Notes: a model not told the origin generated them from the sequence alone. A DNA stretch of 63,611 nucleotides, filler included, from Rhabdomonas costata (GCA_019059605.1; 50 parts of 50 records of this genome joined end to end with filler, not necessarily neighbours in it); one strand, 5' to 3'; numbered from the whole stretch's first letter, positions 1 to 63,611 are shown. Made by a program: numbers and translations.

Positions 1-67
1 GGGGTGGTACTACCCCGAATACGAAAGGTTTTTGGTTTTTGTCTCTATCTATCTTGTGTCATCTCAG

Positions 68-988
68 GGGCGCTTCCTGCGGAGCAGGCGCGCTTCCAGA
101 ATGTTGACAAGGAGTTTGTGCGGGTGATGAAGGACATTGAGAGGGACCGCCGTGTGGTCTCCCTTGCCAAGGACACCCTGCTCCCGGAAAAGCTCAAGGT
201 AGACCGCGTTGCCGCTGCATGTACTGAATAAGTTTGAGGGAGGGCCCTGTGCTGTAATCTTCGTTTTCTTACTTCTTCAGACTGTTTGGAGAGGCTGGGG
301 GGTTAGGGCCATTGAGGTATTGTGCGTTTCGCATTTAATGCCCTTTCTTTAGCGACCGTAGCTTACGAGGGGGAGGGGGTTTATATGAAGGTGGTATTTT
401 TACTCTCCATCCAGCTTTGTGCAGATTTGTATTGTTTTTGGATGGCTTAGAAATCAAGCCTGGAATGTACCCCTTTTCCTCCCATACGGTTCATTTCCCA
501 CTTGAGTTTGGCCAGTCCTCGCCCGCGACCTAAGCTGGAGCACTGACATGGGCAAGACCTTGGCATGGCCAAGGGTGACTGTGTTGTAGCTTAAGGATGT
601 CCCAGCTTAACCAATAACAGGCACGCCCGCAGTCGTCTTTCGTTCGTTCTTCTTTTATCTGCCAGTAGCAGCTTTGAGTGGTTCACCAGGGGATTCTGCA
701 TCTCTCCATGCACTTCGCCACTCTTGCTGACTTTATTTTTTTCAGAACGTTCTGGAGCAGCTGGAGCGGTGCCAGAAGGCGCTAAACGAGTTCCTGGAGA
801 TGAAGCGAGACAAGTTCCCGCGGTTCTACTTCATCGGGGATGACGACCTCCTGGAAATCTTGGGCCAGGCCCAGAACCCTGCAGTGATCCAGACCCATCT
901 CAAGAAGCTCTTCGCGGGCATCCACAAGGTGGGGTTCTCCCCCGACAGCTCCAAGATCATCGCCATCAAGAGCGCCGATGGCGAGGAG
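68..988 (+). CDS. DYNC2H1: Cytoplasmic dynein-2 (IFT dynein) heavy chain, two internal exons (68-198, 746-~988)
   Basis: Spliced translation GALPAEQARFQNVDKEFVRVM...KLK|NVLEQLERCQKALNEFLEMKRDKFPRFYFIGDDDLLEILGQAQNPAVIQTHLKKLFAGI matches the dynein HC N-terminal region 2, with DHC1b-type wording. GT..AG intron 199-745 has a GCTGAC branch-like motif and keeps the phase. Confidence 0.9.
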
Positions 989-1175
989 GTGTACTTGCCC
1001 TCAACCTGAAGGGCACACGGACACATGAACTGCGTCATTAGTTCACAGCAGTCATATTGTTCGTCATCAAAAAAGCAAAAAAAAAAAAAAGAATGAGCGT
1101 CCTACAAACTTCATCAAATTGCCAATGAAGATCATTAACCCAAGCTGAGCACCAGACAGAAGAGCTTCTGGAGAG

Positions 1176-1275
1176 NNNNNNNNNNNNNNNNNNNNNNNNN
1201 NNNNNNNNNNNNNNNNNNNTTAATTAATTAANNNNNNNNNNNNNNNNNNNNNNNNNNNNNNNNNNNNNNNNNNNN
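1176..1275. other. Artificial contig linker N44-TTAATTAATTAA-N44 (representative; recurs about every 1,275 bp through the window)
   Basis: Identical 100-bp spacer with stops in all six frames between ~1.17-kb segments (e.g. 1-1175, 1276-2450, 5089-6263, 26755-27929, 62438-63611). Confidence 0.99.
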
Positions 1276-2214
1276 TGTTTTTTTTTGGGATCGCAGGGGT
1301 GAGCGGTGGGAGAAGGGTGTGGGGAAGAAAATCACAGCTGCAAGCCAAGAGCAATTTAGATTTATTTCCGATTTACACAATTTACACACGCCCGCTGAGG
1401 GAGTCAGTATTACTCGGCTAAGTAGGAAAGCGATGATGATATCCACAAGACATCTGGCTCATTCGGTGCATTTCTGTTGTTCAGCTGCAGCTGAGGAACA
1501 CATCTATCGTCCAGCTGCATAGCGTCCCACGGGTTCGGTGGGAAGTTGAGGTTTTGGGGGATAGCACCCAGAAAGCCACAGATGACAGGTTTCACACTAA
1601 TGAGGGTGGGGGGTGTAAAAGAAGCCATCTTGCCCACATTTCCAGCCAGTGATGAAGTTGTTGATAGGGATCTTGCCTGAGGGAAAAGCATGTATGTAGT
1701 GATACCGGGTGGATCTGGACGTCCAGCGGATTGCAGGATAACGTTGCGCACCGTGAACGAATATTTTGAGGGTATAGGGGGTGAGCTACGGGAAGAATGG
1801 AGTCAAAAAGTCTAAATATGGCCCCTTTTAGTCGCATTGAGGCTGCGAGCGGGGTTTGGAGAGTTGTCAGGTCTGAACGGAAGGGAAGGAACCGGCGTGA
1901 GGTTGGATTTCACAGTGAGAGAATAAGGCAACTCACAGGTGCAATACGAACGGTGAGGTATGACCGGATGTGCGTGCTGCGAGGATCCCAATATAAACAG
2001 TAGGGGACTGTTGACCCATAACCCATGACTTGGCCGGGAAAGTTGCTGATCCTTTGGGTGAAGGTACCGTGGCGAATGCACTGATGCACGCTGGTTACTA
2101 CGTAGAACTAATCCTAATCCCATCCCCAACTAAACAATCATAGATCACCCCAAGGGACACCTCCCCATCACAAAACCCATTGGGGAGGCAGCATGTGGGT
2201 CACAACGCAGATAC

Positions 2215-2321
2215 CCCGCACCGCAGCCCACCACAAGGCCCACAGTCAGGGGGATGCTGGAGTCGATGTCCGCCATCCACACACTTCTCTTGGTGCCCAC
2301 CACCATGACCCACTGAATACC
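2215..2321 (-). CDS. Exon of a membrane receptor-type protein (end of sensor domain into TM helix), probably receptor adenylate cyclase family
   Basis: ttcag|GIQWVMVVGTKRSVWMADIDSSIPLTVGLVVGCGAG|gtatct; G-x-x-W-hydrophobic strand then a TM start, typical just before TM-HAMP. Confidence 0.5.
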
Positions 2322-2560
2322 CTGAATTCCGTGCGCAGGCAGATTTACAAACACACACACACACACACGACGCAGCACTCAAGGCGGGACAAGACACTTC
2401 GAAAACTAAAATAACTCATGATGCCGAAACACGTTTCCATACACCAACACNNNNNNNNNNNNNNNNNNNNNNNNNNNNNNNNNNNNNNNNNNNNTTAATT
2501 AATTAANNNNNNNNNNNNNNNNNNNNNNNNNNNNNNNNNNNNNNNNNNNNGGGGGTGGGG

Positions 2561-2666
2561 TGTGGTTGTCTGTGTTTTTTCTTTGTTTTTTTTTGTATGT
2601 GCCGGAGCTGACCCCCCACCTCCGGCACATACAAAAAAAAACAAAGAAAAAACACAGACAACCACA
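2561..2666. repeat. 47-bp perfect inverted repeat at contig start (likely WGA fold-back chimera)
   Basis: 2561-2607 is the reverse complement of 2620-2666, with a 12-nt loop. Confidence 0.9.
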
Positions 2667-2671
2667 GACAC

Positions 2672-2796
2672 CTGCAAAGACAATGGAAGAGTCCATGAGC
2701 TGCTTCCCAGCGCCCTTCAGCACGCCCTGGCCCAGACCTGCGGCCACGTGCGCGGTGTTGTACAGGAACGCCACCCAGATCGTGCTGCAGAACAGG
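2672..2796 (-). CDS. Internal exon, unknown (hydrophobic) protein
   Basis: gcag|c LFCSTIWVAFLYNTAHVAAGLGQGVLKGAGKQLMDSSIVFA g|gtgtct; high GC3. Confidence 0.55.
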
Positions 2797-3829
2797 CTGC
2801 GCAGCCACACATACACACATGGATGCGTGCCGTCCAAGAAGAAGGGGAGGGAAGAAACTAAGAAAAAAACAGTACGAAGGAAGTTGGCGCGGGGTCCCCT
2901 GTTTTGAAACGAACCCGAAAGTTTTCGGGGGGGTTACACCTTGAAAACAGTTAAATGTGGAGTGCTGCGACGTACCTGCTGCGCCGAAAACGCGATGTTT
3001 TCGGGTGCTCGTGGTAATGTTTGAATGTGTCAACGCTCCTGCTAAATTTTCAAGCGAGCTGCGGATTCTGTAACCAGCAGCTTTTGGCGAAGGGTACGTG
3101 TTGTTTGAGTTGGCAATCAGTCATGAGTTGTGGTGCAGTACGGAGTTTACGGTGAAATGTACTCAACATGTATCAAGAATAAATCGAGCGGCCACCGCCA
3201 CGGCAAGGTAGGAAAACACGACCGGGCACAGAAACCGGACTCAGAGGAGCCTACCCAAATCCGGACTCTCAAGGGGTTGGGAAAGCAGCAACGGGCGGAC
3301 ACTCGAAACGCACACGGAGGCGACGCGCTGGGAGCGCCCTGCTTAGCAACAAGCAAAAAACAATCTTGGCTGAGCAGTGGGAGGGGGCCCAGCTCGGGCG
3401 GCGCGGACCACGCAGTTGGAAACCAAAACCAAAATATTCCTACTTTAAGCCTTAAAATCACGCTTCTGAGATGCCTCGCGTTACACACGCTTTTCGCGAT
3501 AAATTTTGATAAAATGGGGCAACGGGTCCCGCTCACGCGCCAAGTCACTTTAGGCCACCCCGTTCAAAATTTCCAGAAAAACCAGTCCGACCGCTGCGTG
3601 CGGGGTGTGCGCGAAGCGGTTCGAAATGGCTCGCCATTCTCAGCAACGCCTGGAGTTGTCCCTATTGTCGTTGGGAGAATTGGGAGAGGGGGGGTAAGAA
3701 TGTCCATTGATAACAAAAACCACNNNNNNNNNNNNNNNNNNNNNNNNNNNNNNNNNNNNNNNNNNNNTTAATTAATTAANNNNNNNNNNNNNNNNNNNNN
3801 NNNNNNNNNNNNNNNNNNNNNNNTGTGGG

Positions 3830-3943
3830 TGGGGCATTTTTCGTTTTCACGTGTATTGACTGAAACGGCTCCTTGCTGTGTGTTGGTAGACAAACGGTAC
3901 AGGCGAAACAGATTCAATACACGTGAAAACGAAAAATGCCCCA
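3830..3943. repeat. 30-bp inverted repeat at contig start (likely fold-back chimera)
   Basis: 3830-3859 is the reverse complement of 3914-3943. Confidence 0.88.
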
Positions 3944-6735
3944 TCCAGACCTCTGCAAGTCCGAAATGTCTGCCTCTTTTTCTTGAAAAGGAGGTTTTCC
4001 ACCTCTCAGTATTGAGCTTCGGCAATATGTATGTTTGAAGCGGCGCCGTATGACGTACGACGTTATACCGTGTGACAACGCTTTACAGGACAAGAACCCC
4101 GTATCAAGACGCTGTGCTGCAGAGCAACGTTATTCCGCAGACCAAGACATAACATTTAGCGACGGTTTAACAGCCTCCCCGTAAAGAAAAACACACCTAA
4201 CCGATCCGTTGCCCCATCCAAAGGATTCAAAGGTTGTGGATTGTCATCTGGTACGTGCACACATACGCACACACGCGCGAGTTCACGAACCTCCTCTGTG
4301 GCATGGTCCAGGTTTTTCAGCAGCAGTACCAGCTTCCCCTTCTTCTCTGCATCCTCTTCTGAAGGCCCCGCCTAAACGAAGAGTGTAGTGGAAAGCGTCT
4401 GCAAAATCGGCGAACAGCTCCCTGAATGTTGGTGACCACTATCGACAGCAGCGGTGTGTATACATGTGGGGGCAAAGGTACTTGGGGGGGGGGCGTTAAA
4501 CGTTTAACAGCGTTATTGTGGATCGATTGGATCAACCCCCGCCCACATGTGTGTATGGAGTTGCATGCTGTGCTTTTCATGGTTCTTTGTGCATCTTGGC
4601 ATGACCAGGTAACTCTTACGCCGCATCAATCACCGCTTCCCCAGACACGCACGCAATGCGAGCATTCCTTGAGCATAGCGCACGCGCACTGTGCCAACCA
4701 TCCTTTTCTCCGGTTGAGTCGCGCACCCCAGGCAGTACATGCCTTCTGTGTGTCTGCGGCGGGTTCACACAGGATGCCATGGGTAATGCAGTAACGAAGG
4801 GACTCCGATGAACCGCTCGTATATCGTGCGTCAAACATTTCTCCAGGAGCTTGATTTAACGCGAGGGCTGTCAGAGTTCATTGCCCGTCAACAGTGAATA
4901 ATTGCCATGCAAAAAATAACAAAAAGGGAAACCGAGAGGTTACAAAACAAGCACTCAGATATACTTGAAACCACATTGGCATTCTCACNNNNNNNNNNNN
5001 NNNNNNNNNNNNNNNNNNNNNNNNNNNNNNNNTTAATTAATTAANNNNNNNNNNNNNNNNNNNNNNNNNNNNNNNNNNNNNNNNNNNNGGGGGTGGGGGT
5101 GGAAGGATGGCTCGTGCAAAAAAGCAGACGACGTGTATTTGGAGGAGTGGACTGATTTATGACGGAAGAGACAACGTAGACCACCGTGACTTAACATTCC
5201 ATATTGGCCATTTGAGGGTGAGTGGATGGGTGTAGAGGGCAGTTCCAGAATTTAGCGCTCCTCATCGAACGCTCCATCCCAGCCCCAGCAGTCCCAGCCC
5301 GACCCTGGAACAAACCGCAATTGTCTGCAAAAGCAAAGAAATTGAGTAGTGCAAAGGGTTTAAGTACTACTAAAAGAACCCCCCCTTCAACTCCCTACTA
5401 TCACGTAATAGGGAGCACACAGCGGTGACACATTTTGGTGGCAAACGTGCAACTGCACTTGGAGCTAAGAAATCGGCCAAGGGGGTCAAACAAAGAAGGA
5501 TTCTGAGGTGGGAGGGTCTCGGGCGCTCTACCCCGCCAGGCAAAGATTTCTTTGCAGAGGCCACGGGGGGAAGCTTCTCGAGTCCCTTAGAAAGGGTTTC
5601 CATCTTCGCACGGAAGGTCATGCCGCCCCACGTGCCGTGACGGGTGAGGGGATTGCGGGCGGGGGAGAGATCTGTGGAGGACTCTCCGGAAGAAAGCTCA
5701 GGGGAGAGCGGACCAGGACCTGAGGAAGTCCACGAATAATATAGGCAGGGGGCCACGAACCCAAGCATATGTCCGAAAACCGCCACAGGGCGACCCCGGA
5801 TTGATTCAAACAGCACCTAAAACCTCACCATAAGTTTGCAATTCGACCCAACTGCCTCCAACACACCATAGTCCGAAAACATACTCAATACTCATACTGG
5901 CGTCCATTCCTGCTTCCAGGAACGGGTGCTAAAACCTGAGCCAATCCACCTTTCACCGTACATACCGATACGTAGCCGCTCTGTGCGCTTCAGAGATGGA
6001 AGGCAGGCGCCAAAAGGTCCCCACAAGCAGAGCAGGGAAGGACAGTCCTTCAGACACTTTGTCACATTTTTGCTGTCAAGTGCAGGTTTAATACCGAAGG
6101 TGTTCCTTTTTGTGCTTTTTTCAGCCTACAGTGCACGCTTCAGAGATACAAAAGAGCAACCATCGCAAAAAGAAACGCATCCCGGTCCCTAACAAGGCCC
6201 CCCCCCACAATCCCTCCCGACATCTGCAGCGCTACCGTTCTTGAAGAGCCTTTTCAACAAACANNNNNNNNNNNNNNNNNNNNNNNNNNNNNNNNNNNNN
6301 NNNNNNNTTAATTAATTAANNNNNNNNNNNNNNNNNNNNNNNNNNNNNNNNNNNNNNNNNNNNCACAGCAATCAGGGATGGGTTAAGAATTAAGAAAACG
6401 GAGAGACGACAAGCACAAACGATCAGTCCTGCGGCACTGGCGCGCTCTCATGATTATGATCGTCATGGAAAACATGCGCATTGAATCGTCGCCCCACCAC
6501 TTTTGGCAGCCAGCAGCCTCTCTCCTTTCACGCAGCAAAAGCAAGCGTAAGTCCATTCGGCTACAGCACCCTCTGCCCACCTGCCTCAGCGCAATAAACG
6601 CGGGGAGGCCACACCACTCCCAGAACACGGACCTGGGAGTGCACATGCACCACTCGTGGTGCCCAGAGCCTGGACTTTATCCAGCGTGGTTACAATAGCG
6701 ACGTCTTATTCCTTCGTTCAAAAAAAAAGGTTAAG

Positions 6736-7262
6736 GTCCATGAGACTCAGCGTGACGTCAAGCGTGACTTGGAAACCCAGATCCGGGCAACCTGCGAGCG
6801 GTTCTTCCAGGACTCCGTCGCCCTCGTGGCGGGCCCGTGGGCAGCGCTGCAGCAGCGGCTGGCCACGGACGGGAAGGGTAGCCCCGGCACTCCGATCCAG
6901 CAGCCCGCACGCTCGCCTGTGACAAGGAGCCCGGTGGGGGAGGGTGGAGACATTGACGGAGGCATGCATATGAAGCTGCATATGTTTTCGCCTTTGCGTG
7001 GCATCCACAAATGACAAAAGCGAGGGTCTTTCAGCTAGCTTTAAATCATAAGAGTTTTGTCTGGACGGCGGGGTCCGCTGCAAACTATTACTTTTATCCT
7101 CAGCATTCCATCTCTGATGCGCAATTTACGGTGGGAGCCGTTCTTGATTTCGGTATGATGGTGATAGTAGTGAACTGTGTGGTTGGTGTGCCTGCAGCGG
7201 TGGTGGCCAACGTGCAGCTCCACGCCCCACAGGCTGCAGACAGCTGGGACCAGCTGGCGAAG
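6736..7262 (+). CDS. COG3: COG complex subunit 3 (Sec34) C-terminal region, exons 6736-6877 and 7198-7262
   Basis: VHETQRDVKRDLETQIRATCERFFQDSVALVAGP resembles the COG3 D-x-K-x-(D/E)-L-E-x-x-L-x-x-x-C-E-x-F motif. Phase-1 GT-AG intron joins cleanly to AVVANVQLHAPQAADSWDQLAK|gtgagc. Confidence 0.65.
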
Positions 7263-7995
7263 GTGAGCCTTTGGATGTTTGGTTTATTGTGCGATGCTGA
7301 AAGAGTTTGACTCTCACTTGCCCTATTGGGCTCATACGTTTAGCCTCTCTTTTTTGTCTTTTGGGGGATATCTAAAGTTAGCGCCAGTCTCTTGCTGTTT
7401 TTCCCTGCCCTTTCAGCCCTCATTAGAATTTTCTGTGGTGCACCTCACCTCCCACCCACCCAACCCAGTTGTTGTGACAGAATCGCGCTGCCCACTGCGA
7501 TGAGTGTGCGTTCTGAGCATCCTTTTCCACCCCCCCCNNNNNNNNNNNNNNNNNNNNNNNNNNNNNNNNNNNNNNNNNNNNTTAATTAATTAANNNNNNN
7601 NNNNNNNNNNNNNNNNNNNNNNNNNNNNNNNNNNNNNCTTCCCCTTCCTCACCTGACATCAGCCCTTCCTTCCATTTTTGTGTATTCCGGCCGTTTGGTC
7701 GAACTTCGTACATATATTTGTTTGCCTGCCCCTTGGAAACCATGTCAGCATGGTCTTTTCTAATGGGTGTTGGAAGCTCCTTTGTTGGGGATGCTTGTTC
7801 TGGGACATATCATTGTTCTCCAGATGTACGGATGACAGTACAGTATGTTGACTGGATAGGGTTTACCAAAGCGTCATATGGTTGTCCCAAGGGCCGTCGT
7901 TGAAGGATTTGGCACCTGTCCCTCCGCTGTTTGCAGCTACTGCCTGTTAGTGTCTTCCCTTTGCGGTGGCCCTTGAGTTTGGAGAGTAGGGCCAT

Positions 7996-8604
7996 ATGCG
8001 GGGATGGTGGTCCCTCCTGGCGACCGTTCTGGTAGCCTTCTTCGTGGCTGCCTTTGTGCTGGCCCGGCAGCCGCGGTTTGGCACCACAGCTAAGGCCTCG
8101 AGTGTCGTTAAGCTCCCTCCCCCCGTGGCACTCGTTGTGAGCCTTCCCACGCCGCCCGCGGTGGCCGCTGTGCAGCCTCTGCGGATTCCAAAAGTGTGCC
8201 AATGCTTTATGGAATGGGCTGCTTTGCAGAGTCGTCTGAAATGCGGTCGTGACAGCGGAAAATTTGTCAATTCTTTCTTTCGAGTATTTTCGCGGCGGGG
8301 AGGAGAGAGATACCTCCATTGGTTCTCCTTTGGGTAGGTGTTGCTTCCGTATTGCCTAAACTCTCTTTAAACTGGCGTCGGGGGGGCACGTTACTGTGCT
8401 CATTGTGGTGATAAATGCATTTTATGGAGAACGTTGCCATTTTTGATGAAGTGAAGAAGAACTCGCACTTTGCCATGAACACGACCGTCTCTACGGGCGG
8501 GGAACCACTTATGCCACTCCTCTCCCAAATGAAGAAGCAACTACAAGAAAAGAAGGCGGGGACCAGCTTGGCAGTACTGCTGCAACAGTCCCCACAAACC
8601 GAAG
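7996..8604 (+). CDS. Putative exons (7996-8193 signal anchor plus Pro-rich stalk; ~8424-8604) of unknown protein(s)
   Basis: MRGWWSLLATVLVAFFVAAFVLARQ is an N-terminal hydrophobic helix ending at AAA|gtgtgc. A second open stretch ENVAIFDEVKK...QTE ends at G|gtagca. Whether the two join is uncertain. Confidence 0.4.
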
Positions 8605-9004
8605 GTAGCAAGCAGACACATCACATCTCCAAAACGTACATTCAGCGCGCAAACACACATATGAACAAACAACAAGCATATTGCACAGTAGGGAGACCCA
8701 ATCCGCCTCCCATGGCTCCCAGGCACAGCAAAGCCCACTCTGGCGCGAATGGGAAGGCACTATGAGGTCCACAGCAAACTCAACGGACCTAACGGACAGT
8801 ACCCCAACCAACNNNNNNNNNNNNNNNNNNNNNNNNNNNNNNNNNNNNNNNNNNNNTTAATTAATTAANNNNNNNNNNNNNNNNNNNNNNNNNNNNNNNN
8901 NNNNNNNNNNNNTTGTGGTTTGTGTGAAAATACATGTGGCACAGGCCAGGAGGGAGGAGTTTTGGTTGGGGGTTTATTGGGTGGTTGGGTTTTTGTTTCC
9001 ACAG

Positions 9005-10054
9005 AAGCCGTGCCTCACCTGCAGCCCACCGAGGACAGCACCACGGCGGAGCCCTCGGAGCTTCCGTGGAACGGTTCTGTGGCGCTACTGTACGAGGAAA
9101 TTCAGCAGGTGTGTGTGTGTGTGTTGTGTGCGCGCGCGCGCGCGTGCGTACGTGCGTGCATGCGTGCGTGTGACAGTCTTCCTTCCTTCAAAGTCGAGCT
9201 AGTTGCCGCCAGAATCGTGGATGTTCGAGCAATTTAATGGTGGAAGCCCTTTGCGATCGATCTGCAGATTACCGACGGGGAGGTCCGCGAGGAGTACTTT
9301 TCCGCAATGTCTGACTTGGTGCGGGCGGCCCGGTTTGGTCACCCTCCAGGTATTTCCTGTATTTTTCTCTCCTTGCCCTTTCCCTCGTCACGTACAGACG
9401 AGGGAATGAATGCTGATGAATCTCTCACCCTGATTCTCTTCACTTTTTTCCCCTCGGTTCAAATGTTACTCACTCCGGCCCGCATGTGAGAAGTGAAAAG
9501 GAGTCACCGAAAAAGACGTTAAGTTGTTTTTTCATGAATCCACACTGGTTTTCCTTGCCTTTCTTCTTCCTGTTTTTCTTTGTGCAAGAATTCCGCGACT
9601 GGTGTTGTTGTCTCGTAAATACAGTCTTTTTTCATGAGGTAAATTATGTAGCGTTGGCCTCGCTTCTTTTGCACCGGGAAAACTGGACAAGTTTTGCTGA
9701 CACACTGAAAAGTGATAGCTTTCCTGTGCTTCACCAGCTGCATGACAGTCCTTGCCGCTGTATCGCAATACAATTATTCAGTTGTTTGGGTGACTGCGAG
9801 GCTCCCTTGATGAAAAGCGCCGTGTGTGGATGCCCAGAGACGCTGCTATCGGTTCACTAGGGCCCCCTACAACGATTGCGTACAGCGCATTGTTCGACTT
9901 CTTTTCCTCGCTTGAGTAGGCCTGTGAGGTCATGCCGCATCCCTTTCTTTCTGTGCAGGGTCCGAGATTGACCTGCTCGTGCAGCGCAAGCCCGAGGGGG
10001 CCCGGTTCGAGCCCCTCGTGGCCTATGCCGCCATGCGGGAAGCCCTCGAGGGGG
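9005..10054 (+). CDS. Three phase-consistent exons (9005-9108, 9268-9349, 9959-~10054), unknown protein
   Basis: AVPHLQPTEDS...LLYEEIQQ|ITDGEVREEYFSAMSDLVRAARFGHPP|GSEIDLLVQRKPEGARFEPLVAYAAMREALEG; all AG/GT-bounded. Confidence 0.65.
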
Positions 10055-10547
10055 GTGTGAGCAGGAAAGGGAGGGGGGAGGTTGCATNNNNNNNNNNNNN
10101 NNNNNNNNNNNNNNNNNNNNNNNNNNNNNNNTTAATTAATTAANNNNNNNNNNNNNNNNNNNNNNNNNNNNNNNNNNNNNNNNNNNNGGGGTGTTGTGCT
10201 TGGACGCCAGAAAACCTCCTTCATGTGTCGCCTTTGGGGTTCATGACGACGAAAACTTCCCCACTCCCGTCAGACATCGTTCCTTGTCCCAGCCGCCCAC
10301 TTCGGTCGCGCCGCGGCCTTCGTCACTAAAAAAAAACTCAGTCCTCTGTGTCATCTCCTGAGAACCGTTGATCGCCCTTCCCGGGCGAATTCACAGAAGT
10401 CATCCCCTAACACCAGAAGTACCGAGGAAAGGTGTTCCAATACAAAACGTCCACTACATTAGCACACCGTTAAGCAACGTTAAACCGTTTCATATCACCC
10501 AATGCGTCGGACCGCTTATGAAATGCTTCCCCTCTCCTTCCTCGCAG

Positions 10548-11079
10548 TTCCTGGAGCTGATGATGAGCAACCAGGATTTGATCGACGCGGCGCGGAGGCG
10601 GGAGGCCTCTCCCGCGGAGACGGTGCAGAAGGCGCTGTGGACGCCGCGGTTCATGCCGGACGCCCCGTGGAGGTGGGCCTGGGACTCGCTTCAGGTCTGG
10701 TGCGTGACAATGTTAGAGCGGTGCAACTCTCTGGTGTGTAACCCTGTTGGATCCCCGAACGTCCTCAATTTTATGTCATGGATTGTGGGTGCCGTCGATA
10801 AACCCTCCGCTGTGGTTAGGAAAGAAGCGGCACAAGAGAGAAAAAGTCGCCGTCACTGACTCGCTGGGTCTTTGGCTTCTGCCCGTCGCGGGTTGCGCAG
10901 ATGGTGGTGATCACGTACTGGGCGATTACCGCACCGCTGTGGATTGTGGGCGCCGCGGCATCCTCAACGCAATGGAGATCGGGCTCGGCCGACGTCGCTG
11001 CTGCGGACTCTGTATTCACCGTGCTGCTGTTCCTGGACATCTGCCTCAGAATCAACACGGCCTTTGTCTCCGGGGGAAG
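10548..11079 (+). CDS. Cyclic-nucleotide-gated / EAG-type cation channel, S1-S2 region (exons 10548-10694, 10901-11079)
   Basis: PDAPWRWAWDSLQ|MVVITYWAITAPL...DSVFTVLLFLDICLRINTAF matches the CNBD-channel pattern P-x4-WD...Y-x4-P...F-x-D-I-x-L-x-x-x-TAF. Confidence 0.8.
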
Positions 11080-13050
11080 GTATATTCGGGCCGCGTTTTG
11101 GTGGAAGTTCTGTCTCTTTTAAAGAAAATAGCAGGTATGATGAATGTAGTCATCACTGGGTAGTTCCCTTGCCTATACTACTTGGCCCTAAGGGCGTTCA
11201 AACAACCCCTATTCTGGCAGCACCGAGTCTTATCTATGACCTCTGAATGCGGCAACTTTCTATGGGGTGCTCCGCAGTTGGTTTTATGTCTACGGCGTAG
11301 AGTTCCGTCTTTGCAGCCACATCACAACGCTTTGGCATCCCCCTCCTTTCTGCCCACACACANNNNNNNNNNNNNNNNNNNNNNNNNNNNNNNNNNNNNN
11401 NNNNNNTTAATTAATTAANNNNNNNNNNNNNNNNNNNNNNNNNNNNNNNNNNNNNNNNNNNNAGGCTTGGAGACGTTTGGTGAGAAGACCGTGGAAAGCA
11501 GCCCCGGGAGGATAGTAAGGTGGCGGCAAAGTGCAGCAGGCGGAGGGTTGAGTCAGCAAGGCCCCGGCCAGCAGCGCCAGTTGAGGAGAAGGCCTTGGAA
11601 AAGCGCAGTGGGACCCCGGTGCGGGAGGGCAATCCGACGAGAAGAAGCAGAGCGGGACACGAAGCTGAAGAAGAACAACCCCACGAGAGGAGAGGCAGCC
11701 CTAACACAAGGTCAGCGCAGAGGAAAGGAAGGCAGGGCAAAGAGAAAAGAGGGGAGCAGCCCGAGCCAAAAAGGACAGAAAAGCCAGAAGCAGAGAGCGA
11801 AAGCATATATTAGGAGAGAGCAAAGTGGGACAAAGGAGGCCGAAGCGGAGAGAAGCAGGGATAAAAGGGAGGGAGCAAAAGAGAAGCAAAAGAGCCAGCA
11901 GTAGCAGCAGTCAAAGGCGGAGTTTGAGCAAAAAGCCGAGCGAAAGAGAAGCCAGGAGGCAAAGGGAAGGGCAGCCAAAAGGAAGAAGCGGCGTTTTCAG
12001 AAGATTGCAGGATCGTAAGATAAATGAAAGCAAGGAGAAGAGAAAGTAGCAGAGAAATTGAGGTGAGAGGCGGTTTTCGTAGAGTTGGAGCTCCGGAGGC
12101 TCAGTGGGAAGATGGGCGTGGCGAGAAAAGAAATCGAATCGCAAGCAGAAAGTTGAAAGCGGAGGAGTTTGCATTCGTACAAGAACTATCTTGAAAGAGT
12201 TCGACGAGGAGAACGCGGTGGAGCAAAGAATTTCAAAGAAGTTCGAAGGATTTCGAGGACGATGTGTTGATGTTCAAGAATGCCGCGGATTTTAAAGAAG
12301 ATTACGTTGAGTGAAATCTTGAAGACTTTCTGCATTTAGTTGAAGAATCCAAAGGGGCTTTGGATGTGTTTTGTGGCTTTTTGACCTGACGTGTTGGAGT
12401 AGGAATTTGATGTTTGCGTCCAGCAATGGGCTGAGGTTTGGTGTGTTTGATTTCCTCTTTCTTGCTTTTGTTTGGGGTTTTGGTTTTAGGGGTTGAGTTC
12501 GTAGGGTGCAGCGCAAGCGGTTTTGTGAAGGTTTGGGCGGTGGAGCTGTGTATCGTAAGTCGTGCGGTGTTTGGCTGGACTTGCCTTGTTCGTACTGTTT
12601 GGCTGTTGCTGCGCTCACCTTGCTTCTACACACAAGCCNNNNNNNNNNNNNNNNNNNNNNNNNNNNNNNNNNNNNNNNNNNNTTAATTAATTAANNNNNN
12701 NNNNNNNNNNNNNNNNNNNNNNNNNNNNNNNNNNNNNNTTTGGTGGAGGACATGCACGAGGTTTTTTGTGGGTCTAGAATTTGTTTTGGGGATGGAGGAA
12801 AAGACGGAATGGATTTGGCACGAACCGCTACAGCTATTTGGAAATGCGTCTAGCTCCCTGGGTTTATCCAGCGTTTTAGTTGACGTGGCATCAGCCGCGC
12901 CTCACTTATAGCGCTCTTTATTCGAAGCTTGCAATAAATTTTTTGAGGGACCTGGAATTCATGATGTACGTTACGTTTTGTTAACAGTCCTGATGATTTT
13001 TTTGTTGCCCGGTTTACTGGTGGGTCTTGGTCGTTATCTCGTTATCTTAG

Positions 13051-13905
13051 GTGCTGTTCTCTTACGCTGTGCCCCTGCGTCGGGAGTTTGACCTCCACAG
13101 TGCCGCTGTCGTGCTTCTTCGAAGGCATCAGCAGCAGCGGCAGCAGCAGCAGAGCCGCCCGGTAGCTCATCCACTTTTTTCATTGCCACCTCAAGAGCAG
13201 CCTACTGTCCTGGACCCAGCATACCCCGATTCTGACCCTGGCCCGGATCCGGACGAGGCGGAGGACCAGTTGTGGCGGGTGGCGGAAGAGCTTCTGGATG
13301 GCCCCGCTGCGGTATGAGATGAGATGAGGTGCGATGAGATGATATGAGTAGAGACTGGAGACGACTCGGTCCCTATATAACGGCTCCCCCCCTTGGCGTT
13401 TTCGTTTGTTTGACATGCCAACATATACACATATACACATATTCACTAACCCAGTCAACCAAGCCATAGCCCGTCTAGTTGGTCTCGTATTGCGGTAGTC
13501 GCCTGAACTCAGACGGAGGTGTTAGGCAAGTAAGACAAAGGCAATTCAAACACTGGTATGCGCGACAATGGTTCAGTGGTTGCACCCTAACTCACACCCA
13601 ACCCTTGCGAAATGAGATTAAGGTGGGCAAAGGTGACGCGCAGTTTCTTTTTCGCACCCTTGATGGGCGTAGCCCCCCTCCCGTGCACCACTCTGATGTT
13701 TTAATCACTAATCCTTTCTTTCCCTCCTCATACCTGCACCCTTCTGTCTGTGTTCGCGCAGCAACATTCCCTGAGCTTCGTGCATCTCCGCCAGCTGTGC
13801 CGGTCACTGCTGGACACCCTGCGCCACGCCGTCTCCGAGGCCGCGGGGTTCCTCGCTCTGCACCCCATCGCTGTTCAGGCCGTGCTGCTTTCGGGCTACG
13901 CCCCC
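13051..13905 (+). CDS. Two exons (13051-13311, 13762-contig end), unknown protein with poly-Q
   Basis: ttag|VLFSYAVPLRREF...ELLDGPAA|gtatga and gcag|QHSLSFVHLRQLCRSLLDTLRHAVSEAAG; both phase 0. Confidence 0.55.
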
Positions 13906-14294
13906 CCACACCCNNNNNNNNNNNNNNNNNNNNNNNNNNNNNNNNNNNNNNNNNNNNTTAATTAATTAANNNNNNNNNNNNNNNNNNNNNNNNNNNNNNN
14001 NNNNNNNNNNNNNGTGTGGGGGGGCAACCACCTCTCGGCAACTTCAAACACGAGCCCATCAGCTTACCTTCTAACCTTCTTAGACAAACATCTCAAACAC
14101 ATGATATGATTCACAATGTGAAGAAAAAACGTTCACACATCATTCACCCCCTTCTGCTAACCACCTTCCATCAACCCCCTAGGAGTGAAATAGTATCGAT
14201 TTAGCGAAAGTGTGTTAAGGTGTGACACGGCAATCATTTTCACTCGTGGATACTCGTGGATCCACGTTCTGCACAGCACAGTAGGCTAAGTTTA

Positions 14295-14985
<691 letters not shown>

Positions 14986-17222
14986 TCAAAACGGTCAGAT
15001 CGCAACAAGAGACGAACAAAGATGCCAAGCTCAACGGCGATCCAGCGTAAAAGGGAAAACGAGAAATCAGATGTGTGGAAGGAAGGGCATCTGGACGATT
15101 TGTCTGCGCTCCTTATATCCTCTAAAAGTTCTCTCTTGCTGAACCCACCCGACCGAGTGAGGGGAAGAGAGGGTGGCTAAAAAAACAANNNNNNNNNNNN
15201 NNNNNNNNNNNNNNNNNNNNNNNNNNNNNNNNTTAATTAATTAANNNNNNNNNNNNNNNNNNNNNNNNNNNNNNNNNNNNNNNNNNNNTGTGTTGGGTGT
15301 TTGGTGGGAAACAACTGGTTTTCCAAAAAAACAGGTTTACGCGGCCCTGGTGGTGGTGGGGTGTTATTGGGGGCTGTATTGGTTGTACTCGTTGACATTC
15401 TGTGCGGTTGCTTGTACTTGTTGGTCTCAGATCTCAAAGCTTGCTGCCAACCCTACGTGGGTGCTGTGGGGTGTTCTCGCCCTGCCTGTGGTTCTATTCT
15501 TCTTTCTTGGGATTGGCTCGGTGGACAGCGACCAGCGCCGTGCATTCGCAGAGGGCGCCCCAGGACGTTGCGTTGATGTGTCACCCCCCTCAGGGAGACC
15601 GCTCGGGGGACCAGGCGGAAATGAAGTTCATTGTGAACCTGAGGTAAAGGGTGTGTGTGTGTGTGTGCTTGCGGGGACCTTTTCTCGCCCTACTTTCAGT
15701 GAGCTCTTCTGTCCCTGTCCTCCCCCCCCCCTCTTGTGACCTGTTTCTGCTACTTCAGTCACTTTTGTTGCCGTTCTCGGGTGGCTCCCCGGTAATTTCT
15801 TCTTCAACTGGTCCACTTGCAATAATGCAGCTGGTCCGTGTCATCAAACCTGCAGAGAAGGGAGGGTAGCGTTCCAAGCCTACAAAGTTCCCGTGCGGCA
15901 TCATCTCCCTTTCGCTGCGGCACCAGCACGTGTTGGCTTTTCTCTTCTTTGCAGCCGTCCACCTCCTCCGAATTCTTCTTGCTGAAAGCGTTTCTCGACA
16001 CCTCCTCACCTCCCTCCCGCCCACCGAAAAACCTGCCGAAGCAAAGGAAAAATAAAGAAGCGCGTGCCCCTTTACAGAGAAGGCCAGTCGCACTTTTCAC
16101 ATAAACCTGCAAAAAATAAACTTCGCCATAAACTACGAAAACCGAAACGAAAGGCACTTTTTGTACTCCTTTTGGTAAGCATTCACAACACAAACGTGCG
16201 ACGGTTAGGGCTGGAAAACTTTTCTTTTGAAGCCCCATATGAAAGTCACGGCACTACGTCACAGCAGTACGGGTAGCACAGACACAAAGGAAACATTTCT
16301 GCTGAAAAACCTTTCACTACAAATTGGATTACCCCTGAGGGTCTTTTTATGTACAGTGGACCTCCCGAAACGCTTTTTCTTTTTTTTCTTTTTGAAAATC
16401 CTTTGTTTCCGCTGTTCAGTAATGTCGCGACGATCGTTAATGAGCAGCGAACCACAAAACANNNNNNNNNNNNNNNNNNNNNNNNNNNNNNNNNNNNNNN
16501 NNNNNTTAATTAATTAANNNNNNNNNNNNNNNNNNNNNNNNNNNNNNNNNNNNNNNNNNNNAGCACTCCTCGACGAGGAGGTTGATGACGGCGACGAAGA
16601 GAACATGGGCAGTTCATCTTTTCACCAGCCTAGTTCCCTCGCCGCAGCAGACACCTCCTCGTCCATGCTTCAGGCACCTGCAGCGGGTGGGGGACATGGA
16701 ACAAGATGCGCGTGAGCATGCGGGCGCGGAGAGCTCGGAAACTGAGACCTTTGAACCTGCCTGCAGAGTGTTCCGAGGTAGGTTCCCAGAGGGGCTTCGG
16801 TCGGAGTGTGTGGGCGTTTATGGGAGTGGACTCCTTTGTAGTTGCTGCTGTTGTCTTGCTTCACCAGTGTCTTCCTTCATTGACTGCTTGAAAGCTTTTG
16901 TTATTGTTCCTCCCTTCAAGCTGTACTTTTTTCCCACACTCACGTTCTCCTCTTCTCTTTTCATCTGTGCGGCTGTCGTGTGCGCCGGACTTTGAACACT
17001 GGTGTGTCATCAGTATGTTGTTGTAGGTGGGGTCTGTTTCAGACCGACATGCCGCACATCCCAACTAATCCTCCACTCAATCTCACACTTGCAATGCCAC
17101 CTCCTCCCCCCAACTGAGCATGACCCCACCTTTTGTTGGGTTCTCATTCTTTTTATTGAGACAGAACCTTGCGTTTTTCTGAACGGAGGTGCTTAGTGGA
17201 GGAAGAGATCGACAGAAGACGA

Positions 17223-17417
17223 ATGGCCGGGAAGACCTGTGTTGTGGTTGGTGCTGGAGTTGGTCTTGGAATGGCCATCGCCCGACGGTTCGCCCGGGCG
17301 GGTTACCAAGTGTGCGCCACCCGCCGCCACGGTGAGGAGGCCAGAAAAGCCGCGGACGCCCTGCAGCTGGAGATTCCAGGCAGCAAAATTGTGGGCTTTG
17401 GGGTGGATGCTCGCAAG
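17223..17417 (+). CDS. Short-chain dehydrogenase/reductase, first exon
   Basis: MAGKTCVVVGAGVGLGMAIARRFARAGYQVCATRR...GVDARK has the Rossmann GxGxGxG motif, ARRFA and DAR. Coding character stops at ~17417-17420. Confidence 0.88.
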
Positions 17418-19117
17418 GAAATGCCCCAACCTTCCCCTTCCCACGCCTTACACATACTCGCGAGTACACACACGTGCTTTCATTTTGAGTAGGTGTACTT
17501 TTGTTGACCCTAATTATGAATCAGCGACTCTACGGTCTCATACTTGATGTCAAAGTTACAATTAAAAACTTCATCAAAACGGTCTCTCTCTCTCTCTCTC
17601 TCTCTCATGGTCTCTCTCGCGGAACGTTTGTTTGGCTCATTCCATTGTCAATTGATCACACCATCACTGGAGGGGATGGAACATGCCCAAGTTGCAAACA
17701 GGTGTCGCATTTCTAGTGTATTTTGGAAAACACAAANNNNNNNNNNNNNNNNNNNNNNNNNNNNNNNNNNNNNNNNNNNNTTAATTAATTAANNNNNNNN
17801 NNNNNNNNNNNNNNNNNNNNNNNNNNNNNNNNNNNNGGGTTGGGGTGTGTTGGGTGCGTTTTTTTTTGTGGGGACAGTGGATAGCTGACGATGCTTGAGG
17901 CCCACTTCCGAGAAATTTCAACAAGTAGCAACGGAGGCTCAGCGCAGTTTAAGGGGTGATGGGGTTCCGAGGGTGTTTCTCACTGGCATACCACCAAAGT
18001 GCGTGTGAGTGGTGGGGGCGGCGGCGATCGTGGTGGCTGTAGAATTTCTTTTGAAATCCTCAATTTGAACGGCTTGGGAGGGAATAATTATTTTTCAAAC
18101 GGCGCACTGAAAAGGATACCCGTAGACATGGCTTTCTCTCATCACACGCAAGCAAAATGGGGGTTTTCAGGAACTTTTCAGCCTTTTTGGATAGTAAGAT
18201 TAGTGTCATTACATCTCGTCTTCAATGTTCCGTAGCGTGTGCGAGTATACGACCAGCCATCACTCGTGGTCCCAGGAATGCATCAGGGTCAATCATCATG
18301 TTTACTGGGCCCCCAGGTCACCACCGGAGGTAGAGAGGTGCACCTAGGGTATACCCCTCTCGTGAATTCCTGCACCCCACCCCTCAGCGTATTTTGCTCA
18401 GAACCCAGGGTGGGAGGGTACCAAGTCCCAAAGTACGTGGTGGTCGCCCTCGGCGGGCTCCGTTTCGCGTATTTGGTATATTTGGGTTAGTCAGTTTTTG
18501 CAGGATCATCACTTCACCTGGAACTCTCACTTTTGGTATGACCAACAACACACTACAGCAGGGTTTTCTGCAGTTGCCATTGAACCGGTGGAAGCGGCAC
18601 TAGTAGTCTGTCCTTCGATTAGAGGGCCGAAAAGGGCGATTGCCTCGGCCTTTGTGTGCGTGCATTTGTCATCCTGTACGCCCCGTTCTGATGTCAATTT
18701 TCATCCCCTCTTGTAAATAGGTTGCACGACCACCTCATCCATTCTCTGCTGCTTCCTTACCTCTCCCTTACCTCTCGTCGTGCCCTCGTCGTGTTCATCC
18801 TTCACCTCTAACATAGTTTTCCCCCTCCCCTCTCTTTTTCCAATCACTTCTCTATATTTGTACCAGCGTCGATGCCACAATCATGCCAATCTGTCCTTCA
18901 CGTGATGATGGGTCCATGTGGCCAAGCCGTCTCTGCATTTCGCAAAGGTGCCTGTTTCTCTGCGCTTTTGTGCGGATTCATTTATAACAGGCCCCCATGG
19001 CACACCCCCCANNNNNNNNNNNNNNNNNNNNNNNNNNNNNNNNNNNNNNNNNNNNTTAATTAATTAANNNNNNNNNNNNNNNNNNNNNNNNNNNNNNNNN
19101 NNNNNNNNNNNTTTTTG

Positions 19118-19187
19118 TGTGTCAGCATCTCTGGGTCCGTTCCTGAAAATCCGGATGCTCAGGAACGGACCCAGAGATGCTGACACA
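19118..19187. repeat. 29-bp inverted repeat at contig start (likely fold-back chimera)
   Basis: 19118-19146 is the reverse complement of 19159-19187. Confidence 0.88.
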
Positions 19188-19592
19188 GAATAACGGACAC
19201 AGAAACCCCTCTACGGATGGTAATCATGCGTGTACCGCTCGCGTTAAGGTACTTTGAACTAGTGATATCAAAACTTGACACTGAAAGAGGATGTTTCCTC
19301 CTCTTCTGCCGCCCCTTTCTCTTTCTGCTCTGACTTCTGTTTTGTGAGACGGGCATATGAACAGCTGGGTTGCAATGCACCTTGACGATGTTCCAGGCGC
19401 TCTCTCTCTGATATGTTCAGCTCAGCACAAAGGCCTTTAACCCGTCCCGGGCCGTTATGAACCAGCCAACCGATGATCGGGGAAGCCTATGGTCTCGTAC
19501 ACGGTGAAGAAGTGCCACAGGGCCAAAAGCAGATTCTAGACGCAATCGACCATGTGAATTCTATGCTCTCACCTTCTCTGTGGCAAAAATAG

Positions 19593-19846
19593 ATACGACC
19601 TGGAGTACACCCGGAGCAAGCAGCAGCAGCGGTCGCAGGACTATGGGGTGAGCTCCAGTACCTTCCCGGCCCCAGCGCCGCCCTCCCCAAAGGCGAAGCG
19701 CTGGGAGCCCTTCTCTGGGCTCAGCAGCGGTGACGCCGAGGGAGAGGAGGGGGAGGAGGACCCCGGAGAGGACGACGACGTGGAGGACTCCATGGGGGTC
19801 TTCCTGGACGAGTACTTCCAGACCATAGTTCAGAAAGCAACCAAAG
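19593..19846 (+). CDS. Internal exon, acidic low-complexity protein (begins with YD, possibly the end of a J-domain)
   Basis: atag|a YDLEYTRSKQQQR...EDDDVEDSMGVFLDEYFQTIVQKATK g|gtacct; high GC3. Confidence 0.55.
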
Positions 19847-20389
19847 GTACCTCCTACACATTTCTCTTAGTTTTTTCGCCGAATATCGCGGTGGACACTT
19901 TTATTTGGCGAACTTATGAGGCGTTTGGTGTCCCTTTTGTCCAAAAAATGACACAATCCGACTTTTTGAGTTCGCCAAATAAAAAGTGTCCACCGCGATA
20001 TTATCCGCATCACCTCAAAAAGTCACGGCGGAAAAAGATGCACTTCAAATCAGGCATTTTCGGACTCAGAAGCTGAAAAGGGGTAGTGAAAACCCTGGTT
20101 CTGGCCTGGAGGAGTTTATGGTTCTTTTAGGCCTGTACTTTGTTTTTCTTCCCCTTAGTCTTACTTTTGAGATGACGGGGCCATATCTTTTGCAACCCAA
20201 AGAATGCTAACTCAGACGGTTGTCCCGTGTTGCCAGCTCCCTTACAGATGAGACAGCTCCGAATTCCTTAACCCTGGCTGCAACANNNNNNNNNNNNNNN
20301 NNNNNNNNNNNNNNNNNNNNNNNNNNNNNTTAATTAATTAANNNNNNNNNNNNNNNNNNNNNNNNNNNNNNNNNNNNNNNNNNNNTTGT

Positions 20390-20920
20390 GTGGGTATCAC
20401 AATGGGTGCAGTACTCGCATTGGGCTTGGTCAGCAGCATTCTGATCTCCGCGCTGATTACCATTCCATTGTTTCGGCTTGCCCACGGGATGAGCCAGATG
20501 GCCGTGCTGAAGATGGAGGATGGCGATGGCAAGGGATCTCTGCTCGCCTCGCGATCCGGATTCCTGGAAGTCTCCATTTGTGAGAGCTCCTTTCTCGCCC
20601 TGGAAAGGTTCCTGCTCTGCTCATAAAGTTTTCAAATTTCCTTATACCCTCCGAACGGGGTATTTCTCTGGTTTAGGAAGAGTTTTTCTCATCTCAAGGT
20701 TGATTGTTCCGTCGCTGTTTTCTGCTTTGCTTTTCAGAGGTCTGAAGGCCTTCGTGAGGTACGTGCCCCGAGACGTCGTGAAGATGATGCTGACGGGGTC
20801 GATGGAAGTGGGCAGCGTGATGGTTCGCAAGGTGGTCAGCATCATGTTCGCGGACATCGCGGGCTTCTCGACGCTATGTGAGCAGATCCTCTCTGAAGAG
20901 CTGGTGCTGCTGATGACGCA
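20390..20920 (+). CDS. Membrane class III adenylate/guanylate cyclase: TM + HAMP-like + start of catalytic domain (exons to 20607; 20738-20920)
   Basis: TM helix LALGLVSSILISALITIPLFRLAHGM, then ER|GLKAFVRYVPRDVVKMML...VSIMFADIAGFSTLCE with the catalytic F-x-D-I-x-G-F motif; phase-2 intron is consistent. Confidence 0.92.
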
Positions 20921-21255
20921 GTATGTTCCTCTCTTTTGTTTTGTCCCCCCCCTCTAGCTCACCCATCCGGAGTTCACTCGGAAGCATTGTCATTCCTTCG
21001 TGTACCTTACCCTTCGAGTGGCAATGGGGCCATTGGGTTTCGGAAACAGGAGGCAAACTCATTTGGCGTACCTTCACCAAACGGACACACGTCCAAGAAG
21101 AGAGAATTGTTGGTAATTGTGGGCTATTGTGGGCTATTGTGAGCCCAACATTAACCCATGTGAAGCCATTCCTTCAGTGAGAGCTTGCTGTACTCCAGAA
21201 TCCCATCGCCCAGGGGCTTAATGTTTAAGATATAAGCAGATTTAGTTGCAGTCAA

Positions 21256-21555
21256 AACCCATACTTGGACAAAAAAAAGACAAGTTTTTCTTCCTCAGAG
21301 CACAATTCTTGCAAGTCAAAAAGGTTATCATAGCTGCAAAAGAGCAAAAAGAGACATCGCTTTCATCGCCTCCAAACCCGAGATATGTTGCTTCCCCGTA
21401 AGTGCATCGCTCCTTAACCCCCTGCGAGAATATTAACCCATACTTGGACAAAAAAAAGACAAGTTTTTCTTCCTCAGAGCACAATTCTTGCAAGTCAAAA
21501 AGGTTATCATAGCTGCAAAAGAGCAAAAAGAGACATCGCTTTCATCGCCTCCAAA
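21256..21555 (-). mobile_element. 121-bp direct repeat (period 179) in a possible decayed Merlin/IS1595-like transposase N-terminus, within the cyclase contig
   Basis: 21256-21376 equals 21435-21555. The minus strand reads YDNLFDLQELCSEEEKLVFFLSKYGLIFSQGVKERCTYG, similar to the ORF at 59951-60117. The repeat is certain; TE identity is inference. Confidence 0.45.
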
Positions 21556-21759
21556 ACCACNNNNNNNNNNNNNNNNNNNNNNNNNNNNNNNNNNNNNNNN
21601 NNNNTTAATTAATTAANNNNNNNNNNNNNNNNNNNNNNNNNNNNNNNNNNNNNNNNNNNNTGTGGTGTGGTCAAGTTGTGAATTGTCGGTCCAATCCTCA
21701 ACCTGTAAGAGCAAATGGGGGGATTTCCTGTGAGTTGGGAGTGGTTCACACATTCGCAG

Positions 21760-22795
21760 CGGAAGTACGTCCGCCCCGACCTTGGCGTGGACAGCGTGAA
21801 GAAGCTGCCCGAGTTTGACCTTCGCAAGGAGGCCCATCGCACCCACCCCGAGGATATCCTGCACCAGCTCTTCCCTCCAATGTATGAGGATCTTTTATTG
21901 TTCTCCTCTTTTTGTGTAGTCGGGTGAATCTCTCGGTGCCCTAGGCATCAGCTTGGAATTCCTAATTCTCGTCTATAATTTTTACTCCCTTGTCCATCGA
22001 CTAACAATCGAATCTTTCGTGACTTGACTGTCCCTTTAACCGCGACCTTATGACTGTGACACACGGAGTTCTTAAATTCTCCTCCGATCTATTCTGACAG
22101 TGTCGAAGACTTACATAATTACAGTGAGTTGCTTTTCCGCTCATGACACGAATTTTGGGACGAGGGAGAGATTCAGGGCACCAAAACTTGACTTCAGAGC
22201 AATATGAACCGCCTTGGCAAGTGCCTCATCTTGCGGTTTGCAGTTGTTGTTGTTGAAGATGGTCTGTTTCAGTTTAATTGCTGTTTCTGGCAAAATGGTC
22301 CCTCAGGCTTGCATCCTCTCCCGTTACGCGCACCAGGACTTGGGAAGAGGATGGGGAGACCTGGGTGCAGTTTTTGGACTGCGAGGCCGCGGGCCGAATG
22401 GACGTGATCACCCTGCAGGTTTCTGCTCTTGTCTGTTTTCTTTTTGCTCAAGACGATCGACCTTGATTTTGGTTCCATTTAGTTCCCACATTCCAGTGGA
22501 CGATTCGCAGGGGTGCGAGAACTCATCACACGTCCTTCGTGGCAATCCTGGCAAACGAGAACCTCCATTTCACCTCATTTGCTGTTAAATCAGAACCCGT
22601 GAGAGTTCAGCTCGTTTTAACAATATAACGCCGTTTGAATTTAACGGCGAAGCGTTCCCACCCGTGACTTGAAGGAGCGAAGAGGAGTGTCCTTTTTGGT
22701 ATTTCCAGGAGCAGCTTGATCTGCGGTGCCAGCAGCGCAATGCACTGAAGGCGGGGATCTGCGCCGTGCGGGAAGACCTCTACCAGCAGTGCTTT
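21760..22795 (+). CDS. DNALI1: Axonemal inner-arm dynein light chain p28-like (exons 21760-21881, 22337-22418, 22709-22795+)
   Basis: EDILHQLFPP(M)TWEEDGETWVQFLDCEAAGRMDVITLQ|EQLDLRCQQRNALKAGICAVREDLYQQCF matches the p28 motifs (ILPPREW, RLDVINLQ, RQARETGICPIREELY). Confidence 0.88.
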
Positions 22796-22826
22796 GCGCT
22801 GCTGGCACCGCAGATCAAGCTGCTCC
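22708..22826. repeat. 33-bp inverted duplication truncating the p28 exon (fold-back chimera)
   Basis: 22794-22826 is the reverse complement of 22708-22740 and replaces the expected DELIRQ-like continuation. Confidence 0.92.
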
Positions 22827-25800
22827 CAAAAACANNNNNNNNNNNNNNNNNNNNNNNNNNNNNNNNNNNNNNNNNNNNTTAATTAATTAANNNNNNNNNN
22901 NNNNNNNNNNNNNNNNNNNNNNNNNNNNNNNNNNGGTTTGTTTGCGAGGGGTGTTTGTTTTATTTGCTCGGGTTTAGCGTGCGGGGTTTTAGGCGCCTCG
23001 AACCAGGGGCCAAAAGCAAGGCCTAGGGTTGAGGCGGTTTTCTAAGCTGCGGGACCCGCTTAATCCTTCCGCATTGGAAATGCGATGGGTTTTCGTCCGC
23101 GAGGGCGCCAGGGGGAAACACAGGGAATATCATTCGGGCGTTTTTTTTTTTGACATAAGGCTCGGACGAACGGGAGCACAACGAAGGCGGCGCACGCGCC
23201 AAGGCGCGGGCCCGAGAAAACTCGGGCAAGACAACCCGACCAAGAAAGCACGGGGGTGACGGGCGCGAAAAAAGAAGGAACCGTCACTAATTCTCGTGGC
23301 GTGGGGGAAGGGGGGCCAAACACGCACTACACCTTGGGGCGGTGTGCTGTGGCGCGTCCTGGGGCTTCAAGTGCCGCCCACCCGCCACACACACTCCCAA
23401 ACACACGCTCACTCGCTTACTCTGGAAACACTTTATCGCGCCGCAGCGACAGTCTGCCCCTTGTTTCCGTGCGCTAGAACTATGCCAATGACTTGCGCCT
23501 CTTCCTCATTTCACTTTATCTCCGAATTTCTTTGCATCACGGCAATATCCTCGGGCACCTTTCGTCATTCTTTGCTTTCCTGCTTTTCCCTTTTCGTTGA
23601 CATCCATTTCTGCCACAGCGGCCCCAGATCCATTGCGCAGGTGCACAACCAGCGCCCTTGGATGCTGAATTTTGTCTCGCGCCGGGTTGGGCGAGAGCGC
23701 AGCAATACCTTCGCCCTGCCACAGGACATGAGTTCACAGCAGCCAATACCTTCGCCCTCCGAATTGCGCGTCGGCTAAAGTGCACGGCCATCCACCGCGC
23801 GTGGAAATGCGGTAGGTTCATAACAAACACCGCACTTCAGCACGGACACTCAGTGAAGCTCATCGCTCACGACGTCCTTGCTCTCCACTGCTCACCCAAT
23901 CTCTCGCTTTGTATTGATGTCGAGCTCTTCTCACCCCCCCTGACAGGCTATTCGGCAAGGGCTAAAGGAGAAGCCCTCTACCCCATGTAAAACTGATCGT
24001 GTCCAGAGAAACCGCATGATAAAAAAGAAGGCGGGGTCGTGGCCATCGCAGCAACTGCGTCGATGTTACTGGAGGAGCCATCCCAAAGCAGAAGGGCTCC
24101 CCCAAACCCNNNNNNNNNNNNNNNNNNNNNNNNNNNNNNNNNNNNNNNNNNNNTTAATTAATTAANNNNNNNNNNNNNNNNNNNNNNNNNNNNNNNNNNN
24201 NNNNNNNNNGTGGTTGGGTTCAAACCAATGTGTTGTGTGTTTGTCATTTCCAGGAAGTTGCTCTGGTTGTTAACAGTTTCTTCGTGGGACATGGATTAAT
24301 GTGACGTGATAGTTGCTGTGAGAACGGTGCCCGTTTAAGTAGTGTTTAGTAATTGGTTTTGGTTGTGTAACCGCGTTTTTGTTTATGTGGCATTTTTCAT
24401 TTATTTTTCTTCGCAGTCGTCAGACAGCGAGTAATTGTCGGCCTTCACCCTTGGCACACGTATTGCATTCATGCTGGCTGGGGTATTTCTCTTCTTTTGC
24501 CTGTGGCCGCTGCGAGGATGACTGACCGCACCACTGCTTTAAGACATGCAAACTGTTGCTGACGCAAAGAAAGCGAACTTGAACTGAACGTGAACTGAAT
24601 GTCTTCCAGCTTGAATTGAATTGTGGATTTATGTGTGTGCGCCTAGTGAACACGTTGTGATCAATTTTCAGGTTGTTAGTTATATTTACGTCCTCGCAGT
24701 GCACACGTGACACTTGTATGATTAGAGTTAACCGAATGAATACCCTGTGACAGTACCCAATAAAGACGCCAGCTCCATTGAAAACTTTTTTATCAAATTT
24801 AGACATAACGTGTTGTAGTTCCGTGAAATATTCACATGCGTCCGTTTTTTCAAGTACATGGACTCATTGCGTGTTAATCCGCGTTCACAATGCATAAATA
24901 AGAGCTTACTTTCACACCATATAACAAATGAACCTTATTACTTATCCTATGTGTACCCAAAACTAAGCAAAAGCCACATACGTGGACATTTCCGCAAAGT
25001 AATTTACATTAGTTTCCTGTAACAAGGCTTTTCATCGTTCCTCACAAAGTTGCACAGGTTCGAAGTTACGCTTCAAACTGCCTTGAATCGTACGCAATTC
25101 GTGCGTAACTGCGACTAACTAGTCAGGACGTATATTATTTGAAATTGCATGAGTTTTTTTATGCGTCATGCTGATCCAAGAAAATGTTTAGCGTGCTTTC
25201 CATTGCGTGGTTGCAGTCATTTTCCTCAGAAAACAACGCCGACCATCTACAGAGCCGTATACAACATCTCTTTGAGAACAAAACTGAGCGCGCAGACAAT
25301 AACAAACCGCATACACCGTAGCGCATAACAAGTGCGCAACTTTGACTAATCAAAAGGCACGCATTTTCCACCCCCACAANNNNNNNNNNNNNNNNNNNNN
25401 NNNNNNNNNNNNNNNNNNNNNNNTTAATTAATTAANNNNNNNNNNNNNNNNNNNNNNNNNNNNNNNNNNNNNNNNNNNNGGTTGGGGGGTCCAGCCTGCG
25501 TGGAGCGTACCGATGTGCCGGGCCACGACCGCTGCCAATGCCGCAACGGCGGGGCAGCGCCCTCTTCCCAGCACTGCAGCACCACCGGAGTTTTGGGGGT
25601 CACTCGGATGTCTCTGCCTCTGCGGTGTGGAAACTACCACAGCCGTGGCTGCGATTGGATTTCTTTCTTCTTGAGTTCGTTCGAGGCGAGAGGGCTTGCG
25701 GCGTGTGGAGATTGTAAATTTCGGCGATGCCTCTCTCTCCGATCATGTCCCTCGTGCTTTTTGGGGGGCTGCTATGTTAGAGACCGCCTGCCCTTCCACC

Positions 25801-27144
25801 GCTCACCTCACGCTGCTCTTCTTTCGCGGTTTTTTTGTTGCATTTGGTTGGTCACTCTGTGGATCGTGGGGCCCTCTCAAGCCGCCCTATGGCCTTACTC
25901 GCAAAGTTGCGCCGAAAATTTTCCATGGTAGTTGCCGCCTGGCCTTTCGCTTCCTTTGGCGTGGCACGAGGGAACTTGCGGACCGATCCCCCGGGGCGAT
26001 CAGAAAGGTCTGAAACCAAAAGCAGCGTCTCGTACAAAACACCGACAGCATTCGGGTGGAGCGTGTCTGCAAAGGCCACCTTCATGCAAGGGCGTCCCAG
26101 GGTATCTGTACGAGAAGGTCTTTCTAAGAAAAGATTATGCTGGACCACTTGGTTTCAGTTACCCAGTTTGATCTCAAAGGTTCTACCTCGAGATTGGAAG
26201 TCGGCTGACATGGGATGCGTCCTCTTCCCGAGCTCGCGACTGAATGCCGGTCTGCTTGCGTTGCCACCGCTTCTACCACACCGCCCTTTCTTGGGGGAAA
26301 GCCTCACAGCGGCGGTGCCCTCACAAGTTGGCGGGGGGCATAAAATGGTGAAGAAATAGAGGTTGTCCCAAAGGGGCACGGTCAACAACAGGTCTGGCCA
26401 GCGGACTCTGCGCACAGGAGCACCACAGAAGCACGGAAGGCATGGGACCATCACACCATCACAACCATCGCAGCACCAACCATGACCGCTTTTTGTTTCA
26501 GCCAAATCAGCGGTGCCTTGCGATGTCCTCAGCACACAAGACGAAGAAACCGGGGAAAAGGGCGCAAACAAGCAAGCAGCACGTTTCGGGGTATAATGTA
26601 AAAAAACTAATCGGCCGTGCAAACTGCTTTCTACAGTTCCCCAGCAACCAAACCNNNNNNNNNNNNNNNNNNNNNNNNNNNNNNNNNNNNNNNNNNNNTT
26701 AATTAATTAANNNNNNNNNNNNNNNNNNNNNNNNNNNNNNNNNNNNNNNNNNNNTGTGTTTTGGGGTCCGATGCATTTTGTATTGGGGTGCTATTACTCG
26801 GAATTTGCCGGGGAACGCGATGAACGGTTCCCAGGAAAAAGAAAAGGGACAGAGTTATTTTAGTGGCGCAGGCCAGCGTCGCGGCCGCCGGCGAGGCGAG
26901 GGGGCGACTGAGGCAGGAACGCTGCCTCGGGGGAACTGGGGGAATTTTTAAAGTAATGTGCCGCAAAAGGTAATGTGCCGCAAAAGCGAAGCAAGAGCGG
27001 GTATTCTGATGGCCTACCCACCAGCATAGTTTTGAACCTTCCATTCGTTCAACGTCTTTAATCCGTTTAGCACCCGCCCCACCCCAAAAACAAATTGCAT
27101 CGGACCCCAAAAATCAGCAATAGGGGCAAAAACGTTGCGAACAC

Positions 27145-27841
27145 CCGCGAGGTGATGTGCACCGTGTGCAGCCAGAACGTCCCAGTTGCTAGCTTCAGGC
27201 TGGCATTGACCTCCGGAACGGCAGCCCAGCTCTGGTACCGCTCCAGAAGCCACTACCCCGCCGCTCGGATCGTGGCGTCTGTGGAGTTCACAGGGCTGTA
27301 CAGGACGAAGTCCTGGATCGGCGGGGGGTGAACTATGGGGTTGTTCGTGTCAAAGTTGATCTCCGAATGGGAGAAGAACTTTCCATCCGAGGCCCACACC
27401 ATCACCCCGTCCGGGGTGCGATATGTGAGGAAAAGGCGGTCTGCCGGGGTAGGAACCAAGGACTGCAGCAAGCTGCTCATCCGGTACACAGTGACGGAAA
27501 GCACTATGGTGTATACGGCGCGGCCGTCGGGGAACGGCAGGGTGCATACTAATCTGGTGTACGGGGATCCAAAGAAGGCGAGAAACGAGATCTGGTTGTC
27601 CCAAGTGCAGCTGGGCTTGTCGGGGGGAAGGTCGCTGTTGGGCCACCGAAGAGGGTGAGTGGATGGATTGAAGCAGATCGTGGGCAGCCCGGTGGTGAAG
27701 TTGACCAGGCAGTCCTTGGACACGGAGGCATTGAGGTAAGTGTTGGCAGACAGGGTCAGCATGTACAGAGTGGGGACCACTCGCTGGGTGATGTAGTTGA
27801 AGCTGAGCCAGCAGTAGATGAAGGACTGCAACACTCCAGTC
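27145..27841 (-). CDS. Long (697-nt) exon of a probable extracellular sensor domain (receptor cyclase-like) containing one in-frame TAG at 27255-27253
   Basis: cctag|g TGVLQSFIYCWLSFNY...NSTDATIRAAG*WLLERYQSWAAVPEVNASLKLATGTFWLHTVHITSR|gtgttc; GC3-rich coding bias and N-glycosylation sequons on both sides of the stop. Confidence 0.6.
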
Positions 27842-28130
27842 CTAGGAAAATCCCCGAAAGGGAAAGGGTAATATCGCTGTTTGAAATGTGGGTTTCGCGT
27901 TGAATTGATGAGCCGATCTCCAAAAAACANNNNNNNNNNNNNNNNNNNNNNNNNNNNNNNNNNNNNNNNNNNNTTAATTAATTAANNNNNNNNNNNNNNN
28001 NNNNNNNNNNNNNNNNNNNNNNNNNNNNNGTGGGTGTGGGGAGCGACTGAACCACTGCATTTAGGAGGGATGACGAACGTAGTGAGACATCACGATATCA
28101 AGGGCTATCTTCAGCATCTAGGAGGAACGA

Positions 28131-28696
28131 GCGCAGCGAGTGACGACCTGGTGAACTAAGCGAGGAGCGCAGCGACGAAGCGTTATGAAGGGGCCCCATG
28201 AGCGCATAGCAAATGGGGATACAGGGCGAAGAAGCGCAGCGACTGAGGACGGAAAGAATAGAAGGAGGCATTCGAGGACCCGAGAATGCCGACATCTTCT
28301 TCTATCTTCTACATCTAGGGAGTGAGGGAGCGTAGCGACCTCACGACCAGCAAATACACCAAGGGGCCCCATGGCATTGACCGCAGGGAGATGACATTGG
28401 GATAGAAGGCATTGGTGACTGAGCGTAAGCGCGTAGCGGTGGAGCGAAGGAACCATCATGCATAGGGAGTGAGAGACCGGAACGTAGTGGAGGGATCTCA
28501 CGACCGGCATAAACACAAAATGCCCCTACGTTACTCCTTAGCATCTCTCTGTAAGTGCCCCCAAGTCGAGGAGCGTAGGGAATCAGAGTAATGCATCAGG
28601 TCTCAAAAAGGCATCCGTGGAAGGTCACGAATGATGGGTGCGTAGCGATCCATCCGTAGTAGTAAAGGCATCAGGTGGAAGGTCACGCAGCGAAGC
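28131..28696 (+). repeat. Degenerate internally repetitive region with seven GCGNAGC motifs
   Basis: GCGNAGC at 28131, 28167, 28234, 28330, 28431, 28640 and 28690; also duplicated GGGGCCCCATG, CTCACGACC and AAGGCATC..GTGGAAGGTCACG blocks. Confidence 0.7.
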
Positions 28697-31600
28697 GGAT
28701 TAGAGGGTCATCTTACGCATCTTTACACCCTACCCTTACTCTCTCAACGCTGGTAGAAGGCGTAACGTCATGCCCTACCCTACACCACATGGCCTCAACC
28801 CCAGACCTCCTCAGAAACACGTAGCCCCAAGACACCAACACCAGCATGCACTGTAGAAGCACTGAAGACACAAACCCTCACACCCACTGACCTTGAGACC
28901 CTCCGACGCAAAAACGCACACCCCTCGAACGTAAATCCACGCACCCAGCCAACATCAACACGTAACACCGTAGTACAGCCGTCAACACCAACACGCTCAC
29001 CCTCCGAACCCAACATCACGAAACCCTCTGACCCTGAAACGCGAAAACCACCACACGTCACACCTCAAGGCCTCAACACACTCACAACATCACAGCGTAG
29101 TACTCAGCTTGGCATCGCAGAACTCACACACTCCCCACCGACTTCAACGCATCGACCTTCCACGAAACACGAAACGCACAGCCCCTCCAACTCAACCCCA
29201 CCATNNNNNNNNNNNNNNNNNNNNNNNNNNNNNNNNNNNNNNNNNNNNTTAATTAATTAANNNNNNNNNNNNNNNNNNNNNNNNNNNNNNNNNNNNNNNN
29301 NNNNTGTGTTGTGGACCATTGGACAACGAACAGTTTTGTTATGTTTGTCTCCAATCAATGGTACCTGGTTGCCTTGACTCTGTCCTGGTTACACTTTTTC
29401 CTCCCTCCCCTCCCCTTCCCGCACATATCCCCTGCATCCTTGCCTCCTCAGTTGAACATTCCCTGGACATTGTTCCTGTCAGTCCTCTTCTTGTAGAGCA
29501 GTAGTTCCGCCATTGTTTTCCATGTTCTCGTTTCTCCCTCAACCGAAGGAAAATGAACGCCTCCCCCCCACCATAATATATCGTGGAAAAGCTATATCTT
29601 GTGAAATCTCCTGCTGCAATTTGTGCGCCACCTCGTCCCTTGAGTAAGGGATGGTCTTTGGACTGTTTCAGTCGGTTATTATTGTAGTCGGAGAACTGAG
29701 TGCAGATAAAACTCTCATTGTGCTGTGCTGAAAAGTCTTTAATTGAAACGAACCAGACTCAACGGCGGGGAACGAGCTCGCTCTACAAAATAAACGTGTG
29801 CTTTGCAGCTGCCACGAGCCCTAACTTAATTAAGAAGGAATATATTTGGAAGGGGCGAGGAGAAGGTCATCAACAGCAGGACTTTCCCTTTCTGCAGACC
29901 TGCATTGCTCGACCTTCAAAATTGTTCCGCCATCATCGCATCTTTCGGACAGAATCGACTGAGATGGTTTGAAACAGCCGGAAGGGGCTCCGAAGCTCCG
30001 ATTTGAACGAACGGAAATTTAACTCCTCAATGTTTTGAAGGCCGATTCCTCACATAGTAATCTCAAAGAAAACTCTCGGTTTTTGTGCGCTTGTTTTCTC
30101 ACACCTTTCTTTGTCATCTGCATTCTCTTTGTTCTATAAATCTTCGTGGTTGGTCTCGTCGCTTGACGCTGCGAAGTTGACTTTAGGCTCTGCCTCAAAC
30201 GCTCTTTTTTAAATTGGTTTTCAGTTGCCATACTCTCTGGCTCCTGGTTTTCCGGTGATGGTCGTCGTGTTCCTCATTGGGGTCGTGCCCCCGTCGCGCT
30301 TCCACACCGTTGTGCCCGAAATGTTTATGGCAGTGCCGAGCGGCCCCCGGAACCCACTACCACCACCACTACGACCACCGAAACGAACAGCACAGGATCG
30401 AATGCAGGGTGGGATCCTGCTTTGGATGAACTCCTCCCGTAGCGTCGCCCACCACCACCGCCCAACGGACCAACCACCCNNNNNNNNNNNNNNNNNNNNN
30501 NNNNNNNNNNNNNNNNNNNNNNNTTAATTAATTAANNNNNNNNNNNNNNNNNNNNNNNNNNNNNNNNNNNNNNNNNNNNGGTTTTTGGGGACAAAACTTA
30601 ACAGCTCACCCTACCGGGGGGGGGGGCATAAATGCACTAGCGCCTAAGAAAACCAACCTCAAAAGCAAAAACAGAAAAAGAAAACAGTGTATTCCCTCCC
30701 GCAGCAACGAAACCGTGCAACCCTGTGCTTGCTCGATGAAGCGGAGTGATATCCCAGAACATCGTTGCGGTACCACGTAACTTGGGCACACACACGCTGT
30801 TGAGCCTGGGCATGTTAGGTGGAACGAAGTTGTCAGGAGTGGGGGTGGCCGCGAAGAGAATACGACTACCGCCAGTAGACGAGTAACAGTGGTGTGTTGC
30901 TAAAAACGCATCGAATCGATGAAGTTTGGACACTATTTCTATTGGTGTTGGATAAAGCCGGCACCCGCTTGAAAGAGTTGATTTAGACGTAAAACTTACG
31001 GCGCTCGCTAAGGAGATGCACAACCTATGCAACACAAAAAAGAGCAATCACTTCGCGGGATCTAAATGGTGCCCCGGGACCCCGACTACACAACGCATTT
31101 CACCTGCCTTGGCCCCCAAACCGATGCCAGACCAAACAAACTCACCTTGGGGCACTTGCGTCACTCCTTAGCCACCTACAAGGCCAATAAACTCACGTCG
31201 CAACTCACGGCGCAATGCCCTCTAACTCCCTACGAGACAAAAACCTTTGCTCGGGAGCAAGCGCAACGCCCACTCACTAGCACCTTCACCAGCTGCGCGG
31301 CCCAAGACATCTCAGACCTTCCGAGATGTCTTTTTAGGGCAATAAATCGTCCTTAAGCCATAGTCGGATTCTGCCATTGAAGTAGAGAGGGAGGGGGTAC
31401 ATCTGCATTAGCAGTACCAACTTTATACAGCATTAAGCGCACCCTCGACTAAACTTGTCTAGGAAGTTCGTGAGCCCGACAGCTGGGATGTAGAATACTG
31501 CAGGACTCGTCAACTGCATTCATTCAAATGAAATCAAGCTAGCTCTATTTTGTTTCGAATCTCGGAAATCAGGGGATTTGCAGAGTAATGAAGACCGGGC

Positions 31601-32514
31601 ACGAAAGTCAGGGAGTTTCATTCGCCACTTAGAGGAGGATAATTTGCACTAAACCTGAGCGAACGCAGAAGTCCGCGCTCCCAGATAGCGAGTGGGCCCC
31701 CAATGGGGTTGAGACCCCAGGCGTAGCCAGGCAAACCAAGTAGCAGCCACCACANNNNNNNNNNNNNNNNNNNNNNNNNNNNNNNNNNNNNNNNNNNNTT
31801 AATTAATTAANNNNNNNNNNNNNNNNNNNNNNNNNNNNNNNNNNNNNNNNNNNNTGTTGGGTTTGTGTGGTGTTGTGGTGAAAGGAGAGAGTGAGAGTGG
31901 GGTGAGTGTTTAGAGCGCCGAGCGGGTGGTAGTGGGGAGGGGCATTCTGGTTGCGCCATGCGTGTGTGCGCAGAAAGGGCTTTGACATATCCTGTCTTGG
32001 CATCCCTGAGGTAAACCAGAGTCTGCGAACTCCATCCTCGAGGCAATTAAGACGAACCAGTGTATGGTGACATCCGCGGACTACCAGACAAAGGGGAACT
32101 AAAAACGTCACGTGAAAGAAACATGGCGCCAGAATGCCAGAAGGCCACCTTGAGGGCCCTTGCGGAAAGCCTTGCCGTGCAGCAGGAGGGCATCCCAGCT
32201 TCCCCCCGCGGGAGCCTCAAAGCTGTCAGCACCAGCCGCAGCACCAGCCGCCGTCGTGGGAGAGGGCCCGGCTCCGCCCCCAACACAGAAGGGCAGCTTG
32301 ACCTTCCGTCGCGCGCGCAGCAGCCGCAGCTGCTTCAGCCGTGCCGTTGCAGAGACTAAGAAAACGGAGGGAGTGGGGAGGTAATAGCAGTCTGGAGACG
32401 GGCATGAGGACCGCTACTATTCCTAACAGAAGGTGACAAACACGCGGCCAGGAGTTGTGATTCACTATACAATCTCATCTTGCGCTCATCTTACCTTGTG
32501 TGCTGGCAGTTGCC

Positions 32515-32695
32515 TGACCACTGTAGACTGACGGACGCACGCGCAGTTGCCCATACGGGTTTCGCGAGAGGTTCCGTTGGAGCGAATGACGCCGTGGGGT
32601 ACCGCTCACCGCCGAACCTTCCACATATGGTAACCTCACTTCTGCCCCAGGGGTCCCGGCCATTGTCGCGCATCTGCTCTTTTCCGGCGGCTACC
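32515..32695 (-). repeat. Copy of an unclassified dispersed repeat (homologous to 54203-54318 and 54595-54678)
   Basis: Reverse complement reads ccccacggcgtcattcgctccaacggaacctctcgcga...gcgcgtgcgtccgtcagtctacagtggtca, versus 54595 ccccacggcaccgttcgctccaacggcacctctcgcga...gcgcgtgcgccagtcagtccccagtggtca. Confidence 0.8.
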
Positions 32696-33129
32696 TGCAT
32701 TGCTCCATTGCTGCTCGGGTCTCTGAGAGGAGACTCCACACTCCTTCCTTGGGGGAGTGGGGCCTTTTGAGCGACCCTTTGAGCTTTCCCTTCGGATGGG
32801 TGAACGGGCAGCACCGATATGTGCAGCTGTTGCCGTGCCAGCACATCATTTGTGTATGTGTGTGTGTGTGTTTCGCTTCAACCAAGGATGACCACCGGAA
32901 GCTCACCGAGCCAGAGTTGGTGGAAAAGGACTCGGAGTTTGTTTCCGACTCCTCATTGCGGAGGCAGTGCTCGCTTTCTGCCTGGCAAGCGTGCACCACG
33001 GTCCAGTTTCATGTCGATGCGTCGAGACANNNNNNNNNNNNNNNNNNNNNNNNNNNNNNNNNNNNNNNNNNNNTTAATTAATTAANNNNNNNNNNNNNNN
33101 NNNNNNNNNNNNNNNNNNNNNNNNNNNNN

Positions 33130-34304
33130 AAAGGTCGAGAGGATGAGCCAAAATTGGAGAAAGGATATAGATCGGCTCTGAATGTGCTCCCTGTTGAAGA
33201 CAAAGGCATTCGGAGGCCGCTCAGTCCATCGGCGGAGGCAGAACCGGCGCCTCCCCTAGCGAAAACAAATTCCACCAAGGAAGAGAACTATGCGTTGGTT
33301 CAGAGCAGGCAACGGTTACGGGAAACGTTGTTGCAAAGCACGTCCTCTAAGTTGTCAGAAAGCGCGAAAAAGGTCCGACAATCAGGTGAAGCTCCGGTGT
33401 TGTCCGTGATAACGGAGGGGAAGGATGGCCCTTTCAAAGGTAAGTTCTCGAGTGAACGGTCTGACTGATTGTACCCAAGATAAAGCGTTGCTTTGTGAAT
33501 GGAGTGTTGTGACAGAAGATATTGCGGAGAATGCTTCATTGGAAGAGTGGTTAGAAGATCGGCAGGAGGTAGCCGTCAGCAGCATCCGTCTTGGCAAGGG
33601 AAGTTGCCCGGTACCGCTTTTTGTGCTGCCATTCCAAAAAGTGGGCAAGGAAGTGGATGAGTTCGTCGGGACTCCCCCCGACCCTCCCCCCTCAGCCGCT
33701 ATTGTTTCTGCCGTTGTGGATTAGGAAGATCCAAGTGAGAGCTCTGTTGGACTCAGGAGCGTCGGACTCCTTTATAAGTGAAGAGGTGGTGCAACGTTTG
33801 AGGATACAGCTGTACCAGCTTCAGCAGAAGCTTACAGTGAGAGTGGCCAATTGGGAATGCCTCCCTGTGACTCATTTTGTGAAGATCGTGGGAAGGTTGG
33901 GTGCAATGCCGGTAGCGCTATACTTGAGAGCGATAAATACGGCGATCCCGGTGGTACTGGGATACCAGTTCTTGACTCGGCTACAACCACAGATTGATTG
34001 GAAACGCCGTTTTGTTAAAGTATGGAAAAGCGGACGGATATATGAGATTCAGGCGTTACCAGCTATAGATTCTTTCCGCATCACTTGTCCCACTACGGGC
34101 ATGTTGGAGGTGGGGCGAGACAGCGGACAGGCCAGCGACAGGACCACCGATCAGCCCCAGTTTCCTTTGGTGAGCGCGCCCCCCCATGGCAAGCTCAGCA
34201 GGGGAGGGTAGAACACCCAAACCTGATTTTTTCAGCCAGGTGGATAAAGCGGCCGTGGTACCAGTGGAGACAGAGATCGGGTTTGGGTGTTCTACCCCCC
34301 CACA
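33130..34304 (+). mobile_element. Ty3/gypsy-like LTR retrotransposon fragment with retropepsin (protease core ~33690-34070), frameshifted upstream
   Basis: PLLFLPLWIRKIQVRALLDSGASDSFISEEVVQRL...VRVAN...PVVLGYQFLTRLQPQIDWKRR has the LLDSGA active site and LG-x-x-FL-x5-IDW tail; no introns. Confidence 0.88.
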
Positions 34305-36954
34305 NNNNNNNNNNNNNNNNNNNNNNNNNNNNNNNNNNNNNNNNNNNNTTAATTAATTAANNNNNNNNNNNNNNNNNNNNNNNNNNNNNNNNNNNNNNNN
34401 NNNNCCCGCTTTCCCGAGATGAGGCAATCGATGCAGCAGGGGGGGGGCGATCAAGTGCACAGTGGGACTAAGGGGGAGAATGTGTAAGGAAACAAGGAGC
34501 CCGCATGAGGCGGTGGCACGTTTTTGGGAGCTCGTGGCGTGCCATTTGAAAAAGCACAAGAGCGTGGTAAGGCTATTATAAGGTGGTACTTCACCAGCAT
34601 TTTGTACATGATATGCACTCGTACTTGGGGTTTGCCAACATGGCATCCCAATAGGTCGCACCCAAAAAAGCAACTCCAAGCTTCCTGTGAGACGTTCATG
34701 GATTTTCATTGCAAGTTCTGGAGGTAAATAGTGCTGCAGTAATGAGTTTACCCACATCTTTTTGTGCTTGTGTCACTTACGCCAACCTTGAAGACAGTGG
34801 CGTGTCATTTGCCAGCTAAACATACCAATATGGGCTCTGCGATGCCACCGTGAGATATAGAGCTTGCAAATAAAATACATGTAGAGTCGATCCACCCAGA
34901 GTGCATTTGACCCACTGCAATTCAGAGGCTGTAGGCGTGCGTGACACGGCATGGGCCGTGGAGGGGCTGGAGCCTGGAGTGGTGGTGGATAGTGTTGGGA
35001 TGGGGACTAGTGGGCCTGCCGGGGAAACCGTGGCAGAAGTGCAGCTCGTCGCGGCGGCGGCGTCCTCGGCCTCACCGAAAAGCAACCAAGCACAGGTCCG
35101 GACATCCTGTTGCATTCACTACCTCTCCTGTCCCAGCTGCCGTTTTGGGTTCGCGGGTGGGCAAAAGGAACGCCAGCAAACCGGCCTGTTTTTATACTTT
35201 CTGATCTCCAGATGCAACCCACTGGTATTTTCTTGTGGCTATCTGCGGCTCATTTGTCATTTGATGTTCATGCACCAATGGTGTCCGAAGTGGTCCCAGT
35301 CACCCAAACCAAAGGTGGTCGAACCAGAATGTGACCGTCAGTTTCTTGATTTCAGATGAGACATATTCGATAAAAGGAACTTCTCGCAAACATCCAGCAG
35401 GCACTGTCGTGCAAACTTTACGCTCCTGATATGTGCCATATCTTCACCCCACCGATTGTCCCTGCAACTCCAAAAGTGAGTGGTTAGACGCTTCCACAAA
35501 AAACGTCATTTGGATTTATGGAGATAGGTTGCTTGCTTTTTTTCTGAACCCGACCCGCCAAACACACAACCACACAAAANNNNNNNNNNNNNNNNNNNNN
35601 NNNNNNNNNNNNNNNNNNNNNNNTTAATTAATTAANNNNNNNNNNNNNNNNNNNNNNNNNNNNNNNNNNNNNNNNNNNNGTGGGTTGTCCAGCCATGATT
35701 CGGAAGAATGTGCCTTAAAATCCGACGTTAGCGTTACTGTTAGTGTTGTTGTACATTTTTTAGCGTGTGACGTTTAGTTTGGCTGTTTTTCTGCGTGTCA
35801 GACTACGTCTATCCGCCGAGCCTCTTACGTGCCTCCTATTTCTTGCGGGTGGTCGTGGTTTTTGGGTATTTTTGTCTTGTTTTGTAATTTTGACTGTTGA
35901 TTCTCATTGTTTTCGACAATGTTGTGCGGTTTTTGGTGCTGTTTATTTCTACTAGTAAAACTTGTGACCGTTATCGTTGTTGGTCTTTGCTGGTCTTGGT
36001 GTCGTTTTTTGTTTTTTGGTTTCCGAATTGGGTGAAGGAGTTGTTTGCTTGGTCTTGAATTTTGGTTCTTAGTTTTGGTTCCAGCATAGGTAGTGAGGAT
36101 TTTGTGTTGGAAAGACTCTTGGTATGCTGGGTGGTGTGTGATTGCGTGTGTTGGCTGGTGTTTGTTGGTCTGCTGGTCATTTGGTGTCAGATTTTGCGTT
36201 GCTTTGGTTTGTGGTTTTGGGGGTAAGTAGAGGTAAGTAGAGGTAAGTGGATTTTTTATGCTTGATTGTTCTTGGCATCGGTTGAATTAATGTACGGCGC
36301 GAAAAAGCGGAGCGCTGGTAAGAAAATACAGCAAACCAGCACCTGAAACGAAGGCCAATTGACCTCTTGCTTCGCCAGTTGCACCGAGGACGTGCCATGA
36401 CCGTATGACAATTCAGATTTACATCTTGCTTAACACCACTAGAAGAATCTCAGAGTCTCTACAAGGCACACAAGTAACGCGGTCCTTTCGATGTGATCAT
36501 GTACTAGTAACTGTTGGAGCTACATTTGAAGATGCTGCAAAATCTTGCACCAGTTCAGGTTAGAAGATAACACAAAGACGCAGTCCTCGAATTTAAGGTA
36601 GGTGGCGGCAACGAAAAAAACATGAGCAATTCGTACTTTTACCATCCCATTTCTCTCAAAGCAGCATACAACTCCTCATAAAGCTTCGTTAACTCAAATA
36701 AGGTCCATTGAATGGCTTAGATGCTGGCGCTGAGCGCTCGGAGCTTCAGGACCACATCCACAGCACATCGCGCTGCAATAAGCGCATTAATAGAAATGAG
36801 CCCTATAGTCTCTCCTCAGTAATTGGATTAAAATGCTCTACGTACAAAACTCCCNNNNNNNNNNNNNNNNNNNNNNNNNNNNNNNNNNNNNNNNNNNNTT
36901 AATTAATTAANNNNNNNNNNNNNNNNNNNNNNNNNNNNNNNNNNNNNNNNNNNN

Positions 36955-38128
36955 GGGGTGGTGGAGGAGGAGGTCCACCCCACACTGCGGGACACCGCTC
37001 CCGTCTGCCACGTGGTGCTTTGCATCGGGTCGCTGTTGGGGAGGAACGACACCAGATAGTTCCACATCGGCTTCAGGGTGAGCGGGTTCAGGGGATACAT
37101 CTCTTGCCCGACAACACTGTGAGTCCAAGCAAAAATAGAAAATGTCGTCTTTCAGGGATTCGATAAGAGTCAGATGGCGATGGGGAGACAAACACAAAAA
37201 CCAATTTCGAATGGGGTGGTCCGACAGGTGGTGTTGTAATACGAGAATTAAGAATGAGAGAGAGAAGTACCACGCGGGTGCTGAGACAAAGCTCCCAACC
37301 CTCTTTCGGAGGTGATCTATAATGCCATTGTCGATTGTCGAGGGCCTGTTCCTTGAAGGACCTGGTTCTCATAAAGTTGTCATTGCCAGGAAACAGCTTT
37401 CAGAGCAGAACGCGCAGACGGGTTAATGATATGGCTCTCGGCATGTCCCGAGTGCCATGCACAGGAATTGAGAACGTAAGATGTCGCGGAAGAGCTGCAT
37501 AATGGCTGCATCTAGAGTAATCGCGAATCCCCGCGACAAAACCTCATAGCTTCAACCCAATTGGAAAGTCGACATGATTTACGGCGGACGCATGCCAAAG
37601 CACACGCGTTAGACAGACGGGATGCTATCAAAGGCACTGCTGTCATCATCATTTGCATCACCATTTGAATTATTGGCAAAAGAAACCGGACGAGGACGAC
37701 TCCATCGAACACCGCCAGTGTGGCGTTTTGAGGATGCAACGCATACGCGCAACCCCATCAGGACCGCACGGTAAACCTGTTTGAACAACGGCCAGCACAC
37801 CAGAGTAGACCACAATGCCATCGATTATCACAGATGGTACCACGATATTCGCTTCATACCCAAAGATTAACAAAAACTGACTGAACGGTCCGTACTCAAA
37901 GACACACCTGCAGTTGCTTCCAGGGAAGTTCGCCGTGTCGTTGCACACAGAGACGTTGAGGTTGCAAAACAAGGCCATCAGCGGTGAAGTGACAAAAACC
38001 ATGCATCGGCCGCGCCCCGGTGCTCCAGGCCACATCACTTGGGAGATCGTAAAAACCCCAGGCGTGCTCATCAGGTTGGCCATCGTTAGCGGCCTCCACA
38101 TCGCATAGGCATTGGCAAAGTCGTCCAA
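36955..38128 (-). CDS. Two exons (38128-37908, 37116-36955) of an unknown, probably extracellular Cys/Asn-rich domain
   Basis: ...FCNLNVSVCNDTANFPGSNC(S)|VVGQEMYPLNPLTLKPMWNYLVSFLPNSDPMQSTTW; phase-2 GT-AG join and strong GC3. Confidence 0.55.
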
Positions 38129-40127
38129 NNNNNNNNNNNNNNNNNNNNNNNNNNNNNNNNNNNNNNNNNNNNTTAATTAATTAANNNNNNNNNNNNNNNN
38201 NNNNNNNNNNNNNNNNNNNNNNNNNNNNGGTGGGGGGTTTTGCCTTAGCTTTTGGGTTGCCCTTGTGCCCCGTAAAGAAGAGTTGTGGGCGGCTGATGGA
38301 GCTGTTTTTTCCTGCTAAGTCTCGCGTGCATATGTCGAACAGTTCTGGATGGTTGACATACTTTTTCAGTTCGGGATCTCTGTGCGGCAAATGGTGCTCG
38401 TCCCCTCACTTTGGCTTCTCTTGGCCCTGTTTTCACTGAAGCACCACGCACCAGACGCGTTCATCTGGATCGGCATTGAAGAGCGCAGCTTGTGTCTGTG
38501 ATTCATCACTGTCACTTTTTGTTCTCGGTTTTGTTCAGGCAGAAACTGCTATGTGTCATTGTGTCATTCTTTACGCACGCAAATGCGTGCTGGGAGTTTG
38601 ACAATGAGTCCTTCGTCATGTGGCCTGTGGTGGTTGGTATCAGCGAAGGTTCACACATCCTTGAGGACTGCTGGTGCAGCTCGCTTTCGTTGCTTACTCC
38701 TTGGCCTTCTCACCCCCCCATCCTCCCCTCCTTGCACATTTGCATCTGAGGCTTCCCTGCACTCTGTACACAACCTGTACTGTTTTGTTATTCAGAATGA
38801 CCGTTTGTTTCCGGACCTCACGTTGGAGTTCGGTATGGTGATCCCCACTGCTTTACCCGTCTCATTTGCTATGCCCAATCGTTCGGGACGAAGCAAATAC
38901 ACTGCGGTGCAAACTAACTAACAAAAGGCTGCGTCTTCGCACCCTCCCGGCTGGTGGAGGAAGGAGGTTTCGGTGCTGCATTTGTAATTGCGGCTCTGCC
39001 CTCGAAGGGCAGAGGGAACAAGACGGATAGAAGCCCGCTTACGAGGAATACTGCTTTTGCGGTTCATTAACTGACTTTTGGATATCAGCGGATTTCGTCG
39101 CTACTCTTCCTTGCAGCACCAGTACCTTGGACCCTTCGTAACAGTGCCGTCTGTTTACTGCGGGTCAAGGACAGCGTAGGCAGTCTCCCCCAATCCTCTT
39201 CAATCAGTCTGTGTGGGGCGGGGGATTTCGGTCCACAACCTTCCCCGACGAACAAGCCTCAATATTTAAAAATTTCTGATGTTTCCTCCTTTCTTGGGAA
39301 CTCACCAACTCATCAACGGCACACTTTTTTGGATAGGGTCCTCTCTATTCCGCAGTTCCGAAGCTCTTTTTTATACCGAAACTCCACCTTTTCCCCCACC
39401 ACNNNNNNNNNNNNNNNNNNNNNNNNNNNNNNNNNNNNNNNNNNNNTTAATTAATTAANNNNNNNNNNNNNNNNNNNNNNNNNNNNNNNNNNNNNNNNNN
39501 NNGGGGTGGTTGAAAGTGAGGGGCTTTTTCACTCGGCGAGATTTCTGTGCCAGACTGGTCATTAGGACTAGGGAGGTGTTACGCATTATTCAAGGACAAG
39601 AAGCAGAGCTTGTGCTTTCCTTCTGTCATGTAAAACTTAAAAAGCGTTATTCTCATAAAGGATAACGTTGTGATTGGACGAAGCATATTGTCTTCGCCCT
39701 CTGGGAACCTTTTCAGCTAGAGATGCGATGTGCTGGCATTAGCCTTGTACTCAAAAATGTTGTAATGGTCTGCGCGTGGCGGTTTCCATTTTGGCATCAT
39801 TTTCAGTTCTCGAGCAAGCTAATATGGATGCAATCTGACCGCCACAATCTGCGGAAATATGCTGAGCTATGACGGACTGGGGATAGGATTTGCTTAGGCG
39901 CGGGTGGTCAGTCCGCTGCGTGACTGGAGTGGCCGGCTGATACAGGAACGATGCCTGGGGCTTGTAATGGCATGTTGAACCTGTGCGGACCTTAAAGGCG
40001 GCGCGACTGGTAACGGTCGTCCCCATACATACATCCCACCGATGGTCAGGAGTACCGACGTTTATGCTCTGAGCACGCTCCACCCCCGAGGGAGGAAGAC
40101 GCTGGCTCGGAATGTGAGTGTTGGCAG

Positions 40128-40255
40128 TGCGAGGTACGAGCAGCAGTCCAGGAAGCGGGGTCGGCCGAACCCTACCGCAATGGCGGCGCAGCGCTGCTTC
40201 ATTTGTGGAGGCACGGGGCACCCTCCGGAGGCCTGCTCGCAGCTTGGGAAAGCGG
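40128..40255 (+). CDS. Exon with CCHC zinc knuckle
   Basis: QRCFICGGTGHPPEACSQ = CX2CX4HX4C, bounded by gcag| and |gtgtgc. Confidence 0.65.
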
Positions 40256-40548
40256 GTGTGCACGTGCCTCTCGATCCCCACAACCACGTTGGCAACACCA
40301 CATAGGTTCCGTGTCGGGTTGCTTTTCATCACCTCGTCACAAATCCACAGACACCTCGCTTCTTCTTGGTTCGCTGCGAACTCCTGGATGAATGCATCTG
40401 CATGAGTATCATGTATTGTACGATTTGGATTGTGCGATGTCCTGAAGTTGCACTAAGCGACAGCTCAGGGATCGGTGTCGCTTATCCTCTAGACACGTTT
40501 TGTTTTCGGGTAGCAACTGAAACATCGCGCAAGATATGCCGTTGTGGA

Positions 40549-40668
40549 GGAGTGCGAAAATGGACTGCAAGTAATCAATGAGATCTAAAATCTAAATCCC
40601 AGTGGTCTTCACCAGAGGATCTTAGATTTTAGATCTCATTGATTACTTGCAGTCCATTTTCGCACTCC
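40549..40668. repeat. 47-bp inverted repeat at contig end (likely fold-back chimera)
   Basis: 40549-40595 is the reverse complement of 40622-40668. Confidence 0.9.
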
Positions 40669-40928
40669 CCCCCAACNNNNNNNNNNNNNNNNNNNNNNNN
40701 NNNNNNNNNNNNNNNNNNNNTTAATTAATTAANNNNNNNNNNNNNNNNNNNNNNNNNNNNNNNNNNNNNNNNNNNNTTGTTGTCGTGAAAGCAAGGGTAA
40801 CCCTCACGAAGACAGTGGTGGACGGAAGCATTGAACTGGATTTCCTGGGACTTGTGGGGAGGTTAGAAGGCGGTGCAGGGGGAACAGGGTATTTTATACC
40901 TAACGATGTGCCATCGAGTGGGCGATAC

Positions 40929-41147
40929 CTGAAACGGAGCTGCCTGCCGCTGTGCACCCCCATTGTGGGACGAGGGAGGGAGAGGGGCGCGGCCATTGAG
41001 CTCGGGCTGATGGCCCTTTGGCTGACGATCCCCACCAACCTGACGCCGAGACGCCAGGGAGGGGCTCTCCGCGCGAGCAGGGCGAGCGCTTGGGCCGGAC
41101 CGGCTGGGGGGTGGCTGAGGCGTGGAAGCCTTCCGAGGAAAAGACAT
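40929..41147 (-). CDS. Possible first exon of an unknown Pro/Ser/Arg-rich protein downstream of Rpn12
   Basis: ATG at 41147, 73 codons to CAG|gtatcg; low complexity, so weak support. Confidence 0.3.
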
Positions 41148-41810
41148 CGGAAAAGACAGCTCTCCACCAAAGATGGGTGAGTGTGTATGTCTGTGCGCGC
41201 AGTAGAGGGCAAATAGGCGCAGTATAGAGTTGCTTGCCCTGTTTGTAGAGGGTTATTCCTGAGTTCACAAAGAAAGCTGGCCGCAAAACATGCAAAAGGG
41301 ACAGACAGCACTGGTGGTAGGGGGCTGCGGGAGGAAAAAAGGACGAAAAGGACGAAAGCAGAGGTGCAGAAATCGCACGGATTCTGATGAGTCTCCACAA
41401 GACAATCTCATGAATATTCCGCGGCACAGGAACCGCTCAACATCACCGGCATTTCAATGATGAAAACTTCCCAAAGCCTCAGTCCGTCCAAACGAAAAGG
41501 AAAGGGCAGACCATTCTGTGGCATCTTCCAAAGCAAAAAAGTCATGACGTCATCAACCGGATTCCGATACACCAATACCCATTCTTAGAACAGGTTGCTT
41601 TCCGCTACGAGCCGAGAATGGGGTCAAACCAAACTCCTTTGGGAAGATGAGAATGCCAGCAGCGGCGAACGAGAGTACACCAAAAATAACGCAGCAGAAT
41701 TCACACAGTCGATGAGTCACAAAACGAAAAGTCGAAAGAAGGTCTCTTGAGCCAAAGGGTTCACCAGACTGGTTCTCTTCCGGTGCCCCCAGCGGGGTCC
41801 CGGTCCACCC

Positions 41811-41941
41811 TCACACAATGCGCTCCATCTCGTTGGCAAAGCCAAGCGTGGCGGTGATGATGTCCTGGTATGGGATGGCCCGGGCCTCGGCCTCCCGGGG
41901 GCGGTCGAAGAGCAACCAGCCATCCCGCACAGCCCATCCTA
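41811..41941 (-). CDS. PSMD8: 26S proteasome regulatory subunit Rpn12, terminal exon
   Basis: GWAVRDGWLLFDRPREAEARAIPYQDIITATLGFANEMERIV* matches the Rpn12 C-terminus (GW...IP...I..TL.YA.ELE.IV*); TGA stop at 41813-41811. Confidence 0.82.
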
Positions 41942-43565
41942 CCACCACCCNNNNNNNNNNNNNNNNNNNNNNNNNNNNNNNNNNNNNNNNNNNNTTAATT
42001 AATTAANNNNNNNNNNNNNNNNNNNNNNNNNNNNNNNNNNNNNNNNNNNNGATAGTTCAAAACTGGGGGGTACGGAAAAAGTTGGTGAGTAGCGGTAATG
42101 GGGGTGTGGGTACAATCAGATGAAAGACTGTATGGTGAGAAGTGGACTGTATGATGAGAAGTTGGAGGAGAAGTTATCCGCTTTTGTACGTGCAGAAACA
42201 ATGCTTGGTTCTGATGCTCATTGCCATCGGCTGGCGACTTCACTTGCGGCAGATTTGGGTTGGATGCTCCATCTACAGTTTTTTGTCAAAGAAACTTTAT
42301 AATTTTCACATGATCGGAATTTGTAAGGCAGATTTTCCACATATGGTTGCCAAAAATTCCAAAAAATTTCAGAATCAGTGGCAGTGTCCAACTATACGCC
42401 AATGACAATGACCATCACAATCCTCTTCCAGCACTGTCTTTCAGAACATTTGGCTTTAGAGCCAGTTAAGTATTGGTGGAGGGAATACACTAATAACCAA
42501 TTTCTGGATTAACCAAAGCAAAATCTGGATAACACTAAGATTTGAAGGACCCACTTGCAACCATAATTGGATGAAGATTCCTAAGATTAAAAAGGCACAT
42601 GGCTATGATTTTTCAGGACGACATGTTCATTCATTCAATGCTAAGAGAAAATGAAGACGCAAAATGGTGCGCGAAAGTGGATTGCCTTACAGTATTCATA
42701 CAGGAGACCAGATGTCTTTTAATTGTGGTGTGCAACAAGGTTAATAAAATCAGCGCCTTTTTTCGCGTTCCACATGCAGGCAATTGATCCTAGTTCACAA
42801 CAAACCAGACAACGAAACATTTCATGCGGATGATCTTTCTCGCCAAAACGCAGGAATTTATTATGGCATTTATCAACCACTAGCAACGGCACAATCGGAA
42901 GTAAAGACATAGGCCCATACTTTTTTAATCTTGTTTAACACAGTTACTTACAGAAGATAATGGGGTCAAGATATAGAAATGGCTTGAGAATAAAAACTTA
43001 GACTGTGAGTTTGCTATGTACTATGAGAGCCGCACGTGCAGACGAATTCGGAAACATCAATATGGCAAACTGCAAGTTTGCTGTTGGTCAGTACATCTTA
43101 ATTTAGAAGCACAACAGAAACGAGCTTGGCGTAATACTCACGCAACAGGTGGCCATGTAGTCTTATAATACCAAAAAAAATATCACGCGAAATACTTTTC
43201 AAACTGCCTTTGAGAACCACAACCNNNNNNNNNNNNNNNNNNNNNNNNNNNNNNNNNNNNNNNNNNNNTTAATTAATTAANNNNNNNNNNNNNNNNNNNN
43301 NNNNNNNNNNNNNNNNNNNNNNNNCCCCATCGCAACAGCACCAGAAGGAATTAAGCGGCAAAAGGCAGCGCCCTATACAAAAATAAACACTGAAGGTTAT
43401 CCACTGAATCCGGCACGGCAGTACCAAATCCCTGAAAAATGCACTCACATGGTTAAGTGGGGCTATTTTCAGACAAAAAGACCACCTATTTGCCTAAGAA
43501 CTTTCTCCCAAGAACCGCCATATCCGCACCAGATGAGAAGGGGGGGGGGAGTTGAGGGGAATCGC

Positions 43566-44064
43566 CTGAGCCTGGACGCCCTCTCCTTTCGCTTTGTGCT
43601 TCTCCACGGCGTGCAGCAGCCGGCTCCGCTCCTGTCGAAAGCTTTCCTGCGCCATAGCCCATGCGTTGCAAGCAAACCCTCTGCAAAATGGGCATGCATT
43701 TGACTAAAGGGAAAGGGAAAGGGATGCTGAACACAGTTCTAATTTCCAGTTCAATCCAAGTTCTGGTACGCTAATTCTCACTCAACCACAAGAATACACC
43801 AAAAATTCGATGAAATAATCCAGCACGAATTCCCTTCTCCAAAAAAAAAAGCAACCAAATTCCTTACAATTAGCATCCTTGTCATCCGCAGGGATCTCCC
43901 AAATGACTCATCGGCCCATTCATCTACTTTTTATCCCTCAAAGAGGAGGCCATGCGAGAAATAACCTGCTGAGCAGCCATGTTCTTCTGGTGCTCATCCG
44001 CCTGCTGCGTGGCGAGCACAAGCTTCTGTTGCACCTCCTCCAGCTGCTGCTTCAAAGATGAGAT
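43566..44064 (-). CDS. Coiled-coil protein, exons 44064-43966 and 43646-43566
   Basis: ISSLKQQLEEVQQKLVLATQQADEHQKNMAAQQ|ESFRQERSRLLHAVEKHKAKGEGVQAQ; the second exon appears to end at CAG|gcgatt. Confidence 0.55.
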
Positions 44065-45288
44065 CTGTGTTTTCAGAAGCGCCAACACCAGCGATAAACA
44101 CCCGAAAGCTACCATCGACTCGCTAACGGCACACAGAAAAAACACCGAGAGGGAGCCTGCAAGGTGGGAGACAAACCAAATCTTAAAAATGGAATCCTGG
44201 TGACCCCTCTCTATAAAGGTAGCTTTGAAGTTGTGGGATACAGAGTGTTATACGAATGCAAGGGATATGTGCGTTTGATTCGCAAGGCACGTTTATCCAC
44301 TCTCGTGGCCAGAACTGACTGGAGGTGAAGCTTTTTTGGATTGTCAATTGAAAGGAGTCTTCCGAAATCCATTGCTTTGCAGCAATGTCCTTGATGACAA
44401 TACCCGCACAAGGCCCCGTGGTCTCGCTCCCCTACCCTCGGTGGGGTGCCTCCAAGTTCGCATATCGGGTGCACAGGTGTTGTGGACCGAGCAAACCTNN
44501 NNNNNNNNNNNNNNNNNNNNNNNNNNNNNNNNNNNNNNNNNNTTAATTAATTAANNNNNNNNNNNNNNNNNNNNNNNNNNNNNNNNNNNNNNNNNNNNGG
44601 GGGGTCGTACTGAGGGGAAGCAAAGAAAGAGAAAACTGCCTGCCGTGGTATGCAGAAGATGCGGAAGATATCACAGCATATGGACGGCAGGCTTTGCTGC
44701 CTCGGTGTCTGTGGGGGTAACCGCTTCACAAGGAGAATCAGTTGTGAGCTTGCTTAATCTCTGTGAGTACCCAAACCAAGGAAAGTTGCGATGCTGCTAT
44801 GATGAAATTCAGTTTTTTGATGCGCCCGTATTCTCTGCAGCATATAACCCCCTCGTTCTAGTGTGCGCGTGAAGAATCGAATATAGAATTTTCTGTTCAA
44901 GGAACAGAACGAATCATTTTGTGGGTTCAGGCCAACAGAAAGTCACCGTGACCCGTTCGGCGTGAATTGGTTTCCTAATTCGGTGTAGATGCTCTCGTAA
45001 ACCTTCCGCTGTGTGGGACAGGAAGCGGCAAAAAAAAGGGGATAAGAAAGTGTTGCCAAGGAGCACCACCACCGACCCAAGGGGAAAGTTCAGAGAACAA
45101 AAGATCCCAGGCCTGCTTTGGCGTAGTCCTCAGGGAAATTGGTGATAATACTGAGTTATTTTTGCCGCGTCTGAACAGCGTCACGTCTCACACCTAATCG
45201 GAGGATTTACTTTTCTTTCCTTGCCGTGATATGCACGCACCGGCGCCTTTGTTCTATTTTCCCGACTTTTTCTCCCTTTGGGGTTCAG

Positions 45289-45393
45289 ACTGAGGTCAAC
45301 CCGTTGGGCAAGGAGTTCCCCCAGGACTCAACTGTCACCGCGGGTTGGGTCTCCCCGCTCTCTCCCGAGCCCGACGACGTCGAAGTTCCGCCG
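45289..45393 (+). CDS. Internal exon, unknown protein
   Basis: ttcag|TEVNPLGKEFPQDSTVTAGWVSPLSPEPDDVEVPP|gtgtgt; 105 nt after a pyrimidine tract. Confidence 0.5.
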
Positions 45394-46680
45394 GTGTGTG
45401 AGTGTGAGTTTCCTCACCGCTCGTGTGATTTCCCCACCGCCGAAGTCAAAGCTGAGTACTGCGTGTTGTTAGATGCGCACAAGGCCCCCGAAGGATTGCC
45501 GTGCGGCACGCCCCATTTTGTTTGCGGACGGGCTGGTTTGCTAGGGTGTTCCGACGGAGAAGCTGCCTATTTTTCGAGTTTCTGAGTTTTTGACTAAATT
45601 GTATGCGCGCACACGCACACACTCACAGACACTCGCACTCACTGAATCACTCATTTGCGATTAAAGGCCTGTCAGCTGTTGGAAGTATATTGGCATGCAA
45701 AGGTCCAAAAGATGCCACCCCGGGCCCGTGGAAACGTGGCTCATTTGTAGTAACTGGTCACCCACCACCCCCNNNNNNNNNNNNNNNNNNNNNNNNNNNN
45801 NNNNNNNNNNNNNNNNTTAATTAATTAANNNNNNNNNNNNNNNNNNNNNNNNNNNNNNNNNNNNNNNNNNNNGGGGTTGTGGCCAGCACGCCGGTGCATG
45901 CCCCGCGCCTACGTTTTGAACTCCTTCCGCTGAGTTGCCTGAGTTGCGGGAGAATATGATCAACCTTGCGCTTACCCGATGTTGTAGGAAAAATTTGGGA
46001 CCTCTCATCCAGTGACAAGGACGACCTCCAAAAGTTAAGTATGGGGTGTACCATTATCGTACAAAAATGGGGCTTTTGGTTGTTTCGGCAGGATCGATTT
46101 GTGGGGTCAGTGAAGTGCTAGAGGTGATAATGTGTTAAACGGCTTGTGCTATCAATTGGTGCTTAGGGTAGTCGGATTGTATTTGCTCGACAACGTCCTG
46201 TCGCGGTGCGTTCGTTTGAGTTGGCAGAGAACCGCCTGAAACTGCTCTTCATAATTGCATTGCAAGCGCGATTTTTGGGATCAAGTTGGGTTGGTGGCCG
46301 GCTGGAGGGTTGGTGGAGAATGGGTTGGGACTCCTCCGTGAGGTGAAGGAGCATATCTCCTCTTCCCCAACTTCGCTCCGAACATCTCCGATCTCTCTGA
46401 TCTTTTGTCCTTTGGGCCTCTCTGTTGTGATGACACCACCACCAGGCTTTCGGCCGTTTTTTTTTTGCGAGCCCCCCCCCTCCCGTTGGTTCCTGGGGTG
46501 TTTACGAGTCTCAGCAGACGGTGGTTGCGTATTCCAATTCGAATATGGCCTCTTGCAGGGAGTTGCATGAAAGCTTCGCATATCCCATCGAACGCCTTTT
46601 GTTCGGCACTGCTTGCTCATACTTCTTGGCTCTATGGAAAGGGAAGAACGCGCCTGGCTGCTGTTCTTGCCACACTTCAG

Positions 46681-46803
46681 ATTGGCTGCCGGGCTCCGGA
46701 GATGATCGCCGTGCGCGTGGGTGCGCGGATCGATGAGAGAGTGGACATATGGGCAATCGGCACGCTTCTCTACCATGTCTGCTTTGGGAACCTCCCGTTT
46801 GAG
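46681..46803 (+). CDS. Ser/Thr kinase subdomains VIII-IX, NAK (AAK1/GAK/STK16)-like
   Basis: ttcag|IGCRAPEMIAVRVGARIDERVDIWAIGTLLYHVCFGNLPFE|gtcacc; RAPEM...I-x-E-x-VDIWA-x-G-x-LLY-x-x-CF-x3-PF. Confidence 0.85.
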
Positions 46804-46999
46804 GTCACCTGTGCCCCAATATTTTTCTTGATACTGAGCGGTGGCTTGTTTGAACAGCATTCCGCTGAGTTATGAGGAGAAGATCACGTGCAGCCACCCC
46901 CCAAACACACACACGTTTTGTGCGTGCACCAACAAAAATTGGCATCTAGGGGCGGTGGAACAGTACGGGTCGAACCTTCTTTTAATGCCTTAATCGTAT

Positions 47000-47049
47000 C
47001 CCTAACCCTAACCCTAACCCTAACCCTAACCCTAACCCTAACCCTAACC
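47000..47049 (-). repeat. (CCCTAA)8 telomere-type repeat at contig end, in interstitial orientation
   Basis: Perfect CCCTAA array running to the contig end. The C-rich strand points 3' outward, opposite to a real chromosome end. Confidence 0.9.
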
Positions 47050-47179
47050 NNNNNNNNNNNNNNNNNNNNNNNNNNNNNNNNNNNNNNNNNNNNTTAATTA
47101 ATTAANNNNNNNNNNNNNNNNNNNNNNNNNNNNNNNNNNNNNNNNNNNNGGGGTTGTGGGGTGACGGAGCGACGTGTGG

Positions 47180-47640
47180 GACCCGGGTCGGGTGAAAGGG
47201 TCGGCGATGTTTTCTTCAGAAGGAACCAGGGCCATTTGGAGCTGGAAGTGGGAGTCGAGACACATACGTGCCATGCGGCGGGTGTTGTGCAGGCGGTCTG
47301 ATGGGTAAGCACTGGGGCGGCCATTTACCATCGGAAAGTAAGCAGTTTTATTCGTGACGAAGTAGGCGCGGGGCAATCTGCGTGCCTACATGAATTTAAG
47401 CGTATGGAACGCGGTCCGCCACCAGATCTTCCCCCACGAAGAGCACGGCGAGCGCACATCATTCAAAACACCCTTGCCTACCGGCTTCGTGGTCCACGTC
47501 GTCGGGACTAAAAGCGCAAAGCATAGAAAATTAGGCCATTTTTCAATTGCCGCGCGCGAACGCACGTACGTCAAGTACCGAGGGGGAGCGAACCTGGAGG
47601 AGGAATGCAAAGACCTGGGCATCACGAAGACCAAGGACAT
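47180..47640 (-). mobile_element. Degenerate RNase H of a tyrosine-recombinase (DIRS/VIPER/Ngaro-like) retrotransposon
   Basis: YFVTNKTAYFPMVNGRPSAYPSDRLHNTRRMARMCLDSHFQLQMALVPSEENIADPFTR fits the DIRS-type RNase H layout (TDN..., G..S..L...R...C, VPS..N.AD..(S/T)R); in-frame stop upstream. Confidence 0.65.
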
Positions 47641-49694
47641 GAACGAGAGGAGCGCCGCGACGACTGTGAACGTGAACCGGGTAAAGATAAGGAGGTGACC
47701 GACAGAAAGGGAATACCTACTGGAGAAACATGAACATCACGAACACAGTGACGGATTGCGAATTTGACGACCATCAACATACCCCGGTCTCTTCGATCGC
47801 TCCTCACCATAAGGTGGAACGCTCATTCCGACCCTTTGCATCGGCTTTGTTCCCGCGGAGCCTTGACACAAAGAGGGTAACTCAGCATCATCCCTACCAC
47901 TCTTGCATCTGGAAGGGCACAGGCTCATTTTCACACCTTGCATGCAGAGAAAGTGGGGGTCAGCGTCGCTCCTACATACCGGTTCATGCATCAGGTCTCA
48001 AGCGCCAGCATCGCACAGCCATCATGTCAACATCACCTTTCACCTTCTACGCTCCCACCGCCGGAGGTCGGAAGGAGGATGGATGTTGCATATCGCCCTC
48101 TGCGGGCTCCACTTTAGAGTGTCACCTTGGGGCTATGCTGCTATCTGGTGCTTGGAGCCTACGGGTGCAGCATCGATTTTCACGAACCTCTGCCACCATC
48201 GCTGCTACCAGGTGTGTCGCGTCAACCACCATGGCATAGGGTGTAGGGAGTGGGTCGAGTGCATCGTTGCCAGCTGTGGTGTCGCCTGGCATCCATCACC
48301 AGGACTTTCATCCCCCAACCCNNNNNNNNNNNNNNNNNNNNNNNNNNNNNNNNNNNNNNNNNNNNTTAATTAATTAANNNNNNNNNNNNNNNNNNNNNNN
48401 NNNNNNNNNNNNNNNNNNNNNGTGGGTCTCCAGCGCACTTGTCACCGGAAAGGTCAACTGGAAACAGCAATCATTGTTACCTCCCTCCAGAAGTCAAATG
48501 ACAGCGCAGAGCAGTGCAGCGCAGGGCAAAGTGTTATCATTTTTTCGGTGTGTTACCCTGACGAAGCTTTGCTGTTTTTCTGCTTTTTATTTTGGGTGGT
48601 TGTGAAAGCCGTCTAAGAAAAAGGAAACATGTCTCTCAATCTATCTGTGAGACTTTGCAGCTTCATAGCTCCCTCTTATGTTGTCGAAAGGTCGCGGAAT
48701 TTAAGGCTGCAATTGGCCAGTGAGTTCTCCAATAACAGCGGCTAAGGGTGTTTCGGGGAATAATGGGGCTTGAAAGAAAAAAGGAATTGTTTGAGTGGAA
48801 ACTCGTCGGCACCGGATTAACACCTCATTTGTGTGTGTTTATGCGAATCCCGCTGAAGGCAATGCCTTGTGTATTTCGGGGTGTTGGCGGGGTGTTGCTC
48901 TCGCAACACGACTTCATAATGGCCGCGAGAGGGCGTTCCATGTGAAACTGAATTTAAACTGATGGCGGACACGGTGTACCTGTAGACAGGTGTCTCGGCC
49001 CACTAACCAGGACCAGTGCGACATGTCTCAGGGCTTTAGTCGAGCCAGGAGTGTCCGAAGAGCGCGAGATCAAGGGGCTCCAGACCGGTCCGTGACGCCG
49101 GGCCCACAGCCGGTTGGTGAGGAAGGGAGAAGGGCATCCTGAAAGAGCTTTGCGAACGCAGTCGCAGTTGGCAGTGGGGTTGCGGTGGCTTGACCATCAA
49201 CGTAGCAGAACCCAATCTCCCCCTTACCACGTGATTATGTCGGAGACGAGATTCTTCAGCCCGAGATGACGGGTACCCCATGGCCCAGTGGTCTAACGCA
49301 TACAGGAAAAACGAGAGCCCGAAAGCGCCAGGAGGTGATGAAGATGCTCCATTGCGACCCCCTGGAGGCCAGCGGAAGCAGCAAAGATATGATGGGTAGA
49401 ACGGTCAGTGAACCAAGACAACCGAAACCGAAAAAAGTCGGTCTCAATGGCGCAGGGTTGGATCTCCAGCGGTTTAATGCGCCAATGAGGTTTCGAACCT
49501 TCCCCACCAGCACAGGTGTGGTCCGCACCCCCGAAAAGCAGGAGAGAAACTGAAAGCCCGTTGGAGGCCGAAAAGTCCTCCGTCACACCACCCCNNNNNN
49601 NNNNNNNNNNNNNNNNNNNNNNNNNNNNNNNNNNNNNNTTAATTAATTAANNNNNNNNNNNNNNNNNNNNNNNNNNNNNNNNNNNNNNNNNNNN

Positions 49695-50868
49695 TTGGGG
49701 GATGATCTGGAAATCCTACCAGCTCGAAATATTTACTCAGCAACTCTGCCTCCTCTGGATTCCCCTTGATCATCAACTTATCTGGCTTCATCGTCCGCAC
49801 TGCCGACTTCAGTCTCTGCACTGCCTGTCCGAACGTCGTACCCGCCTCTCCAGGGCTGAACCTCAATTGGTGAATGTTGTTCTCAGCGTACCACCAACAA
49901 CTCCGATCCACCTCGTTAATCACTCTGGATGGGTCATCAAACTCGGGTCTGGATAGGTAATGTTTCGGACAGATCAGGGGGTGCACGTCATAGACGGCGA
50001 AGTAAACGTTGTCTCCCTCTGGAACTCTGTACGCCCACGCTAACTCTCTCGGTAACCTCACTGTCCAACGCGGCTTCTTCCCCCTCATATGAAAATCTGC
50101 AAGAGAAACAAACTGTTCGAAGGTCCACCCTTGCCTGGGGTTACTGAAGTTCTTCCCACACCAAAACGGGGGCGAGTCCCAATTCGCACACAGATAATTC
50201 AAAGTACTCCCTGTGTACACCGCTCCTCTGCCTTTTATCCACGTAACGGCCTGAGCATGTGGAACTCTGGATTCAACCACCTCACTCGAGTATTCTATGA
50301 ATTCCATATCAATCACCATAATCCTCTCTGGATTGTCTAACACTGGGTATTTACAGAACCACCTCACCATGTCTGCCTCTTCTTTCATTTTTCTCTTGTC
50401 CGTATTATCAAACCTACCTCCAGCACATGTCTGCCACTCTCCTCCTTCCCCATCAACTGGATGTACCTCTGTATCGTCTTCTTCTCCAACTCCGCTTGTG
50501 GATGATGCCGGGGACGCTGGCACGACTGCTCTGGCAGCGGCCAAGTCCTTCGGCGGCACACACGGGTACCCCACTTTATAAACACACCCTGTGAAAATAT
50601 TCAAGGGCTTCAGCCTCATCACCACACTCTGTGGAGCTGGGGTCTCCTCTCTGGAACAATCCATTCTGAGAAATAACTTCTTCCCCAATAACTCCTCTGT
50701 CGGCTCATAGTCCATTACTCTACCTCCCCTGCCGTCTGTGTGATCCTCTGGACCGCAAACCTCGCAACCTCTAACCTCCGCGCTCTGGAGCAAAGTAATC
50801 CTCCATGTCTGGATTCGAAAACTGAACTCCGGCTTCACTAACTCTTTGACTGCCTTCTTGATGGCTGG
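49695..50868 (-). CDS. Intronless ORF open across the whole contig (>=391 codons), putative DEDD-family nuclease of viral/Polinton-like type
   Basis: No stop in 1,174 nt. ExoI-like IMVIDMEF (50322-50299), then W-x3-NNIHQLRFSPG...F...L...LMIKGNPEE. The ORF is certain; the family call is inference. Confidence 0.7.
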
Positions 50869-52673
50869 CNNNNNNNNNNNNNNNNNNNNNNNNNNNNNNN
50901 NNNNNNNNNNNNNTTAATTAATTAANNNNNNNNNNNNNNNNNNNNNNNNNNNNNNNNNNNNNNNNNNNNGGGTGTGGGTGGGACTTGCTGCCACCTCTGC
51001 CCCTCAAGCCCGAGAAGACAGTGCCAAGACACGGGAGAAAGGGCCCGCCACTGCGCATTGGGGGTCCTCCCCTAAGACCCGCTCCGGGGGAGCCGCGAAT
51101 CCGGTGAAGGTGCCCTCTGGTGCTGCTCCGGCGGGCGGGCTCCCCTCCTCGAACATATTTCGGAGGCTGAGTGGGATGTAAATTATAATTTTCCGAAGAA
51201 TCTGAGAAATGGGCAGGGTCCCACTAACGTAATCGGAATTACACAGACCTCCTTGGAATCACACACGTGTACTTGTGCGCATGAAACTTTGCAGAAGGCA
51301 GGTTTTCAAGGTTTTCAGGTTTCAATTTCGTTGAAAATGCATGTAACAATGGGCTGGCGGGCTAGCGGCCTGGTTTTCTTCCGCGCTGGTACGTCAGCCG
51401 CCTCTTGGTTTTCTCGTGTTTGGGTGTCTTCTTGCCTTTGCTTTGCGTGGAGGCCGCTGGGCTCCCGTGGTGCGCCTGCACCGTGTTTTTGCGTGTGTGG
51501 TAGGCATGCTTTGCATCTTGCCATCACTGTTGCGCAGCTTTCGCCGCTCAAGATTCTGGAAGCGCGCACGCGTCTGAGACTGCTTTTCCTGCTTTCATGT
51601 AAGTGTTGTGCATGCTGCTTGCGAGGTGTGTCCCAGGTTGTTGTGCGTGCAGGTGTTGTTCTGTTCTTTCTGGCTCTCTCGCAGACGCTGGCCTGTTTTG
51701 TATGTTGTTGTTCTTTTGCACTGTGGCTTGGCGTGATTTGACGTTCCTTCATGTGGCCGTTAGAATCAGAATTCATTACCCGCACCTCTCGATAATTTCC
51801 ATCCCTCAAAATCCATTTGCGCTCGGGAATTGGGGAGGAAGCATATTAACTTTGCATTCACCAACACAGCACCTGCATCCTAACAGGTGCGTACGATAAT
51901 AGCTTAGGTGGCGGTGTCATTGCTGGTTTATGCAAGAGGACGGACGTCCGCACGTAAATATTCTGCTTGTCTCAAAACTGCTGATTAGCTTAAGCGGCAA
52001 GACGCATTGCAAGCAAGGGGGCACTGCCGCTATGTGTGCCACCATTTCACCATTTCACATTTCACGGCCGTCCAAATAAAGCCATATACCGCCGCCCAAC
52101 GGATCACCCCTCCGATCCGTGCGTTTTTTTGCGTGTTTATCGNNNNNNNNNNNNNNNNNNNNNNNNNNNNNNNNNNNNNNNNNNNNTTAATTAATTAANN
52201 NNNNNNNNNNNNNNNNNNNNNNNNNNNNNNNNNNNNNNNNNNAACCTGTTGGTTTTGGCCGAAGTTGTCCCACGACTATTTGAAGTGTATGGTGTGCAAA
52301 TGGGGATCCTCTACCACGGTGAGAGCAGGGGGCGAGGGGCGCGCCGACTCCGGGTGGTGTTAGTACCGCGCCTTATTCACGCCATGTTTCAGTCCAAGTG
52401 TATGTGGGTAGTTAGGGGACCATCTACGTCTGTGCTGTGCTGTGGAGCGGCAGAGTGAGAAAGGGGGTAACGGCAGCGGGAACTGAATGAAATGAGCACA
52501 GGTACTCGTATTCTCTCTCTCTCTCTCTCTTTTGTATCGACGGACTCCGCAGTTATGCATCCCAAAAGCAGACTTGGAAAACCTCTTACCCTTCCCTTTG
52601 TGTGTTTTTTTCGCATCTCCGGTTTGTGGGGTACTGTGAGAGCCTTTTTGATTCACCGTTTTTGTTGTAACAG

Positions 52674-53154
52674 GGGCCAACGTGAATCAGATCGAGACAG
52701 GGGAGGGACGCAGCTCGCTATACAACGCCTCCGAGAATAACAAGTTCGACCTTGTGCTTCTCTTGCTGGAGAACGGTATCCCCGTTGGGACGCTTTGCGG
52801 CGCGGCACGCATGAATTGAAAGGGAAAGTGTGGAGATTCATTTGTGAAGCTTGTGTTTCGGACTGCTTGCTGGCCTGACCTGTTTTGGCATTTTGGGGTT
52901 TCCCTTTGCTATTTTCTTTTGTGGGTGCGGTTCAGCGGAAGGGCATCGGCGCAAAGAGAAAAGATAGCGGTAATTCTGTCTTGCAATCGACCCCCCCCCC
53001 CAAGGGATGAGTCTGAAGAAAGCACTTCGAATGCACTGCCACACACTTTTCTTAGGCGCGAGCGTGGACCAGGGCAACTCCCAGGGAACTGCTCCGCTCC
53101 ATATCGCAAGCCAGATGGGCCACCGCAAGGTGGTGGACCTTCTTCTTCGACACG
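52674..53154 (+). CDS. Ankyrin-repeat protein, one repeat per exon (52674-52775, 53056-53154)
   Basis: GANVNQIETGEGRSSLYNASENNKFDLVLLLLEN|GASVDQGNSQGTAPLHIASQMGHRKVVDLLLRH|G; 102- and 99-nt phase 1-1 exons. Confidence 0.9.
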
Positions 53155-53743
53155 GTCTGTATGGATGCGTGTGCGCGCGCACGTATTGAGTGAGAAGGTA
53201 TGCATTTCAGCATTAAATACGATGAACGCACGCGTTCCGTTAGACACACCACTGAATAGCTTAGCGCTCCTCCCCCCGGGATGCCTTTCTGATGGAGCTG
53301 GACAACGCTCCTTTTCACACTGCTGCTCATCGCTTCCTGTTGTGTTTTGCAAAATTCTGACCCCAAGGACCGGCCACGCAGCGTTTTGGGAGTCCTGTTG
53401 TATATACAACAACACANNNNNNNNNNNNNNNNNNNNNNNNNNNNNNNNNNNNNNNNNNNNTTAATTAATTAANNNNNNNNNNNNNNNNNNNNNNNNNNNN
53501 NNNNNNNNNNNNNNNNGGGTTTGTGCTTGGGCTAGATTTGCAACTGTTCGTTGTATTCCATCACGCCCCCCCCCCCAACAAAATCGCCTCCAAGGCCTTG
53601 CAAGGATGCAATGTAGACGGTTCATTGCTCGCCATCACGACAACGATGGTGGTGTCGCACCACTGAATCCGAACCGCCGGTCACTGGAGTTAGCTGAGAA
53701 TCAGTGGGCGCAAGGTTTTCTCTGGTTTTTGAACATCCCTAAG

Positions 53744-53900
53744 ATGTGCGGAGATCGAGCGGGACAACCGGACGTTGGTGCGGAGGATGACGGAGATTAT
53801 GAGCCGGTCCGCGCTGGACACCCACAACTCCGTGACCTACCGCAGCCTGAACCGCGGGCAGCGCCGCAAGGAGCTCATCCGGATCACGGCAGAGAACCAG
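53744..53900 (+). CDS. CFAP97/Hemingway-domain ciliary protein exon
   Basis: CAEIERDNRTLVRRMTEIMSRSALDTHNSVTYRSLNRGQRRKELIRITAENQ matches IERDN..L..M...SLN...R..EL.RIT.ENQ. Confidence 0.85.
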
Positions 53901-54202
53901 GTTTCTGGTTTAAAATCAGATTTAAATCGGGTTTAAAATCAAAATCTATCAATTGTTTTCTTCCGATTGAAGGATTTTTTCCCCCTGTATTTCTAGTAAT
54001 CACAATCGATGGGGCTGAGTTCCCAGCCCTAAGTCTGCCTCACTCTCGCCAGAATGACGCTAGACTGGGCTAACAGACATGTGCACCGACCCAACAGCAA
54101 CAAGCTCTTGCTGCATCAGGTACGAGCGGTTGTTGCACCATGTGTGACCGGTTGTGGATCCCCTTCATCCCACAAAAATGAAGGACGGAAGGAATGGAAA
54201 AT

Positions 54203-54678
54203 TGGAAGCCGGTAGAAAAAGGTCGCTGGGCGACGAAAGCCCGACACCCGTGGGGCTGGAGGGAGGTTGCCGTAGGAATGCTCGAAGGTGGCCGATACCC
54301 CACGGCACCGTTTGCTCCGAACATAGATGTGATTAACCAGGTTTCCGAACTTGCGTGCGCCGGCCTTTGAACGCGTGAAAAGGTACACGGAGTCTTCTTC
54401 AGGTTTCCCATTGTATACGGCAACCCGCGTCAAAGTGCGGGTCTGCCTTCTGCTGTGATTCTGTGGGGTATTCACAGTGGTCCCCCAGGCAACAGCCAGC
54501 CCGGCTATGCGTCCAACACACACACCCACCCACACCCACCCACACACCCACACACACACACACCCACACACACACATTGCAAGAGGGCACCGTTCCCCAC
54601 GGCACCGTTCGCTCCAACGGCACCTCTCGCGAGCACCCGTGGCCAACAGCGCGTGCGCCAGTCAGTCCCCAGTGGTCA
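54203..54678 (+). repeat. Two partial copies (54203-54318, 54595-54678) of the dispersed repeat at 32515-32695, separated by sequence containing a CA-rich microsatellite
   Basis: Shared core ccccacggcaccgtt(t/c)gctcc; direct alignment with the reverse complement of 32515-32695. Confidence 0.75.
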
Positions 54679-54821
54679 CCACACCCCAAAACNNNNNNNN
54701 NNNNNNNNNNNNNNNNNNNNNNNNNNNNNNNNNNNNTTAATTAATTAANNNNNNNNNNNNNNNNNNNNNNNNNNNNNNNNNNNNNNNNNNNNACTCGTGT
54801 TCCTGTTGCGAAAGGAATACC

Positions 54822-55037
54822 ATGACAGTCACGAAATATGTTCGCTTGCAAGGGAAGATAGGGGAGTTACAGGTGAGGCTTTTCTTGCGTGTGAGTGAAA
54901 CTCCTCTTCCCATTGTGTTGGGCTATCATTTCCTTCATCGGTTCAACCATTTGATTATTTGGGTGGAGAGGACAGTGCAGATTAAGATGGGAAAGAATAT
55001 TACTCGTGTTCCTGTTGCGAAAGCAATAGGGAGTTAA
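54822..55037 (+). mobile_element. C-terminal half of a retropepsin, same family as 33690-34070
   Basis: VTKYVRLQGKIGELQVRLFLRVSETPLPIVLGYHFLHRFNHLIIW aligns without gaps to VTHFVKIVGRLGAMPVALYLRAINTAIPVVLGYQFLTRLQPQIDW. Confidence 0.82.
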
Positions 55038-55200
55038 GCACCATCCCTGCCACCATCACTTCCTTCTTCTGAAGATGTACATAACCAGCAACTGACAGCC
55101 AGTGTGCCTACGCCCAATCCTGCAGCTCAGGAACGGTTTGTGGAGCCTGGGTCAACCACTCTCGTACTCAGAAGAAGAGAATTTCTTGGTGCCAGAGGCG

Positions 55201-55600
55201 GAAACCCTGCTGGTAAAATGTATCAGCATCAAGGCTGTTTTGCCGCTATGAATCACACACCTTGCAGCAGATTTTGACCTGGCCAGTGCATAAGATGTGG
55301 TTATTGCAGCTGGATACAATGCGCTCATTCACACAGACTTGGCCTTTGCCATACCTACCGGCATGTATGGTCGCATTGCCCCGCGCAGTTGTTTTGCCTG
55401 GAAGCACCACACATCGGTTGGAGCGGGATTAATTGATCATGACTACAGATCTTGCTGTTCAGCCACGGAATTATGGACTACCACGTCAAGAAGAGTGATT
55501 GTGTGGCGCAATTGCTGTTAGAGTACATTGCGACACCCACCGTGTTCCACAACCTCCGGGGAGTGTGCGAGGTGAAGGCGGGTTTGGATCCTCTGGAGTT
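55201..55600 (+). pseudogene. dut: Trimeric dUTPase pseudogene within a retrotransposon pol region
   Basis: All five motifs in order: AADFDL, YGRIAPRS, GAGLIDHDYR, VAQLLLE, RGEGGFGSSG; two in-frame stops and two frameshifts. Confidence 0.9.
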
Positions 55601-56143
55601 GGTTCTTTTTCGGAACCACAGGCCTCTCCTGGTGTTTCAGAGCAGATCCCCGAAACAGACGTCACACGGCAGTTAGACGTACGGCATGTGGATCTTCCAT
55701 TTCGGCCGCTCCGGAATTGGAAAACGCTTCTCCTTATATATCCCCACATTTTACGCTTCAAGCAATTTGTCTTGCCCAAGTCGAGCACAGAAAAAAAAAG
55801 GGGGGAATATATCCCCACTTAAACAGCTGGCGCATGACGCCTTGCTCTGTTTCACACCATCCGCGGCTTGGCGAGCGACGCCCTCCCTCCCGCACGCACA
55901 CCCGCAAAGCGGGGGGGCGTATGACCTAACCGTTTGGAAGGCCACCAGATGTGAGGGATTAGGACCNNNNNNNNNNNNNNNNNNNNNNNNNNNNNNNNNN
56001 NNNNNNNNNNTTAATTAATTAANNNNNNNNNNNNNNNNNNNNNNNNNNNNNNNNNNNNNNNNNNNNGGTTTGTTTTCAATTTAGGGGACGCTTCTGTACC
56101 ATCATCATCCGACTTTAATAGAGAAAGCAAGTGAATCCCACAC

Positions 56144-56596
56144 CGGAGCTCTGCGCGTAGTACTTGAACACCCGAATAAGCACCTTGTGGTGCTTCTTGA
56201 AGACCTGTTCAAGCCAGTAAAGGAAAGAGTATAAAAAAATCGCCGCTTCGAATACAATCAGCAGAGCAAACTTGAAACCCAAAATCCGGGGAGCCTTATA
56301 TTTACTTCGATCAGACATCGCTGAGATGACGTTCTTGGAAGGAGGAACACATTCTGGACACGCTTGCCTTGGTGACTTTTGACTCCCCCCCCCCTGCTCT
56401 GCAGCACGGTGCTGAATTTCTCAAATTGCAGGCAAAGCAGGGATACATCGCTGGACATCATCAAACCATTTGCATGGCGGGGCGCCGGAGCTCCAGCTTG
56501 AAGTCGTCGACGCAGGACGGGGTGGCGTTGGGGAGAACGTACTCGAAAACCAGGGTGGACAGACTGGCCGCGATGGACTCGCCCCTCTTCCGAAGC
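56144..56596 (-). CDS. Two exons (56596-56467, 56204-56144), unknown helical protein
   Basis: LRKRGESIAASLSTLVFEYVLPNATPSCVDDFKLELRRPAMQM|VFKKHHKVLIRVFKYYAQSS; phase-consistent GT-AG. Confidence 0.6.
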
Positions 56597-58612
56597 CTGC
56601 ACAGGAGGTTGAGGTCATGGTTTTATGGTAAAAAGAGCACCACAATGCAGCAAGCCATTGAAAGTCACCGCTTAGAAAACGCCGAATTCTCTCGTTTTGG
56701 GATATTACCATTTTTGCAGGTTTCTTGGACTTAAACAAGCAAACAGCATGGATCTGCGTCTGAGTGCAGGATATCCTAAAACATGTGCGAATGGGTGAGA
56801 AGGTGTCAATAGCAGCTCTTCGGGTGATTCTCTTTCTCTGACAGAAAGCCAGTGGAAGGAAGCTTAGCGCCAGAAAGGTAGATTATGCATCACTCCACAT
56901 TAACGCAAACTATCAGCTTTTTGTGCATATCCTGCGCCACGCTGTAATTTCTGGTAGCTCTATTTCAGAGGAAAAGCATTCCCTATCAGCATACTCCAAA
57001 ACGAGCTCTCATAAGAGGAATACTACTACGGTTTATCCCCAATTGATGTTGGGTAAACCACTCATAAACCACTCACCTGATAGCTCGGGAACAGGGCCCT
57101 GGCTACACTCAGCCATGACCGGTTCTTTCATCCCCATTTTCATTCTGAATACTTCATTCTCATCCAGCTGTGCCCTGCACCTACTTCCCCGACACCCTCC
57201 TCCCATCTATCCCAAAAAAACTAAACTCACCCAACACANNNNNNNNNNNNNNNNNNNNNNNNNNNNNNNNNNNNNNNNNNNNTTAATTAATTAANNNNNN
57301 NNNNNNNNNNNNNNNNNNNNNNNNNNNNNNNNNNNNNNGGGGTGGTGTAAAAAGAAGGAAGAAGGTTCGGGGAATATTCGGGGAATATTACTCTGCGTAA
57401 GTCAATGACTGGTGCGTCAGTACATCAGAAGAAAAAACGCGATCTCATAATAATCAAGTAACATCCCTCTTGGAAGTTGTTTTGGTCGAGAAAAAGAGAC
57501 GCGTGTCGGTGATGTGTATGAATTATTGATACACGTGATGTGCATACCACAAATGCACGAAGGCAACCCCCAGGCAACTGTTGAAGGTCTTTACATCGGG
57601 TTTAACGATGCAGCAGCAAATGCAGAGTGAGAGTAACTCTCGAGCTCTCCCTCATCAGACAACCGGCCGATGGTGAAAATTCACAAGTTTCTGACCCCAA
57701 GGATCTACGCAGCGTTTTGGGAGGCATAACCTATATGCAAAAGACCCCAGGCCTGCTTCGGCTTAGCCCTCCTGTCGTCAAAGAAAAAAACAGTGCCTTC
57801 CTGCTCTCGCCTCTCATGGGGACAATGTTGTGCACTGAAGTGCTTGATTCTCATTCAGACAGTGTTTCCCATTTCTCTCTTCAGGGTGAGGTGTGTGTTT
57901 CCTGGGTCTGCAGGGCGGATCTAGCCACCTGGACCATCTCCTGTCCTTTGAGGAGGTGAAGTCTATTGTGGGCTTCCCAGCGTACTATGCTGAGGAGAAG
58001 CGGTACGGGCTTCGGGAGCAGCCTCCAACTCCCTAAGAGTGGATGCCCCTCCATTGTACACGGATGTCTTCCATGTCGCGGTGATTACCGTCATTGCGGA
58101 CGGAGTGGTAAGTTTACCTTGGGACTTAGTTCGGCTCGGATATTTGACTCCCGACACGTCTTTCGCAGCTGCGTTGAACCATGCGACCATTTGTTTCCGT
58201 CTGTACCATTTCTGGAACCTGTTCTGGTCAGTGATGTTAGAAGGTATTGGAAGTCTGTGTGTAGGGGGTGTTACACGACATAACAACGGTATACGGTATA
58301 ACGCTGTAAAATGGCCATACGGCATTATGTCGATGCATGCCAAAAAAGTGAAACCAGTCTTGAGGGCTTCACCGCCCCTGGTCCCCCCCAAACTTGCATG
58401 TTTTTGTGGTGTGGTGTACCCAAATTTCCGCTCCAGTCAGCTGACTGTCCCCTCCTCAGCCGTCCGCTCCATCACGTTAAGTATTATACCGCTCAACGAC
58501 CCCCAACCCCACNNNNNNNNNNNNNNNNNNNNNNNNNNNNNNNNNNNNNNNNNNNNTTAATTAATTAANNNNNNNNNNNNNNNNNNNNNNNNNNNNNNNN
58601 NNNNNNNNNNNN

Positions 58613-59664
58613 TGTGTTGCGCTCTTGCGGTTCCGACATCTACGACAGGTTGTTCCGGTGACTCCCTGGGACACTACGCGCACGCACTGCTTTTCACACC
58701 GTTGTGCGGTGTGGCTCTAGAGAAGAGAATCTGCTCGTGTGTCTTTCGCCATAACCGCAGCTAACAACTGCACCCTGCCCAGCCCCATCACCACGGGCTA
58801 CACGGCCACCTCCTGCTCGGGGCAGATCACAGCGGCGAGCTGTGTGGTGTCATGTGCGTCGGAGTACACGGGCAGCCCTGTGGTGAGCTGCAGCTCTAAC
58901 GGGGGGACGTTTACGCTTTCCGGCTGCACTGGTATGTTAGGTGAAGCGCTTGCGCACACGTTTGTGATGGAGTGCTTGAGTGCAGGAAGGTCATCTTCTC
59001 TTTCATAGAATTTTTGACAAAACTCGAAATAAAAGGGGCTGCAGTGAACCTGGGACCTGAAGCGCGTCTGAGAGATCCCCCGTTTGAAGCCCTGTTTGTG
59101 GGGGCATTTTTTTGCTGCCTCAATCGTTTGTTCATTTTGCTGTTCTTCTGGCGAATCTCCTTTTGAACGAGCACCATGCTCTGGACTGTGTCGGGACCAG
59201 TACATCATTGTCAGAGGCTTTTCCGTGATAGGTTTGACGAAGGGAGGGGGGAGGTTTTTGCTCGTCGTCACAATGTAAACTGAAATTCACCAGGAACTGT
59301 CAGTGGCTCTATTCTAGATATTGGTGGTCAGCGTTTCCCCCGGCCCTCTCATGCATGTGGAAGTCAGTGTCTTCTCAGGCAAAATACGGGAAGGCTTTTC
59401 AGGGGAGCGGTGTTGTGAAACGGCTCGCCTCTCTGCGCCCCGCACAAACGAACACACGGAAACACAGTGAGGACGTGCACCCTCAACATCTCTTTACTCC
59501 CCGCGGCGTACACCGCCAACCCCCGCCTGGTGCTTTTCGGTGCACCGGGGTGGTGGTCAGCGGGACGTGCGCCTCGGCATTGAGCTGCGCCTCCGGATAC
59601 ACGGGGCAGCCCGTGGCGAGCTGCAACATCTCCGCGGGCGTGTTCTTGGTCTCCGGATGCTCCC
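58613..59664 (+). CDS. Extracellular Cys-rich repeat protein (Sushi/CCP-like), one module per exon (58761-58931, 59468-59664)
   Basis: CTLPSPITTGYTATSCSGQITAASCVVSCASEYTGSPVVSCSSNGGTFTLSGCT and CTL...CTG...TCASALSCASGYTGQPVASCNISAGVFLVSGCS. The second exon needs +1 nt in the C-run at 59520-59524. Confidence 0.75.
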
Positions 59665-59902
59665 GTATGCTGCTTCCTTTTTACTGCACACACATCATCT
59701 TTTTATTCGCTGACACTCATACTCATCGTGTTCTTCAGCCCTGACGTTAAGGGTGATTCACTCAGAACGGAGTACAACAACCAAAANNNNNNNNNNNNNN
59801 NNNNNNNNNNNNNNNNNNNNNNNNNNNNNNTTAATTAATTAANNNNNNNNNNNNNNNNNNNNNNNNNNNNNNNNNNNNNNNNNNNNGTGTTGGGGGATGA
59901 CA

Positions 59903-60056
59903 ACTTGGCTCTTTTGGTGTTCTTGGCCTCTTTTGGTATCCTGAAGGTTCTCTCTGCCTTTATGGGTCTTGACAGCCACAGCAGCACCACATAAAGGACA
60001 CACAGTGGGAACCTTCAGGATACCAAAAGAGGCCAAGAACACCAAAAGAGCCAAGT
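59903..60056. repeat. 48-bp inverted repeat at contig start (likely fold-back chimera)
   Basis: 59903-59950 is the reverse complement of 60009-60056. Confidence 0.9.
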
Positions 60057-60117
60057 AGTCATCTCCCAAAGAGGAAACATTGTCATAACACCATTTCTTC
60101 TTCTTAGTTTTCGTCAT
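59951..60117 (-). mobile_element. Putative Merlin/IS1595-like transposase N-terminus (zinc-ribbon start)
   Basis: MTKTKKKKWCYDNVSSLGDDYLALLVFLASFGILKVPTVCPLCG has the FL-x3-G-(I/L)-L-x5-CxxCG pattern; truncated by the fold-back. Confidence 0.45.
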
Positions 60118-60156
60118 AAAAAAGTCTGCAGAAAGATCAGAGGAGGGGGCATCAGT

Positions 60157-60210
60157 CCCTAACCCCTAACCCCTAAACCCAAACCCTAACCCTAACCTAA
60201 CCCGAACCCC
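60157..60210 (-). repeat. Degenerate interstitial telomere-like repeat
   Basis: ccctaacccctaacccctaaacccaaaccctaaccctaacctaacccgaacccc. Confidence 0.85.
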
Positions 60211-60469
60211 ATGCGAAAGAAATACTATCCTTTAATCACTTCCAGACCTTAAATCGTGTTTAAAGGCTTCAAATCATGTAATAGTCCTGTAATAGTCCCC
60301 AAAAAAAATAGTAGCCAAGCGGCCCAAGACATCCTGGCCTTTCCCGGTACACTTTGGAACTTGAGCTTATATATGGTCAAATATTAAGCTCCCAGCGCTT
60401 TCTCCTGACACTGGGGATAACAACTCTGGCTTTGCGCTTCGCTTCATATGTTTTCTCTCTTCTGTGCAG

Positions 60470-60899
60470 GCTTGGGATCCGAAGTTTGCAAGAACCTCAT
60501 CCTCAGCGGTGTTCGCGCACTGATTGCAGTGGACTCAGGCTTTGTGGTGGAGACGGACCTCTGCACGAACTTCTTTTTTCGAGCTGAGGTTCCCACCTGC
60601 TCCCTCTTTTTTTTGTTGAGAGGTTGGGGATGCTGTTCGTTTGCATTGAAGCGATCCGCTTTCCTCGTGAAGAAAGGCCCCCGTTGCATCACACACTCCC
60701 CGTGCTTCCTCGGCTTGTCCATTCTCTAACTTCAACGCCGTCTCGCAGGATGTGGGTAAGCCCAGGTGCCACTGCTGCCTTCCCCGCCTGGCCGAACTCA
60801 ACCCTGCCGTGTCTTGTCGTGTCCACTCTGGGCCTGTGGACCGAGACCTCCTTAGGGACGTTGACGTGGCGTGTTTCGTCGACCAGGGCCAGTTGGAGG
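60470..60899 (+). CDS. Ubiquitin/UBL-activating enzyme E1 (UBA1/SAE1-like ThiF domain), exons 60470-60588 and 60749-~60899
   Basis: GLGSEVCKNLILSGVRALIAVDSGFVVETDLCTNFFFRAE|DVGKPRCHCCLPRLAELNPAV; classic GLG-x-E-x-x-KN-x-IL-x-GV and L-x-ELN motifs. Confidence 0.9.
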
Positions 60900-61163
60900 G
60901 TTTAATCGGTGTGTCCGCGCTTGCACTTGTGGGTGTTTGGGTCTTTGCTTATGTGACCCTTAGACGATGATTCCGAGCACTAAGATCGACATGGTATGTG
61001 AATTGTGCAGCCCCGCGCGCGACTCGCTCACGTATACCTGGTGGGAAAAGATTAACCCCGCAANNNNNNNNNNNNNNNNNNNNNNNNNNNNNNNNNNNNN
61101 NNNNNNNTTAATTAATTAANNNNNNNNNNNNNNNNNNNNNNNNNNNNNNNNNNNNNNNNNNNN

Positions 61164-62337
61164 GGTGGTTGGGGTCATCTCTGCCATACGTCGCTCTGAG
61201 GTTGCCACCTGTGGAACTGCTATCACCTGTGACATTAACATTCCCACTTGCACGCTTCTTTTGGAGGACATCGCCGAAACTACTTCAGGGGGTGCAATGT
61301 CATTTTCCTCCAATGTTCTCCGAACTACCTCCTGATGGGCTTGGGACGTTCCTCCGTTGAAATTCTCAAAACTCGCAAAGTTTTCATTGTTTCTACGTAA
61401 AACTGGAGCTTCCGTGGGCAAAATAATTATTGGGCGGTCACTTGGACTTTCTTTACCACCCACTCCCACTCCAAAATTCACATTCTCAACGAGACCTTTG
61501 GATGGGTCGGGAGAGGCCCAGCATACGGCCCCATTCATTTTGGGCTTTCGGGTCTTTTTCCAAACACAGTGCTCCCATGCGGACTCAACGACCATCCGAA
61601 AAGCTCCGCCTTCGCCAGCTCGCAGTCGCAATACACATGTGCAGTGTTTCCAAAGTAAAAAAATACCTCGACGGCTGCTGAGGTCTGGCGTCCTCCAGTC
61701 ATGATCGAGCAAACGGAGATCTTTCACCAGATTCCAAGGAACTCGCTGACACTTGTGTTCTCGACATTGGCCTCTGCACTTGCGGGGTCGGAATTCTCGG
61801 CCTCCCGCCTCGTTTTGGTGACGGAGATCTCGCATACCCGTACCATCGACCACGTCCAGCAAATCATCTTCTTCGGAAGCTACCTTCCACTCTTCCAAAG
61901 CTAGGCCTGCGATTCGGCGAGGGGGTTCTTGATGCGTTGAACTGCGGCTCCCTAGGGTTTGTAAACATCACTGATTGCGCGGGAACAGTCGTCGCTAACT
62001 GTGGTCCAGTTGTTGACATTGCCGAAAAGAGATTTGGAATTTCAGGAATCACTGAGATGCCTAATAAACCGTACGAAAACTTCGGCTGGTCTCTGCTACC
62101 TGATGTCAAAAACGCCGTGCTTCCTGAGAATGGAGTATAACCATACCTCATTGCATCCGACTACATCCCTGTTACCTCAGCTGCGACGGGCTTTCTCAGC
62201 GACGCTTCTGGCACTGCTACAATCACTTGGGGCGGGGATCTCGGCTTGAAATAATAATCCCAGGCTTTTTCAATTGCTTCTTCCAAATATTGCGGATTAT
62301 CCGCCATCACCTTCGCCTGGATGTCCCCATCCAAACC
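61164..62337 (-). mobile_element. Degenerate LTR-retrotransposon gag remnant
   Basis: GLDGDIQAKVMADNPQYLEEAIEKAW (capsid C-terminal GL..I...P..LEEA motif), then an R/S-rich linker and a decayed zinc knuckle FFYFGNTAHVYCDC (61663-61622); many stops and frameshifts. Confidence 0.6.
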
Positions 62338-63611
62338 NNNNNNNNNNNNNNNNNNNNNNNNNNNNNNNNNNNNNNNNNNNNTTAATTAATTAANNNNNNN
62401 NNNNNNNNNNNNNNNNNNNNNNNNNNNNNNNNNNNNNTGTTGTGTTTAGGTTGCTGTTGGTTGCTTGCGTGAATTGCTGTGGGTTGCTTTTGACTGGGGT
62501 TTGTGTATGAGTCTCGGGATGTGCGTGGGCTGTACTGGATGTATCTGAAGGTGTGGTGTTGGATGTAGGATGGTGTACTGGGTATTGGATTGGATACTAT
62601 GTGTGGGTTGGTGAATTATTTGCGCTTTGTAGATGTTGGGAGGTAATGCATGTGGTGTGGGTGATGCTTGTGGTGTCCTGGGTGGTGTTAATGTTGCTGG
62701 ATGTGGGGTTGGGTGTGCGTGCTGTGGTTTTTGGTGGCTTTATGTGCATGGGTTTTTCTAAAACTTACGGTTACTAGGGCTTGAGATTTTGGTTGCTTGA
62801 TGCTATGGAAGATCAAGCAACGGTTTCCTGCGTTTATGCATTCGGTGATCAAGGGTTATATAGCTTTTACTATCTTGGGATACCATGGGTGGGGTTGGTG
62901 TGGGTGTGGGTGTGGCCGCGAGTTACTGGGACTTTGGTGTCGGTGTGTGTATCTGTTATGCTACTGGTTTATTAGCTACTTGTAAGCATTCGTGTCATGG
63001 TTTCAATTGCGTTGTTGCTTGGTGTGGGTTGAGCTGCATATTGGGTCCTTGGTGTTGTGTTTCGGTCATTGCTCATAGATTGTTTTAAATGGTTCTCTGT
63101 GTGATATGTTTCAGTTCCGGTTTTTCTGGTGTGTGGTGTATGCTGCGTGTGTTGTTGGTACGTTGTGTGAGATTGCGTGCGCATCGGATGCTTTGGGTGG
63201 TGATGAGGGGTCCTAGACAACAAATCCGTATCACCAAGATCCGCAGGACTACATCCAAGCCACAGTGGGCTACCCACACATGATCGCACCTGTCAATACT
63301 GCGCCAAGTTGGTCACTTAATCAGATAATGTCCCAGTGGAGCACTGGTGGTCGTGTAGCTTGCCGATGGGAGGTGTAAACGTAGGGCTGAGGATTGGTTT
63401 ATCCAGAAGTGATGGTAAGTCACACGCTGTCCACTACTGAACCTGTTGTTGTATAGAGCTGGGAATAGTGTTACAAGTATTGTAATAGTGTAGTAATTGT
63501 ATCAGAAAGGACAGACTACCTGGTGTAGACGAGGCTCTTGGCTTAGTTCTTACTTAGCCATCTTCCTGCGACGATGCGCACGCGACGAACAACCAACACC
63601 AAACCACAACC

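Follow-up and report, generated by a model that had tools for sequence, protein, structure and literature searches.

What kind of gene fills an entire contig of a eukaryotic assembly, is interrupted by no stop codon, and matches nothing that has been named? The question is raised by one contig in a window of 63,611 nucleotides (the whole stretch of DNA analysed here) from Rhabdomonas costata (GCA_019059605.1). The window is laid out as 50 contigs of 1165-1177 bp each, separated by runs of N and TTAATTAATTAA spacers (n=49). Its contig at 49695-50869 (1175 bp) is open reading frame throughout and has no flanks. The answer that we prefer, and to which we assign about an even chance, is that this contig is an internal open piece (391 of roughly 600 codons) belonging to a single copy of a repeated eukaryotic gene family that has not been described before. 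Half of the protein would be a DnaQ-like nuclease, acting in an accessory role for a mobile or endogenous viral element.

The frame runs on the minus strand (49696-50868) for 391 codons with 0 stops, and its product is here called P0001. Each of the five remaining frames of the contig carries 8-26 stops, and the longest open stretch in any of them is 108 aa. From base composition, the probability of 391 sense codons is about 3e-10, and none of 2000 mononucleotide shuffles reached that length (maximum 306). Thus, the frame is real, and lies far beyond chance. A reading made earlier from the sequence alone had singled it out as the only frame open across an entire contig, which a count over the window bears out: 1 of the 50 contigs is open at full length, the runner-up stretch being 268 aa. 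That sequence-only reading had also called the ORF intact. The word is apt for the 391 codons, which hold no stop, but for those codons only. The frame has neither a start nor a stop, which makes it an internal piece of a longer gene.

The motifs from which the earlier reading started can all be located in P0001. CEVC is found at residues 35-38, IMVIDMEF at 183-190, WWYAENNIHQLRF at 325-337, FGQAVQRL at 346-353, and LMIKGNPEE from 365; the gap of some 130 residues that it had placed between its two main motifs measures about 135. A CxxC near the N-terminus, which it had listed among the features of the protein, is indeed present as CEVC, but its first Cys is Ala in 3/3 relatives that cover the position. 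The CxxC is therefore not a feature of the family, and a zinc knuckle at this place is ruled out as a family trait. What is conserved within residues 1-110, in one close subfamily, are the blocks KPEF, MDY, KLFLR and GYPCVPP, together with C38, C71 and C103; C35 is not. Table 1 collects the features of the frame.

Table 1. Features of the open frame and conservation of single residues. Conservation was counted in an HMM-guided alignment of 25 rows, using only the rows that cover each column.
Feature	Coordinates	Strand	Remarks
ORF P0001, 391 codons, whole contig	49696..50868	-	no start or stop; internal gene piece
N-terminal region, residues 1-110	50539..50868	-	common to one close subfamily; pLDDT <50
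Linker, residues 111-154, Ala/Ser/Pro-rich, then acidic	50407..50538	-	poorly conserved; no confident model
Predicted strand beta-1, residues 183-194 (IMVIDMEFIEYS), Exo I-like D187-x-E189	50287..50322	-	model and alignment
Insert of ~70 residues (195-264), beta-1 to next strands	50077..50286	-	SEVVE and G-S-T-L blocks conserved; 199-217 low confidence
Best-conserved family block, residues 265-295 (PRW..RLPRE.AW...G..VYF.VYDV)	49984..50076	-	predicted beta-hairpin beta-2/beta-3
Helix NEVDRSCWWYAENNIH plus QLRF, residues 319-337	49858..49914	-	model and alignment
Helix, strand KLMIK, helix (EEAELLSKYFELV), residues 346-383; Exo II-like position	49720..49833	-	model and alignment
D187			kept in 10/10 relatives
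E189			kept in 7/10 relatives
E192			kept in 8/9 relatives
E196			kept in 7/9 relatives
E199			kept in 7/9 relatives
R274			kept in 12/14 relatives
E275			invariant, 14/14 relatives
W278			kept in 12/13 relatives
D321			kept in 10/15 relatives
H333			kept in 9/13 relatives
K368			kept in 10/11 relatives
N370			kept in 8/11 relatives
E373			kept in 10/11 relatives

Searches against named families do not recognise this protein. Pfam returned nothing for P0001 at E<=10, and PHROGs, NCBIfam and PADLOC gave no match. The PDB chains, searched by sequence and by profile, gave only noise at E>0.2, and the ESM Atlas gave no usable match for either the whole of P0001 or residues 155-391. A word-indexed protein search found 2 matches among shorter proteins, and none at near or longer lengths. 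When the 25 members of the first alignment were themselves scanned against Pfam at E<=1, they touched 7 unrelated families, each once (E 0.017-0.22), and these were judged to be chance. One identity considered on the way was METTL14, whose C-terminus the relative P0019 weakly resembles (E 0.26-0.6). It was rejected; the family does not conserve the K-P-x-E block that was matched, and no methyltransferase appears among the structural matches listed.

Relatives do exist. Against 1.84 billion representatives, phmmer found 23 at E<=1e-3, 6 of them at E<=1e-10; all are short fragments (50-292 aa) that share 30-62% identity with P0001 over the matched part. The sources of 20 of the 23 were checked, and all 20 are JGI/ENA metagenome contigs of 544-4334 bp whose proteins carry only the name "hypothetical protein". 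P0001 is, then, a member of a protein family that is recognised by no profile library searched. Scanning metagenomes gave three short loci, L001, L002 and L003, whose flanks are uninformative; the only sizeable one is 1.1 kb upstream in L001. In a single frame, these loci align with 316, 334 and 212 residues of P0001 at 51, 48 and 43% identity, respectively. The prokaryote genome contigs scanned held 0 relatives, and the other contigs of the window held none at either the protein or the DNA level.

The fragments also show how much of the gene lies outside the contig. In the relatives, the protein continues upstream by about 85 residues (P0006) and downstream by at least 100, the latter including a segment that reads ...HPPI..CPR.RV.KP... 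and an H-C-x3-E motif that lies some 80 residues past the KGN..EA block. Overlapping fragments, when pieced together, suggest a full protein of about 600 residues. One of the copies carries additional DNA: residues 1-37 of P0006 map to L001 113-223, residues 40-154 map to 1128-1511, and the roughly 900 bp between them (224-1127) have no counterpart in the contig that encodes P0006. This segment may be an insertion in that copy or may be intron-like; a simple GT..AG splice, placed by eye, left the frame broken.

Copies of this family decay. L001, L002 and L003 contain 2, 3 and 1 internal in-frame stops, all TGA or TAA, and in several of the fragment proteins similarity to the family breaks off suddenly at one end, the behaviour of frameshifted copies. 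The stops align with C, G, V, D, I and G of P0001. Such a mixture of residues indicates nonsense mutations rather than a recoded stop, and reassignment of the stop codons in these relatives is thereby ruled out.

The pattern of substitution adds a second element. L001 and L002 share a metagenome of origin and 89% identity. Across 243 codons, codon positions 1/2/3 differ between them at 28/17/11 sites, and of the codon differences 5 are synonymous and 47 non-synonymous. Here, there is no excess at third positions, which means that purifying selection has not operated between these two copies. When the copy in the window is compared with L001, in contrast, the differing sites by codon position number 95/94/204 (in 303 codons); with L002 they number 113/91/214 (in 316 codons). 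The third-position excess in these comparisons, taken with the stops in the relatives, implies that the protein is kept by long-term selection while single copies decay. This is the usual pattern for a transposable or endogenous viral element; an expanded host family with pseudogenes could give the same. Many decaying copies with past coding selection, the generic mark of such elements, were found for the relatives only.

What might the protein be? An AlphaFold2 model was made from P0001 with 24 relatives, mostly fragmentary (25 sequences), and has a mean pLDDT of 59.5 and a pTM of 0.55. Its confidence is unevenly distributed, with residues 1-153 below 50 and residues 155-391 mostly at 70-93. 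The second of these parts begins with a helix (155-171) and a strand (183-194), followed by a partly low-confidence stretch with short helices. It continues with a long hairpin (265-281 / 287-295), three helices (301-305, 319-331, 346-360), a strand (364-368, KLMIK) and a helix (371-383), after which the contig ends. The element order of the DnaQ-H fold is given, in the portion of PMC2628886 available to us, as beta1-beta2-beta3-alpha1-alpha2-beta4-alpha3. The P0001 model follows this order, save for some 70 residues that follow strand 1, until it stops at the contig end. Residues 155-391 are thus predicted to form an RNase H-like core with its elements in the DnaQ/DEDD order; the complete core of that superfamily runs beta1-beta2-beta3-alphaA-beta4-alphaB-beta5-alphaC.

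The earlier reading had regarded a large insertion as an unusual architecture, and the model agrees, inserting about 70 residues where beta-1 would lead on to the following strands. The earlier reading had also proposed a Foldseek search with such a model to look for a DEDD-type fold. Against the PDB, nothing was found at E<=1e-3, and the top rows, at E 0.1-0.5, belong for the most part to RNase T, oligoribonuclease, CAF1, DexA and polymerase-alpha exonuclease-like domains. Against BFVD, phage exonucleases were matched with a probability of 0.97-0.98 and an E-value of about 0.02. The same BFVD search returned two further matches, the ichnovirus ORF S5DRE3 (probability 0.98, TM 0.49 by target) and Q4FEW2, a viral protein that carries no name (0.97). 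The sole relative that spans the whole domain, P0019, gave an unusable model (pLDDT 46.9).

Motif positions point in the same direction as the fold. The D-x-E of Exo I, expected on the first strand, is present as D187-M-E189 within predicted strand 183-194. Judging by the ends of the superpositions and the residue numbering of the superposed enzymes, D187 presumably lies near the position of their first catalytic Asp. At the junction of strand 364-368 and helix 371-383, which is the Exo II position, stands K-G-N370-P-E-E373, with a Glu at N+3. The Exo III position, for which DEDD enzymes have H (or Y)-x4-D, lies beyond the contig end and is seen in relatives only. Three independent relatives reach it, and read H-C-x3-E (P0013 and P0019) or P-C-x3-E (P0023); P0026 was left out of this count, being 99% identical to P0019.

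The known proteins of closest kind are the DnaQ-like (DEDD, chiefly DEDDh) enzymes, which include Pol III epsilon, the PolC exonuclease, Exo I, RNase T, oligoribonuclease/REXO2, 3'hExo and Cas2-DEDDh. The predicted core of P0001 appears to share their element order up to the Exo II helix, its first strand bears D-x-E, a conserved acid opens the helix after strand 4 in the model, and it is with strand 1 of those enzymes that the superpositions start. Further, the H-x4-E near the C-terminus in the relatives has the same spacing as the H-x4-D of five E. coli DEDDh domains. The differences are also clear. In those five domains, Exo II reads N-x3-D with its Asp at N+4, whereas the acid in P0001 is a Glu at N+3. 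The P0001 family, unlike the DnaQ-like enzymes, has about 70 residues inserted after strand 1 and an extra N-terminal region of at least 150 residues, and it has no detectable sequence similarity to them.

This last point was pursued with hhalign, using a family profile built on residues 150-391 of P0001 and five mutually divergent DEDDh domains of E. coli K-12 picked with Pfam RNase_T. The probability was 0.1 and the score 12.5, no better than the controls, which gave the same probability (reversed profiles scored 9.4 and 10.4 and RNase HI scored 12.2); both profiles are shallow (Neff ~3), which limits the power of this negative comparison. Thus, the view that the protein is a DEDD nuclease draws its strength from the predicted core, the D-x-E on the first strand and the large insert, but it found nothing in Pfam or hhalign at the level of sequence. 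It is fold and motif position that would place the P0001 family in the DEDD superfamily.

On these grounds, the C-terminal half of the protein (from about residue 155) may be described as a very divergent DnaQ-like (DEDD-type) nuclease domain of RNase H fold. It would carry D187-x-E189 on strand 1, then an insert of about 70 residues peculiar to the family, E275 on the hairpin, and N370-x2-E373 at Exo II; its Exo III part, H-C-x3-E in relatives, would lie past the end of the contig. If these residues are catalytic, as their positions in the model suggest, the acidic ones would hold two metal ions, and the domain would trim or hold the 3' ends of RNA or DNA during replication of an element. The protein would then serve a mobile or endogenous viral element, either as an accessory nuclease or by binding the 3' ends of nucleic acids.

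A second comparison is with Maelstrom (MAEL). As described in the accessible text of PMC4408791, the fold of Bombyx MAEL is of DEDD type and includes a structural zinc, bound by E137 (on beta-2), C290, H293 and C302. There, R306 occupies the position of the last DEDD acid, so that the pattern is C290-x2-H293-x8-C302-x3-R306. In an amoeba MAEL and in the Lassa nucleoprotein, both the DEDD and the ECHC residues are present and the proteins are active exoribonucleases (same portion of PMC4408791). The arenaviral ExoN adjoins MAEL in a structure-based tree, according to the part of PMC7968707 consulted. In the P0001 model, the strand that comes after beta-1 bears a Glu that is invariant in the family, and this residue, E275, may be the counterpart of E137 of Bombyx MAEL. 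The relative P0013 has C-x2-H-x10-C-x3-E, with a His directly before the last Cys, which is near the MAEL spacing of C-x2-H-x8-C-x3-(acid position). The Cys-His pattern is complete in 1/3 relatives that reach the region (P0013) and partial in P0023 and P0019. At E<=1, none of the 25 family members matches a Maelstrom or arenavirus nucleocapsid family in Pfam, as far as that library includes them. Neither protein is found among the fold matches listed, an absence that is not evidence against a relation.

The zinc pattern is therefore a lead rather than a result. The boldest form of it would be a new exonuclease clade, combining DEDDh catalytic residues with an E-C-H-C zinc site of the Maelstrom/arenavirus type, carried by a mobile element of a microbial eukaryote, related to the ancestor of Maelstrom and the arenaviral ExoN, and a candidate vehicle for its transfer. 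We regard this as a long shot.

Nucleases of DEDD fold are, of course, already documented on mobile elements. In the text of PMC5408684 that we could draw upon, a DEDDy-type exonuclease is encoded as ORF3 by the Juno and Vesta LTR retrotransposons of bdelloids and by Athena/Terminon elements, its motif being altered to DEED; Vesta2/5 have a Maelstrom-like Cys-His-Cys motif; and the rotifer element ORFs show strong HHpred homology to enzymes of RNase D type (DEDDy). A DEDDy domain also lies inside some transposases of the Dada DNA transposons (PMC3706591, from the text accessible). The P0001 protein would resemble these in having a DEDD fold as the accessory gene of a repeated element. It is unlike the Juno, Vesta, Athena and Dada ORFs in that its family is unrecognised by profiles, and in that it looks DEDDh-like.

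Is the gene, then, part of an element? Codon usage bears on this. GC at codon positions 1/2/3 of the P0001 ORF is 0.52/0.44/0.56. Among the host-type exons identified by Pfam in the window, GC3 is 0.88 for dynein heavy chain, 0.74 for protein kinase and 0.62 for short-chain dehydrogenase; in the ORF of a retrotransposon protease on another contig it is 0.57. These samples are small (38-110 codons), and within them the P0001 ORF groups with the retrotransposon ORF rather than with the host genes. The earlier claim that the frame lacks the GC3 bias of host exons thus holds up. A mobile or endogenous viral origin is plausible, since the relatives are multi-copy, decayed and unannotated, and since the codon usage is unlike that of host exons. 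It is likewise plausible that the P0001 gene itself sits in a mobile element. This much of the viral or mobile origin first proposed survives, but its Polinton/Maverick label finds no support.

The alternative that fares best against these data, which we still hold to be unlikely, is that the family belongs to the host. Here, P0001 would come from a lineage-specific expansion of divergent DnaQ/MAEL-like nucleases, with live members and pseudogenes, working in cellular RNA or DNA processing. MAEL-type nuclease domains of protists do expand in this lineage-specific manner while keeping their DEDD residues (portions of PMC2628886 and PMC4408791). Long-term purifying selection on the protein is equally what a host family would show, no transposase, reverse transcriptase, integrase or capsid gene and no repeat ends were observed beside any member (the loci being short and their flanks uninformative), and the contig falls within the range of the other contigs in CpG o/e and GC. 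Against these stand the low GC3, the trinucleotide use of the contig, which ranks 6th least typical among the 50, and an uninterrupted frame of 1.17 kb, where the identified host-type exons sit in open stretches of 92-177 aa. Further, many decayed paralogues on short metagenome contigs, absent from named proteomes, make up the usual picture of a repeat.

The trinucleotide data might also be read to mean that the contig comes from a contaminant or symbiont and not from the main genome. This would leave the identity of the protein unchanged, and would say nothing about the host. The correlation of the contig with the rest is 0.50, against 0.7-0.9 for most contigs, the remaining contigs of the window show no relation to it, and its relatives with checked sources are all from environmental metagenomes. 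However, its GC (0.508) and CpG o/e (0.68) lie inside the window range, five other contigs are more atypical, and k-mer use is expected to set a contig that is all coding apart from contigs that are mostly non-coding. We consider foreign DNA improbable.

The original proposal, an accessory nuclease of a Polinton/Maverick-type element or of another DNA virus, integrated or co-assembled, now appears very unlikely: the ORF has no introns and a codon usage unlike that of the host, its best high-probability BFVD matches are viral exonucleases, and endogenised polinton-like viruses have reportedly been found in protists (PMC12721341), but scans of 2.9 million IMG/VR viral contigs found 0 relatives, PHROGs offers no match, the BFVD matches at E ~0.02 are phage enzymes and not Polinton proteins, the relatives are decayed genomic copies, a flankless contig offers no pPolB, integrase, ATPase or capsid gene to link, and no source was found, at the level of literature titles, for the "W-x3-N-x-H...KG-x-E" signature attributed to Polinton accessory ORFs.

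The rest of the window provides the setting. The host-type exons are at 731-1006 (+; dynein heavy chain N-terminal region 2, E 3e-36), 17160-17489 (+; short-chain dehydrogenase, E 3.7e-9) and 46342-46872 (+; a protein kinase fragment, E 8e-5). From these, the main genome is eukaryotic, with dynein heavy chains and coding exons of high GC3. A perfect (CCCTAA)x8.3 array of telomere-type hexamers lies at 47000-47049, the very end of the kinase-exon contig (45873-47049). The retrotransposon protease is a 212-aa open stretch at 33573-34208 (+) that matches Pfam RVP_2 aspartyl protease (E 1.4e-7), has a D-S-G-A motif, and represents a fragment of an LTR retrotransposon; nothing connects it with the P0001 ORF, which is on another contig. 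The five contigs that are more atypical in trinucleotide use than the one discussed here are 24210-25379, 42051-43224, 35680-36854, 62438-63611 and 28030-29204. Three of these have low GC (0.40-0.44), and they could be AT-rich repeats, organelle or foreign DNA. Contigs 31855-33029 and 53517-54692 have in common an inverted 89-bp segment (83% identity) and a weaker one of 118 bp, suggesting a short dispersed repeat. Rfam found nothing over the window.

Were the family a host gene family, or the contig a contaminant, P0001 would be an ordinary hypothetical protein. If the preferred reading is true, and the gene is an accessory nuclease of a mobile or endogenous viral element, the meaning is different. 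The family would then be one unknown to profile libraries, its members being only unannotated metagenome fragments and the present assembly. Among the DEDD nucleases of mobile elements, it would form a highly divergent branch in which strand 1 is followed by an unusual insert. Little is understood of the accessory nucleases that retroelements and transposons are known to carry, and an intact copy would be something that can be expressed and assayed. The candidate Maelstrom/arenavirus-like Cys-His pattern in the relatives would bear, in turn, on the origin of those nuclease domains. The value of the locus thus lies mainly in an unrecognised family that has one apparently live copy, and in the putative Maelstrom/arenavirus-like pattern that this family may carry.
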